Source of the DNA: Candidatus Pacearchaeota archaeon | GTDB taxonomy: Archaea; Nanobdellota; Nanobdellia; Pacearchaeales; GW2011-AR1 | Direction: 5' to 3' | Assembly (NCBI GenBank): GCA_017609915.1 | Contig: JAFCDA010000002.1 | Span: 1 to 49,227 of the forward strand | Length of the DNA: 49,227 nucleotides | In this document: one piece after another, positions 1 to 49,227 of the stretch | Numbering within the stretch: position 1 is the stretch's first letter | Layout: each line of letters opens with the position of its first letter | Position numbers and translations under genes: made by a program | Notes under the pieces: generated by a model | Told to the model about the DNA's origin: nothing | Seen by the model: the letters and a program-made list of their open reading frames with translations, nothing else | Databases searched by the model: none

Positions 1-222
1 ATATTCTTCTCCTTTTTCAGGAGTATCAATACCCAAAAGCCGTATAGTATCATTATTACAAACTAAAGTATCTCCATCAATAACTCTAGTAACAAAACAT
101 TTTTCTTTTTCATAATTTTTTCCAGATATTTCTCTTTCTCCAGTAAAATAAGGATAATAAACACTTAAAATCCCTAGTAAAAAAACAATTATTGCAAAAA
201 TTAAAAACCTATTCCATACCAT
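1..222 (-). CDS. Thermonuclease (staphylococcal-nuclease fold) protein, N-terminal part; runs off the window edge
   Basis: Not in the ORF track. Reverse translation from the ATG at 222 gives MVWNRFLIFAIIVFLLGILSVYYPYF...FVTRVIDGDTLVCNNDTIRLLGIDTPEKGEEY. It has an N-terminal TM helix followed by the VxDGDT...RLxGIDxPE SNase motif. Confidence 0.6.
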   Translation of the reverse strand, partial: MVWNRFLIFAIIVFLLGILSVYYPYFTGEREISGKNYEKEKCFVTRVIDGDTLVCNNDTIRLLGIDTPEKGEEY

Positions 223-272
223 ATTATTCACTCAACAACAACATTTTTAAACATACTTTTTTTCTCTAAGTC

Positions 273-581
273 ATGGCAAAAGTAAGAATAAAACTGAAAA
301 GTATAAGCATTGATGCATTAAATGATATATGTAAAAAAATCAAAGAAATAGCTGATAAAGCTGGAACACCCATAAGTGGACCAATTCCTCTTCCAAATAA
401 AAAACTTAAAATAACAACAAGAAAATCTCCTTGTGGAGACGGAACCGCTACTTTTGATAATTATGAAATGAGGATACATTCAAGAGTAATTGATCTTCCT
501 GCAGACGACAGAGCACTTCATGCAATCATGAGATTATATATTCCAAGAAACGTGACAATTAAGATAGAGATGAAGGAATAA
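273..581 (+). CDS. rps10: 30S ribosomal protein uS10
   Basis: 102 aa. KIRIKL...GPIPLP...ITTRKSPCGDGTATFDNYEMRIHSRVIDL matches the archaeal S10 pattern. Confidence 0.9.
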   Translation: MAKVRIKLKSISIDALNDICKKIKEIADKAGTPISGPIPLPNKKLKITTRKSPCGDGTATFDNYEMRIHSRVIDLPADDRALHAIMRLYIPRNVTIKIEMKE

Positions 582-595
582 AACCCACTTTTTCT

Positions 596-668
596 CAGTA
601 TCTTATTGTATCTTAAGTTGTACACTTCTCTTCTTCAAAGCTCTAAATTTAATAGAATATTAGTTTAA
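596..668 (-). repeat. Dispersed intergenic module, copy E (reverse orientation; lies between convergent gene ends)
   Basis: The reverse complement reads ..ttagagctttgaagaagaga..cttaagatacaataagatact. See the finding on the module family. Confidence 0.4.
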
Positions 669-683
669 ATTTATAATAAATAA

Positions 684-1034
684 TCACTCTTCTTCACCAA
701 AAACATTTCCAACTTTATCTAAATTCTCAATCATTTCTTTATTTTCAACAACATCTTTTTTTTGTTCAACAAGAATTTTTCTTGCTTTTATAAAAGCTTC
801 ACATAATTTCAAGTCTTTTGGGCATTTTTCTTCACAAGCTTTACATAAGGTACAATCATAAATAATCTTATCAACATAATTATTATCAAGAACTATTACT
901 CTCCCTCTTGGAGAATATTGCTCTGTTCTCATAACCTTAAGTACAGGACACAACTCTCTACAAAATCCACACCGAATACATTTTTCAATTATTTCTTTTA
1001 TTTCTTCTTTTGCATTATCTGCTTCAATTGTCAT
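684..1034 (-). CDS. 4Fe-4S dicluster domain protein (like the N-terminal part of GlcF/LutB-type Fe-S subunits)
   Basis: CIRCGFCRELCP and CTLCKACEEKCP motifs. Its start overlaps the stop of the upstream FAD oxidase gene (ATGA). Confidence 0.7.
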   Translation of the reverse strand: MTIEADNAKEEIKEIIEKCIRCGFCRELCPVLKVMRTEQYSPRGRVIVLDNNYVDKIIYDCTLCKACEEKCPKDLKLCEAFIKARKILVEQKKDVVENKEMIENLDKVGNVFGEEE

Positions 1035-2647
1035 TTTATTTTTCCCTCCTTATCTTTATTATTTAAACCAAAACCACCCATCATAAATTTACTAACCACA
1101 TCTTGTTCTTCTTTTGATAATTTACCTCTTTTTTCAGCATCTTCACTAGCCCTTTTAGGAACCCCTTTAGCAAAATCTTCAATCTTTTTTCTTCTTTGTT
1201 CAGGTAATTCAGATTCATAAGTTTGCTCATAATCCTTTAATACTTTTTCTTCTTCACTAGCAAGGGACTCTGCCCCTTTCGTAACCCCAAATTCTTTTTC
1301 AGGTTCTTCTTTTTTAGTTTCTAGTTTTGTAACTTCTTCAATAAACTCGCTCATTTCTTGTTCAGGAGTTTTCATTTCATCTTTAAATTTAGAAGCACTA
1401 ATCTCCTCACCTAAAGAAGGTTGAATTTCCTCAGATTTTTCTTCTATAAAAGATTTTATTTCTTCAATTTCTTCTTTTTCAATAGGCTGAAGATGTTGGG
1501 ACTCTTGTTTAGAAGCATATTTTTTAAGTGTAGCTTCTGCATCCACAATCTTTCCTCTATTCAATTTTCCAAAAGGGTCATGCCTTAATTTAACTCTTTT
1601 AATTACCTTAGTTTCAAAAGAATCTAAAAGATATTTCCTATTCAAACCAATCCCATAACCTCCTTGCTTTGCCTTTACTCTTTTAATTAATTTAATTACC
1701 TTATTTTTTTTATCTGTTTCATTATCTTTAAAAAAAGGGCGGATAATTCCTGCTCCTAAAAAACCAAAATAAGGAATTTGATGCCTTTCTAAGAGCAAAA
1801 TAAATTCTTTTAATTTATCAAAGAAAAATTTGTGGTCTTCACTATTATAATATTCTTCAGCATAAAGAGCAGAACAAACATCTTCTTTTAATTTTGATAC
1901 AAGTTCATACTTGTCTCCTTTAATCTTCCCTCTATCTGAATCAAACCCTATTATCATATTGTATTTTTCCTTAAAACCTAATAATTTTGATACCTTTGGT
2001 GAGAAAAACTCTAGCATAACAACCTCTTTTTCTAACTTTAATCTGCGTGCAATTGATAAGGCTTCATCTAAATTTTCTGTTTGAAAAATCGATGCACTTT
2101 TTTTAACCTTAGGTATAATTCTCAGAGTAGCAGCAACAATAATTCCAGTAATTCCCTCCATACCGCAAACATCCATTAAATCTGCTTTACTTGTTTTCAT
2201 TAATTCTCCTCTTCCATTAACAAATTCTATTTCTTCTATCAATTGTTTTATTGCTTCATATTTCAATCCTCCAGAAGCATTTTTAGCAATCATTCCCCCA
2301 ATTGTAGAAATTCCATGATTAAAAGAAGACATAGGAAACTCAAATCCTGCAGCATTCAGTTTTTCATTTAATTCTTTTAATGTAACTCCTGCCTCAGCCC
2401 TAACTGTTTTTTTAACAGGATTAAAACCAGAAATATTATTCATTTTTCCCATATCAAGAACCAAAGAATTATCAGGAATACATCCCCCAACTAAACCAGT
2501 ACCTGCACCTCTTGGAACAACATCTAATTTAGCTTTTTTAACCAGTTCTTGAACTTCCTCTATTTTTTTAGGAAAAGCTACTTTCTCTGCTTTTCCAATT
2601 AAACGCGAGGCATCAGTATTATAGCAGGTTATTATTTTTTTATTCAT
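1031..2647 (-). CDS. FAD-binding oxidoreductase (GlcD / D-lactate dehydrogenase family) with an acidic/Lys-rich C-terminal tail of about 160 aa
   Basis: PRGAGTGLVGG FAD-binding (FAD_binding_4-like) motif in the N-terminal half. The C-terminal third is low-complexity E/K-rich sequence. Confidence 0.75.
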   Translation of the reverse strand: MNKKIITCYNTDASRLIGKAEKVAFPKKIEEVQELVKKAKLDVVPRGAGTGLVGGCIPDNSLVLDMGKMNNISGFNPVKKTVRAEAGVTLKELNEKLNAAGFEFPMSSFNHGISTIGGMIAKNASGGLKYEAIKQLIEEIEFVNGRGELMKTSKADLMDVCGMEGITGIIVAATLRIIPKVKKSASIFQTENLDEALSIARRLKLEKEVVMLEFFSPKVSKLLGFKEKYNMIIGFDSDRGKIKGDKYELVSKLKEDVCSALYAEEYYNSEDHKFFFDKLKEFILLLERHQIPYFGFLGAGIIRPFFKDNETDKKNKVIKLIKRVKAKQGGYGIGLNRKYLLDSFETKVIKRVKLRHDPFGKLNRGKIVDAEATLKKYASKQESQHLQPIEKEEIEEIKSFIEEKSEEIQPSLGEEISASKFKDEMKTPEQEMSEFIEEVTKLETKKEEPEKEFGVTKGAESLASEEEKVLKDYEQTYESELPEQRRKKIEDFAKGVPKRASEDAEKRGKLSKEEQDVVSKFMMGGFGLNNKDKEGKIK

Positions 2648-2663
2648 ATTTTATTTCTCCATA

Positions 2664-2740
2664 TCTCTATAAATCTTTAAGTTATACAAAGAGTTCTTTC
2701 TTCTCATCTTCATATCTCCCTATGCTTATCAGATACTAGT
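2664..2740 (+). repeat. Dispersed intergenic module, copy F
   Basis: tctctataaatctttaag...ctcatcttcatatctccctatgcttatcagatactag. See the finding on the module family. Confidence 0.4.
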
Positions 2741-2748
2741 TTACTTAT

Positions 2749-3561
2749 CTAAACCTCCACTTCATCATAATCTTCTTCTAATTCTTCTTCTATAAATTCT
2801 TCTGGAATTTCTTTTTCCTTTATTTTAATTCCTAAAGCTTTTGCCAAGACTTCTGAAAATTCTAAAACTTTCATATCAAACTCTTCAGCATTTTTGTTTA
2901 ATAATTGATGATTCTTTAAAGAAGAAACAATTATATTATTTATACCAATTCTTTTAGATTGTAAAAGTCTTTGTTTTGCAATTTCATCTGCTAATTTAGG
3001 ATTAATTCTTGTTAATCCACCACAACTTCCACAACACATACTATTTTCTTTTGAATCTGGAATTTCTTTTATTTCATAACCAATTAGTTCTAAAATCCTA
3101 CGAGGAGTATTATAAATTCCACAATATCTTCCTAAATAACAAGAATCATGATAAGTAACTAATTTCATAGCTTGATTTTTAATTAAACGAGGTTTATTCT
3201 CTAATTTTTCTAAAATAATTTCCCATAAATTCTTAACTTCTATGTCCCAATCAGGAAGCATTTCAGGATAATCTTGTGAAAACATTTTATAACAAGCAGG
3301 ACATGCAGTAATAATCTCATTAATCCCTTGTTCTTTAAAAATCTCAAAATTCCTTCGTGCTAACTTTCGAGCCTCAACCTCATAACCTGCTTCAAAAGCA
3401 GGAAGCCCACAACAAATTTTCTTATCTATAATCTTAAAACCAATTCTAAGCTTAGAAAAAATCTTTTTATATAATTCAAAATTCTCATTAAATTTAAAAT
3501 ATGTTACACAACCTGGAAAATACAGTGTATTGCTTGTTTTAAATCTTGAAAACAGACCCAT
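2749..3561 (-). CDS. Cysteine-rich (CCG) domain Fe-S oxidoreductase subunit (GlcF C-terminal / HdrB / LutA-like)
   Basis: Two CCG-type repeats are visible (..KICCGLPAFEAGY.. and ..MCCGSCGG..) with conserved Cys spacing. Confidence 0.75.
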   Translation of the reverse strand: MGLFSRFKTSNTLYFPGCVTYFKFNENFELYKKIFSKLRIGFKIIDKKICCGLPAFEAGYEVEARKLARRNFEIFKEQGINEIITACPACYKMFSQDYPEMLPDWDIEVKNLWEIILEKLENKPRLIKNQAMKLVTYHDSCYLGRYCGIYNTPRRILELIGYEIKEIPDSKENSMCCGSCGGLTRINPKLADEIAKQRLLQSKRIGINNIIVSSLKNHQLLNKNAEEFDMKVLEFSEVLAKALGIKIKEKEIPEEFIEEELEEDYDEVEV

Positions 3562-3587
3562 TTTTATTATTTGATTATTTATCTATT

Positions 3588-3663
3588 TCTATAAACTATA
3601 AGCTTTGAAGATGAATAGCTTAAACTTATCATCTGTATCTCTCTAGGTTTTATAAAATACTAG
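3588..3663 (+). repeat. Dispersed intergenic module, copy A
   Basis: tctataaactataagctttgaagatgaatagcttaaacttatcatctgtatctctctaggttttataaaatactag. Confidence 0.45.
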
Positions 3664-3776
3664 TTATTTGCTTAATTATTAGTATTAATTATAGAAGATT
3701 TCGGTTTTAAAGCATATATATATTAAAAAGGATATTTTTAAAAACACAACATAATTAACAAAATCATGACAATAAT

Positions 3777-3856
3777 GCCCGCATGGCACAGTGGTACTGC
3801 ACAAGATTGGAAATCTTGGTCCTTTGGACTCCCAGGTTCGATTCCTGGTGTGGGCG
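3777..3856 (+). tRNA. tRNA-Ser (anticodon GGA), class II with a long variable arm; CCA not encoded
   Basis: Hand-folded. Acceptor stem GCCCGCA/TGTGGGC, anticodon stem CAAGA/TCTTG, loop TTGGAAA (anticodon GGA), 13-nt variable arm GTCCTTTGGACTC, T-arm CCAGG-TTCGATT-CCTGG. Confidence 0.8.
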
Positions 3857-3861
3857 TTATA
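3844..3861 (+). repeat. attL-like direct repeat (3' end of tRNA-Ser plus 5 nt)
   Basis: tggtgtgggcgttata (3846-3861) recurs exactly at 10696-10711. Extended to 18 nt, 17 positions match. Confidence 0.6.
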
Positions 3862-3932
3862 CCTTTCTGGCATATTTAAGGGGTACAACTTTTATACAGG
3901 TTGTTAATAAACCTGTAAAAAAAGAATAATCT

Positions 3933-4166
3933 ATGAAAATAGACCCATATAAACACGAAGAGAAGTACTTGAATTGGAAGGCTAAGCTTAATGGAAGTCT
4001 TCCTGAAATACGTGAATTTAATTCTAAAAGAATCTTAGATTACATATTTGATATGGAAAAAGGCATTAATATTGCAATGGGAAGTAAAAAAGGAGCAAGA
4101 AGCTATCCAAGATTAAATAATCTAAGACAGAGGAAGAACAATTATTCTCCTTTTTCTCAAAAATGA
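3933..4166 (+). pseudogene. Tyrosine-recombinase (integrase) N-terminal fragment, truncated after about 70 aa
   Basis: MKIDPYKHEEKYLNWKAKL...MEKGINIAMGSKKGARSYPRLNNLRQR resembles, from memory, the N-terminus of archaeal site-specific integrases. No catalytic domain follows. Confidence 0.4.
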
Positions 4167-4169
4167 GAA

Positions 4170-4424
4170 ATGGGGAGATTAAAACAAATCTTTTCAGCTT
4201 TAGACAATGAATATAGGTTGAAGATAATTAAATTGTGTTCTAATAAAATTTACACAGTTACAGAGTTGAGTAAGCTTTTAAAATTGAATTATAGCATAAC
4301 CGTAGAATATACAAGTATGCTTGAAAAAGTAGGTTTACTTCAAAAAACCAGAAATGAAGATAGAACTGCCAGTGTTAAATCATTGATAAGAATTAATAGT
4401 AATGGTGAAATTAAGAGAATTTAG
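4170..4424 (+). CDS. ArsR/SmtB-family winged-helix transcriptional regulator
   Basis: 84 aa. LDNEYRLKIIKLC...YTVTELSKLLKLNYSITVEYTSMLEKVGLL is an HTH pattern. Confidence 0.65.
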   Translation: MGRLKQIFSALDNEYRLKIIKLCSNKIYTVTELSKLLKLNYSITVEYTSMLEKVGLLQKTRNEDRTASVKSLIRINSNGEIKRI

Positions 4425-5061
4425 AATTCTTTACTTCACACCAATAAGCAATATCTGTAAGAGGTTGAATATCTCCTTTTAAACCTGCTTTATCTAATAT
4501 TTTTTCTAATTTCTCTCTATTAAATCTTTCAGAAACTAACCCTTCTCTTAGAAAAACATAATTTTCATCTTGATGTTCAATTATTAATCCATTTTGCTTT
4601 AACATATTAAGATATGATGGTAAAACATTTTCCGAAAAAACACTAAGATAAATATTTCCCTCTGGCTTAACAATTCTTTTTGCTTCTTGTAAAACTTTGT
4701 CTCTTACAGAATATAAGTTTCCAAAAGTATTCCAAAGCATAAATACATGATCAAATTTAGAATCCTTAAAATGCATAGATTTGGCATCTTCTAAGTAAAA
4801 TCTTACATTTTCATTTCTTTGTAATATTTTTCTTGCCTGATTCAATAATCTTTCGCTAAAATCAATTCCAATTACTTCATCAGCAACGCCAGAAAGTATT
4901 GCTGTACTTCTTCCACTTCCGCATCCAATATCTAAAACTCTTCCTCCTTTGATTGATTCTCTGGTTTTATCCTGTTCCACTTCTAAGTATCTTTGGAATG
5001 GTTCTGTTTCATTTAAGTTCTCAAAATAAGGACTATCGTAAAATATTTGTATAGGGTTCAT
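4411..5061 (-). CDS. Class I SAM-dependent methyltransferase
   Basis: VLDIGCGSGR (motif I) and DHVFMLWNTFGNL (post-I/II-like) motifs. 216 aa. Confidence 0.8.
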   Translation of the reverse strand: MNPIQIFYDSPYFENLNETEPFQRYLEVEQDKTRESIKGGRVLDIGCGSGRSTAILSGVADEVIGIDFSERLLNQARKILQRNENVRFYLEDAKSMHFKDSKFDHVFMLWNTFGNLYSVRDKVLQEAKRIVKPEGNIYLSVFSENVLPSYLNMLKQNGLIIEHQDENYVFLREGLVSERFNREKLEKILDKAGLKGDIQPLTDIAYWCEVKNSKFS

Positions 5062-5102
5062 TAAATCCTATGCCAAATCCTTATTAATATAGATAATAGG
5101 TC

Positions 5103-5134
5103 CTATTTTCTTACAAATACGAAAGATTTATAAA
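5103..5134 (+). promoter_or_regulatory. Conserved promoter/operator block (copy 1) with the TATA box TTTATAAA
   Basis: ctattttcttacaaatacgaaagatttataaa matches 8873-8904 at 29 of 32 positions. The TATA box ends 22 nt before the ATG at 5156. Confidence 0.5.
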
Positions 5135-5155
5135 TAATCTTCTTATATGTACAAT

Positions 5156-6115
5156 ATGAGATTAGATAAGATAGATTTGAAAATTTTGCATGAACTTGAT
5201 CTTAATTCAAGAATTTCTTTAAAAAAACTGTCAAGTATCACAAAATGCTCAAAGAGTAAAGTACAATATAGAATAAATAGATTAATCAAAGAGAAAATTA
5301 TAGATTTTTTTTATACTATTATTAATTTCAATAAATTAGGGTATACACAATATAAATTATATTTTAAATATCACAATACAGATCCTAATAAAGAAAAAGA
5401 TATAATATCTTATTGGGCAAAAGATAAAAATTCTGTTTGGGTTGGATCTCTTAGGGGAGGTTGGGATTTGGGAGTATCTTTATTATGTAAAAATGAAGTA
5501 GAGTTAGCAAAAGTTATTAGAAAATTCATGTATAAATACTCTAAATTTATTTTTAGTAAAGTTGTTTTTATAACAGAATATTCTCCAGTATTCACAAGAT
5601 CTTTTTTAGAACCAGGAAAAGAGAAAAAACACTTTAAATATTCCTTAAAAAAAGAAGAAATAAAAATAGACCCTACTGATAAAAAAATTTTACAACATTT
5701 ATCAAACAATGCTAGAATTTCTATAGAATCACTTTCAAAGTTAGTTAAAAAAGATAGGGATACTATTGCTTATAGAATAAAAAAATTAAAAAAATTAGGT
5801 ATTATCGCAGGTTTTAGGATACATCTTAATCTTAATAAACTAGGATATAAAATATATAAAATTCTTTTAAATTTTAAAGGATTGGATGAAAATAATGAAG
5901 AAAAAATTGTAGATTATATTAAAAAACATAAATTCGGAACACAATATTTAAAATTAATCGGAAGTTGGGATGCGGAATTAGAATTTGAAATGGAAGAAGG
6001 AGATGAGATTTATGAACATCTAGGAAAATTTAGAGAAGAATTTGGTCAATTAATAACCCAATATGAAATTATCTTAATTTCAGATAACTATAAGTTAAAT
6101 TATTATCCCTTTTAA
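5156..6115 (+). CDS. Tandem (double) Lrp/AsnC-type transcriptional regulator, paralog 1
   Basis: Two HTH modules (DKIDLKILHELDLNSRISLKKLS.. and DKKILQHLSNNARISIESLSKL..), each followed by a RAM-like segment. The start at 5156 was chosen by alignment with the paralog and by TATA spacing; the ORF track starts at 5147. Confidence 0.65.
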   Translation: MRLDKIDLKILHELDLNSRISLKKLSSITKCSKSKVQYRINRLIKEKIIDFFYTIINFNKLGYTQYKLYFKYHNTDPNKEKDIISYWAKDKNSVWVGSLRGGWDLGVSLLCKNEVELAKVIRKFMYKYSKFIFSKVVFITEYSPVFTRSFLEPGKEKKHFKYSLKKEEIKIDPTDKKILQHLSNNARISIESLSKLVKKDRDTIAYRIKKLKKLGIIAGFRIHLNLNKLGYKIYKILLNFKGLDENNEEKIVDYIKKHKFGTQYLKLIGSWDAELEFEMEEGDEIYEHLGKFREEFGQLITQYEIILISDNYKLNYYPF

Positions 6116-7563
6116 AGAACTTCTTTTAAGTACTTTTGAAACTCATTAAATGCCTGTTCACTTTTTGGATCTCCTTCATACATTACTTTCATTCTTGTTT
6201 TATAATCATCTGAGAAATATAATTTAAGAACATTCTTTCTAGCTTCTATTAGTTCTTTAGGTGTTGCTTTGCTTTTAATTACAGGTCTATCATTAGTAAG
6301 CATAGACCATTTTCTTTTATATCCATCTAACCAAAGATTTTCTCTTTCAACTTTATCATAAAGTCTTGTTCCTGGATAAGGAGTCAAAAAAACAGCCCTT
6401 ATTCTACTAAATGGAATTTTTTTAACAAATTCTAAGTCCTGCTTTAAATCTTCTGATGTTTGTTCCGGATATCCCAACATATAATATAATCCTAAATGTA
6501 TATCATGACCTGTAATTTCATTTGAAACAGAAGGCAAAGTAGAAATTTCATACCCTTTTCCAATTGAATTTAATATCTGCTGATTTGTTGTTTCCATTCC
6601 AAGTGTAACTTCACAACAACCACTTTCTCTTAATAAATCATAATCGCTAAATTTAGATGCAGATCTAACACTCCCCATAACATGATATTTAACTTTAATT
6701 CCTCTTTTAACTATATCTTCCGCAATAGACCTACACCAATTTTGATTTGTAAGAAAATCATCATCTCCAAAGAATACAAAATTTACACCCTTATCTTCAA
6801 CAAGATGCTCTAACTCATCTACAACATTTTCTGGAGATCTATATATTATTCTTCTCCCCCATATAGAATTACTTGAACAAAAACTACAATCATTCCAACA
6901 ACCTCTTGATCCAACTAACATAGCAAGACGCATATCAGAATGAGGAACTGAATGAGGTATTTGTTTTGCAAAAAAAGTTTTATAATCTTTAGTTGGATGT
7001 ATTAATTTAGTATCAATTGAATTAAGTTCTTCTGATGTTAATCTCCTTTGTTTTTTAGTTTTAACAATCTTTTCTCCATCAAAAAAAGCAATCCCTTCTA
7101 ATGAATGAGGATCTAAAGAATTTTTTAGATTATTAACTAAATTAAAAAAAGTTTTTTCACCTTCTCCAATAACTACATAATCTACACATCCTTCCTTAAG
7201 AACTCTATCATAATAATTGGTTGCCTGTGGCCCTCCCCAAACAATTCTTATATCTCTATTAGCATCCTTTAATTTTCTACTAAATCTTTTTGATGGTTCA
7301 TAATTACTTGCCATCACAGATAATCCAATAACACTAGGATTTTCGGATAATATTTCTTGTATACTTGAAGAATTATGTTTAACTTGAACATTTAATCCAT
7401 TCTGATTTGCATAAGCACTGATATATTCTATTCCAATAAATTCACAGGATTCATTACTACTTACTATCCCTGTTTTGTCTTTATCTTGATCTAATCCTAA
7501 GAGAGTTATTTTTTGCATTTTATCTCCCAATTCTACTCCTTGTTTATAATTTGATAAAGACAA
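6112..7563 (-). CDS. B12-binding-domain radical SAM enzyme (class B, methyltransferase-like)
   Basis: N-terminal Rossmann-type B12-binding region (..VIGLSVMASNY..IVWGGPQATNY..VVIGEGE..) followed by a CWNDCSFC (CxxxCxxC) cluster motif. Confidence 0.8.
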   Translation of the reverse strand: MSLSNYKQGVELGDKMQKITLLGLDQDKDKTGIVSSNESCEFIGIEYISAYANQNGLNVQVKHNSSSIQEILSENPSVIGLSVMASNYEPSKRFSRKLKDANRDIRIVWGGPQATNYYDRVLKEGCVDYVVIGEGEKTFFNLVNNLKNSLDPHSLEGIAFFDGEKIVKTKKQRRLTSEELNSIDTKLIHPTKDYKTFFAKQIPHSVPHSDMRLAMLVGSRGCWNDCSFCSSNSIWGRRIIYRSPENVVDELEHLVEDKGVNFVFFGDDDFLTNQNWCRSIAEDIVKRGIKVKYHVMGSVRSASKFSDYDLLRESGCCEVTLGMETTNQQILNSIGKGYEISTLPSVSNEITGHDIHLGLYYMLGYPEQTSEDLKQDLEFVKKIPFSRIRAVFLTPYPGTRLYDKVERENLWLDGYKRKWSMLTNDRPVIKSKATPKELIEARKNVLKLYFSDDYKTRMKVMYEGDPKSEQAFNEFQKYLKEVL

Positions 7564-8636
7564 TCTGTTCTTGATCCATCAGGTTTCATTTTATGCATGG
7601 GCCCACCATGACAATAGTCCCACTCTCCACAACTCTGGCAATCTTCTGTTTTTTTCCATTCAAACTTCCTATACTTCTGATATTTATTATCCCAAATATC
7701 TCTTATTCTGTCTTTTCTTAAATCTCCCTCAAAACCAAACTCCCTAGGAATGTTTGAACATGCAGCTAATTTTCCATCATATAAAATTCCAAGATTATTA
7801 ATTCCAGCGACACAATGAAAAATAAAAGGTCTAATAGTTCCTTCAATATCTTTTCCTAACCATCCACCACACCCTAATTCGACCATTGTTTCATTTGAGT
7901 TTCCATATTTTTCACAGTTATCTGCATATTCTCTTTGCAAAAAGCTTATCACTTCTTTTGTTTGATTTGAAGATAAAAGATATTCTTTATTAAGATCTGC
8001 TCTACCTAAAGGATCTATAGTCATTACTCTAAATGTTCTTGGTCTAATTTCTCTTTTTACAGATTCATATAATTGTGGAATTTGATCAACATTCTTTGCA
8101 TGAGCAACAGTAGAAACAGTTACAGTCAATCCTTCATCAACAGCACTTTTAGCAGCTTTTACAGCTAAATCATAACTTCCCCTCATTCCCCTAAAAGAAT
8201 CATGTGATTCTCTATCTCCATCAATACTAACCCCAATTCCTGTAACTCCAAATTTTTTTAATTTTTTAATTAAATCAGAATTTTTTCCAAGAACAACTCC
8301 ATTAGTTTGAATATCAATATTTCTGTAATGAGGGCTTTGACTAATATTTTCTAAAATATAAGGCAAATCTTTTCTAACTAATGGCTCTCCACCAGTTATA
8401 TTTACATGTCTAAAATGAGACATATCAAAATCCTCTTCTATCTGTTTAAATGCTCCTATAACTTCTTTAGAAGATAATTCTTCAGGCAATTGTACTGCTT
8501 CAGAAGGAGATCCACAATGTTTACAACTAAGATTACATTTTCTTGTTGCTTCCCAACTAATAATTTGAAGGGGATGACCTTCAATTAAATTTTCTATATT
8601 AGATTTCCAATTACAAAAATTATTTTCTAATTCCAT
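7533..8636 (-). CDS. Radical SAM enzyme with a C-terminal SPASM/twitch-type auxiliary-cluster domain
   Basis: CNLSCKHC (CxxxCxxC), GGEPL, then C-x12-G-x4-C (CVAGINNLGILYDGKLAAC) and CQSCGEWDYC. Overlaps the downstream B12-rSAM gene by 31 nt. Confidence 0.8.
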   Translation of the reverse strand: MELENNFCNWKSNIENLIEGHPLQIISWEATRKCNLSCKHCGSPSEAVQLPEELSSKEVIGAFKQIEEDFDMSHFRHVNITGGEPLVRKDLPYILENISQSPHYRNIDIQTNGVVLGKNSDLIKKLKKFGVTGIGVSIDGDRESHDSFRGMRGSYDLAVKAAKSAVDEGLTVTVSTVAHAKNVDQIPQLYESVKREIRPRTFRVMTIDPLGRADLNKEYLLSSNQTKEVISFLQREYADNCEKYGNSNETMVELGCGGWLGKDIEGTIRPFIFHCVAGINNLGILYDGKLAACSNIPREFGFEGDLRKDRIRDIWDNKYQKYRKFEWKKTEDCQSCGEWDYCHGGPMHKMKPDGSRTDCLYQIINKE

Positions 8637-8650
8637 TTTTAAGAAGAAAC

Positions 8651-8815
8651 TTACTTAGCGTAAATAGTTCTAAAGTAGTCACTATCGTCGTCTCCTGGAT
8701 GGCTTCCATACATGTTATTAACATATTCTACTGGATTTTGCCAATTTAGCATTCTCTGCTTGAACAACTGAACTTTGCTATCTTTAGTTTTTTCAGCTAT
8801 GTTTTCTAATTCCAT
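8651..8815 (-). CDS. Small ORF (54 aa): candidate precursor peptide of the radical-SAM operon
   Basis: Not in the ORF track. MELENIAEKTKDSKVQLFKQRMLNWQNPVEYVNNMYGSHPGDDDSDYFRTIYAK. A GGAGGA box lies 7 nt upstream of the ATG, and the stop lies 14 nt before the rSAM/SPASM start. Confidence 0.5.
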   Translation of the reverse strand: MELENIAEKTKDSKVQLFKQRMLNWQNPVEYVNNMYGSHPGDDDSDYFRTIYAK

Positions 8816-8872
8816 ATTTCTTCCTCCGTTGTAAATACAGAAATATATGACACATAATTAATACTTATTACT

Positions 8873-8904
8873 CTATTTTCTTACTTATACGCAAGATTTA
8901 TAAA
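8873..8904 (+). promoter_or_regulatory. Conserved promoter/operator block (copy 2) with the TATA box TTTATAAA
   Basis: ctattttcttacttatacgcaagatttataaa. The TATA box ends 25 nt before the ATG at 8929, which suggests a leaderless mRNA. Confidence 0.5.
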
Positions 8905-8928
8905 CATGTCCCTTATTAATTAAATAAT

Positions 8929-9888
8929 ATGGTAAAATTAGACAAAAAAGACAAAAGAATCCTAACTATGTTAGATGAAAATGCTCGCTATAGCAATAGC
9001 CAAATTGCAAGAAAAGTAGGGTTAAGTAAGCCTGCTGTTGAATATCGCCTTAAACGATTTGAAAAAAATAAGATCATCTTTCAATATTATACAGTTATTG
9101 ATATTACTAAATTAGGGTTTTCACAATATAAAATATACTTTAAGTTTCAAAATACAGATTTAGAAGATGAAAAAAGAATTGTGGATTATTGGAATAATAA
9201 TAAAAATTCTGTTTGGGTTGCTCAGATAAGGGGTAATTGGGATTTAGCAGTTTCCATATTAGCAAAATCAAATTTTAAATTTGGAAAGATTCTTAATCAG
9301 TTTATGAATAAATTTTCTAAATTTATTCTTCTAAAAGATGTATTATTAACAGAATATTCTCCAGTTTATGCAAGAGAATATTTAACAGAAACAAAACCTT
9401 CTGAATTTATTTATGGAATTCCAAGTAAAATCTATAAATTAGATGAAATAGACCAAAAAATCTTAAAAGAGCTCTCAAAAAATGCAAGAATAAATATTGT
9501 GGATTTGGCTGAGAAAACTCATTTAACTAGAGACACTATAAGTTATAGAATAAAAAAATTAACTAAAGAAAATATAATCATTCAATTTAGAACTTATCTT
9601 AATCTTCATAATTTAGGGATAAATCATTATAAAGTTATTTTTAGAACTAAGAATTTTGATCAAGAAGCTGAAAACAAAATTAAACAATATGTCTCAAACC
9701 ATAAAAAAGTTACTCAGTTTTTAAAGCTGATTGGAAGTTGGGATTTAGAAATTGAGTTTGAAACAGAGAATGAGGATGAACTTTACAAGATTTTAACTGA
9801 TATAAGAAAAAAATTCTCCAATATAATCAGAGATTTTGATATTTTGAGAATAACTGAGACTTATAAATATGATTATTTCCCATTTTAA
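8929..9888 (+). CDS. Tandem (double) Lrp/AsnC-type transcriptional regulator, paralog 2
   Basis: Collinear with 5156..6115 at roughly half identity by eye. Shared blocks include NKNSVWV, TEYSPV, LKLIGSWD and the C-terminal Y-x-Y-FPF. Confidence 0.65.
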   Translation: MVKLDKKDKRILTMLDENARYSNSQIARKVGLSKPAVEYRLKRFEKNKIIFQYYTVIDITKLGFSQYKIYFKFQNTDLEDEKRIVDYWNNNKNSVWVAQIRGNWDLAVSILAKSNFKFGKILNQFMNKFSKFILLKDVLLTEYSPVYAREYLTETKPSEFIYGIPSKIYKLDEIDQKILKELSKNARINIVDLAEKTHLTRDTISYRIKKLTKENIIIQFRTYLNLHNLGINHYKVIFRTKNFDQEAENKIKQYVSNHKKVTQFLKLIGSWDLEIEFETENEDELYKILTDIRKKFSNIIRDFDILRITETYKYDYFPF

Positions 9889-9892
9889 ACTT

Positions 9893-10375
9893 TCACATCC
9901 CATATTTCCTTTCTTCTAATTTTTGTAAAAGAATTGTAAAATCATGAAATCTTCCATCATCTTTTCTGTAATAAATCTTTAAGTTTTCTTCATTTGGGGG
10001 AAATTTCTTTCTTAAAATATCAATAATCAAATTCTCAATTAGCTTTCTACAGAGAATAAATGCCCCGGTATATGCTCCAACTTTATAAGCTCTGTTAATC
10101 TCTAACACAAGTTTCTTATAAAAAATATCCTCAAATTCACATTTTAGAATGTCAGTCTTATAAATTGTCTCCTTCAAACTTAATTCTTGATCTCCTTGGA
10201 TAAATTGCCTCTTTTCATAATCATAAGAGATTCCACATATCTGAAGATAATGAATTAAATCCTTCCTCCAATCTTTAACATCTTCTCCATAATGATTCCA
10301 ATTATCCCATTGCATCCTCCTAAAATTTGAGGAATAGTTTGTATAGGCAGACCAGAAGGCAATGGAAAAATACAA
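9893..10375 (-). CDS. Hypothetical protein (possibly truncated)
   Basis: 160-aa ORF with no motif I can name confidently. Ends 5 nt from the convergent regulator gene. Confidence 0.35.
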   Translation of the reverse strand: MYFSIAFWSAYTNYSSNFRRMQWDNWNHYGEDVKDWRKDLIHYLQICGISYDYEKRQFIQGDQELSLKETIYKTDILKCEFEDIFYKKLVLEINRAYKVGAYTGAFILCRKLIENLIIDILRKKFPPNEENLKIYYRKDDGRFHDFTILLQKLEERKYGM

Positions 10376-10553
10376 GTTTTGAATAATCTATTGGATTTTC
10401 TATTATCTATGGGTTGTATTATCATTCCCCCAATAGTTGTTGGAAATGCCCACAAGATTGGGGAAATAAAGAATGATCCCATCGCAGAGTTATCTTTTAA
10501 GAATTTAGTTGAAAAGCTACTGAAAACAAAAAAATCATGTTGAAGATTGTTTA

Positions 10554-10706
10554 ATTTATCTTAGGACTTATTTCTTTACAATTTTCCAAAAGAAATTCTG
10601 AGGGTTCTGCACCTCTCCAGTAGCAAGCAACTTTTAAAAACCTTAAATCACTTATTTTATCAATAAACAACGGCGTTATTATTTTTCTGAACGCTTGGTG
10701 TGGGCG
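10554..10706 (-). pseudogene. Possible tyrosine-recombinase internal remnant (no start codon)
   Basis: The open frame RPHQAFRKIITPLFIDKISDLRFLKVACYWRGAEPSEFLLENCKEISPKIN resembles recombinase box I (..tGxRxSElxxL..) with the Arg replaced by Glu. The frame opens inside the att repeat. Confidence 0.25.
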
Positions 10707-10711
10707 TTATA
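10694..10711 (+). repeat. attR-like direct repeat (copy of the tRNA-Ser 3' end)
   Basis: cttggtgtgggcgttata versus cctggtgtgggcgttata at 3844-3861. Confidence 0.6.
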
Positions 10712-10748
10712 TACAAAATTCTATAAACCCTTAATTCCTAATTAAAAT

Positions 10749-11396
10749 ATGAAAAGACTAAGAGAGGTTATTTTAGCTACAGGATTAAGCTTATTAGCAT
10801 TAATTACTATTGGTTGTATAAATTCATTCCCAACAGTAAACATAGATTCAATCCTTCCAGACGAACGTAAAAGAATTCCTTACAGAGAAACAAAACAAAA
10901 AGCCACTCTTGTGGCAAATGCTGTTGAAGGATATTTTCCTGAAGGAGTGCTAATCCATAAAGAATCAAATAAATATGTGGCTCTCGAAGTTTTTAAAGGA
11001 GAAAGAAAACCTTTTTTTAATATACTTAATGATGGCAGAACATTAAGGATAACCACATACAAATTTAAAAGTCCAATTAAAGAAATTAAAAAATATTTCA
11101 TACGCGAAAAAGATAAAACTACAATCTTTTATAAAATAGGTGCGACAAAAGTTTTAGATGAAAGCGATTATTTTTTTAAAAAAATTGTTAATGATGAAAA
11201 TACTGACGGGCTACGAAGAAGAGACCCAGGAGATTTTGTAAGAACAATAATTGAAGGGCGAGAAAGAATATTAACAAATGGGAATATCACAACTAATAAT
11301 AAAATAAAAAGAAAGGATAGATTAGATTCTCAGTTAACAGACGAAAACATTCTTTATAGAGAAAGTCTAGAACAATTTGAATCTTATTCAAAATAG
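10749..11396 (+). CDS. Hypothetical secreted protein or lipoprotein
   Basis: N-terminal signal-like sequence MKRLREVILATGLSLLALITIGC with a lipobox-like Cys. No recognisable domain. Confidence 0.5.
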   Translation: MKRLREVILATGLSLLALITIGCINSFPTVNIDSILPDERKRIPYRETKQKATLVANAVEGYFPEGVLIHKESNKYVALEVFKGERKPFFNILNDGRTLRITTYKFKSPIKEIKKYFIREKDKTTIFYKIGATKVLDESDYFFKKIVNDENTDGLRRRDPGDFVRTIIEGRERILTNGNITTNNKIKRKDRLDSQLTDENILYRESLEQFESYSK

Positions 11397-11723
11397 TGAC
11401 ATCCTCCACGGGCTAAAGCCCGTGGCTTCCTTAGTATCTTTAATCATAATCAAGCCTCACACAACATAAGTTAAAGCTTTAAAATTTATGTGATACTAAT
11501 ATCAACCACTACAAGTCTTTGACCAATCAGGGACTCCCGATCCTCTTTCCTCAATGACTTATGTAGTAATTGCTGATAATAAAATACATGCAGCATTATC
11601 AGCAGATAAAAATTTAGTGGGAAATCTTAGACTCCCAAAGGGAGAGAAAATCACAAAATCTTCTCTAGATGCATATCCTTATGTGACTGAAAAAGGAATT
11701 TTAATCACTCAATATTAATCATT

Positions 11724-11773
11724 CTCGTAACCAGTTTCAAACAAACCTTTAAAAACAAAAACAGATAATATAT
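11724..11773 (+). repeat. 50-bp perfect direct repeat, left copy (promoter region followed by a 16-aa ORF stub)
   Basis: ctcgtaaccagtttcaaacaaacctttaaaaacaaaaacagataatatat is identical to 18716-18765. It contains the TATA-like sequence CCTTTAAAAAC. Confidence 0.9.
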
Positions 11774-11893
11774 TATGAAAAAAGACATAATAACATATTT
11801 GATTTTAAAAATTATAATCCTGTAAGGTTCTACAGGGATGTGCCACTACTTCAATCTAAGTAGGTATTAAGTATCTTTTCTTCTTACTAATTA

Positions 11894-11944
11894 TGAATAC
11901 TTATTCAAAATAGAAACATTTAAATAGTATTGAATACTTATTCA
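11894..11944 (+). promoter_or_regulatory. Pair of identical 14-bp palindromic boxes TGAATAcTTATTCA flanking a TATA-like sequence (candidate operator)
   Basis: Boxes at 11894-11907 and 11931-11944, 37 bp start to start, with the half-sites TGAATA/TATTCA inverted. Located upstream of the 12.1-18.7 kb operon. Confidence 0.35.
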
Positions 11945-11951
11945 TAACACA

Positions 11952-12119
11952 ATGAAACAAAATAATAAACAAAGAAAACTAGAAAATCTAATTATAGTTT
12001 TATCTCCTTTAAACCATGAAATTTCAAAAATTCCTTTAGCAGGAAAAATGTACTTAAAATTATATGAATCAGTATTAAAAAATAAATTACCAAATTATCA
12101 AAATTTCATATTCAAATAA
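11952..12119 (+). CDS. Small hypothetical ORF (55 aa)
   Basis: Not in the ORF track. MKQNNKQRKLENLIIVLSPLNHEISKIPLAGKMYLKLYESVLKNKLPNYQNFIFK. Lies immediately downstream of the palindrome pair. Coding status is uncertain. Confidence 0.25.
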   Translation: MKQNNKQRKLENLIIVLSPLNHEISKIPLAGKMYLKLYESVLKNKLPNYQNFIFK

Positions 12120-12146
12120 ATTATGCGAAAGCAGGAGAAAAACAAA

Positions 12147-12311
12147 ATGCCAGGACAAGATAGAACAGGACCTGAAGGAAAAGGGCCTAAAACAGGAAGG
12201 CAAATGGGAAATTGCAAAGGAGCAAAACCAATTGCAGGAAGAAGACTTGGAAGGGGCTTAGGTAGGGGAAGGGGTTTTGGAAGAAGAACTCAAAACCAAA
12301 AAACAAAATAA
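12147..12311 (+). CDS. DUF5320-family small Gly/Arg-rich protein
   Basis: MPGQDRTGPEGKGPKTGRQMGNC...GRGLGRGRGFGRR. AGGAG lies upstream of the internal ATG; the ORF track starts at 12123. Confidence 0.6.
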   Translation: MPGQDRTGPEGKGPKTGRQMGNCKGAKPIAGRRLGRGLGRGRGFGRRTQNQKTK

Positions 12312-12312
12312 A

Positions 12313-12783
12313 ATGCCAAGACCTTGTATAAAAAGAAGAATTAGAGGACGCCCAAACTCTTATTATTTTAAACCTGCAGGAATAAGAATAATAGAATTAG
12401 AAGAAACTACATTAAACATGCCAGAATTTGAAGCAATAAGATTTGTTGATTTTAAAAACATAGAACAGAGCAAAGCAGCAAAACAAATGCAAGTATCACA
12501 ACCAACTTTATCAAGAATTTTAACATCTGCAAGAAAAAAAATCTCAGATGCTATAATCAATGGAAAGGCGATTAAAATTCAAGGAGGTGATTATAAAATG
12601 GTTCAGCCAACAAGAAAAGGTGCAGGAAGAAGAGCTGGCAGAGGAAGAATGGGTGGCTTTGCAGCAGGTCCGGGAGGAGATTGCATCTGTCCAAAATGCG
12701 GAGCAACAACAACCCATCAAATAGGAATTCCTTGCAACAAACAAAAATGTCCTAAATGCCAAAGCCTTATGACAAGAAGATAA
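12313..12783 (+). CDS. DUF134 (UPF0251) putative DNA-binding protein with a C-terminal Cys4 zinc-ribbon-like tail
   Basis: MPRPCIKRRIRGRPNSYYFKPAG...EFEAIRFVDF..QSKAAKQMQVSQPTLSRIL, followed by CICPKCG...CPKC. The internal start follows directly after the DUF5320 stop. Confidence 0.7.
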   Translation: MPRPCIKRRIRGRPNSYYFKPAGIRIIELEETTLNMPEFEAIRFVDFKNIEQSKAAKQMQVSQPTLSRILTSARKKISDAIINGKAIKIQGGDYKMVQPTRKGAGRRAGRGRMGGFAAGPGGDCICPKCGATTTHQIGIPCNKQKCPKCQSLMTRR

Positions 12784-12817
12784 AAATTCTTAAATAAACT
12801 GTAAGGAGAAAAACAAA

Positions 12818-13147
12818 ATGGTTATGGATGTAACAGATATAGATTTTAAAGAGAAAGTAATAGAAAACTCAAAAGAGACACCAATAGTTGTAGATTTTTG
12901 GGCACAATGGTGTCAACCATGTTTAATACTGGGCCCAATTTTAGAAGAACTTGAAGAAGAATCCAAAGACAAATTTGTTTTAGTAAAAATAAATGTAGAT
13001 GAGGCTCCTGAAACAAGCAAACAATATAACGTAATGTCAATACCAAGTGTAAAAATGTTTAAACAAGGAAAACAAATAGCTGAATTTGTTGGAGCCTTGC
13101 CTAAAGAACAAGTAAAAGAATGGTTTGATAAAAATTTGGAAGAATAA
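12818..13147 (+). CDS. trxA: Thioredoxin
   Basis: 109 aa. VVDFWAQWCQPCLILGP active site (WCxPC) and a thioredoxin-fold pattern. Confidence 0.85.
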   Translation: MVMDVTDIDFKEKVIENSKETPIVVDFWAQWCQPCLILGPILEELEEESKDKFVLVKINVDEAPETSKQYNVMSIPSVKMFKQGKQIAEFVGALPKEQVKEWFDKNLEE

Positions 13148-13148
13148 T

Positions 13149-13958
13149 ATGAAAATTAAAAATATTAGTATTTTACCTGGGTACAATAAGAAAAAAGAGA
13201 AAGAAAGCAAGAAAAAAATAGAAATTCTTGAAGGACAAAAAATAGGGATAGTTGGACATACAGGTTCAGGAAAAAGTCAATTGCTTTATGATATTGAAAA
13301 GTTAGCTTATGGAGAAACAAAAACTAAAAGAAAAATTTTTATTAATGGAGAAAAACCTAACAAAAATTTAAAAACAGACCCAACTATTAAAATAATTGGT
13401 TATTTAACCCAACATATGAATTTCATGACAGACACAACTGTTTATGATTTTCTAAAAACACACATAATAACCAGGGGGAAACATAATACAAAAGAAGAAA
13501 CAGAAAAAATTATAAAAAAAGTAATAATTGAAGCTAATAAAATAACTGGTGAAAAAATAAAAAAAGAAACTAACTTACTAATTTTATCTGGAGGGCAATC
13601 AAGAGCTTTAATGGTTGCTGATTTAGCATATATTAGTGAATCCCCAATAATTTTAATTGATGAAATAGAAAATGCAGGAATAAAAATAAAACAGGCCCTT
13701 AATCTTCTTATTCAAAAAGGCAAAATAATTTTTTTAGTCACTCACGATCCTTTACTTGCTTTAGATACTGATAAAAGATTTGTTATGAAAAATGGTGGAA
13801 TCAGCAAGGTGATTCATACTTCTATAAAGGAAAAAGGAATTGCACATTATCTTTCATGGATAAATGATTATATCTTAGATATAAGAGAAGAAATAAGAGA
13901 AGGTAAAAAAATAAATAAACTAAAATTAATATGTACACCAACAGGAGAAGAAAAATGA
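13149..13958 (+). CDS. Stand-alone ABC-type ATPase domain protein
   Basis: Walker A GHTGSGKS, signature LSGGQSRAL, Walker B ILIDEIE, H-loop THD. No permease partner is adjacent. Confidence 0.65.
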   Translation: MKIKNISILPGYNKKKEKESKKKIEILEGQKIGIVGHTGSGKSQLLYDIEKLAYGETKTKRKIFINGEKPNKNLKTDPTIKIIGYLTQHMNFMTDTTVYDFLKTHIITRGKHNTKEETEKIIKKVIIEANKITGEKIKKETNLLILSGGQSRALMVADLAYISESPIILIDEIENAGIKIKQALNLLIQKGKIIFLVTHDPLLALDTDKRFVMKNGGISKVIHTSIKEKGIAHYLSWINDYILDIREEIREGKKINKLKLICTPTGEEK

Positions 13959-14743
13959 AAGTTATAATTTTTGGGGGAACACCTGGAAGTGGAAAAACAA
14001 GTATAATTAAATTTATAATTCAGGAATTAAAAAATTTAAAAATTCATTATGTCAAATTTGATGTTTTGAATACAGATGATGATTTATTAATCAAACAAAA
14101 ATTTGGAATAAGCACAGAAAATAAAATTTCTGGAGAAGCATGTCCAGACCATTATGCTGCTTTAGAAATTCCAAAAATAATTAAAGAACATAAAGACAAA
14201 GATTTGATAATTATAGAAACCGCAGGTTTATGTTTAAGATGTTCTCCTTATGTAAATGAAGGATTAGCTGTAAATGTTTTAAATATTTTAGCTGGAAAAC
14301 CTTCTGGTTATGGTCCTTTACTAACTGATGCCGATGTAATTGTTGTATCTAAAGGAGATTTAATTTCCCAAGCAGAAAGAGAAATATTCAGAAGCAAGAT
14401 TTTAGAAGTAAATAAAAATGCTTTGATAATTGATGGGAATGGTTTAACTGGAGAAGGAGCAATTGATGTAGCTGAAAAAATAAAAGAATCTCAAGAAGTA
14501 AAAAATATTCTTACTTTAAAACACTCTATGCCTACTGGAATATGCGGATATTGCTATGGTAATAAAATATTAGATTCTGAAGAAACATTAAATAGATATA
14601 ATCAAGGAAAAGAATTGAAATCAAGAATTCCTAATTTAAATTGTGGTAAATGTGGATTTAAATCATGTAATGAATTTATAAGGGCAGTTTTAGATAAAAA
14701 AGTAGAAGAAAATAAATGTCCTTATATAAAAAATAAAGAATAA
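13955..14743 (+). CDS. P-loop NTPase (G3E/SIMIBI-like) with a C-terminal Cys-rich putative Fe-S domain
   Basis: GGTPGSGKT P-loop, IIETAG, SKGD (NKxD-like), then CGYC and CGKCGFKSCNEF...CPY. ATGA overlap with the upstream gene. Confidence 0.55.
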   Translation: MKVIIFGGTPGSGKTSIIKFIIQELKNLKIHYVKFDVLNTDDDLLIKQKFGISTENKISGEACPDHYAALEIPKIIKEHKDKDLIIIETAGLCLRCSPYVNEGLAVNVLNILAGKPSGYGPLLTDADVIVVSKGDLISQAEREIFRSKILEVNKNALIIDGNGLTGEGAIDVAEKIKESQEVKNILTLKHSMPTGICGYCYGNKILDSEETLNRYNQGKELKSRIPNLNCGKCGFKSCNEFIRAVLDKKVEENKCPYIKNKE

Positions 14744-14764
14744 AAAGAAAATGAGTTTATTTAA

Positions 14765-14947
14765 AAAAAATGCCTATATTGTGGAATTAAAATCGAAAAA
14801 GGAAAGGAAGTATTTGCAGAAGTAAAAGTTCCAGAATTTAAAGAGAAAGTAATAAAAACTTTTTGTAGTCAAGAACATGCAAAATTTTATAAAAAATATA
14901 TAAAAGGAATCCCAAGTAGAAATTCTTGTCCTTATTGTAAAAATTAA
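14765..14947 (+). CDS. TRASH/zinc-ribbon-like small protein; frame lacks its own ATG and is reachable from the ATG at 14751 only by a -1 shift in an A8 run
   Basis: KKCLYCGIKIEKGKEVFAEVKVPEFKEKVIKTFCSQEHAKFYKKYIKGIPSRNSCPYCKN shows a CxxC...FCSxxH pattern and a C-terminal CxxC. Confidence 0.35.
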   Translation, partial: KKCLYCGIKIEKGKEVFAEVKVPEFKEKVIKTFCSQEHAKFYKKYIKGIPSRNSCPYCKN

Positions 14948-14954
14948 AGTAAAA

Positions 14955-15137
14955 ATGGTAAAAATAAACAAAGAAAAATGCGATGGGTGTGGAAATTGTG
15001 TAGAAGTTTGCCCATTTGGTGTTTTAGAAATTAAAAATGGAAACGCAGTAGTTAAAGATACTAAAAATTGCAAGAAATGTGGAGCATGTATGCATGCTTG
15101 TCCAAATGATGCAATTGAACTTGAAAATGGAAAATAA
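14955..15137 (+). CDS. 2x[4Fe-4S] ferredoxin
   Basis: CDGCGNCVEVCP and CKKCGACMHACP. 60 aa. Confidence 0.85.
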   Translation: MVKINKEKCDGCGNCVEVCPFGVLEIKNGNAVVKDTKNCKKCGACMHACPNDAIELENGK

Positions 15138-15441
15138 AATAATTAAAAATTTAACTCAAAAACTTGAAAGATATGCTAAAAAAGAAGGCTTTAAATTAAA
15201 TCCAAATAAGTCAATTGTTAAGATGAATATTAAAGGAATGCTTAAAAATAAAAAAAAGTTTGGAGAGTTTTATTGCCCATGCAGATTAGTTGCAAAAAAC
15301 AAAGAAAAAGACAAACAAATAATTTGTCCTTGCATTTTTCATAAAAAAGAGATAAAATCTCAAGGACATTGCCATTGTGGTTTATTTGTTCAAAAAAATA
15401 AAGAAAGCAAAGGAGGAGATAAAAATGCCTTGGGTAGATGA
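15127..15441 (+). CDS. Ferredoxin:thioredoxin reductase catalytic-subunit-like protein
   Basis: CPCR...CPC...HCHC Cys pattern of the FTR beta chain. The internal start MENKIIKNL overlaps the ferredoxin stop. Confidence 0.7.
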   Translation: MENKIIKNLTQKLERYAKKEGFKLNPNKSIVKMNIKGMLKNKKKFGEFYCPCRLVAKNKEKDKQIICPCIFHKKEIKSQGHCHCGLFVQKNKESKGGDKNALGR

Positions 15442-15634
15442 AAATATATGTGTTGGTTGTGGAATTTGTGTTGAGGGGTGCCCTGTTAATGCTATAAGTA
15501 TGGAAAATGGAAAAGCATTAATAGATATGAAAAAATGTATTAGATGTAAAAAATGTCATGAAATTTGTCCACAAAAAGCAGTAAAGCATGATAAAGAAAA
15601 AATCAAAAGGAAGCAAAAAAATGAAAAATCTTAA
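15425..15634 (+). CDS. 2x[4Fe-4S] ferredoxin
   Basis: CVGCGICVEGCP and CIRCKKCHEICP. GGAGGAG lies upstream of the internal ATG. Confidence 0.8.
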   Translation: MPWVDENICVGCGICVEGCPVNAISMENGKALIDMKKCIRCKKCHEICPQKAVKHDKEKIKRKQKNEKS

Positions 15635-16292
15635 AATTTATTTGTTTAGACATGGACAAACTTATTATAATGAAAAAGGAATTTTTACTGGACAAAAGAA
15701 GTCTAAATTAACCCCTAAAGGAATTAAAAGTGCTAAAACAATAGCTAAAAAATTAAAAAACAAGAAATTTCAGGTTGCATTTTACACTTATTTACCCCGC
15801 TCTAAAAATACTTTAAAATATGTTTTAAAATATCATCCAGAGTGTAAAAAACTCATTAAAGATAATAGGATGATTGAAAGAAGCTATGGAGATTTAGAAG
15901 GAACCTCCCATGATTCCTTTATTAAAAAAATTGGAAAGCACGCCTATAATTTAAGGGTTGAAGGAGATGCAATTGAAAATTTATCCCCAAAATTAAGAAA
16001 AAAAGTTGAAAAGTTTTTAGGAGAAGAAAAATATAAAATAATTCATAGGGGTTGGGATAATCCAATTCCAGGGGGCGAAAGTTTTAAAATAGTTGAAAAA
16101 AGAGTTAAAAAATTCATTAAGTTTTTAATAAAGTTCATGAAGAAGAATCAAGTAAATGTAGCTATTTCTGCTCACGGAAATTCAATAAGATTATTTAGAA
16201 AAATAATAGAAAAAGCAACTATTGAAGAAACTATTAAATGGTTTATTCCTTATGATAAATATTTTGAATATACTATCAAAATAAAAAATTAA
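15621..16292 (+). CDS. Histidine phosphatase (phosphoglycerate-mutase) family protein
   Basis: LFRHGQT (RHG catalytic motif) near the N-terminus and SAHGNS near the C-terminus. Confidence 0.8.
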   Translation: MKNLKIYLFRHGQTYYNEKGIFTGQKKSKLTPKGIKSAKTIAKKLKNKKFQVAFYTYLPRSKNTLKYVLKYHPECKKLIKDNRMIERSYGDLEGTSHDSFIKKIGKHAYNLRVEGDAIENLSPKLRKKVEKFLGEEKYKIIHRGWDNPIPGGESFKIVEKRVKKFIKFLIKFMKKNQVNVAISAHGNSIRLFRKIIEKATIEETIKWFIPYDKYFEYTIKIKN

Positions 16293-16309
16293 TGCAAGGA
16301 GGTATAAAA

Positions 16310-16681
16310 ATGAAAATAGCAATAAGTTCGACAGGAAAAACTTTAGAATGTGATGTAGATGCAAGATTTGGAAGATGCAATTATTTTTTAATTGTAGAAA
16401 TAGAAAAAAATAAAATCAAAGATTTTAAAGCAATTGAAAACACAGCTAAAGCTCAAATGGGGGGGGCAGGAATTACTGCAGGAGAAATTGTTGCAAATCA
16501 AAAAGTAGATGCAATTATAACTGTTAATCTTGGTCCAAGAGCATTTTCTGTATTTGGGCAATTTAAAATTAAAATTTATCAAGGAAAAGGAAAAATTAAT
16601 GATGTTGTGCAGGATTTTATTAAAGGAAAATTAAAAGAATTAACAAATGCAACTGGCCCTCAACATATAGGCTTGAAATAA
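16310..16681 (+). CDS. NifB/NifX-like (dinitrogenase FeMo-cofactor-binding fold) protein 1
   Basis: MKIAISS...FGRCNYFLIVE...GAGITAGE...VDAIIT. AGGAGG lies upstream of the internal ATG. Confidence 0.7.
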   Translation: MKIAISSTGKTLECDVDARFGRCNYFLIVEIEKNKIKDFKAIENTAKAQMGGAGITAGEIVANQKVDAIITVNLGPRAFSVFGQFKIKIYQGKGKINDVVQDFIKGKLKELTNATGPQHIGLK

Positions 16682-16706
16682 ATAATTAAAAATAATAACG
16701 AAAACA

Positions 16707-17081
16707 ATGAAAATAGCAATATCAACAGATTCAGAAAAAGTGTCTAAACATTTTGGTAGATGTCCAGAATTTACTATTGTGGAAATTAAAAATAACAAAG
16801 TTAAAGATAGAAAAATAATTTTTAATCCAGGGCATATGACTGGTTTTCTTCCAAAGTTTTTCAAAGAAAAAGGTGTAAATTGTGTTATTGCTGGAGGAGC
16901 AGGATCTAGGGCGCAAGAACTTTTTGAGCAATTTGGAATTAAGTTAATCACAGGTGTACAAGGAAAAGTAAATGATGTAATTAGAAGTTTTATTAAAAGG
17001 GAAATTAAGCAAGGAGAAGATATGTGTAGCCCTGGAAAAGGTAAGGGTTATGGGATAAAGAAAGAGAAGGGTCATGAATAA
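16707..17081 (+). CDS. NifB/NifX-like (dinitrogenase FeMo-cofactor-binding fold) protein 2
   Basis: MKIAISTDSEKVSKHFGRCPEFTIVEI...VNCVIAGGAGSRAQELF. Confidence 0.7.
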   Translation: MKIAISTDSEKVSKHFGRCPEFTIVEIKNNKVKDRKIIFNPGHMTGFLPKFFKEKGVNCVIAGGAGSRAQELFEQFGIKLITGVQGKVNDVIRSFIKREIKQGEDMCSPGKGKGYGIKKEKGHE

Positions 17082-17118
17082 AAACTAAACTAAAAAATAA
17101 ATACAGAAGGCAAATAAA

Positions 17119-17220
17119 ATGTCAGATAAAAAACATGCAAAACACCATAAAAAACATAAACATTCTAAAGGGAAATGTATACATAAAGATGGTACTAGTC
17201 ATAAAATACACAGGAGATAA
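17119..17220 (+). CDS. His/Lys-rich micro-ORF (33 aa)
   Basis: Not in the ORF track. MSDKKHAKHHKKHKHSKGKCIHKDGTSHKIHRR has 8 His and 1 Cys. It fills the gap between the NifX-like 2 and MinD-ferredoxin genes. Confidence 0.35.
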   Translation: MSDKKHAKHHKKHKHSKGKCIHKDGTSHKIHRR

Positions 17221-17223
17221 AAA

Positions 17224-18105
17224 ATGAAAATAGCAGTTACAGGTGGAAAAGGTGGAACTGGTAAGTCTACAGTAGCTACATCTTTAGCAGTAGAATTTGC
17301 TAAAAAAAATAAAACAATGTTAATTGATGCTGATGTTGAATGTCCAAATGACCATCTTTTATTATCTATAAGAAAAAAAAAGTACGCAAATGTTTATCAA
17401 CCAATCCCAGACTGGGATTTTGAAAAATGTACAAAATGTGGTAAATGTGCTTCTATTTGCAAACAAAATGCAATAGTTTTTGTAAAAGATAAATTTCCAG
17501 CTTTTGTAAAAGATGTATGTATTGGTTGCAAAGCATGTATGATGGTATGCCCTACAAATGCAATATCAATGACAAAAAAACAAATAGGAACAATTTATAC
17601 TGGAAAAAATTATAATATAGATTTAGTAACAGGAGAGCTTAAATTAGGAGAATTAGCTTCAGGAGAAGTTGTAAGTGAAGTTAGAAGATACTCAGATAAA
17701 ATTAATAAAAAATTAAAGTCTGACATCATGATAATAGATTCTGCTGCTGGAATTGGATGCCCTGTAATTGCTTCTTTAGTTGGAACAGACTATATAATTG
17801 CTGTTACAGAACCAACACCTTCTGCATTACATGATTTAAAAAGAGTTTTGTATTTAGCAAATCATTTTAAAATCAAAAGTGGAATTGTAATCAATAAATT
17901 TGATTTAGCAAAAAACTTTTATTCAAAAATAGAGTCCTTTGCAAAAAATAATAAAATTCCAATTATAGGAAAAATCCCTTATAAAAAAGATTTTGTTGAT
18001 TCAACAATAAAAATGAAGCCAGTTGTTGAAATAAACCCCAAATATAAAGAAACATTTCAAAAGATAATTAAAGAAATAAAAAAAAATGTTAAAAATAATT
18101 ATTAA
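17224..18105 (+). CDS. MinD/ParA-superfamily P-loop ATPase with an inserted 2x[4Fe-4S] ferredoxin domain (COG1149-type)
   Basis: GGKGGTGKST deviant Walker A. Inserted CTKCGKCASICK and CIGCKACMMVCP motifs. Confidence 0.8.
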   Translation: MKIAVTGGKGGTGKSTVATSLAVEFAKKNKTMLIDADVECPNDHLLLSIRKKKYANVYQPIPDWDFEKCTKCGKCASICKQNAIVFVKDKFPAFVKDVCIGCKACMMVCPTNAISMTKKQIGTIYTGKNYNIDLVTGELKLGELASGEVVSEVRRYSDKINKKLKSDIMIIDSAAGIGCPVIASLVGTDYIIAVTEPTPSALHDLKRVLYLANHFKIKSGIVINKFDLAKNFYSKIESFAKNNKIPIIGKIPYKKDFVDSTIKMKPVVEINPKYKETFQKIIKEIKKNVKNNY

Positions 18106-18706
18106 AGAACTAAAAAACCACTCTCCTTTTACAATTTTTGGAGCAATAACAGGAGTTATTATCATGTTATTTTTTTATAATATTCCTAAAAATATTTCAT
18201 ATAATCTTTTCTATACATTACATCCATTACATGTCCTTTTAAGTGCTCTTGTAACAACATCAATGTATATAATCTATACTAAAAAATATAATAAAAAAAT
18301 TAATCCTTTTCTTTTAATTTTAATAGGATATATTGGTTCAATAGGGATAGCGACATTAAGTGATTCAATAATTCCTTATTTAGGGGAAGTTCTACTTAAT
18401 CTTCCAAATAAAGGAATTCACTTAGGATTTATTGAAAGATGGTGGTTGGTAAATCCCTTAGCTTTTTTAGGTATTTTAATTGCTTGTTTTTATCAAAAAA
18501 CAAAGTTTCCTCATGCTGGACATGTCTTACTAAGCATATGGGCCTCTTTATTTCATATTATCATGGCATTAGGAGAAACCATAAACTTAATTTTAATTAT
18601 CATAGTTTTCGTATTTTTATTTATTGCAGTTTGGCTACCCTGCTGTTTAAGTGATATTGTTTTCCCTCTTTTGTTTATTAAAAATAATAAAAAATCAAAT
18701 ATCTAA
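18086..18706 (+). CDS. Polytopic membrane protein with conserved His/Cys residues (possible metal transporter)
   Basis: About 6 hydrophobic segments, with HPLHVLLS, PHAGHVLL and PCC motifs. The functional assignment is speculative. Confidence 0.45.
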   Translation: MLKIIIKELKNHSPFTIFGAITGVIIMLFFYNIPKNISYNLFYTLHPLHVLLSALVTTSMYIIYTKKYNKKINPFLLILIGYIGSIGIATLSDSIIPYLGEVLLNLPNKGIHLGFIERWWLVNPLAFLGILIACFYQKTKFPHAGHVLLSIWASLFHIIMALGETINLILIIIVFVFLFIAVWLPCCLSDIVFPLLFIKNNKKSNI

Positions 18707-18715
18707 AAATAAAAA

Positions 18716-18765
18716 CTCGTAACCAGTTTCAAACAAACCTTTAAAAACAAAAACAGATAATATAT
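18716..18765 (+). repeat. 50-bp perfect direct repeat, right copy (functional promoter of the thioredoxin-like gene)
   Basis: Identical to 11724-11773, followed by the ATG at 18769. Confidence 0.9.
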
Positions 18766-18768
18766 ATT

Positions 18769-19113
18769 ATGAAAACAAAAGAAATTTTCATATTCATCAT
18801 ATTAATAGCAGTAGTTATTGGTATAATATCAATAATATCTTTAATAAAAGCAAATGGAAACCATGACGAAGAAGTTATGAAATGTATTGGAGAAAATTCA
18901 GAATTATATGTATCAAAAACTTGCGGACATTGTGCTACACAAAAAAAGGATTTAGAAGAATACATCGAATTTTTTAAAATTATAGATTGTACAACAAATC
19001 AAGAACAATGCCAAGAAAATAATATATTATATGTTCCAACTTGGATTATTAATAATGAAAACCATGTTGGAAAACAATCAATAGAGCAATTAAAAGAACT
19101 GACAGGTTGTTAA
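18769..19113 (+). CDS. Membrane-anchored thioredoxin/glutaredoxin-fold protein (CGHC), probably extracytoplasmic
   Basis: N-terminal TM segment IFIFIILIAVVIGIISIISLI followed by a CGHC redox motif and a VPTW (cis-Pro-like) segment. Confidence 0.65.
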   Translation: MKTKEIFIFIILIAVVIGIISIISLIKANGNHDEEVMKCIGENSELYVSKTCGHCATQKKDLEEYIEFFKIIDCTTNQEQCQENNILYVPTWIINNENHVGKQSIEQLKELTGC

Positions 19114-19145
19114 AATTTAAATAAAAAAACTATAATAAATAAAAT

Positions 19146-19230
19146 TAATATCTTATAAAACTTAAAGATACACAATCGGATTAGTTTAAGAAACAAAAGA
19201 TCATAACTTAAGATTCATATAGAGAGATAA
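19146..19230 (-). repeat. Dispersed intergenic module, copy J (weaker member)
   Basis: taatatcttataaaacttaaagata...cttaagattcatatagagagataa. Confidence 0.3.
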
Positions 19231-19277
19231 AAATAAAATATCAGTAATAAATAAATTATAAAGAGATAAAATAAAAA

Positions 19278-19973
19278 ATGGTAAATTTTGTAGAGATAAT
19301 AAGTTTAGCAGCAGTAGATGCAATAAATCCTTGTGCATTAGCAGTAATGGCGATTGTATTAATAACATTATTAACCCAAGACCCAACAAAAAAAAGAAAG
19401 GTTCTTTTAGGAGGATTAGCATTCACTCTTGCAGTTTTCATTTTATATTTTCTTTATGGAATGATTATGATTCAATTTTTTTCTCATGTAATTCCTGAAA
19501 CCGGAAATTTTTCAAACTATGTATTTAAAGGATTTGGAATTTTTGCAATAATTCTTGGAATTTTAAATCTTAAAGATTTTTTTATATACAAACCAGGAGG
19601 ATTAGGAACAGAAATGCCATTAAAAATGCGTCCAAGAGTCAAGCAACTAATTAAAAAAATAACTTCTCCAAAAGGAGCTTTTATTATCGGATTGATTATC
19701 ACACTATTTCTATTGCCTTGCACAATAGGCCCTTATATAATCGCATCAGGAAAACTCTCTGTATTAAATTTCTTTAAAACAATTCCCTGGTTATTACTTT
19801 ATAATATTATTTTTGTTTTACCAATGATTGTAATAACTTTATTTATTTATTTTGGTTTAACAACAGTAGATAAAGTATCTGGATGGAAAGAGAAAAACAT
19901 AAAATATCTACACCTTATTGAAGGGTTAATCCTAACAACCTTAGGTATCTTAATGTTTACTGGGTTGGTTTAA
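19278..19973 (+). CDS. CcdA/DsbD-family transmembrane thiol-disulfide electron transporter
   Basis: Polytopic protein with AINPCALAV and LLPCTIGPY, the two conserved TM Cys motifs of the family. Confidence 0.75.
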   Translation: MVNFVEIISLAAVDAINPCALAVMAIVLITLLTQDPTKKRKVLLGGLAFTLAVFILYFLYGMIMIQFFSHVIPETGNFSNYVFKGFGIFAIILGILNLKDFFIYKPGGLGTEMPLKMRPRVKQLIKKITSPKGAFIIGLIITLFLLPCTIGPYIIASGKLSVLNFFKTIPWLLLYNIIFVLPMIVITLFIYFGLTTVDKVSGWKEKNIKYLHLIEGLILTTLGILMFTGLV

Positions 19974-20000
19974 AATTTACTATAAATTAATAATCAATAT

Positions 20001-20077
20001 ATTATAAAACTTAGAGCTTTGAAGATGATAAGCTTAAGTTACTCATGACAAAACTTAAGAATGCTTATAAGATACTA
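20001..20077 (+). repeat. Dispersed intergenic module, copy B
   Basis: attataaaacttagagctttgaagatgataagcttaagttactcatgacaaaacttaagaatgcttataagatact. Confidence 0.45.
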
Positions 20078-20102
20078 ATAATAAAAAAGAGGCAAAAAAC
20101 AG

Positions 20103-20843
20103 ATGCATATCTTATTATGGATAATTTTAATGACCGGCATTAACGGCTTATTAGCATTATCTGGGGCTTTTTCTTTTTTCTTTTCTAAAAAATTCTTAAA
20201 TAAAATAACTATTTTTCTAGTTTCTTTTTCAATTGGAGCTCTTCTTGGTGGAGCATTATTTCATTTTATTCCTGAATCTCTTGCAGTATTAAAAGCTCAA
20301 AAAACAATTTTAATATTAGTTTTAGGTGTAGTTGCATTTTATTTATTAGAAAAAATCCTGCATTGGCACCATTGTCATGGTAAACAAGGAAAATGCGAAC
20401 ATGTGTTTACTTATCTAATTTTATATGGAGATGCTATTCATAACTTTATAGATGGCTTAATTATTGCTTCTTCTTTTATAATTTCAATTCCATTTGGAAT
20501 AATAGCAAGTTTATTAATAATGGCTCATGAACTTCCTCAAGAGATTAGTGACTTTGGAGTTTTAATTCATGGAGGATTTACAAGAAAAAAAGCTCTTTTT
20601 TATAATTTCTTAGTTCAATTAACAGCAGTTTTAGGAGGAATTTTAGGCTTTTATTTCTTAAATCTAAATCAATATGCAGTATATCTTTTACCTTTTGCAG
20701 CAGGAGGTTTTATTTATATTGCATTAATGGATTTAGTGCCTGAAGTTTTCAAAGAAAAAAAACTAGCAAAAATCTTAGGGAACATATTATCAATAATTCT
20801 TGGCTTATTAATTTTAATTAGTGCTAAGTTACTTATTGGGTGA
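20103..20843 (+). CDS. ZIP-family divalent metal (Zn/Fe) transporter
   Basis: HNFIDGL and HELPQEISDFGVL signature motifs. A His/Cys-rich loop reads HWHHCHGKQGKCEH. Confidence 0.85.
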   Translation: MHILLWIILMTGINGLLALSGAFSFFFSKKFLNKITIFLVSFSIGALLGGALFHFIPESLAVLKAQKTILILVLGVVAFYLLEKILHWHHCHGKQGKCEHVFTYLILYGDAIHNFIDGLIIASSFIISIPFGIIASLLIMAHELPQEISDFGVLIHGGFTRKKALFYNFLVQLTAVLGGILGFYFLNLNQYAVYLLPFAAGGFIYIALMDLVPEVFKEKKLAKILGNILSIILGLLILISAKLLIG

Positions 20844-21152
20844 TTACCACTTACTATGCCCAAATTGCACAATTAAATCAACTCCAATCTTATCAACACC
20901 TAAAGGAATATCACAACCACCAAAACAATCTCCTAACCATATAAAACACTGACATTCAAATCTATTTTTGTCACCATCTTTTCCTAAAAGACGGCCTTCA
21001 ATTTCTTCACTAATTACAGTAGAATAAGGTTTTAATCCCTCTGGAAACTGAAGTAAAACTTTTTCAGCTTTTTTCTCCTTTATGCTTCCAACTATCTTAT
21101 CTATTTCTAAATCATACATTTCATTTATTTCTGAAATTGTTTTTTTCTCCAT
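20844..21152 (-). pseudogene. dph2: Diphthamide synthase Dph2, N-terminal domain only (truncated)
   Basis: AEKVLLQFPEGLK...GDCFGGCDIP...VDLIVQFGHS aligns with the first ~100 aa of the ~340-aa archaeal Dph2. Its stop codon abuts the stop of the convergent ZIP gene. Confidence 0.6.
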
Positions 21153-21182
21153 AAAAAAACAAGAATTAGGGTGTTTTTATAT

Positions 21183-21425
21183 CTAACTATTCTTAATATT
21201 AGGGAAAGGGCTAGGTAATTTCAAAATATCTAAAACTAAATTTATCTGCTTCATGCTACCTGCATCAATTAAAATTTTTTCATCTACAATACTTACATAC
21301 CTTGCTAAAGAAGACAATTTAAAATAAATTTCTTTAGCTCTTTCTATCTTTTTAGCAGTAGTTTCAAAATTTTGTTCAATTCCTCCTTTGATCCTAAAAC
21401 TATAAGGAACCATCCCTTCATCCAT
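21183..21425 (-). CDS. Hypothetical protein (80 aa)
   Basis: ORF only, with no recognisable motif. Confidence 0.35.
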   Translation of the reverse strand: MDEGMVPYSFRIKGGIEQNFETTAKKIERAKEIYFKLSSLARYVSIVDEKILIDAGSMKQINLVLDILKLPSPFPNIKNS

Positions 21426-21483
21426 AAAATCTTCACTAACCCAACCTTTTTAAACAAAATTATGATAAGATAATTATAATAAA

Positions 21484-23214
21484 ATGACAATCAGACAACC
21501 AATCGTTACAGTAGCAGGTCATGTTGACCATGGAAAAACATCTATACTGGATAGGCTAAGAAAAACAGGTATTCAAGAAAAAGAAGCAGGAGGAATAACT
21601 CAAAAAATATCTTTTACAAAAATGCCTATTGAGGCTGTTTACAAGATGTGCCCAGCATTAGAAAAAGGCGTAAAACTAGAATTCCCAGGACTTTTATTTA
21701 TTGACACTCCAGGACATGCTGCATTTTCAAATCTAAGAAAAAGAGGAGGAAGTTTAGCAGATTTAGCTATTCTTGTAATAGATATAAATGAAGGGATAAT
21801 GCCTCAAACAGCAGAAGTTATTGAAATTCTTAAATTAAACAAAACCCCTTTTATAATTGCATTAAATAAAATAGATAATATCTCTGGATGGAGAAAACAA
21901 TCAGATAACCTACAAGAAAGCATTAAAATACAATCAACAAACACAAGTCAACAATTTCAAGAAAAAATATTTACAATAATCAGGGCACTTCATCATCATG
22001 GATTTAATGCAAAACCTTTTTATGAAGTAACAAATTTTAAATCTCAATTAGCATTAGTTCCTTGCTCAGCAAAAACAGGGGAAGGACTTAATGAATTAAC
22101 AATGACTTTTTGTGGATTAAGTCAAAAATTTTTAAAACAAAGTCTAAAACTTGGAAAACAGCCTAAAGGAGTTATTTTAGAAATTAAAAAAGAAAAATCA
22201 ATGCAATATATTGAAGCCATCCTCTATGATGGAACATTATCAGCAAAAGATGAAATTGCAATAGCAAGTTTTAATGAACCAATCATAACAAAAATTCGTG
22301 TACTTGAAGAAATATTACCTATTACCAACAAATTCAAACCTGCCTCAGAAATCCATGCAGCAAATGGAATAAGAATGCAATTAATTAATTCAAAAGAAAT
22401 TCTTCCAGGAATGCCTTTCACAATATACAAAGATAATTTAAACGAAATTAAAAAACAATTTGAAAAAGAAGTTGGAGAAAAAATAAAAACAGACAAACAA
22501 GGAATTATAATAAAAGCAGATTCATTGGGCTCTCTTGAAGCCCTTATCACATTATTAAAACAAGAAAAAATACAAATAATAAAAGCAGGAATTGGAAAAA
22601 TTAATAAAAAAGACATAATCTCTGCTCAAACAAATCTTAAATCAAGTCCAGAAAATGCAATAATTCTTGGTTTTAATACAGAAGTTGATGAGGAAATTAA
22701 AGAACTAGATACAAGTAAAATCAAAATATTAACAGATGAGGTTATTTACAAATTAATTGAAGATTTAACAAAATATCAAGAAGAAAAAAAGAATGAGATT
22801 GAAAGAGAAAAAATAATGGGATTAGCAACAATTTGTAAATTAAAAGTTCTTCCACAATTTGTCTTTCGTAATAGTAATCCTGCTGTTTTTGGAATTGCAG
22901 TAGAAGCAGGAAAATTAAAACCAAGAACTCTTTTAATAGACAAAGATGGAAAATCAATTGCAAAAGTTAAAGATATTCAAGATAAAAATAAAAAAATAGA
23001 CCAAGCAGAACAAGGACAAGAAATAGCAATTTCATTGCCTGGAACAATATTTGACAGACAATTAATAGATGTTGATTATCTTTATTCAGATATTTCAGAA
23101 AATCAATTCAGAGAATTCAAAAAAAACAAAGATCTTTTAACACAAGATGAAATTCAAACTCTGCAAAAGATAGCAGAGATTAAAAGAAAGGAAAAGGTGA
23201 CTTGGGGTGTTTAG
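21484..23214 (+). CDS. infB: Translation initiation factor aIF5B (IF-2 homolog)
   Basis: VAGHVDHGKTSILD, DTPGH and NKID GTPase motifs. 576 aa with the typical aIF5B architecture. Confidence 0.9.
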   Translation: MTIRQPIVTVAGHVDHGKTSILDRLRKTGIQEKEAGGITQKISFTKMPIEAVYKMCPALEKGVKLEFPGLLFIDTPGHAAFSNLRKRGGSLADLAILVIDINEGIMPQTAEVIEILKLNKTPFIIALNKIDNISGWRKQSDNLQESIKIQSTNTSQQFQEKIFTIIRALHHHGFNAKPFYEVTNFKSQLALVPCSAKTGEGLNELTMTFCGLSQKFLKQSLKLGKQPKGVILEIKKEKSMQYIEAILYDGTLSAKDEIAIASFNEPIITKIRVLEEILPITNKFKPASEIHAANGIRMQLINSKEILPGMPFTIYKDNLNEIKKQFEKEVGEKIKTDKQGIIIKADSLGSLEALITLLKQEKIQIIKAGIGKINKKDIISAQTNLKSSPENAIILGFNTEVDEEIKELDTSKIKILTDEVIYKLIEDLTKYQEEKKNEIEREKIMGLATICKLKVLPQFVFRNSNPAVFGIAVEAGKLKPRTLLIDKDGKSIAKVKDIQDKNKKIDQAEQGQEIAISLPGTIFDRQLIDVDYLYSDISENQFREFKKNKDLLTQDEIQTLQKIAEIKRKEKVTWGV

Positions 23215-23221
23215 AAAAAAT

Positions 23222-23779
23222 TTAATCTTCTTCAGATTCTCTTAAAAAAAATTTATTAAGAACTTTTTTAGTTATTATTTCACAATAGTAATCACAGGCT
23301 CTTAATAAAGTATCTGAAATTGTTTTTTGAAAAAAACAAACACAAACCTTTTTGCCTTTTTCCCTTAAAAATTCAGGTAATGGGACAAAATCTCCATCTC
23401 CACTAAATAAAAAAGCTTCATCAAATTTATTATCATAAGCATCTTTTTGCATTTGTAAAGCTAATCTAATATCGTCTTCTTTTATTTGATGCCTTACATT
23501 CCCTTCATCATCCTTTATTCTTTTTCGTTTACATAAAATTACATTAAATCCTGCTTTTCTTAACCTTGTAAGCATTTTTTGATGTTTAATATATATTTTA
23601 GGATTCAGAGTTTGTTTTAAGGTAGCAGTAAAATAATATACATCAATAAGACGGTATCCTTTAGTAATCTTTTTAATATACTTTCCAAAGTCAAAATGAA
23701 AATCAGAATATGTTTCTCTAACCGATTTAACTCCATAACAAAAGTTTGCTCCATCAATAAATACTGAAACTCTTATCAT
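23222..23779 (-). CDS. NYN-domain (LabA-like) putative ribonuclease
   Basis: VSVFIDGANF at the N-terminus and FSGDGDFVP later, the conserved acidic motifs of the NYN/PIN-like fold. Confidence 0.7.
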   Translation of the reverse strand: MIRVSVFIDGANFCYGVKSVRETYSDFHFDFGKYIKKITKGYRLIDVYYFTATLKQTLNPKIYIKHQKMLTRLRKAGFNVILCKRKRIKDDEGNVRHQIKEDDIRLALQMQKDAYDNKFDEAFLFSGDGDFVPLPEFLREKGKKVCVCFFQKTISDTLLRACDYYCEIITKKVLNKFFLRESEED

Positions 23780-23781
23780 AT

Positions 23782-23862
23782 AAAAAAGCCTGCGTTACCG
23801 AAGTAACGACAGGGAACACAATGCAGGATGCTGTAAAACAGCTTAAGGCATTCCCTGATACC
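23782..23862 (-). ncRNA. GC-rich structured leader or sRNA candidate with mutually exclusive helices and a hairpin-plus-T6 end
   Basis: Plus-strand coordinates. Hairpin 23789-23813 (CCTGCGTTAC-CGAA-GTAACGaCAGG) competes for CAGG (23810-13) with the long-range stem CAGGGAA (23810-16)/TTCCCTG (23851-57). An inner hairpin reads GCTGT-AAA-ACAGC. The T6 run on the minus strand lies 2 nt before the NYN ATG. Confidence 0.3.
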
Positions 23863-23967
23863 TATAATAATTATAATTATTTGTGGTTTAAAAATATTAC
23901 TATTCTCGGTTGCAAAGAAACATCTCTCAAAACCTTTAAAAACCCGATTTTATATTCATATCTAATA

Positions 23968-24040
23968 CCTTATAAAGAATAGTTACTCAATGAGAAAAAA
24001 GCCACTCATCTTCAAAACTCTTATGAACTTATAAGATACC
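23968..24040 (+). repeat. Dispersed intergenic module, copy I
   Basis: ccttataaagaatagttactcaatgagaaaaaagccactcatcttcaaaactcttatgaacttataagatacc. Confidence 0.4.
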
Positions 24041-24053
24041 AAGGAAAAACAAA

Positions 24054-24671
24054 ATGCTATTTAAAATAAATATATCGCATAAAGGAAAAACATTGAAAAT
24101 AGAAACAGATTCAGAAGTTATAGTTGGCAAAAAAATAGATGAAATTATTAAAGGAGAAGATATAAGTAATGAACTTGATGGTTATGAAGTAAAAATAACC
24201 GGAACATCTGATATTTCCGGGATTCCTGGATTTAAAGGATTAGAAGGTTCTGGGTATCATAGAAGATTATTAACATATGGTACAGGAATGAAAAACAAGA
24301 AAAAAGGAATAAGATTAAGAAAAACAAATAGAGGGGAAGAAATCTCATTAAAAACCTCTCAAGTTAATACAATTCTTGTAAAAGAAGGAAAAAAGAAATT
24401 TAATGATTTATTAAGTCCTAAAGCAGAGGAAGCGCCAAAAGAAGAAGCTAAACCTGCTGAAGAAAAGAAAGAAGAAAAACCTAAAGAAGAAAAGAAAGAG
24501 GCTCCAAAAGAAGAAACAAAAGAGCCTGAAAAAAAGGAAAAAGAAAAACCTTCTGATACCCTCTCTGAAAAACCAACAATAGATACTAATAAAAAAGAAG
24601 AAAAACCAGATAAAACAAAATCAGCAGAAGAGACAAAAGAACCTAAAGAAAAGAAAGAAGAAACTAAATAA
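24054..24671 (+). CDS. rps6e: 30S ribosomal protein eS6 with a K/E/P-rich C-terminal extension of about 85 aa
   Basis: ITGTSDISGIPGFKGLEGSGYHRRLLTYG... is the S6e core. From about aa 121 onward the sequence is low-complexity (KAEEAPKEEAKPAEEKKEEKPKEEKK...). Confidence 0.85.
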   Translation: MLFKINISHKGKTLKIETDSEVIVGKKIDEIIKGEDISNELDGYEVKITGTSDISGIPGFKGLEGSGYHRRLLTYGTGMKNKKKGIRLRKTNRGEEISLKTSQVNTILVKEGKKKFNDLLSPKAEEAPKEEAKPAEEKKEEKPKEEKKEAPKEETKEPEKKEKEKPSDTLSEKPTIDTNKKEEKPDKTKSAEETKEPKEKKEETK

Positions 24672-24713
24672 ATAGTTTTAAATAACAATAATTCTCAGAA
24701 ATATTAACATAAA

Positions 24714-24805
24714 CTAATATCTTATAAGCAAAGGAAGATATACAGATGAGAAGATTAAGTTAAACATCATCTCCAAAGCTTAAAGATTCTCATAAAGATA
24801 TAAGC
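24714..24805 (-). repeat. Dispersed intergenic module, copy D (reverse orientation)
   Basis: The reverse complement reads ..tttaagctttggagatgatgtttaacttaatcttctcatctgtatatcttcctttgcttataagatattag. Confidence 0.45.
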
Positions 24806-24813
24806 AAAATAAT

Positions 24814-26046
24814 ATGGAAAAACAACAAAACATCGAAAACCTTGACACTTCAAAATCGAAAGATTTTGATAGTGCTCAGAAATCTGAACTTGTGAAGATT
24901 TCTGACATGCTCAATATTGGAATAGTTGGGCATATTGATCATGGAAAAACTACATTATTACATAAACTTACTGGAAAGTTTGCAGATACTCATTCAGAAG
25001 AACTTAAAAGAGGAATAACAATCAAATTAGGTTATGCTGATACAATATTAGAAAAAGCAGGTAAAAAGCGCTATATTAGCTTTGTAGACTGCCCAGGACA
25101 TGAAATGCTTATGGCAACAATGTTATCAGGAGCAGCTTTAATTGATGCAGCAATTCTTGTAATAGCAGCAAATGAAGGAATAAAACCTCAAACAAGAGAA
25201 CACCTTATTGCATTACAAGCTAAAAATGTTAATCAAATAATTATTGTCCAAAATAAAATTGATTTAGTTGACAAAAAACAAGCATTAGAAAATTACAAAA
25301 AAATTCAAGAATTTGTTAAAAACACAATTGCTGAAAAAGCCCTAATTATTCCTATTTCTGCACAACAAGGAATTAATATTGAAAAAATTAAAGAATTACT
25401 TTTAGAAATACCAACTACAAAAAGAGATTTAAAATCAGAACCTGAATTTTTAATTGCAAGAAGTTTTGATATTAATAAACCAGGAACAAAAATTGAAAAA
25501 CTTCATGGAGGAGTTTTAGCAGGAATATTAAAAAAAGGAACTTTAAAAGTAGGAGATGAAATTGAAATCAAACCAGGAATAACAGAAAAACATGCAAATC
25601 AAATTTCTTATAAACCTATTAAAACAAAAATTACATCAATTTATAGAGGAAATCACTCAATAAAACAAGCAACCCCTGGAGGAAGTTTAGCTTTTGAAAC
25701 AGAATTAGATAATGTTTTAACAAAAACAGATACTTTATCTGGTTGTATTGCTTCAAAACCAAACACACTTCCACAAATAACAGACACAATAAATATAAAA
25801 TTCAAATTATTCCCAGAAGTTTTAGGTGAAGAAAAAACCACAAAAGTTGAAAATCTTAAACCAAGTGAAATGCTTATGCTTTCAATTAATACAACCATCA
25901 CTGTTGGGCAAATTAAAAAAATAAAAGGAAATGAAATTGAGCTTTCTTTAAAAATCCCAGTAATTCCAATTAAAGGAGATAGTGTAGGTTTAGCAAGAAA
26001 TATTCATAATCACTGGAGATTGATTGGGTTTGGTGAGATATTGTAG
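24814..26046 (+). CDS. eif2g: Translation initiation factor aIF2 gamma subunit
   Basis: GHIDHGKTTL, DCPGHE and QNKIDL GTPase motifs, with the EF-Tu-like domains II and III. Confidence 0.9.
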   Translation: MEKQQNIENLDTSKSKDFDSAQKSELVKISDMLNIGIVGHIDHGKTTLLHKLTGKFADTHSEELKRGITIKLGYADTILEKAGKKRYISFVDCPGHEMLMATMLSGAALIDAAILVIAANEGIKPQTREHLIALQAKNVNQIIIVQNKIDLVDKKQALENYKKIQEFVKNTIAEKALIIPISAQQGINIEKIKELLLEIPTTKRDLKSEPEFLIARSFDINKPGTKIEKLHGGVLAGILKKGTLKVGDEIEIKPGITEKHANQISYKPIKTKITSIYRGNHSIKQATPGGSLAFETELDNVLTKTDTLSGCIASKPNTLPQITDTINIKFKLFPEVLGEEKTTKVENLKPSEMLMLSINTTITVGQIKKIKGNEIELSLKIPVIPIKGDSVGLARNIHNHWRLIGFGEIL

Positions 26047-26154
26047 TATTTTTAAAGGCTTCTAAAGGTTTATAAGTCACTAATATTCTTCAGGATTTTG
26101 CACTACTTTTAAGGCTTTCGCAGTCCTTTTAAACTTCAAAAAATCCTATAATTC

Positions 26155-26502
26155 ATGGCTGATGACAAAAAACCTCCCACAAAATACCAAGATAAAATTC
26201 ATAGCCTTGCAAGACCTTTTTCTCAATTACTAAAGGTTGAAAAGATAATAAAAGAAAAACCAAAACTTTGTACTAATTTTAAAGATCTATTAGAAAAAAT
26301 AAAGGATTATGACCCTAAAGAGATATTAGAGGTATTAGAAAAAGAAACAGAAAACATCCTAGCCCCAAAAGATCCTGAATCTTCTGACTTAACTGAGTTT
26401 TTCTTAAAAGAATTACAAGAATATAAGACCCATAAAAACTATCAAATTAATAAATATAACTCTATTTCTAAAAGAGATTATCAGAATTCTCAAGTAGCTT
26501 AA
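26155..26502 (+). CDS. Hypothetical protein, tandem paralog 1
   Basis: N-terminus MADDKKPPTKYQDKI. Shares a promoter block and N-terminal pattern with the next gene. Confidence 0.4.
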   Translation: MADDKKPPTKYQDKIHSLARPFSQLLKVEKIIKEKPKLCTNFKDLLEKIKDYDPKEILEVLEKETENILAPKDPESSDLTEFFLKELQEYKTHKNYQINKYNSISKRDYQNSQVA

Positions 26503-26560
26503 AATCAACTATTTTTAAACCTTTCGCATCACTTTTAAACATTAAAAGACTATATAATAT

Positions 26561-26986
26561 ATGGATGATGATGAACCTCCTACGAGAATAAAAGGTGATA
26601 TAAGAAATAGTGATTCTTCTACAAGTTTGCTAAAAATACCAAAGAAATTACCAGATATAGGTAAAAAATATCCTTCAAATGGGGGGATGAGTTGTCCTTT
26701 AATTTATTATGAATCTTGTCCTAAACACAATTTAGATGCAGATTGTTTAGGGGATTCAAGAAAACGTAAGGGCTGCCATATTTTTATAGAAAAAGCTATT
26801 ACTGCTCCTCCAAAAGGAATTAATTGTAATAATAATATTTTAGAACAACTACAAAGAAAGAAACAACATTACAAAAAATTAGAACAAAATTGTATAAATC
26901 AAAAAACAAACCTCGAACAAACAAGAAGAGATTATGAACAAGCTCAAAAAAACCTATCTACATTTAAAGAAGAATATTTTATTTAA
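26561..26986 (+). CDS. Hypothetical Cys-containing protein, tandem paralog 2
   Basis: N-terminus [14 protein letters not shown]. Central segment [29 protein letters not shown], with a coiled-coil-like C-terminus. Confidence 0.4.
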
Positions 26987-29490
26987 TCTTCAACTTCAAT
27001 CTCTTTATCTCTAACCAATTTTGCAATATCTCCAACTCTGTCCCCTACTTGTAACCTAATTATTCTTACTCCTTGAGTAACTCTTCCCATAACCCTTATA
27101 TCTTTCACACCTGTTCTAATAACAATTCCTTTTTGAGTTGAAACTACAAATTTATCTCCTTGAGAAACATTAATAGTACTTACAACATTTCCTGTTTTTT
27201 CAGTAATCTTTAAATTAATTACTCCTTTACAAGCCCTTCCTGTTAATCTATAATCTGTAATCTTGCTTCTTTTTCCATAACCTTTTTCAGTTATAGTCAA
27301 AATAGAAGAATTTTTATCTTTAACAGTTTCTAAACTAACTACTTCATCTCCAGCCCCTAATTTAATTCCAGTAACTCCATAACTTGCTCTTCCCATTGTT
27401 CTAACTTCTTTTGAATTAAATTTAATTGCTTGTCCTTTTTTACTCATTAACATAACTTCTTGCCCTTCTACAATCTTATCAACACCAACAACTTTATCTG
27501 AATTATCTAAAGGAAGATTAATAATTCTAACACCGCTATTTCTTGGTTTTGCAAATAATTCTAATCTAATTTTCTTAACATGTCCTTTCTTAGTTGCCAT
27601 AAACAAATAATCTTCAAACTTTTTTATAGCCATTACATTAGTAATAACATCATCTTTAATATTCAATAAATTAACAATTGCTTGTCCTTTTCCATATCTT
27701 TGTGTTTCAGGAACCTTATATGCTTTTAACCAGAATAATCTTCCACGAGCAGTGAACAGCAAAAGTTGGTCATGAGTAGAACATGTAATTATTTGTTTTA
27801 CAAAGTCTTCACTAGTTAACTCTGCACCAATAACCCCTTTACCTCCTCTTTTCTGCTCATTATAAACTCTAAAAGGCATTCTTTTAATATAACCTTTATC
27901 CGTTATTGTAATAACAACATCTTTTTTCTGAACTAAATCTTTTTCTTGAAGTTCTTTAACAGATTGAATAATAGTGCTTCTTCTTGCATCTCCATAATTC
28001 TTTTTAACTTCATTTAATTCTTTTTTAATTATCTTTAAAATTTCTTTTTCATCATTTAAAATTTTCTTTAATTCTTTAATTAATATAAGCAGGTCTCTTT
28101 CTTCTTTTTTTAATTTTTCATGTTCTAAAGAAGTAAGTTGTTTTAATGTAATATCTAAAATAGCTTCTGCTTGTTTTTTACTTAATTTAAATTTCTTTTG
28201 TAATGCTTCAGAAGCTATAATGGTTGTTCTACTTTTCTTAATTGTTTCAATAACTTTATCTAAATATTTTAAAGCAACTAACAATCCTTTAACAATATGT
28301 TCTCTTGCTTCTGCTTTTCTTAAACCAAATTCAGTTCTTTTTCTAACTATTTTCCTTCTATAATTAATATAACATTGAATTATTTGTTTAAGATTAAGTT
28401 GTCTTGGAATTCCAGCAACTAAGGCAACTAAAACAGCATCAAATCTTGTTTGCAATTTAGTGGATTTATACAATCTATTAATAGTAAATTGAGAGTTTGC
28501 TCCTTTTTTTAAATCAATAACAACCCTCACTTTTCCTTTTGAACTTTCATCCCTAATATCTGAAATATCTGGTAACTTTTTATCTTTAGCAAGTTCTGCA
28601 ATTTGCTTAACTAAATCTGATTTATTTACCTGATAAGGAATTTCAGTAATAATAAGGGATTCTTTATTTTTTTTACTTTCAGTTGTAATTCTTCCACGAA
28701 TAATAAATCCTGCTTTTCCATTTTCATATAATTCTTTAAAATTCTCACTTACAATTTTTCCACCAGTTGGAAGATCAGGCCCTTTAATTATTTGCATAAG
28801 TTGTTCAATTGTAATATTTGGTTTATCAATTGTTTTTATAATTGCATCACAAACTTCTATTAGATTATGTGGAGGAATATTTGTTGTCATTCCAACTGCA
28901 ATCCCACTTGAACCATTAATAAGTAAATTAGGAACTTTTCCAGGCAATACAATTGGTTCTTTAACAGAATTATCAAAATTAGGAATAAACTTTACAGTTT
29001 CTTTATCAATATCTTGAAGCAATTCAACAGCTATTTTAGCTAATTTTGCTTCTGTATAACGAGAAGCAGCCGCATTATCTCCGTCGAGGCTTCCAAAATT
29101 ACCTTGTCCATGAACTAAAGGATATCTTAAACTAAATGACTGAGCCATTCTTACCATTGCATCGTATATAGCCATATCACCATGTGGGTGAAACTTACCC
29201 ATAGTATCTCCAACAATACGAGCACTTTTCTTAGTCATTCCTTTTTCAAGACCCATAAGCTTCATAGCATATAATATCCTACGATGTACTGGTTTAAGCC
29301 CATCTTCAACACTAGGAAGAGCTCTAGCAACAATAACACTCATAGCATAATCAATATATGCTCTTTTCATTTCTCCAGAAATCTCACTACCTACAACCCT
29401 ATCCTCATCCATATCTCTAAGATTAATAGATGTTTTTTCAAGAGTTTCTGATTCTCCATTTCCATTTGTATTGTTTTTCTGTTCTGGCAT
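26983..29490 (-). CDS. gyrA: DNA gyrase subunit A
   Basis: [12 protein letters not shown], the active-site region [11 protein letters not shown], and C-terminal beta-pinwheel repeats. 835 aa. Confidence 0.95.
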
Positions 29491-29493
29491 TTT

Positions 29494-30123
29494 TTATTGT
29501 TCTTCTTTAATTTCTTTTTCTAATAATTCTACAAATTTTTTAGTATATTCATATCTTTCTTCTGCAATCTTTTTTGCTTTAGTTGAATAAAGATACCCTT
29601 TACCCCTTATCAAAAGCTTATTTTTAAATCTATTAATCACATCATCTTTACTAATATCTTTTTTTAGATTAGAATGCTGCATAGGTTCTTTTCTTTCACA
29701 ACCCCTAATAAAAGTTCTTCCAATTCCAATAGTCCCAAGTAAATCTAATTTATCAGAATCCCATAAAATCTCTGCTTCTTTTGAACTTGGTTTTGCATCA
29801 TTACTATATCTATGAGTGAAAATACAATCCACAACTTTCTTTATTTTATCTTCAGGAAAATTTAATTCTTTTAAAATTTTCTCAGCCATTTCTGCTCCTT
29901 CCTTAGCATGACATTTTATCTCACCACAATCTTCTTTCATACGAGCAATATCATGTAATAAAGAAGAGGCTTTAACAACATCTATATCAACATCCTCCTC
30001 CTTAGAAAGCATTAATGCATTATTAAAAACCCTTTCAGTATGGCTAAATCCATGACTTGTTCCCTCCCTAAAAAAAGGTTGTATCTTCTCTATCAATTTA
30101 TCAAAAAATTCTTTATTTTTCAT
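29494..30123 (-). CDS. HD-domain metal-dependent phosphohydrolase
   Basis: HGFSHTERV...LLHDIAR (H...HD motif). Inserted between gyrB and gyrA. Confidence 0.8.
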   Translation of the reverse strand: MKNKEFFDKLIEKIQPFFREGTSHGFSHTERVFNNALMLSKEEDVDIDVVKASSLLHDIARMKEDCGEIKCHAKEGAEMAEKILKELNFPEDKIKKVVDCIFTHRYSNDAKPSSKEAEILWDSDKLDLLGTIGIGRTFIRGCERKEPMQHSNLKKDISKDDVINRFKNKLLIRGKGYLYSTKAKKIAEERYEYTKKFVELLEKEIKEEQ

Positions 30124-32012
30124 TATATATCAACCTCCGCTATATTTGCATTAGTCTCAATAAACTTTCTACGAGGACCTACAACATCTCCCATTAACAT
30201 TGAAAATGTTTCATCAGCTAAAACAGCATCTTCTATATTTACCTTCTTCAATATCCTTGTTTTAGGATTCATTGTTGTATCCCATAATTGCTGAGCATTC
30301 ATTTCTCCTAAACCTTTAAATCTTTGAACATCTGCCTTTCCACCTAATTTAGCAAGTAATTTTTTTAATTCATCATCAGAATAAACATAAGTATCTTTTC
30401 CTTTTCTTACCCTATAAAGTGGAGAAACTGCGATATACATGTTTCCATTTTCAATTAATTCAGGAACATATCTAAAAAAGAACGTCAATAACAATGTTGT
30501 AATATGTTGTCCATCAACATCAGCATCTGTCATAATTATAATTTTACTATATCTTAATTTTTGTAAATTAAAGTTTTCTTTTACTCCTGTTCCCATAGCA
30601 GTAATAAGATTAATGATTTCTTCACTTGATAATGCTCTTGTAGGATTTGATTTTTCAACATTAAGAATTTTGCCTTTTAATGGTAAAATAGCTTGAAATT
30701 CCTTGTTACGAGCCATTTTTGCACTACCTCCTGCACTATCTCCTTCAACAATATATAGTTCTGTTTTTTCCATTTTTTTACTTGAACAATCTGCTAATTT
30801 TCCAGGTAATCCAGAAAAACCAACAACACTTTTTCTTCTAACTAAATCTCTTGCTTTTTTAGCTGCTTCACGAGCTTTAGAAGAAGCACTTGCTTTCTGA
30901 GCAATCTTATTTGAGACACTTGGATTTTCTTCTAAAAATTCAGATAAAGCAACAGAGACCATTGAATCAACATAACCTTTAACTTCTGAATTTCCAAGTT
31001 TTGTTTTAGTCTGTCCTTCAAATTGAGGTTCTTTTAATTTTAAACTAACAATAGCAGTAATACCTTCTCTAACATCATCACCACTTAAACTTCCTGATTT
31101 TAGAATTCCTTTTTTCTTTGCATAATCATTTACAGCACGAGTTAAAGCTGTTTTAAATCCAGAAATATGAGTCCCACCCTCAGTAGTGTTAATTGTATTT
31201 ACAAAACCAAAAATATTTTCATTATAACTATCTGTATATTGAATCGCGACTTCAACAACACAAGAATCAACTTGCTTCCTAAAATAAATAGGTTTATGTA
31301 AAACTTGTTTAGATTTATTAATATGTTGAACAAACTCAATTAAACCCCCAGCATAATGAAGCATTTCTTGTTTCCCATTTTTCAAATCTTTTAATACAAT
31401 TTTAACATTTGGATTTAAAAAAGCAATTTCTTGAAATCTTTTTTTCAAAAAATTAAAATCAAACTCAATTGTAGAAAATATATCTGTATCAGGATAAAAA
31501 GTAATTTCAGTTCCATGTTCTTCTTTTTTACATTTTCCAATAATTTTCATTGCATAAATTGGCTTACCAATTTTATATTCTTGCTGATAAACTTTTCCAT
31601 CTCTTTTAACTTTTGCAATTAATTTTTTAGATAATGCATTTACAACACTAACACCAACACCATGTAATCCTCCAGAAATTTCATAAGCTGTTTTTTCAAA
31701 TTTCCCACCAGCATGAAGCTTAGTTAGAGCAATCTCAAGAGCAGGTTTTTTATAAACAGGATGTTTATCAACAGGAATTCCCCTCCCATTATCTTTAACA
31801 GTCATGCTCCCATCTTTATTTATTATAATTTCAATAATAGTACAAAAACCAGCTAAACATTCATCAATAGAATTATCAACAACCTCAAAAACTAAATGAT
31901 GTAAACCATCTTTACTAGTTCCACCTATGTACATGGCAGGTCTTTTTCTAACCCCTTCCAAACCTTCCAGTACTTTAATCTGTGCTGCTCCATATGATTT
32001 TTTTTCTGACAT
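30123..32012 (-). CDS. gyrB: DNA gyrase subunit B
   Basis: GHKL ATPase motifs (EVVDNSIDE, DNGRGIP, GGLHGVG), Toprim EGDSAGG, and PLKGKILNVE. 629 aa. Confidence 0.95.
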   Translation of the reverse strand: MSEKKSYGAAQIKVLEGLEGVRKRPAMYIGGTSKDGLHHLVFEVVDNSIDECLAGFCTIIEIIINKDGSMTVKDNGRGIPVDKHPVYKKPALEIALTKLHAGGKFEKTAYEISGGLHGVGVSVVNALSKKLIAKVKRDGKVYQQEYKIGKPIYAMKIIGKCKKEEHGTEITFYPDTDIFSTIEFDFNFLKKRFQEIAFLNPNVKIVLKDLKNGKQEMLHYAGGLIEFVQHINKSKQVLHKPIYFRKQVDSCVVEVAIQYTDSYNENIFGFVNTINTTEGGTHISGFKTALTRAVNDYAKKKGILKSGSLSGDDVREGITAIVSLKLKEPQFEGQTKTKLGNSEVKGYVDSMVSVALSEFLEENPSVSNKIAQKASASSKAREAAKKARDLVRRKSVVGFSGLPGKLADCSSKKMEKTELYIVEGDSAGGSAKMARNKEFQAILPLKGKILNVEKSNPTRALSSEEIINLITAMGTGVKENFNLQKLRYSKIIIMTDADVDGQHITTLLLTFFFRYVPELIENGNMYIAVSPLYRVRKGKDTYVYSDDELKKLLAKLGGKADVQRFKGLGEMNAQQLWDTTMNPKTRILKKVNIEDAVLADETFSMLMGDVVGPRRKFIETNANIAEVDI

Positions 32013-32014
32013 TT

Positions 32015-32416
32015 TTATATTTTCAACTCATTTAATTTATTATATAAATCTTCAATATCCTCAAATTCAATAATCTTATCAGCAACTTCTCTAATGTAAG
32101 TGTTATTAACATTTTTATTAATCAATAAAATAATTTTTTTCTTTTCTCCTAGAATATAACCAATTTCCATTAACATACCTTCACTTTTTCCTTCTCCTCT
32201 TACTATAACCAACATAGCATTTGAATCATCAATCTCATTAAAAGCATGTTTTATCATTTCCTTTTTAGATTTTTTTTCAAACTCATTTCTATCTTCAATC
32301 ATTGTGCAATAAGCTTCATGGCCTTTTTCCTTAAGTAAAGAAATAATTTTATTACATTCTCCAATAAGTTCATCCTTATTTTCTCCTGTTACTTTTTGTG
32401 CTATAAAAAATTTCAT
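32015..32416 (-). CDS. Nucleoside 2-deoxyribosyltransferase-like protein
   Basis: 133 aa. The ..SNAMLVIV..GKSEGMLMEIGYILGEKKKIILL pattern resembles the family's D/E-G-T-x-x-E-x-G-Y motif. Assignment is tentative. Confidence 0.4.
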   Translation of the reverse strand: MKFFIAQKVTGENKDELIGECNKIISLLKEKGHEAYCTMIEDRNEFEKKSKKEMIKHAFNEIDDSNAMLVIVRGEGKSEGMLMEIGYILGEKKKIILLINKNVNNTYIREVADKIIEFEDIEDLYNKLNELKI

Positions 32417-32581
32417 TTTTTATTTTAGACAGTTTTAACTAAAACCTCTTAATTTCAGTAAATTTTTATTAAAAATTTTCCCTATATTCACTACACAAAA
32501 ACCTTTTTCATTTAAAAACCTTTCTGCCTAAATTTAAGGGTTTCAAGGCCTTAAATCAAAGAATTCATTTTTAACCCTAAT

Positions 32582-34789
32582 TTAAACACATCCAACAATC
32601 AATCCATTTTTAATATGAACTTGGCAAGATGAAGAACAAGAACTCGAAGTACAAAGCCAATAGTTTGTATAATCTGTAATTCCTTCATCTGAAATATTAA
32701 CATTATAAACATTTACTTCAATATTTTCTCTTAAAATAGGAGTATAAAACTGATAATTATCTGAAAAAAAAGTAAAATTCAAAGTTAAATTTGTTGAATC
32801 TTTTGAAATATCATAAGTATTTAGTCCAGTCAAATCTTGTGATACAGTATAGTTCCAGCCACTTCCAGGAACATAATATCCTAAGAACAAACCGATGTTA
32901 GAGCCAAAATTATTTTCATAATTTGTTAATACATCAACCTTATTATTCCCACTTGAGATATTTATTTCCTTTTCTAAATTCCCCTGTTGTTTAAATCTTG
33001 TTGACTGATTATTATAAATTGCTTGTATTTGTGATTCTGTTAAACTCTTATTAAAAATCATAGTTTCATCAATCTTCCCTTTCCATTGTCTACCAGCCCA
33101 TCCTCCTCCAATTGTGGTAGGCAAATTTCGATTATTAATAATACCAGATTGCGCGCTACTACCCCTCTTAACCCCATCAACATAAATAGTTATTTCTGCT
33201 CCATCATATGTCCCAACCACATGATGCCATTCACCTGATGTTGCTGTTACTCCACTACTTAACCATTCAAGAGAACTTGTTCGTACATAAAACTGAAATG
33301 TATTATCTCCAAGACTTTGATAAAGCCCCCAATCATAACTACTACTTGTAATTCCAGTATTCCCAATAAAAAAGGTTCCTTGTTTTATTACATCACTATT
33401 AACCCATGTAGCTACAGTTATTTGATCAGTTATTTGGTCATTAATATTATCTCCCACTGTATAATTAGCTGGTTTTACTTCAAGCGCCTCAGTAATGTTA
33501 TCTTCAATACTAAGTCCAACCGCCCAATTTAATTTACCATCGCCTGCATAATATGTCCATAATTGATCTCCAGAAATTATTCTGTTTATATTTTCAATAT
33601 CAGTTAAAACCCAAGGAGTATCCAAATCAATAGAATCCCAACCAGACTCACCAGGTATTATAGCCACCCTAACCAACTCCCTAGTAGATTCTAAAAAATA
33701 AGGAGTAGTATCTCTGTATAAATAATGCCATGAATAATCCCTAGTGCTATCATAGCTAGGAACAAGTATATAATAATAATTTTTATATTTAAATGAATGA
33801 GGACAAAACTGAGAATATCTTTTATCATTTGAATCATCACTTGAACTAAATATTGGACTTCCTTGATATTCATTCCAATCACTCAAATTAGTTGTAGTTG
33901 CTAAACCTACTTGTCTCCCCATACCAAAAGGATGGCCACCCCAGTCTGAATACCACATAAGATAAGTATCATCCACTTTCATAATACTAAAGCAATTTTC
34001 AAAAGTACCTAACCAACCAGTATCTGAAGGTGTAAAAATAGGATTATTTAAGTCCTTTGTCCAACTAATCCCATCTAAAGAAGTAGCATGACCAATTACC
34101 CGCGGGTAAGTCCCATAAGTATATATCATATGATACACATTATTTTCCTTCCAAACCATTGGAACCCTTTTATTAGACTCATCTGCTGTAGATTCAAAGA
34201 CAGGATTATCAACATATTTTACAAAATTCTTTCCATCTAAACTACTAGCTAATCCTATTTGTGAAACACTGCCATCTTTTCCTTGATAATACATCTTAAT
34301 TTCACCACTATCATTAACTATACTAGCAAAAGTAGCATAAGAATCATCCCAGGACCCTGCTCCACCCTTAGATAACACTGGATTCCCAGAATATTTACTC
34401 CATTCATAAGAATCTTGTGGTATTGATGCATTTGAAGGAAGTAAAAGATAATCTCCACGTCCATCCAACTGCAAACAACCATCATATAAACAGCCATTTT
34501 GGTTTACAACCGCATTTCCATATGCTGCCCAATCATTATCATATCTTATAAAATCATGGGCTGTGAATCTTTGTGTATTTTCTGCATCACCATCAAAACT
34601 TAAATAGCTAACTAAAGAATCATAAGGAGCAGCATCAGAAACCTCTAAATAAGAAAAATCATCTTTGACTACAATATCCTTTGAAATATCATTTGTAAAA
34701 CCACCACTTACCTGAATTATAATCAAAGTTAAAACCATTAATAAACAAAAAACCATAAAAACCTTTTTTAACACATCCTTTTTCTCCAT
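32582..34789 (-). CDS. Secreted protein: 5-bladed beta-propeller glycosidase-like domain(s) plus a LamG/concanavalin-A-like lectin domain
   Basis: N-terminal signal/anchor. Repeated W-D / GxxxMYY blade-like segments (NPVLSKGGAGSWDD..MYYQG..). LamG-like WHHVVGTYDGAEITIYVDG...GKIDETMIFNKSLTESQIQ. Confidence 0.55.
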   Translation of the reverse strand: MEKKDVLKKVFMVFCLLMVLTLIIIQVSGGFTNDISKDIVVKDDFSYLEVSDAAPYDSLVSYLSFDGDAENTQRFTAHDFIRYDNDWAAYGNAVVNQNGCLYDGCLQLDGRGDYLLLPSNASIPQDSYEWSKYSGNPVLSKGGAGSWDDSYATFASIVNDSGEIKMYYQGKDGSVSQIGLASSLDGKNFVKYVDNPVFESTADESNKRVPMVWKENNVYHMIYTYGTYPRVIGHATSLDGISWTKDLNNPIFTPSDTGWLGTFENCFSIMKVDDTYLMWYSDWGGHPFGMGRQVGLATTTNLSDWNEYQGSPIFSSSDDSNDKRYSQFCPHSFKYKNYYYILVPSYDSTRDYSWHYLYRDTTPYFLESTRELVRVAIIPGESGWDSIDLDTPWVLTDIENINRIISGDQLWTYYAGDGKLNWAVGLSIEDNITEALEVKPANYTVGDNINDQITDQITVATWVNSDVIKQGTFFIGNTGITSSSYDWGLYQSLGDNTFQFYVRTSSLEWLSSGVTATSGEWHHVVGTYDGAEITIYVDGVKRGSSAQSGIINNRNLPTTIGGGWAGRQWKGKIDETMIFNKSLTESQIQAIYNNQSTRFKQQGNLEKEINISSGNNKVDVLTNYENNFGSNIGLFLGYYVPGSGWNYTVSQDLTGLNTYDISKDSTNLTLNFTFFSDNYQFYTPILRENIEVNVYNVNISDEGITDYTNYWLCTSSSCSSSCQVHIKNGLIVGCV

Positions 34790-34875
34790 AAATTTAAAAA
34801 AATAAAACTTCCTTAATAAACATTCTTATAAGTTAAGATATTTTTTAGTAAATAGATAATGAGAAACATATTTCT

Positions 34876-34960
34876 GGTATTAATCTTCAAGCATATCTCT
34901 AATCATAATCAGAACTTAATCCTCTCTTCTTCAAAGCTTCATATTTTATAAGATATTAAT
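34876..34960 (-). repeat. Dispersed intergenic module, copy G (reverse orientation)
   Basis: The reverse complement reads cttataaaatatgaagctttgaagaagagaggattaagttctgattatgattagagatatgcttgaagattaatacc. Confidence 0.4.
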
Positions 34961-34979
34961 AATTAGAACCATAAAACAA

Positions 34980-37900
34980 TCACTTAAACAACTCCTTCGC
35001 TTTCCTCTCAATTTCTAAATCTAAATTAGCCTTTTTTTTATCAAATTCTTTTTGTTTAGCCTTAATTGCAGCCCCTAACTTATTATCAAATTCATCCCTT
35101 AACTTTTTTCTAATAACCGAAGATTGTTTAACAACCGTGGACTTAATAGCTTGTTTTTTATCTTGTTCTAATTTTTTCATTAACTGCTTTTTATAAAGAT
35201 TTTCGTTTTTCCTTATTTTTCTAATCTCAGAATTTAATTGATTTCTTATTCTTGAAACCATTGTTTTTTCTTTAGAAAGTTTGTTTTTTACTTGCTCAAT
35301 TCTTCTTTTTTCCTTGTCTTTCTTTTGAATATGCTGTTTATGAACTTTTTTAATTTCCTGAGTTAAATGTTCATACATTTTATTATTTAATGCTATCCTA
35401 TGTACCAGAATCTCATGATCAAAATGTTTTCTTAAATTTCTTTTTTCTTTAATTAAACTATCTCCATAAGTTCTCTCTAAATTAATTCTATTAAATTCAA
35501 ATTCTCGCTTTAACTTCTCTCTCATCTCTTCTATCTTTTTCTTAGAAATCTTAATTTTTTCTTCTATCTCTTTTTCTTTTAACTCTTTCTCTTTCTCAGA
35601 AGATATTTGAGTTTTTAATTTTTCATGTTTTTCAGATAAACTTTTAAGAATTTTATCCTGCTTTTTTTTCAAAACTGCTTTTTCTCTCTCTAATTTTCTT
35701 CTTATCTCTGCTTTGAGTTTACTTATTAAATCTATTTTTCTCTTATTTAATAATTCAACAAGCCTTTTTTGTTTTTCTTCTAATTCTTTTTTATGATTAT
35801 CTAACTTTTTCTGATTTTCAGTATTAATTTTTTCTCTTAATTCTGTTTCTTTTTTTACAAGTAGTTGCTTTTGTTTTTCAATATTCTGTGTTGACAATCT
35901 CTTCTCTCTTTCAATTCTTCTTTGTAAAATTCTATTTTGAGATTCTATCTTCTTATCTAATTGTTTTTCTTTTTCTTTCAAAAAAATTCTTTGTTGTTCC
36001 ACACTCTTTTTTAATTTATCATGATCTGATTCCAATATCTTTTTTTTATTTCCCAATTCTGCTCTTAATTTTTCTTCTTTTTGTTTTAAACCTCTATTTT
36101 GTTTTTCAATATTATTATTCAATTCCTGTTCTTTTCTTCTTAACAACTTAATTTTTTCTATTAATTTTGTTTTTATTTTTTCATTTTCTCCTATTAACCA
36201 ATCTTTTTCCTTACTTACTTTCTGATAAGCCTTTAAAGCAAATTCTTTTCTTGCTTTACTTAATTCATCCTTTAAATTAGATTCTAATTTTGCTTTAAGC
36301 TCTTTTTCATGTTCTTTTAATTTTCCTGCAGATTCAAAAGAAAGTTTTGCTTTAAGTTGTTTTTTCCTTTTTTCTAAATTTTGATTAGCTTTAGAATTTA
36401 AAATAAATTTTAATTTTTCCTCTTTTAAAATAAGCCTTTGAGAAGCTTCATATTGTCTTTTTGACAGTTTTTCTGCCCTTTCTTTAAATTTCTTTAATTT
36501 TTCTTCCTCTCTTTCTTTTAGTTCTCTTTTAGAAACATTAAGATGTATTTGTTTCTTTCTTTCTTTAGCAATCTCTACTTTTAATTTTTCATGTTCTTTA
36601 GATAAATTATTTAAAACTTTTTTTTCCTTTTTTCTCATTAATCTTTTTTTACCTGCTAATTCTTTTTCTTTCTGCAAATTCAATTTTTTAAACAAATCTT
36701 TCTTTTTTTGCTCAAACTTATCAACTTCTTTTTCTGTTTTTTGTTGTTGTATTTGTTTATGCTGTGATAATTTCTTTTTAAATTCAGAATTTAATCTTTT
36801 TCTTATTTCTTCTTCTTTTCCAGAAAGAAATTGATCCTCATCCCTTATTTTTTGATTTAAATCTTTTTGTTTTAAATCCAAAAGTTCAGTTCTTTTTTTA
36901 AGCTCTTTTTTTAATTTTTTCTGTTTTAATATCAACAAATTTCTTTTTATTTCTAAATCCTCATTTATATTTTTTTCTTTATTCTTTAACGCTTCCTTCT
37001 GACTTTTAATCTCTGCTTCTAATTCTTCTGCTTTTTCTTTTAAAAATTTCCTTTGTTTTCTTATTTGTTTTTTTGATTTTTCATCTTTTATCTTTAATTC
37101 ATTTCTTTCCCTAATTATTTCTTGAGAAGCTTGTAAAGCAAACTGATTTTTAAGTTTTCTCTCTATTTCATCTACTTCCTTATTTTCTTTATTTTCCAAA
37201 AGTCCTTTAAGATTCTTTTTCTCTTCAGCAAGTTCTTTTTCTAACTTTTGTTCTAATCTTTTTTGAAGTGTTTGTTTTTTATCAAACAGGATTTTAGCAT
37301 TTTCTCTTTTAAGTTCAGTTTGAACCCTGTTTTTCCTTTTTTCTAATTCTTTAAACTCTCTTGCATCCATAATCTTTCTTAATCTCTTTTTCTCATCCCT
37401 TATTTTTTTAAAACCTCTTTCAGAAAGTTTTTTCTTTATAATATCCTGTTCTTCTTTTAATTTATTTAGTCTTTCTTTTTCTATTGTTATTAATTGTTTT
37501 CTTTTTCTTTTTAATCTTTCAAAAGCTTCTTTTTCAAGTTGTTTCCTAAGAGCGATTATTCTATCTTTTAAGGCATTATTAAATCTATTTCTAATTTCTT
37601 TTTCTAAACAATCCTTAACTTTTTCTTCATATTTTTTATCAAATTTATTTTCTAAATTTTTATATTGTAATTTAAAATTCTCTTTCCTATTTTTTAAATC
37701 TCTTTGAAGTTTTTTCTGAATTTCTAATTCCTTGCTTTTTAATCTTTTAGATACTTCTATTTTAATGTCTTTCAAAGTTAGATTAAATTTATTATCTATA
37801 AGAAAACTGACTCCTGGGTCCATTTCCTTTAATAGCTTTTTCTTTATTATTTCATCTTCTTTTTGTTCTTCTACAAATCCTTGTAATGATTTTAATCTTT

Positions 37901-38537
37901 TATTAATTTTTGAACCTCTTTCAACAGGATTAATTTTTTCAGGTTTATATTTTCCTTTTATTTTTCTTTTTAAAATACTCATTTCTTTTTCAACTTGAGG
38001 AAGATAAGAAATATTTTTTAATTTAGAACGAATAGAATTTGCTTCTTTTTTCCAATTTGTAGTATCAAGCGTTTCTAATTCTTCCTTAATTTTTTCTACT
38101 TTTTCAACACCTTTACCAAAAACATTAAAATCCTTTCTCTTACGAGCTCCTTTTGTTTTATTTTTAATTCCTTTTTTCTTTAATTTTCTTTTTTTAACTC
38201 TGCTTGATTTTTTTCTTAAAGAATCCTCGCCCTTATTCTTTATCCTCGATTCTTTTAAGCCTTTAAGGGCTGCATTAACTATTTGTTTTTCAATGTTTTT
38301 TGTTGAATCAGATGCAACAATTAAATCATTTGATTTTATTTTTTTTCCAAGCAATAATCCTCCTAAATAAACTGCTTTTGAAGACTGTAAACTATTTTCT
38401 CCCTTATCTTGCCATCCCAAATTTAATAACTCTTGCGTATTTGAAGAACAAAGAACCTTGTTTCCACTTTTAATTTGTAGAATAACTGAATTCTTAGTTT
38501 TTTTAATTTCTAATTCGTTTTTAGATTTTATACTCAT
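34980..38537 (-). CDS. Giant (1185 aa) K/E/R-rich coiled-coil protein with an N-terminal uL18 (L18/L5e)-like domain
   Basis: Uninterrupted ORF. The first ~105 aa (KKTKNSVILQI..GNKVLCSSNTQELLNLGW..SKAVYLGGLLLGKK..ALKGLKESRI) are collinear with archaeal L18. The rest is heptad-like low-complexity sequence with internal duplications. Confidence 0.6.
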   Translation of the reverse strand: MSIKSKNELEIKKTKNSVILQIKSGNKVLCSSNTQELLNLGWQDKGENSLQSSKAVYLGGLLLGKKIKSNDLIVASDSTKNIEKQIVNAALKGLKESRIKNKGEDSLRKKSSRVKKRKLKKKGIKNKTKGARKRKDFNVFGKGVEKVEKIKEELETLDTTNWKKEANSIRSKLKNISYLPQVEKEMSILKRKIKGKYKPEKINPVERGSKINKRLKSLQGFVEEQKEDEIIKKKLLKEMDPGVSFLIDNKFNLTLKDIKIEVSKRLKSKELEIQKKLQRDLKNRKENFKLQYKNLENKFDKKYEEKVKDCLEKEIRNRFNNALKDRIIALRKQLEKEAFERLKRKRKQLITIEKERLNKLKEEQDIIKKKLSERGFKKIRDEKKRLRKIMDAREFKELEKRKNRVQTELKRENAKILFDKKQTLQKRLEQKLEKELAEEKKNLKGLLENKENKEVDEIERKLKNQFALQASQEIIRERNELKIKDEKSKKQIRKQRKFLKEKAEELEAEIKSQKEALKNKEKNINEDLEIKRNLLILKQKKLKKELKKRTELLDLKQKDLNQKIRDEDQFLSGKEEEIRKRLNSEFKKKLSQHKQIQQQKTEKEVDKFEQKKKDLFKKLNLQKEKELAGKKRLMRKKEKKVLNNLSKEHEKLKVEIAKERKKQIHLNVSKRELKEREEEKLKKFKERAEKLSKRQYEASQRLILKEEKLKFILNSKANQNLEKRKKQLKAKLSFESAGKLKEHEKELKAKLESNLKDELSKARKEFALKAYQKVSKEKDWLIGENEKIKTKLIEKIKLLRRKEQELNNNIEKQNRGLKQKEEKLRAELGNKKKILESDHDKLKKSVEQQRIFLKEKEKQLDKKIESQNRILQRRIEREKRLSTQNIEKQKQLLVKKETELREKINTENQKKLDNHKKELEEKQKRLVELLNKRKIDLISKLKAEIRRKLEREKAVLKKKQDKILKSLSEKHEKLKTQISSEKEKELKEKEIEEKIKISKKKIEEMREKLKREFEFNRINLERTYGDSLIKEKRNLRKHFDHEILVHRIALNNKMYEHLTQEIKKVHKQHIQKKDKEKRRIEQVKNKLSKEKTMVSRIRNQLNSEIRKIRKNENLYKKQLMKKLEQDKKQAIKSTVVKQSSVIRKKLRDEFDNKLGAAIKAKQKEFDKKKANLDLEIERKAKELFK

Positions 38538-38597
38538 TTTTCACCCCTTTATTTAACTTAATTCTTGACCTTTTTAAACCATTTTAGTTTAAAAAAG

Positions 38598-38756
38598 TTA
38601 TTTTCCTATCCCCCATCGTTTTTTTCTCAACCATTTTTTATACTCTTTTTTCTTACCAATATAAATCTTCTTAACTTTCTTCCCTTTTCTATAGCTCTTA
38701 TAATAATAAGGCCCAAAAACTTTATTTCCTCTTTTTACATACTTTTTATAAACCAT
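38598..38756 (-). CDS. Small basic protein (52 aa) with a GPYYY motif
   Basis: Not in the ORF track. MVYKKYVKRGNKVFGPYYYKSYRKGKKVKKIYIGKKKEYKKWLRKKRWGIGK. Lies directly upstream of, and co-directional with, the giant coiled-coil gene. Confidence 0.4.
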   Translation of the reverse strand: MVYKKYVKRGNKVFGPYYYKSYRKGKKVKKIYIGKKKEYKKWLRKKRWGIGK

Positions 38757-38850
38757 TTTGTTGATTAATGATATTTTCAGTAATATTTATTTTTCTTACT
38801 ATAATACTGTAGAACAACTTATTTAAATATCTTTTCATATAAAAAAATCT

Positions 38851-39069
38851 CTATTTTTTAGGGTTTTCAAGAACTTTTTCTTTCTGTGCCTTGTCAGACT
38901 TAACTTTTTTCTCTCTTTTAACCCAATTAACTTTTTTCGGATCTCTTTTTAAGGCCATATTTCTCTTACATTTACTAGAACAATAATTAATAGCTTTTCC
39001 ATCAAATGTAAACACAGTTAATCCTCTTGGTTCTTTATAATTTTTTTTGCAAAATGAACATGTTGGCAT
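38851..39069 (-). CDS. rpl24e: 50S ribosomal protein eL24
   Basis: MPTCSFCKKNYKEPRGLTVFTFDGKAINYCSSKCKRN zinc-ribbon pattern. The ATG at 39069 is preferred over the TTG start in the ORF track. Confidence 0.85.
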   Translation of the reverse strand: MPTCSFCKKNYKEPRGLTVFTFDGKAINYCSSKCKRNMALKRDPKKVNWVKREKKVKSDKAQKEKVLENPKK

Positions 39070-39070
39070 T

Positions 39071-39310
39071 TTAAACAACTTCTGGAATATATTTAATATC
39101 TAATCTATATTTTGTGATAACTAAACCTTTACTTCCATCTACCTCTTGAGGACAAAGTTTAAAACTAAATGCAGAAACTGCGTTAGAAAAAACTTTCTCA
39201 ATCATAGAAACCTGTGAAGGAAGAATATCATAAATAGAAGCAACCCCCCTATTAGGAGAAATTAATCCAATCATCTTACATTGAATTTTAGTAATCAAAT
39301 TTTTTGGCAT
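39071..39310 (-). CDS. Hypothetical protein (79 aa) within the ribosomal protein gene string
   Basis: Internal start MPKNLITKIQ... sits directly after the S28e stop, and the ORF ends 1 nt before the L24e start. No motif recognised. Confidence 0.4.
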   Translation of the reverse strand: MPKNLITKIQCKMIGLISPNRGVASIYDILPSQVSMIEKVFSNAVSAFSFKLCPQEVDGSKGLVITKYRLDIKYIPEVV

Positions 39311-39311
39311 T

Positions 39312-39608
39312 TTAACTAAAAGCTCCTTTTGAAATTTTAGTTTTAATTCTTCGAGCTTCAATCTGTGTTTCCCTTAACATTAAAATATCTCTTTTTCTTA
39401 CAGGCCCTTTAACATTTCTTCTCATAACTTTTCCTTTATCAAATCCTTGTAAAATTCTGCATTTAACCTGAGTAACTTCTCCTTTTGCACCAGTCCTTCC
39501 AATAATTCCCTCAACAACTGCAGGGGCTGCTGTTTCAGACAATAAAGACTCTGCTCCCTTAGAACCACTTCCTTGTCTTTGTTTTATTTTTTGAGTTTTA
39601 CTTCCCAT
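39312..39608 (-). CDS. rps28e: 30S ribosomal protein eS28 with an N-terminal extension of about 25 aa
   Basis: [58 protein letters not shown] is the S28e core. Confidence 0.85.
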
Positions 39609-39631
39609 TTTATATTATTTTGTTTTATATC

Positions 39632-39710
39632 TCTATAAATTATTAGGTTTTAAAGATGAGGGTATAGCTTAACATATCATCTACATATCTTAAGATTGCT
39701 TATCAAATAT
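39632..39710 (+). repeat. Dispersed intergenic module, copy C
   Basis: tctataaattattaggttttaaagatgagggtatagcttaacatatcatctacatatcttaagattgcttatcaaatat. Confidence 0.45.
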
Positions 39711-39729
39711 TGGTTTTTATTTTTAATAT

Positions 39730-40047
39730 TTATTTATTCTGAGTTTTAATAAAACTTTCAATATCTTTCTCTGCATCTCCAGGTTCAATTATACAAGCAG
39801 AAGCACAAGCAACATTTAATCCAACAGAAATCCCTAATTTTTCTTTTTTATCTGCTCCAACACAAGGAATATTTTTTTCCTTACATAAAATAGGTATATG
39901 CTGAACTATTTCTTTAGGTTCAACATCTTCTCCATAAGCTACTAATTTAGCTGTTCCTCTTTCTATTGCTTTAGTAACTTCGTTTGTACCTTTCTCAACT
40001 TTTCCAGTCTTTCTTGCTTTTTCAATTATTTCATATATGGATGCCAT
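39730..40047 (-). CDS. rpl7ae: 50S ribosomal protein L7Ae (K-turn binding)
   Basis: KGTNEVTKAIERGTAKLVAYGEDVEPKEIVQHIPILCKEKNIP. Confidence 0.9.
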   Translation of the reverse strand: MASIYEIIEKARKTGKVEKGTNEVTKAIERGTAKLVAYGEDVEPKEIVQHIPILCKEKNIPCVGADKKEKLGISVGLNVACASACIIEPGDAEKDIESFIKTQNK

Positions 40048-40170
40048 TTTTAGATAAACTTTGTTTATTAAACCAGAACATAATAGTGTAATGCCTCACA
40101 TTAGTTCATTGGCTTGTTTTAAATAGAAAAATTGGGTTTATAAAGGTTATTGTAAGATTTCTCTGTTAAC

Positions 40171-40914
40171 TTAGAACAAACCTTTACCAGAATTAATCAA
40201 AATTACTTTACTGTTTAATTTTATCTTGTTTAAAAAAGAAAAAACAACCGCGCTTGAAGGCTCACAATCAACTAATCTTTTAAATTTCTTATAACAATCT
40301 TTAATTTCTTCTTCATTTAATTTTATAATTTTATTGCCTTCTTTTAAAATTGATTGAATTTTTGATTTGTATGGTATCCAAGGAGTGCTTAATTTATCTG
40401 CAAAACTATTTTTATTCTTTGTTCCAATACCAATTAATTTTGTTTTCATTTTTAATTGTTTAATTTTATTATAAAGCCCAACAAACGCTTCTCCACTTCC
40501 TACTGGAACCACAATAAATTTAGGATTTTCTTTTTTGATTTCATCTATTATTTTTTCATATGCTTTATGAAATCCATTTGTTACATCCCAAATAACTTCT
40601 TCTTCATTTTCTCTTGCAAGAAAGATTATTTCTTCTGGCTTAAGAATCCTTTTTGATAAATCTACTTCAATTAATTTATGAATTGAATCTTTTAATACTT
40701 TTTTAATTGATTCTTTTAATTTCTTATCAACAACACAAACAACTTTAATAGTTGTTTTTTCAGAAAATTTAGACAAACTATAACCTGCATTTCCAGAAGT
40801 AATTAATACAAGTTTATCTACATAATCCTCTTTTGCTTCCCTTATTATTAACTCACTTCTCCTATCTTTAAAAGTTCTAAAAGGATTTTTACTTTCATCC
40901 TTGATTAAAATCAT
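40171..40914 (-). CDS. PLP-dependent (tryptophan-synthase-beta fold, PALP) enzyme, N-terminally short or split
   Basis: KDESKNPFRTFKDRRS (PLP-lysine motif) and TSGNAG. A 13-codon ORF (40916-40957, MKKSGDTPPKEIK), which looks like the missing GxTPL segment, lies upstream in the +1 frame. Confidence 0.6.
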   Translation of the reverse strand: MILIKDESKNPFRTFKDRRSELIIREAKEDYVDKLVLITSGNAGYSLSKFSEKTTIKVVCVVDKKLKESIKKVLKDSIHKLIEVDLSKRILKPEEIIFLARENEEEVIWDVTNGFHKAYEKIIDEIKKENPKFIVVPVGSGEAFVGLYNKIKQLKMKTKLIGIGTKNKNSFADKLSTPWIPYKSKIQSILKEGNKIIKLNEEEIKDCYKKFKRLVDCEPSSAVVFSFLNKIKLNSKVILINSGKGLF

Positions 40915-41003
40915 ATTACTTAATTTCTTTAGGAGGGGTATCTCCTGATTTTTTCATAGATTAAAATGATTTTACATGTTAATAAAAGTTTTTGTAAGAT
41001 TAT

Positions 41004-44000
41004 TTATCCAAACAATTTAGCAAAAACAGCTTTCAACCAACCCCAAATTTTTGCAAACGGAGATAATGAAGGTATACTACTACATTCTCCTGTCTGTATA
41101 TCGCAAGTATCTCCTACCCCAAAAACATCTACGCATTGCTGGTCAGTTGTGCAAACGCAAGGCAATGCACCAGCCCAAGCAACACCAACAGTTGAATCAG
41201 GCATACTTCCATCACACACTGGGCTGGATATTAATGGATGATAATCCCAAAAATACCCTCTATCCTTACCACCTAAGGCCTCAGCAGTATAAAAACCAGG
41301 ATTAACAAAAAAAGGAGTAATACCATCTATTGAATAATCATATTCAGGTGTTGAACCTATAAATCCAATATCACTAAAATAATTAGGATAACCATGTAAT
41401 GCATATGGAGAAAAATCATTTTTCCAAACAACAGTAATTGTGTTAGGTCCTTTACCTCCCTCATATCCATTTGTCCCTCCTCTCATCCAGAAAATATTAT
41501 AATCTTCTGTATAATTATAAGTAAAGTTTGGAAGACCATAATTCCCAACAATAATATTATTATAAATCTCAATGCCAGAACCATCATAATCTTGATGCAT
41601 ACCAAAACCAAAACCACTTGCAGTAAATCTCTGCAATATATCATATTTTGCAATACCATCAACTTTTACACCTGGAATAAAAGTATTATTTCTTACAGAA
41701 ATATTAGTCCCACTATTATAAAGATAAACACGTCCAGTATCATAAAAAAGATTATTTTCCACAGTCATATTATGATAAGAAATTCCAATATCATAAAACA
41801 ACATACCTTGAGAAAACCCATCATGAACAGTATTATTACGAATAACTCTATTTGAACCTCTTATTGAAAGTCCACTCCCAGGATGCCAGGAAATATAAGG
41901 ATAATACAAATCACTAGAATCTCCATGCTGATCATGAACATGATTCCCTTCTATTAGGACTCCTGTTGAAACACCCTGAATACGTATTCCTGAACCTTCT
42001 GACATAGCATGAGCATGATTACTGGAACAAACAAAATCATTGGCTCCATCTGCAAAAATTCCCCCCCTTGTATTAGTTGTCTCACAACCATGAATAGTTA
42101 CATCATCCGAATAAGAAACAGATACACCATACTGTGATACATACTTATTTGACCCATTAAGCCAACAATTCATCACTTGAACATGATTCGCTCTAATTAC
42201 TGCCGCAACACTCCCTAATACAGGATGTGACCATCCATCTGAAAAATCTATACCAGGATAATCTAATGGATTAAACTCCGGATGCTGAACCTTAATTCCA
42301 TCAAATTTAAGATAAGCATCTTGCTGATTTTTATTATATATGTATATTCTTTCAAAAATAGGGGTTTTCCCAGAATCTGCTTTATATGTAGCCCATTTTC
42401 CAGGATTTCTAATAGGCATATCTATTAATGAAAATTCTCCATAATTCCCACTATCTAACAAAAAGGTAATTTCTTCATCTAGTCTTGCACTTGCATTTAA
42501 CTGAGCCTCACTTAAATTAAACTCATTCCCAATAGAACCGTCATGACTTCCTGCCCCTATTGGTGAAACATAATAAGTATTTTGAATAACACAACCAATT
42601 CCGGGAACACAAGTATCTACTCCACAATCTGTTAAATTAGTTCTATCTAAACAAGTATCACTTCCAAGACTACAATTATATAACATCTTTCCTTGGCAAA
42701 AAACTCCAACACTAGAACAACCATCATCATCTGTACAGGTTGGACCCCCTTCACAAGCCAAATCTAATCTTTTTGCTGAAAACAAAATCTTTGTATTATC
42801 ACTATATCCATCTCCTTCAAAAAGCGAGGGTTGAGTATAACGATACCCTTCAGGAAGAGGGATTTTCTCTCTTTCTCCTCCAGTATAATTCATCACATAT
42901 ATCTCATTTATTATATCATCTGTATCGTAAAGCCGGGGCCCGGTAAAAAAACCAGTCCAATTAACATACCAAATTATAACTTTTTCATTATTCAGCCATT
43001 CTGGAACCCCATCTGCATCATATAGAGGAATATGCTGTTCAGAAATATCTGTCTCATTTCCTGGTTCACTAACATTAACAATATAAGTATGCCAATTATC
43101 TTCATTTGTAAAACGCATAAAAGCTACTTTAGTTTCATCTGGAGAAATCTTTGGATCAACATCACCATATCCATCACCCTGCAAACCCCCTGATAAGTTT
43201 CTTGGAAGTGTAAGCAATTCAGCCCCACTGCCATTCTCATTCATCCTCCATATGCCTCTAAACCACAATTCTGGCATACCAAAAGTACCATTATTATAAT
43301 ATGATGCAGGAAAAACTATTTTATTTCCAACCTGATGAGGGTCTGTTGGACCAATAACACCAGGAGGCATAGTAAACTTTATTTCACTAATAACATCCAG
43401 ACTTTCATTTAAAAATATTTGATAGATTTCCCCAATTGGATCACCATAAAGATAAACTAAACTATTATCTGTAATCCAGTAGCTATTAACATAAGTCTCG
43501 TCCGGATCTGGAGAAAAAAGACTCTTCACTTCTTTAGAACTTAAATTCATGACTAAAACTTCTGTGTTTAGATAATTTGAGCTCCAATCAGTATTTACCT
43601 GAGCTGCACAGTTAGGGTCTTTGAAATGGCCTCCTACATTATTATAAGTTGAATAAGTAATCAATTGTTTATTTGGAGAAACTCGCGCATGAGTCATCTC
43701 TCTATATGTATCTCCATGAATTAATTTCATTTCACTTCCACCTAAATTAGAAGTATAAAGTCCAAAAACAGCTGGCTTACAAACATCATTATCACAATAA
43801 AAATCCTCATCACAAATTTCAGTGCCACAAAGTTCTGTTGACTTAACACACTTTCCATCTAAACATGTTTCACCAACATCACAATCCACATCATTAATAC
43901 ACTCAACACAAAACTCGCCTATTTTTTTCGCTGAAACTATAATTTTATTTTCCTTTGCAAAAAAAGATGGTTGAGTATACTCATACCCTTGTGGAAGAGG

Positions 44001-47000
44001 AATTTTCTCCCTCTCACTACCATCATCTTTCATTTTATGCACTTCATATGACCAATTAGAAGGACCGCCAGTAGTATTAATATGCCAAAACAAAAGATTT
44101 TCATTATCAATCCATTCAGGCATAATATCTGCATATGCATTAGCCAAAGGACCTGTGAAATGCTGGGCAGAAATATCAACTTCTGATAAAGGCTCACTTA
44201 CATTACCAACATAAATATGCCAATTATGCACATCTAATTGTCCTAATTCATATATAGTCCTTCTCATAAATGCAACATTAGTCCCATCAGGAGATAATTT
44301 AGGGTCAGTATCTCCAGTGCTTCCACCTCCAACCCCTTTTAAATAAACCACACTCCCATTAGGATATCTTGGAATTGCAATTGGATGAGCATTTGAACCA
44401 TCTTCATCCATTATCCAAATCCCTCTAATACTTCCTGTTTCTGGAAAACTATAATCATATTGATTATATACACTAGCATTAGCAGTTCCTGGAAAAACAA
44501 TCTTATTTCCAACTTGATGAGGATCTGTACACTTAACATTTGCAGGAGTGTTTAATCTTATGTCATTAATAACGTCCATATTTGCATCTAAATCTAATTT
44601 ATAAATTCCTCCAACAGGGGTGCCTGCTTTCCATCCCAAATACAATAAACTATTATCTGTAATCCAATAACTATTTGCAGCCATTTCATTAGGTTTTGGA
44701 CCAACTAATGTTTTCATTTCAGATCCATCTGCCCTAATAATTATTATTTCAGTATTAGCATAATCAGGTTCTACTGCACAACCATCACTTCCAACATAAT
44801 TATAACGTGAAAAAGCAATCCACTCTCCATTTGGAGAAGCTCTTGCATGGCTCATTCCTCTGTAAGAATCTGTGATAAGAAGTTTCATTTCATTCCCATC
44901 TAAATTAGCTGTATAAAGCCCAAAAACAGAATCTCCACAATCATCTGTATTTATTCTATCTAAACAATTATCTCCTCCTAATGTACAATTATAAGAATCA
45001 GTTCCATTACAAAAACTTCCTTCTGAAGAACAACCAACATCATTTACACAACTAGTTATACACTTTCCTCCATCTAAATCACAACCCAAAGCTCCACCAA
45101 TATTACAAACATCTCCTAAGCATTCTTCTTCAGAATAATCCTCACAAACATCAACAAGATCACTACAAGCATAACTTAAATCAACACAGTTTTCTGAACC
45201 TGAAATTTTTCCTACAAAATAACATTCATTAAAAACACTGCATGAACTATGACATTCATCATAAGAACAATCATCATATAACCACCAATCATCACAATCT
45301 TCACATGAAGAACAATCAGATTGAACACAATCATTAATAGAATCACAATATTCCCAAGTTTGGCAATTCCCATCATTAGAAGTTCCTGTACAAATTCCTA
45401 AACTACATATATCATTATCAGTACATCCAACCCCATCATCACAAGAAGCTATATTAAAAGAAAACACACATCCTGTTAAAACATCACAGGAATTATCAGT
45501 ACAAACATCACCATCATCACAAAGAAGATCATTTCCTATATGGGTTATACCCTCAATTTCATCACAAGAATCTATTGTACAATCTATTTCATCATCAATA
45601 TTAACATCATCTGCTATACAATTTCCAGAACTACAAACATCATTTTCAGTACATAATAATCCTTGATCACAACTGTTAGCATCATTATTTACATTTTGAC
45701 AAGTTAATAATGCTGTACAAATATCATCTGTACATGAATTACTATCATCACATTCAATAGGTGCAGGCCCTTGAACAGAACAAGAACAACCTAAAGTATC
45801 ATAATCACACTCATCATTTAGTTCATCACAAGAATCTATTGTACATGACACTAAATCATCACAATCTTGTGCACTTCCACTTTGGCAATCTAAAACAGCA
45901 TCACAATATTCATTACCATCACACCATAAACCGTTATCACAAAAACCATGGTCAAGAGTATTAACAATAATATCATTAACTTCATCACAAGAATCTATAG
46001 TGCATGCAATAGAATCATCTAAATTAGGAGATGTTCCACTTTGACAATCTAAAACAGCATCACAATATTCATTACCATCACACCATAAACCGTTATCACA
46101 TATACTATCATTAATAGTATTTACGCAATTCCCATCAGAACAAACATCATCAGTACAAGAAACTAAATCATCACAATCAGAATCAATTATACAAGGCTCT
46201 AAACATGCTCCATCTAAACATCCAGAACTACATTTGTAGATTTGGGTCTTAACTTCTGATTTATTAATAGTTGAATTATAATAACATGAATATTCTGTTA
46301 CATTTATAGCATCTACACATACATCAAAATAAATAATCTCAGAATGATTTACTGTTCCATTAAGATAATAATCAAATCCATCAGAATCAATACAAGATTG
46401 GGTTTTATTAATACATAAATTTGTTAAAGCTCCAGGCCCATCATAACAAACATCTTCTAAACCACAATTATTTTCAATCCATTGTTCTTCTGTTCCAGAA
46501 GGACAAATATCTCTTATTTGTTTTCTTTCTCTTAAAAGATCAAAACATCTGTATTCACTTGCATCTACCCATGAGCCTGTTGTACAAGAAGGTTCTTCAT
46601 CTCCACTGCCTCCTCCGCCACCTCCTCCTCCGCCTCCTCCTCCGCCACCACCTAAGTGGCCTTTAGCAGGCGCGTCTATATCTTTCTCACTTCCTGGTTC
46701 ATACTCAAAAACAACATCAACTTCTACTATATTATCAAAATTCTCTAAATAAATATCTGATGCATTAATTTCATAATCCTGTTTTTTTTCATCTACATCA
46801 TAATAAAACTCATCTCCATGTTTATCTTTAAAAGTAATCTTAATCTTAGTAATATTTTCATCTAAATCTTTTAATCTAATATATGCTGTTTGCCCTGCTC
46901 CACTTATCAAAACTGATTCAATACTTGCTCCAAGTTTTAACTGCTTTTCTGAACTATAAAAATAAAAAATAAAAAATAAAGCAATTACAATTCCTATAAA

Positions 47001-47105
47001 AATTATTAAAAAACTGATCTTAATTCCTTTTCTTTTTTTAGAGTATTTTTGATGTAAATTACCCAGTACTTGTTCTGTAGATTCTACCCCTTTTTCCATA
47101 GACAA
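41004..47105 (-). CDS. Giant (2033 aa) membrane-anchored, Cys-rich multidomain surface protein: Cys-rich repeats, two TolB-like beta-propellers and a right-handed beta-helix
   Basis: N-terminal TM segment (ISFLIIFIGIVIALFFIFYFY), a Gly15 linker, then about 500 aa of CxDxxC-type modules. Two paralogous propeller modules (LYTANLDGNEMKLL.. and LYTSNLGGSEMKLI..) are separated by Cys-rich linkers. A pectate-lyase-like beta-helix follows (NHVHDQHGD, IRNNTVHDG), ending in a Cys knot and an amphipathic tail. Confidence 0.8.
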   Translation of the reverse strand: MSMEKGVESTEQVLGNLHQKYSKKRKGIKISFLIIFIGIVIALFFIFYFYSSEKQLKLGASIESVLISGAGQTAYIRLKDLDENITKIKITFKDKHGDEFYYDVDEKKQDYEINASDIYLENFDNIVEVDVVFEYEPGSEKDIDAPAKGHLGGGGGGGGGGGGGGGSGDEEPSCTTGSWVDASEYRCFDLLRERKQIRDICPSGTEEQWIENNCGLEDVCYDGPGALTNLCINKTQSCIDSDGFDYYLNGTVNHSEIIYFDVCVDAINVTEYSCYYNSTINKSEVKTQIYKCSSGCLDGACLEPCIIDSDCDDLVSCTDDVCSDGNCVNTINDSICDNGLWCDGNEYCDAVLDCQSGTSPNLDDSIACTIDSCDEVNDIIVNTLDHGFCDNGLWCDGNEYCDAVLDCQSGSAQDCDDLVSCTIDSCDELNDECDYDTLGCSCSVQGPAPIECDDSNSCTDDICTALLTCQNVNNDANSCDQGLLCTENDVCSSGNCIADDVNIDDEIDCTIDSCDEIEGITHIGNDLLCDDGDVCTDNSCDVLTGCVFSFNIASCDDGVGCTDNDICSLGICTGTSNDGNCQTWEYCDSINDCVQSDCSSCEDCDDWWLYDDCSYDECHSSCSVFNECYFVGKISGSENCVDLSYACSDLVDVCEDYSEEECLGDVCNIGGALGCDLDGGKCITSCVNDVGCSSEGSFCNGTDSYNCTLGGDNCLDRINTDDCGDSVFGLYTANLDGNEMKLLITDSYRGMSHARASPNGEWIAFSRYNYVGSDGCAVEPDYANTEIIIIRADGSEMKTLVGPKPNEMAANSYWITDNSLLYLGWKAGTPVGGIYKLDLDANMDVINDIRLNTPANVKCTDPHQVGNKIVFPGTANASVYNQYDYSFPETGSIRGIWIMDEDGSNAHPIAIPRYPNGSVVYLKGVGGGSTGDTDPKLSPDGTNVAFMRRTIYELGQLDVHNWHIYVGNVSEPLSEVDISAQHFTGPLANAYADIMPEWIDNENLLFWHINTTGGPSNWSYEVHKMKDDGSEREKIPLPQGYEYTQPSFFAKENKIIVSAKKIGEFCVECINDVDCDVGETCLDGKCVKSTELCGTEICDEDFYCDNDVCKPAVFGLYTSNLGGSEMKLIHGDTYREMTHARVSPNKQLITYSTYNNVGGHFKDPNCAAQVNTDWSSNYLNTEVLVMNLSSKEVKSLFSPDPDETYVNSYWITDNSLVYLYGDPIGEIYQIFLNESLDVISEIKFTMPPGVIGPTDPHQVGNKIVFPASYYNNGTFGMPELWFRGIWRMNENGSGAELLTLPRNLSGGLQGDGYGDVDPKISPDETKVAFMRFTNEDNWHTYIVNVSEPGNETDISEQHIPLYDADGVPEWLNNEKVIIWYVNWTGFFTGPRLYDTDDIINEIYVMNYTGGEREKIPLPEGYRYTQPSLFEGDGYSDNTKILFSAKRLDLACEGGPTCTDDDGCSSVGVFCQGKMLYNCSLGSDTCLDRTNLTDCGVDTCVPGIGCVIQNTYYVSPIGAGSHDGSIGNEFNLSEAQLNASARLDEEITFLLDSGNYGEFSLIDMPIRNPGKWATYKADSGKTPIFERIYIYNKNQQDAYLKFDGIKVQHPEFNPLDYPGIDFSDGWSHPVLGSVAAVIRANHVQVMNCWLNGSNKYVSQYGVSVSYSDDVTIHGCETTNTRGGIFADGANDFVCSSNHAHAMSEGSGIRIQGVSTGVLIEGNHVHDQHGDSSDLYYPYISWHPGSGLSIRGSNRVIRNNTVHDGFSQGMLFYDIGISYHNMTVENNLFYDTGRVYLYNSGTNISVRNNTFIPGVKVDGIAKYDILQRFTASGFGFGMHQDYDGSGIEIYNNIIVGNYGLPNFTYNYTEDYNIFWMRGGTNGYEGGKGPNTITVVWKNDFSPYALHGYPNYFSDIGFIGSTPEYDYSIDGITPFFVNPGFYTAEALGGKDRGYFWDYHPLISSPVCDGSMPDSTVGVAWAGALPCVCTTDQQCVDVFGVGDTCDIQTGECSSIPSLSPFAKIWGWLKAVFAKLFG
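45875..45941. repeat. 67-bp intragenic direct repeat, copy 1
   Basis: 66 of 67 positions identical to 46034-46100 (period 159 bp = 53 aa). Encodes CDNGLWCDGNEYCDAVLDCQSG. Confidence 0.9.
46034..46100. repeat. 67-bp intragenic direct repeat, copy 2
   Basis: See copy 1. Confidence 0.9.
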
Positions 47106-47133
47106 GACAAGATTTAGATATTAATAAAGTTTA

Positions 47134-47364
47134 TTACTTTGTTTTATCTTCTAATCTCTTAGGGCCTGTATTAACTAGTACCGCTAATAAAATATGTCTT
47201 AATCTATCAACAGAAATTTTATTTAAATAATCCTCTGTAAAATCTAGTTTAAACCTACCCCTAAAAGTTCTTATTCTTCTTTTTAACTCATCTCTTCCTA
47301 AACCAGATGTTTGATTAACATAATTCTGAACTCTTTCACCAGGCATAGGATCATAATTATTCAT
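47134..47364 (-). CDS. Hypothetical protein (76 aa)
   Basis: ORF only, co-directional with the flanking genes. Confidence 0.4.
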   Translation of the reverse strand: MNNYDPMPGERVQNYVNQTSGLGRDELKRRIRTFRGRFKLDFTEDYLNKISVDRLRHILLAVLVNTGPKRLEDKTK

Positions 47365-47395
47365 AAAAAATATAATAAAAAATTAGTTTTTATAT

Positions 47396-48376
47396 TTATC
47401 TCCAGATAACTTCGATGTCATCTGTTCTCTCACGAGGATTTATATCAACTTTATCAATTTCCTTACCACTAACCCCAAAACCTTTATCAAACATTATCTC
47501 TCCTAAATAAGCAATCATTCCCCCATTATCGACAAGCAAATCTCGAGAAGGAACAAAAAATTTACACCCTCTTTCTTCACACATAATTTTACACATTTCT
47601 TGCAATCGAGTATTACAAGCAACACCTCCACCAAGCAAAAGCTCTTTTTTTCCTGTATGAGCTAATGCTCTCTCACTTGCTTCAACCAACATTGCGAAAA
47701 TAGTTTCTTGTAAAGAATAAGATAAATCTTCTAATTTATATTTCCCACTATCATACATTTGTTTTAGTTTAGTTAAAATACCTGAAAAAGCAACATCCAT
47801 TCCTTTTATTGAATAAGGAAGTTCAATATATTTTCCTGTCTCAGCTAATTTCTGTATTTTAGGTCCTCCTGGAAAACCAATTCCAGCACATCTTGCAAAA
47901 TTATCAATAAAATTTCCAACACCAATATCTAATGTTTCTCCAAAAACCCGATATTTTCCCCCTGCATAAGCAATTATCTGTGTATTAGCACCAGAAGCAT
48001 ATAAAAGAACAGGATCTTTAGCTCCAGTTAATTTCCCAATTTCAAGGTGAGCAACACAATGGTTTACAGGGACAATCGGAACATTAAGCTCTCCCGCCTT
48101 CTTTTTAGCAAATTTCATTCCTTCAACTAAACAAGGAGCTAAACCAGGAGAAGCAGAAATTGCAATTGCATTAATATCCTTTTCAGAAATTCCCACTTCT
48201 TTCAAAGCTTTATTAAAAAGTTCTTCTGAAATTTCATTATGATGTTTAGCTGCATCCATAGGAACTATCCCTCCTTTTTCAGTTGTATAACTATCTTTAA
48301 CATTACAAAGAACTTTTCCCTTATCAACAACCCCAATTCCAAAAGTATGTGCTGTTGATTCAATTCCTAAAATCAT
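47396..48376 (-). CDS. kae1: tRNA N6-adenosine threonylcarbamoyltransferase Kae1 (KEOPS catalytic subunit), not fused to Bud32
   Basis: MILGIESTAHTFGIGVV and VNHCVAHLE (metal-binding His pair). ASKHA fold, 326 aa. Confidence 0.9.
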   Translation of the reverse strand: MILGIESTAHTFGIGVVDKGKVLCNVKDSYTTEKGGIVPMDAAKHHNEISEELFNKALKEVGISEKDINAIAISASPGLAPCLVEGMKFAKKKAGELNVPIVPVNHCVAHLEIGKLTGAKDPVLLYASGANTQIIAYAGGKYRVFGETLDIGVGNFIDNFARCAGIGFPGGPKIQKLAETGKYIELPYSIKGMDVAFSGILTKLKQMYDSGKYKLEDLSYSLQETIFAMLVEASERALAHTGKKELLLGGGVACNTRLQEMCKIMCEERGCKFFVPSRDLLVDNGGMIAYLGEIMFDKGFGVSGKEIDKVDINPRERTDDIEVIWR

Positions 48377-48420
48377 AAAACAAGAAAAAAATCTAGATAT
48401 TTAAGTATTACTAAAAACAA

Positions 48421-48495
48421 TAAATCATAAAATTTCCTTAGAATCTCATTACATCTTAAAGCTTTACACTTCTCATCTCCAAAACCTATATGGAC
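48421..48495 (-). repeat. Dispersed intergenic module, copy H (reverse orientation)
   Basis: The reverse complement reads ccatataggttttggagatgagaagtgtaaagctttaagatgtaatgagattctaaggaaattttatgattta. Confidence 0.4.
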
Positions 48496-48606
48496 TTATT
48501 AAATTCCAGTTAAATATAAATTTAATAAATAAAATAAAAAAACATACATAAAAACCATCAAATAAGAAACACCTCTTTTCCCAAAGATTGATTTAATTTA
48601 ACATGA

Positions 48607-48738
48607 TTATTTTTTCTTTTTTTTCTTTTTTCTTCCGCCCCTTGACATTTTAGCTTCGCACAAATTTCCTGCGCCATCAATATAATATAAATGTCCTGGC
48701 TTTCTATCAACTACATTTTTTTTAATTACTTTTCCCAT
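48607..48738 (-). CDS. Small basic protein (43 aa) with a poly-Lys tail
   Basis: Not in the ORF track. MGKVIKKNVVDRKPGHLYYIDGAGNLCEAKMSRGGRKKKKKKK. GGAGG lies upstream of the ATG. Confidence 0.4.
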   Translation of the reverse strand: MGKVIKKNVVDRKPGHLYYIDGAGNLCEAKMSRGGRKKKKKKK

Positions 48739-48781
48739 TCTAAAACCTCCTTTCAATAAAGAGCTTAATACTTTTAAGTAT

Positions 48782-49111
48782 TTAAAGGTTTCTTTCGTCG
48801 GTAAACTTAGAAAAAGCTTCTGAATTCGACGGTATTTCTAAAAGTTTATCAAACTTTTCTTTGGGTTTAATTGAAATCTTTTTAGATTTTATTAATTTAA
48901 CGTCGACAATTCTTTCACCATCAAACCAAATTGCAAAAAAAGGCAAACAAAAAAAAGAATGGATACTTCTTTTTTCTGATTTTCTAAAAACAAAAAGTAA
49001 AGGTTTACTATTATTCTTAAACATTAATCCTCTTGCTTTTGAAAAAACATTCTTACATTCTTTAACATCTATTTCAAAATCTTTTCCTTTGTAATTAAAT
49101 TTAAATTTCAT
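48782..49111 (-). CDS. DUF192-family protein
   Basis: ARGLMF...PLLFVF...IHSFFCLPFFAIWFD resembles the DUF192 (COG1430) pattern. Confidence 0.6.
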   Translation of the reverse strand: MKFKFNYKGKDFEIDVKECKNVFSKARGLMFKNNSKPLLFVFRKSEKRSIHSFFCLPFFAIWFDGERIVDVKLIKSKKISIKPKEKFDKLLEIPSNSEAFSKFTDERNL

Positions 49112-49119
49112 TTTTTTAT

Positions 49120-49227
49120 TTAATCTTCATCATATAAATCTCTCACATACTCCTTATACAGTTTCTCAACATTCTTATTATTAACAACATTGTGGTGTTT
49201 AAATCCTCCACCAAAACAATTTGGAAT
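49120..49227 (-). CDS. C-terminal end of an unidentified protein; runs off the window edge
   Basis: Open frame ..IPNCFGGGFKHHNVVNNKNVEKLYKEYVRDLYDED with its stop at 49120-49122. Confidence 0.3.
   Translation of the reverse strand: MPNCFGGGFKHHNVVNNKNVEKLYKEYVRDLYDED

Follow-up and report, generated by a model that had tools for sequence, protein, structure and literature searches.

A short peptide gene paired with a radical SAM/SPASM enzyme in DPANN archaea and bacteria: a putative RiPP-like or cofactor-like system

PQQ and mycofactocin are redox cofactors that SPASM enzymes make from peptides. Anaerobic sulfatase maturation is a SPASM reaction known to accept both Cys and Ser, and among radical SAM enzymes NirJ, AhbC, AhbD and BchE act on tetrapyrroles. 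Triceptides are the products of radical SAM enzymes that form three-residue cyclophanes, and the maturase cluster described for them comes from bacterial genera such as Pandoraea and Ralstonia (PMC11499958). Here we analyzed a 49,227-nucleotide stretch of archaeal DNA (the window), in which a short peptide gene precedes a radical SAM/SPASM gene. By comparison with related loci, this pair looks like a new RiPP-like or cofactor-like system, and the RiPP-type interpretation proposed in the initial annotation was supported.

Organization of the archaeal cluster

The genes for the peptide (8651-8815, 54 aa), a radical SAM/SPASM enzyme (7533-8636, 367 aa) and a B12-binding (class B) radical SAM enzyme (6112-7518, 468 aa) are all on the minus strand, co-directional and located where the initial annotation had placed them. 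The peptide sequence was quoted correctly, its ATG is preceded at 6 nt by GGAGGA, and the gap to the SPASM gene is 14 nt as claimed. On the other hand, a 31-nt overlap between the SPASM and B12 genes proved to be an artefact of extending the B12 reading frame to a TTG at 7563. Because orthologues align from residue 16 of this longer frame, the start was assigned to the ATG at 7518, which is preceded by GGGAGA, so that the two intergenic gaps each measure 14 nt.

The predicted motif CWNDCSFC and both domains of the B12 enzyme are present (Pfam B12-binding, 66 bits; Radical_SAM, 64 bits). About 17 orthologues with 53-78% identity were detected, after which identity drops to 30%, and they occur only on contigs also matched with the SPASM gene. 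Bacterial B12 enzymes are approximately 25% identical to the archaeal ones and, judging from this divergence, may not be doing the same step. A class I SAM-dependent methyltransferase of 216 aa (4411-5061, minus strand; Pfam Methyltransf_25/11/31) is also associated with the cluster, as had been suggested: its orthologues (56-66% identity) directly follow the cluster, next to the B12 enzyme gene, in L001, L007, L010, L011, L012 and L088, and in L001, L011, L012 and L088 they form one operon with the other cluster genes. In the window, a regulator paralogue is inserted between the B12 enzyme and methyltransferase genes. The B12 enzyme is an operon member here but does not belong to the universal core; together with the methyltransferase it is a predicted DPANN-specific tailoring gene of the cluster.

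A tandem (two-module) Lrp/AsnC regulator with two HTH_AsnC modules (8929-9888, plus strand) is divergent from the peptide operon. It is likewise placed divergently in 15 archaeal loci, with 72-80% identity in close relatives. It is thus kept with the cluster in DPANN, consistent with the earlier suggestion of a dedicated regulator. The inserted gene (5147-6115, plus strand) also encodes a tandem Lrp/AsnC protein, paralogous (47%) to the first, and the gene order is the same in the close relative L087. A role of the Lrp proteins as siroheme decarboxylases was considered and rejected, as their best relatives of known structure are true Lrp/FFRP regulators from archaea and no siroheme-decarboxylase Pfam domain was matched. 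A 32-nt element with a palindromic TTTATAAA box lies in the peptide/Lrp divergent intergenic region (8873-8904), and a second copy, 91% identical, between the methyltransferase and second Lrp genes (5103-5134). This element is probably a shared, putative promoter/operator.

The proposed tRNA-integrated island was also recovered, and the archaeal host assignment holds. At the left border (3776-3861, plus strand), ARAGORN detected tRNA-Ser(GGA) at 3776-3857, with a 16-nt repeat at 3846-3861; the exact right copy of this repeat of the tRNA 3' end, TGGTGTGGGCGTTATA, is at 10696-10711 (plus strand), with 0 such matches expected by chance (100 shuffles). The whole cluster sits on this 6.85-kb island integrated at tRNA-Ser, which fits the patchy cross-domain spread of the cluster.

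The peptide and its SPASM partner

In the peptide of the window, a variable N-terminus is followed by the helix FKQRMLNW and the invariant core NPVEYVNNMYGSHP, and an acidic linker leads to the YFxxIY tail, in the same order as the family consensus (variable N-terminus, F-K-K-R-M-L-E-W, 14-residue core, acidic linker and Y-F-x-x-[VI]-[FY] tail). The invariant 14-residue core is N-P-V-E-x-V-N-N-M-Y-G-[C/S]-H-P, and conservation spans nearly all of the C-terminal 37 residues. At the C/S position of 139 scored cores, Cys was observed 120 times and Ser 19 times; Ser forms include the window, L005, L022, L029, P0133, P0231, P0390, P0410 and P0413, among others, and Ala appears in one sequence only (P0397). 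The Ser codons are all AGY, one base from TGY, and invariant core residues are each encoded by 2-4 synonymous codons (26 cores). Two core units of the type R-[IM]-A...NPVE.VNN[MI]YG[CS]HP are found in some precursors of 81-92 aa. The description of the peptide as Cys-free is correct for the window but not for the family. Since the Cys-free state is a minority variant and one Cys at an invariant position is normal (86%), the argument from absence of Cys against thioether chemistry is weak.

No Pfam, NCBIfam or PHROGs model matched the peptide, and a literature search on this system found no paper. The databases contain 433 cluster representatives, all annotated as "hypothetical", and an exhaustive profile search against 1.84 billion representatives returned 57 matches (representatives at 50% identity), each 42-95 aa long except for three probable gene-call fusions, which indicates a compact family of stand-alone peptides. 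AlphaFold predicted helices only, at low confidence (pTM 0.37), suggesting that the peptide is not a folded domain.

Orthologous loci (33 in total) were detected in DPANN archaea and about ten bacterial phyla. A peptide homologue is located upstream of the SPASM gene on the same strand in 33/33 loci, in line with the proposed conservation and adjacency, and the two are directly adjacent in all but L003 and L013, where a radical SAM paralogue lies between them. The small ORF is a real, translated gene as judged by this conservation and by the synonymous variation under invariant residues, and gene neighbourhoods show that it is bound to one orthologous radical SAM/SPASM enzyme across two domains. 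In bacteria, the pair is embedded in a Liv-type ABC importer operon, with the order PBP-peptide-SPASM-unknown-(B12 rSAM)-LivHMGF in 14 loci and solute-binding proteins that have lipoprotein or signal N-termini. Minimal clusters (L015, L020, L023 and L030) are reduced to the regulator gene and the peptide-enzyme pair. Neither a protease nor an RRE or exporter was found to be conserved with the pair.

In Pfam, the SPASM enzyme matches Radical_SAM with 73 bits and SPASM with 32 bits (cut-off 21.5), and its orthologues in archaea and bacteria are 58-82% identical. All motifs reported initially are present: CNLSCKHC (C34/C38/C41), C275-x12-G288-x4-C293 and C333-x2-C336-x5-C342. Ten Cys are conserved in the family, of which C34, C38, C41, C256, C275, C293, C333, C336 and C342 are invariant and C359 is present in at least 90% of sequences. 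The AlphaFold model (pLDDT 79.7) has a single helix ahead of the barrel and no RRE domain. Both radical SAM enzymes score far below the curated cut-offs of all NCBIfam families, as expected if they are outside the known non-peptide families. Foldseek neighbours of the SPASM enzyme were SkfB, BlsE, MoaA, CteB, SuiB, PqqE and anSME, mostly peptide maturases in addition to MoaA and BlsE; the solved structures closest to it belong to generic SPASM/twitch enzymes with 17-20% identity. More distant relatives (25-30% identity, Firmicutes and Bacteroidota) adjoin LemA and a 716-aa protein, not the peptide.

Proposed maturation and other readings

The best explanation, to which we assign a probability of roughly 0.78, is that the cluster is dedicated to maturing a peptide, as in RiPP or peptide-derived-cofactor pathways. 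The conserved peptide helix would dock directly on the SPASM enzyme, which has no RRE domain. The enzyme would use its C34/C38/C41 cluster to cleave SAM, the 5'-deoxyadenosyl radical so formed would take a hydrogen within the invariant core, and the two auxiliary clusters (seven conserved C-terminal Cys) could remove a second electron, giving a two-electron oxidation. Within Y-G-[C/S]-H-P, the C/S residue (rarely A) would be the favoured site, and reaction at its beta-carbon could lead either to a triceptide-like cyclophane of three residues (Tyr to C-beta) or to oxidation of the formylglycine type; a second candidate site is the aromatic-x-Asn motif just upstream. In the DPANN branch, including the window, the B12 enzyme would then most likely act as a C-methylase on an unactivated carbon, with the class I methyltransferase most likely adding a methyl group to a heteroatom.

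That the core hardly varies between archaea and bacteria argues against a diversifying toxin and for a product with one conserved function, for example as a cofactor, a metal binder or a signal. The bacterial Liv-type importer and the DPANN tandem Lrp/AsnC proteins point to a small, amino-acid-like ligand. Some observations run against a maturation system. Conservation over 37 residues is unusual for a RiPP core and would be equally compatible with a subunit or small binding partner, and without a conserved protease, RRE or exporter, release and export of the product lack an explanation. A secreted natural product normally does not need an ABC importer.

An unlikely sub-case of the maturation reading is an anSME-like oxidase that converts the Cys/Ser of G-[C/S]-H-P to C-alpha-formylglycine, whose aldehyde would be the reactive or catalytic group. 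The natural Cys/Ser interchange at one invariant position and the invariant Pro at +2, as in the sulfatase motif C/S-x-P-x-R, are consistent with it, and anSME is the only solved structure that was profile-aligned near full length. However, the Arg at +4 is replaced by D/G/E/N, and Asp277, proposed as the catalytic base in anSME, corresponds in the alignment to a near-invariant Ser (Ser294, in at least 90% of 66 sequences), so that this sub-hypothesis is supported in part. In addition, a single family member carries Ala in place of C/S, identity is 16-19%, Foldseek places SkfB, BlsE, MoaA, CteB, SuiB and PqqE equal to or above anSME, whose models are absent from the top 25 NCBIfam matches, and no sulfatase gene was found in any cluster examined.

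It is rather improbable that the enzyme is a thioether maturase of the sactipeptide/ranthipeptide type, linking Cys sulfur to carbon, with Ser forming an ether or being inactive. A single conserved Cys in 86% of cores, the presence of CteB, SkfB and other thioether-forming SPASM/twitch enzymes among the nearest structures, and NCBIfam matches to the StsB and AlbA models are compatible with such chemistry, but Ser has replaced Cys repeatedly and independently in otherwise invariant cores beside intact enzymes, and Ala once. Moreover, sactipeptide models score far below their cut-offs (73 vs 625; 67 vs 850), and the RRE of characterised sactisynthases is absent.

Equally doubtful is a role of the small protein as a subunit, chaperone, inhibitor or regulator of an enzyme that acts on a tetrapyrrole or an imported amino-acid-like compound. 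This would account for conservation over 37 residues instead of a short core alone and for the bacterial linkage to an importer, not an exporter. The enzyme scores approximately 109 bits with AhbD/NirJ, about equal to PqqE/MftC (~99), BchE is the best model for the B12 enzyme, and the neighbouring Lrp/AsnC-like genes are reminiscent of AhbA/B, which are siroheme decarboxylases. Yet tandem duplication of the core unit in one polypeptide is typical of substrates and not of subunits, a stable fold is not predicted for the peptide, and some clusters are limited to regulator, peptide and enzyme. Ahb, NirJ and BchE scores are all 4-5 times under cut-offs, and the Lrp proteins match true regulators, reaching 29 and 23 bits with AhbA/B (NCBIfam cut-offs 140 and 125).

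Finally, one might imagine that a short frame absent from the ORF track and lacking a database family arose by chance, or has no function, in the leader ahead of the enzyme gene. This reading is refuted by the conservation of the frame in 33/33 loci of two domains, the 14-residue core kept under synonymous variation and the 433 database clusters.

Relationship to described systems

Like PqqA/PqqE and MftA/MftC, the maturation system proposed here has a short peptide gene directly upstream of a radical SAM/SPASM gene, with a Tyr-containing core that is near-invariant across distant taxa, which fits one conserved function. It differs in that the enzyme scores well below the NCBIfam cut-offs of PqqE (98.6 vs 381 bits) and MftC (99.7 vs 265), PqqD/MftB-type RRE (fused or adjacent), PqqB/C/F and MftD/E/F genes are absent, the peptide lacks both the E-x3-Y of PqqA and the C-terminal Val-Tyr of MftA, and some precursors have two core units.

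The anaerobic sulfatase maturase anSME (PDB 4K37) resembles the SPASM enzyme in size (~370 aa), in its radical SAM and full SPASM domains without an RRE, and in a target-like Cys or Ser with Pro at +2. The putative substrate here is a dedicated peptide of 50-90 aa, not a sulfatase, and the low identity, missing Arg, non-conserved Asp277 and absence of a nearby sulfatase gene also set the two apart.

The best NCBIfam match of the SPASM enzyme, TIGR04133 ("rSAM_w_lipo"), aligns over its full length (residues 15-361 vs 15-346 of 350, E = 2.6e-66), but at 224 bits, about half of the cut-off of 425. The B12 enzyme shares with class B RiPP methylases (TIGR03975) and BchE-like proteins an N-terminal B12-binding domain, a radical SAM domain with CxxxCxxC, and a gene location within a peptide-maturase operon. 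It is below the cut-offs of both BchE, its best NCBIfam match (145 vs 481 bits), and TIGR03975 (97 vs 282), its best solved relatives are weak (9ccb, 9e-11; TokK, 9e-6), and its orthologues are confined to the copies of the cluster in DPANN.

Compared with triceptides, the system occurs in archaea and uncultured anaerobes, not in the genera of PMC11499958, and its core is invariant, not variable. The likeness lies in candidate motifs of the required aromatic-x-x form, namely [W/Y/H/F]-x-N (with an aromatic residue in 136/139 cores and Asn in 138/139), Y-G-[C/S/A] and H-P-[D/G], and in the repetition of motif-bearing units in some precursors.

Gene cluster and peptide family

Three co-directional genes were found in a row on the minus strand, as the initial annotation had proposed: a 54-aa peptide ORF (8651–8815, with GGAGGA 6 nt ahead of its ATG), a radical SAM/SPASM enzyme of 367 aa (SPASM enzyme, 7533–8636) and a B12-binding radical SAM enzyme (B12 enzyme, 6112–7518). 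Pfam assigned Radical_SAM (73 bits) and SPASM (32 bits, cut-off 21.5) domains to the first enzyme and B12-binding (PF02310, 66 bits) and Radical_SAM (PF04055, 64 bits) domains to the second. All motifs previously read from the sequence are present, namely CNLSCKHC, C275-x12-G-x4-C293 and C333-x2-C336-x5-C342 in the SPASM enzyme and CWNDCSFC in the B12 enzyme. The reported 31-nt overlap, on the other hand, was an artefact of stretching the third ORF to TTG 7563. Orthologues align from residue 16 of this longer ORF, indicating that the B12 enzyme starts at ATG 7518 (GGGAGA ahead), and both intergenic gaps are therefore 14 nt. The host is archaeal, as had been supposed: the window encodes aIF5B, aIF2-gamma and Kae1, and the cluster genes have their closest named relatives in Nanoarchaeota and Woesearchaeota (DPANN lineages). 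The SPASM and peptide genes share nearly the same first 18 nt (8623–8640 and 8802–8819), and both products start with MELEN; in L001, the one orthologous locus compared in this respect, the starts differ (MKENI for the peptide, MVNEN for the enzyme). A short local duplication or mere coincidence may account for this similarity.

In the first three orthologue contexts examined, a 51–56-aa ORF lies just upstream of the SPASM gene, and the products of these ORFs have NPVE.VNNMYG[CS]HP in common with the window peptide. A peptide profile was run against every ORF of at least 25 aa in the window and in 32 loci from other genomes. Exactly one match per locus was obtained (33/33), always on the same strand as the SPASM gene and upstream of it, and the suggested pairing of peptide and enzyme genes thus recurs throughout. 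The invariant residues are encoded by all synonymous codons (26 loci), which indicates that selection acts on the translated product.

Neither Pfam nor NCBIfam nor PHROGs has a match for the window peptide, and 30 family members gave none in NCBIfam at E-values up to 1. A database profile search returned 433 peptide clusters, none with a name or a Pfam domain. In an exhaustive HMMER search, 1.84 billion representatives yielded only 57 peptide matches, nearly all of 42–95 aa, so that the family is compact and does not represent pieces of some larger protein family; on the basis of this closed result, distant relatives and informative fusions of the peptide were rejected. The only three long matches in this search look like gene-call fusions. 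Two database sequences, P0396 (247 aa) and P0402 (193 aa), combine the peptide motif with an RHG/RHA-motif domain resembling histidine phosphatase, which is located once before and once after the peptide motif. Both are probably gene-call fusions, and they point to another recurrent neighbour gene.

Peptide anatomy was derived from 143 unique sequences, with residue counts over 139 scored cores. An N-terminus of 15–35 variable residues precedes a conserved F-K-K-R-M-L-E-W segment, the invariant core N-P-V-E-[Y/F/L]-V-N-N-M-Y-G-[C/S]-H-P, an acidic or Gly-rich linker of 4–10 residues, and a tail Y-F-x-x-[V/I]-[F/Y]-x-K. In 136 of the 139 cores, an aromatic residue (W 122, Y 8, H 4, F 2) stands two positions ahead of the core Asn. 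The position after the core Gly is occupied by Cys in 120/139 and by Ser in 19/139, and by Ala in one sequence; the Ser codons are all AGY, one base from the Cys codons TGY. Thus, the description of a Cys-free peptide is true of the window, but the family as a whole has one conserved Cys and the window form is in the minority.

Several DPANN precursors of 81–92 aa contain two complete units R-[IM]-A...NPVE.VNN[MI]YG[CS]HP followed by a single tail. Repeated units within a precursor are typical of substrates. Tandem two-core precursors with one C-terminal tail were noted in P0121–P0129, P0133, P0361, P0367 and P0393 (all DPANN, 78–92 aa), and the first core unit of P0393 looks degenerate (NPVERVNNMDRYDP). 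The AlphaFold model of the peptide consists of helices only, at low confidence (pLDDT 64, pTM 0.37), and to judge from this model the peptide does not look like a folded domain.

The two radical SAM enzymes

Many orthologues of the SPASM enzyme were detected at 58–82% identity. Ten Cys residues are kept over 66 of them: the three SAM-cluster ligands (C34/C38/C41) and seven in the C-terminal part, six of which are invariant and one of which, C359, is present in at least 90%. These seven residues are enough in number for two auxiliary clusters. AlphaFold modeling (pLDDT 79.7, pTM 0.80) placed a single helix ahead of the barrel, implying that the enzyme lacks an RRE domain. Moreover, Pfam gave no RRE (PqqD-like) match in the cluster proteins, and no such neighbour occurs in the 33 loci. 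An RRE, fused or adjacent, is common but not universal in radical SAM/SPASM peptide-maturase systems. Structural neighbours of the model include SkfB, BlsE, MoaA, CteB, SuiB, PqqE and anSME (TM-score ~0.6, 16–20% identity). The SPASM enzyme scores below every curated NCBIfam cut-off, and no curated family covers the peptide or either enzyme.

More distant SPASM relatives (25–30% identity; loci L036–L086) were found in Clostridia, Bacilli and Bacteroidota. That these share the peptide was rejected: their genes lie downstream of a LemA-like gene and a gene for a 716-aa protein, and the peptide is absent. In 20 of these loci a low-complexity ORF of ~73 aa is located just upstream of the SPASM relative. 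They constitute a different, also unstudied, system.

The B12 enzyme has an N-terminal B12-binding domain and a radical SAM core with a CxxxCxxC motif, as in class B. Its best models were BchE and then several methylase families, all below the NCBIfam cut-offs (BchE, 144.7 vs 481.35; the RiPP C-methyltransferase TIGR03975, 96.9 vs 281.85). Only ~17 orthologues were found (53–78% identity), all in DPANN, and below them identity falls to 30%. The lengths of their contigs match those of the contigs with SPASM matches, and the B12 enzyme is therefore a dedicated, lineage-restricted tailoring enzyme. A class I methyltransferase is encoded at 4411–5061 in the window; in other genomes, its gene directly follows the B12 gene in four loci (L001, L011, L012 and L088) and the SPASM gene in two (L007 and L010). 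The closest relative of the window cluster is L087, whose peptide is 85% identical. In this Logan contig (1225–3743), gene calling split both the SPASM and the B12 gene in two, and the fragments could be pseudogenes or assembly errors.

Distribution, regulation and mobility

A scan of one genome per species revealed 29 orthologous SPASM loci at 55–78% identity, below which matches drop sharply to 30% or less. All 29 species-representative genomes with the system are metagenome-assembled or single-cell. Archaeal carriers belong to Woesearchaeota, Pacearchaeota, Nanoarchaeia and Iainarchaeum. Bacterial carriers comprise a SEEP-SRB2 deltaproteobacterium, Thermodesulfovibrionia, Phycisphaerae, Sedimentisphaerales, Thermoguttaceae, Planctomycetaceae, Zixibacteria, Armatimonadota, Cloacimonadales, Acidobacteriota and Bacteroidetes.

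The gene order in DPANN is a divergent tandem Lrp/AsnC regulator, the peptide, the SPASM enzyme and, in some loci, the B12 enzyme and the methyltransferase; minimal clusters contain only regulator, peptide and SPASM enzyme (L015, L020, L023 and L030). Pacearchaeota clusters carry an extra radical SAM paralogue and an MFS transporter. In L003, and similarly in L013, the paralogue (380 aa, 4871–6013, no SPASM match) lies between the peptide and the SPASM enzyme, and the transporter gene (7153–8577) follows the latter. A second island beside a tRNA-Gly just outside the L003 cluster was considered and rejected, as no tRNA-end repeat was found. In bacteria, the order is a periplasmic binding protein, the peptide, the SPASM enzyme, an unknown protein, an optional B12 radical SAM enzyme, two Liv-type permeases and two ATPases. 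The binding protein is of the Peripla_BP_6 family with a lipoprotein- or signal-type N-terminus. The protein after the SPASM gene evolves fast and falls into four divergent subfamilies, none with a Pfam domain, and the bacterial B12 radical SAM enzyme is only ~25% identical to that of the window. No protease or exporter is conserved with the peptide–SPASM pair.

The window encodes two tandem Lrp proteins. The first (8929–9888) is the conserved cluster partner, with 72–80% identity in close relatives; the second (5147–6115) is its 47% paralogue, and the gene order with this second Lrp is the same in L087. The best solved relatives are true regulators of the archaeal amino-acid-responsive type rather than siroheme decarboxylase. 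Both Lrp genes are preceded by a 32-nt element that contains a palindromic TTTATAAA box, in 91% identical copies at 5103–5134 and 8873–8904; thus, the peptide operon and the separated methyltransferase each face one copy. The element is probably a duplicated bidirectional promoter/operator.

The initial annotation had placed the operon on a tRNA-integrated island, and the repeat structure agrees with this. The 16-nt sequence TGGTGTGGGCGTTATA at the 3' end (3846–3861) of tRNA-Ser(GGA) (3776–3857) recurs exactly at 10696–10711, with 0 chance matches expected. Between the two copies lie 6.85 kb of DNA with a 77-aa ORF, an ArsR-like gene, the complete cluster and an ORF of 160 aa. A search for an integrase domain within this element gave no match, suggesting that it may be a decayed remnant. 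The 77-aa ORF (3933–4166), beside the tRNA, has no Pfam or PHROGs match, and the G+C content of the island is not distinct from its surroundings. Such an island fits the patchy spread of the system over two domains.

Other features of the window were noted. At 12123–12783, a DUF134 protein of 168 aa with CxxC pairs at its C-terminal end is overlapped at its start by a Gly/Arg-rich ORF of 62 aa, and two gene starts, at 12133 and 12804, carry exact copies of a 17-nt sequence, AGGAGAAAAACAAAATG. There are two large ORFs, of 1185 aa (34980–38537, no Pfam match) and 2033 aa (41004–47105); their composition is unusual in G+C content (~0.23 at 35–38 kb and ~0.35 at 41–46 kb, vs ~0.28 elsewhere).

Predicted product and comparison with known systems

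These analyses show that, in two domains of life, a short translated peptide under strong constraint is tied genetically to a single orthologous radical SAM/SPASM enzyme. We infer that the peptide is the substrate of the enzyme. The conserved helix would dock the peptide on the enzyme without an RRE; the radical would then take a hydrogen from the invariant core, and the auxiliary clusters would complete a two-electron oxidation. A reaction centred on C-beta is attractive because Cys, Ser and Ala (the last in one sequence) interchange at the position after the core Gly and share only the beta-carbon. Candidate outcomes are a Tyr-to-C-beta three-residue cyclophane, as in triceptides (PMC11499958), or a formylglycine-type oxidation, as in anSME, and the aromatic-x-Asn motif might be a second site. 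Methylation would come next in DPANN, at carbon by the B12 enzyme and at a heteroatom by the class I methyltransferase.

That the core is fixed speaks for a single conserved function of the product and against a diversifying toxin. In bacteria the lipoprotein binding protein and importer, and in DPANN the Lrp-type regulator, suggest an amino-acid-like small ligand, possibly the product itself or part of it. A broader reading, to which we give roughly one chance in four, is that the peptide would give rise to an undescribed peptide-derived cofactor, metal-binding molecule or signal, with a standing like that of PQQ or mycofactocin. It would combine a core fixed over DPANN and about ten phyla of uncultured anaerobic bacteria, RRE-less SPASM chemistry accepting Cys, Ser or Ala, bacterial re-uptake by a dedicated lipoprotein-binding-protein/Liv-type ABC importer, and cross-domain movement on small integrative elements like the 6.85-kb island; in DPANN cells, which are genome-reduced and depend on a host, the product could be exchanged with that host.

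Radical SAM/SPASM enzymes paired with short peptides gave PQQ, mycofactocin and several antibiotic classes, and new precursor families have each tended to bring new chemistry. The present system is unusual in its 14-residue core fixed from archaea to many bacterial phyla, in its occurrence so far only in uncultured organisms, in being among the few biosynthetic investments of genome-reduced DPANN (two radical SAM enzymes and a methyltransferase), and in bacterial copies wired to an importer, not an exporter. With small genes and simple predicted mass shifts, the system can be tested directly, and the natural Cys/Ser/Ala variants and two-unit precursors are ready mechanistic probes. A literature search found nothing on the motif or the system, with most subscription journals outside its reach, so that absence is unproven.

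Among characterized chemistries, triceptides carry a three-residue cyclophane in which the ring of the first, aromatic residue of an aromatic1-x2-x3 motif is joined to C-beta of residue 3 (PMC11499958). Motifs of this form are present and conserved in the peptide, although motifs so short are not specific. The SPASM enzyme has the same size as anSME, the only solved structure that profile-aligned over nearly its whole length, and of the anSME target motif C/S-x-P/A-x-R the peptide has the invariant C/S and the P at +2; however, its +4 residue is D, G, E or N, never a conserved Arg. The profile alignment, moderately reliable at such low identity, sets C293-S294 opposite C276-D277 of anSME. Asp277 (4K37 numbering) is the proposed catalytic base beside the auxiliary-cluster Cys, and Ser294 is near-invariant. 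As neither the motif Arg nor Asp277 is conserved, membership in anSME was rejected. Sactipeptides and ranthipeptides need Cys donors for S–C crosslinks, whereas here a single Cys position may hold Ser (19/139) or, once, Ala with the rest of the core intact, and the window peptide has no Cys.

The enzyme also stays well under the cut-off of the TIGR04133 radical SAM/SPASM family (223.9 bits vs 425). Mycofactocin is disfavored by the MftC score (TIGR03962, 99.7 bits vs 265), by a peptide end of [VI]-[FY]-x-K instead of Val-Tyr and by the lack of mft genes; PQQ, by the PqqE score (TIGR02109, 98.6 bits vs 381), by a peptide consensus without E-x3-Y and by the lack of pqq genes in any locus. A tetrapyrrole pathway (Ahb/NirJ/BchE) as the main explanation was rejected, since scores are far under the cut-offs (AhbD/NirJ ~109 bits vs 500 or more) and the Lrp-like neighbours match true regulators.

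The cluster resembles radical SAM/SPASM peptide-maturase systems in general, with which it shares the CxxxCxxC motif, a C-terminal SPASM domain with auxiliary-cluster Cys ligands, and a conserved co-directional short peptide gene by the enzyme (33/33 loci), and from which it differs in having no fused or adjacent RRE. Pairs of a radical SAM/SPASM enzyme and a precursor peptide are well known as a type; new in the predicted system are the precursor family, the clade of enzymes without an RRE, the spread over two domains with DPANN among the carriers, the link to an importer and the mobile island.
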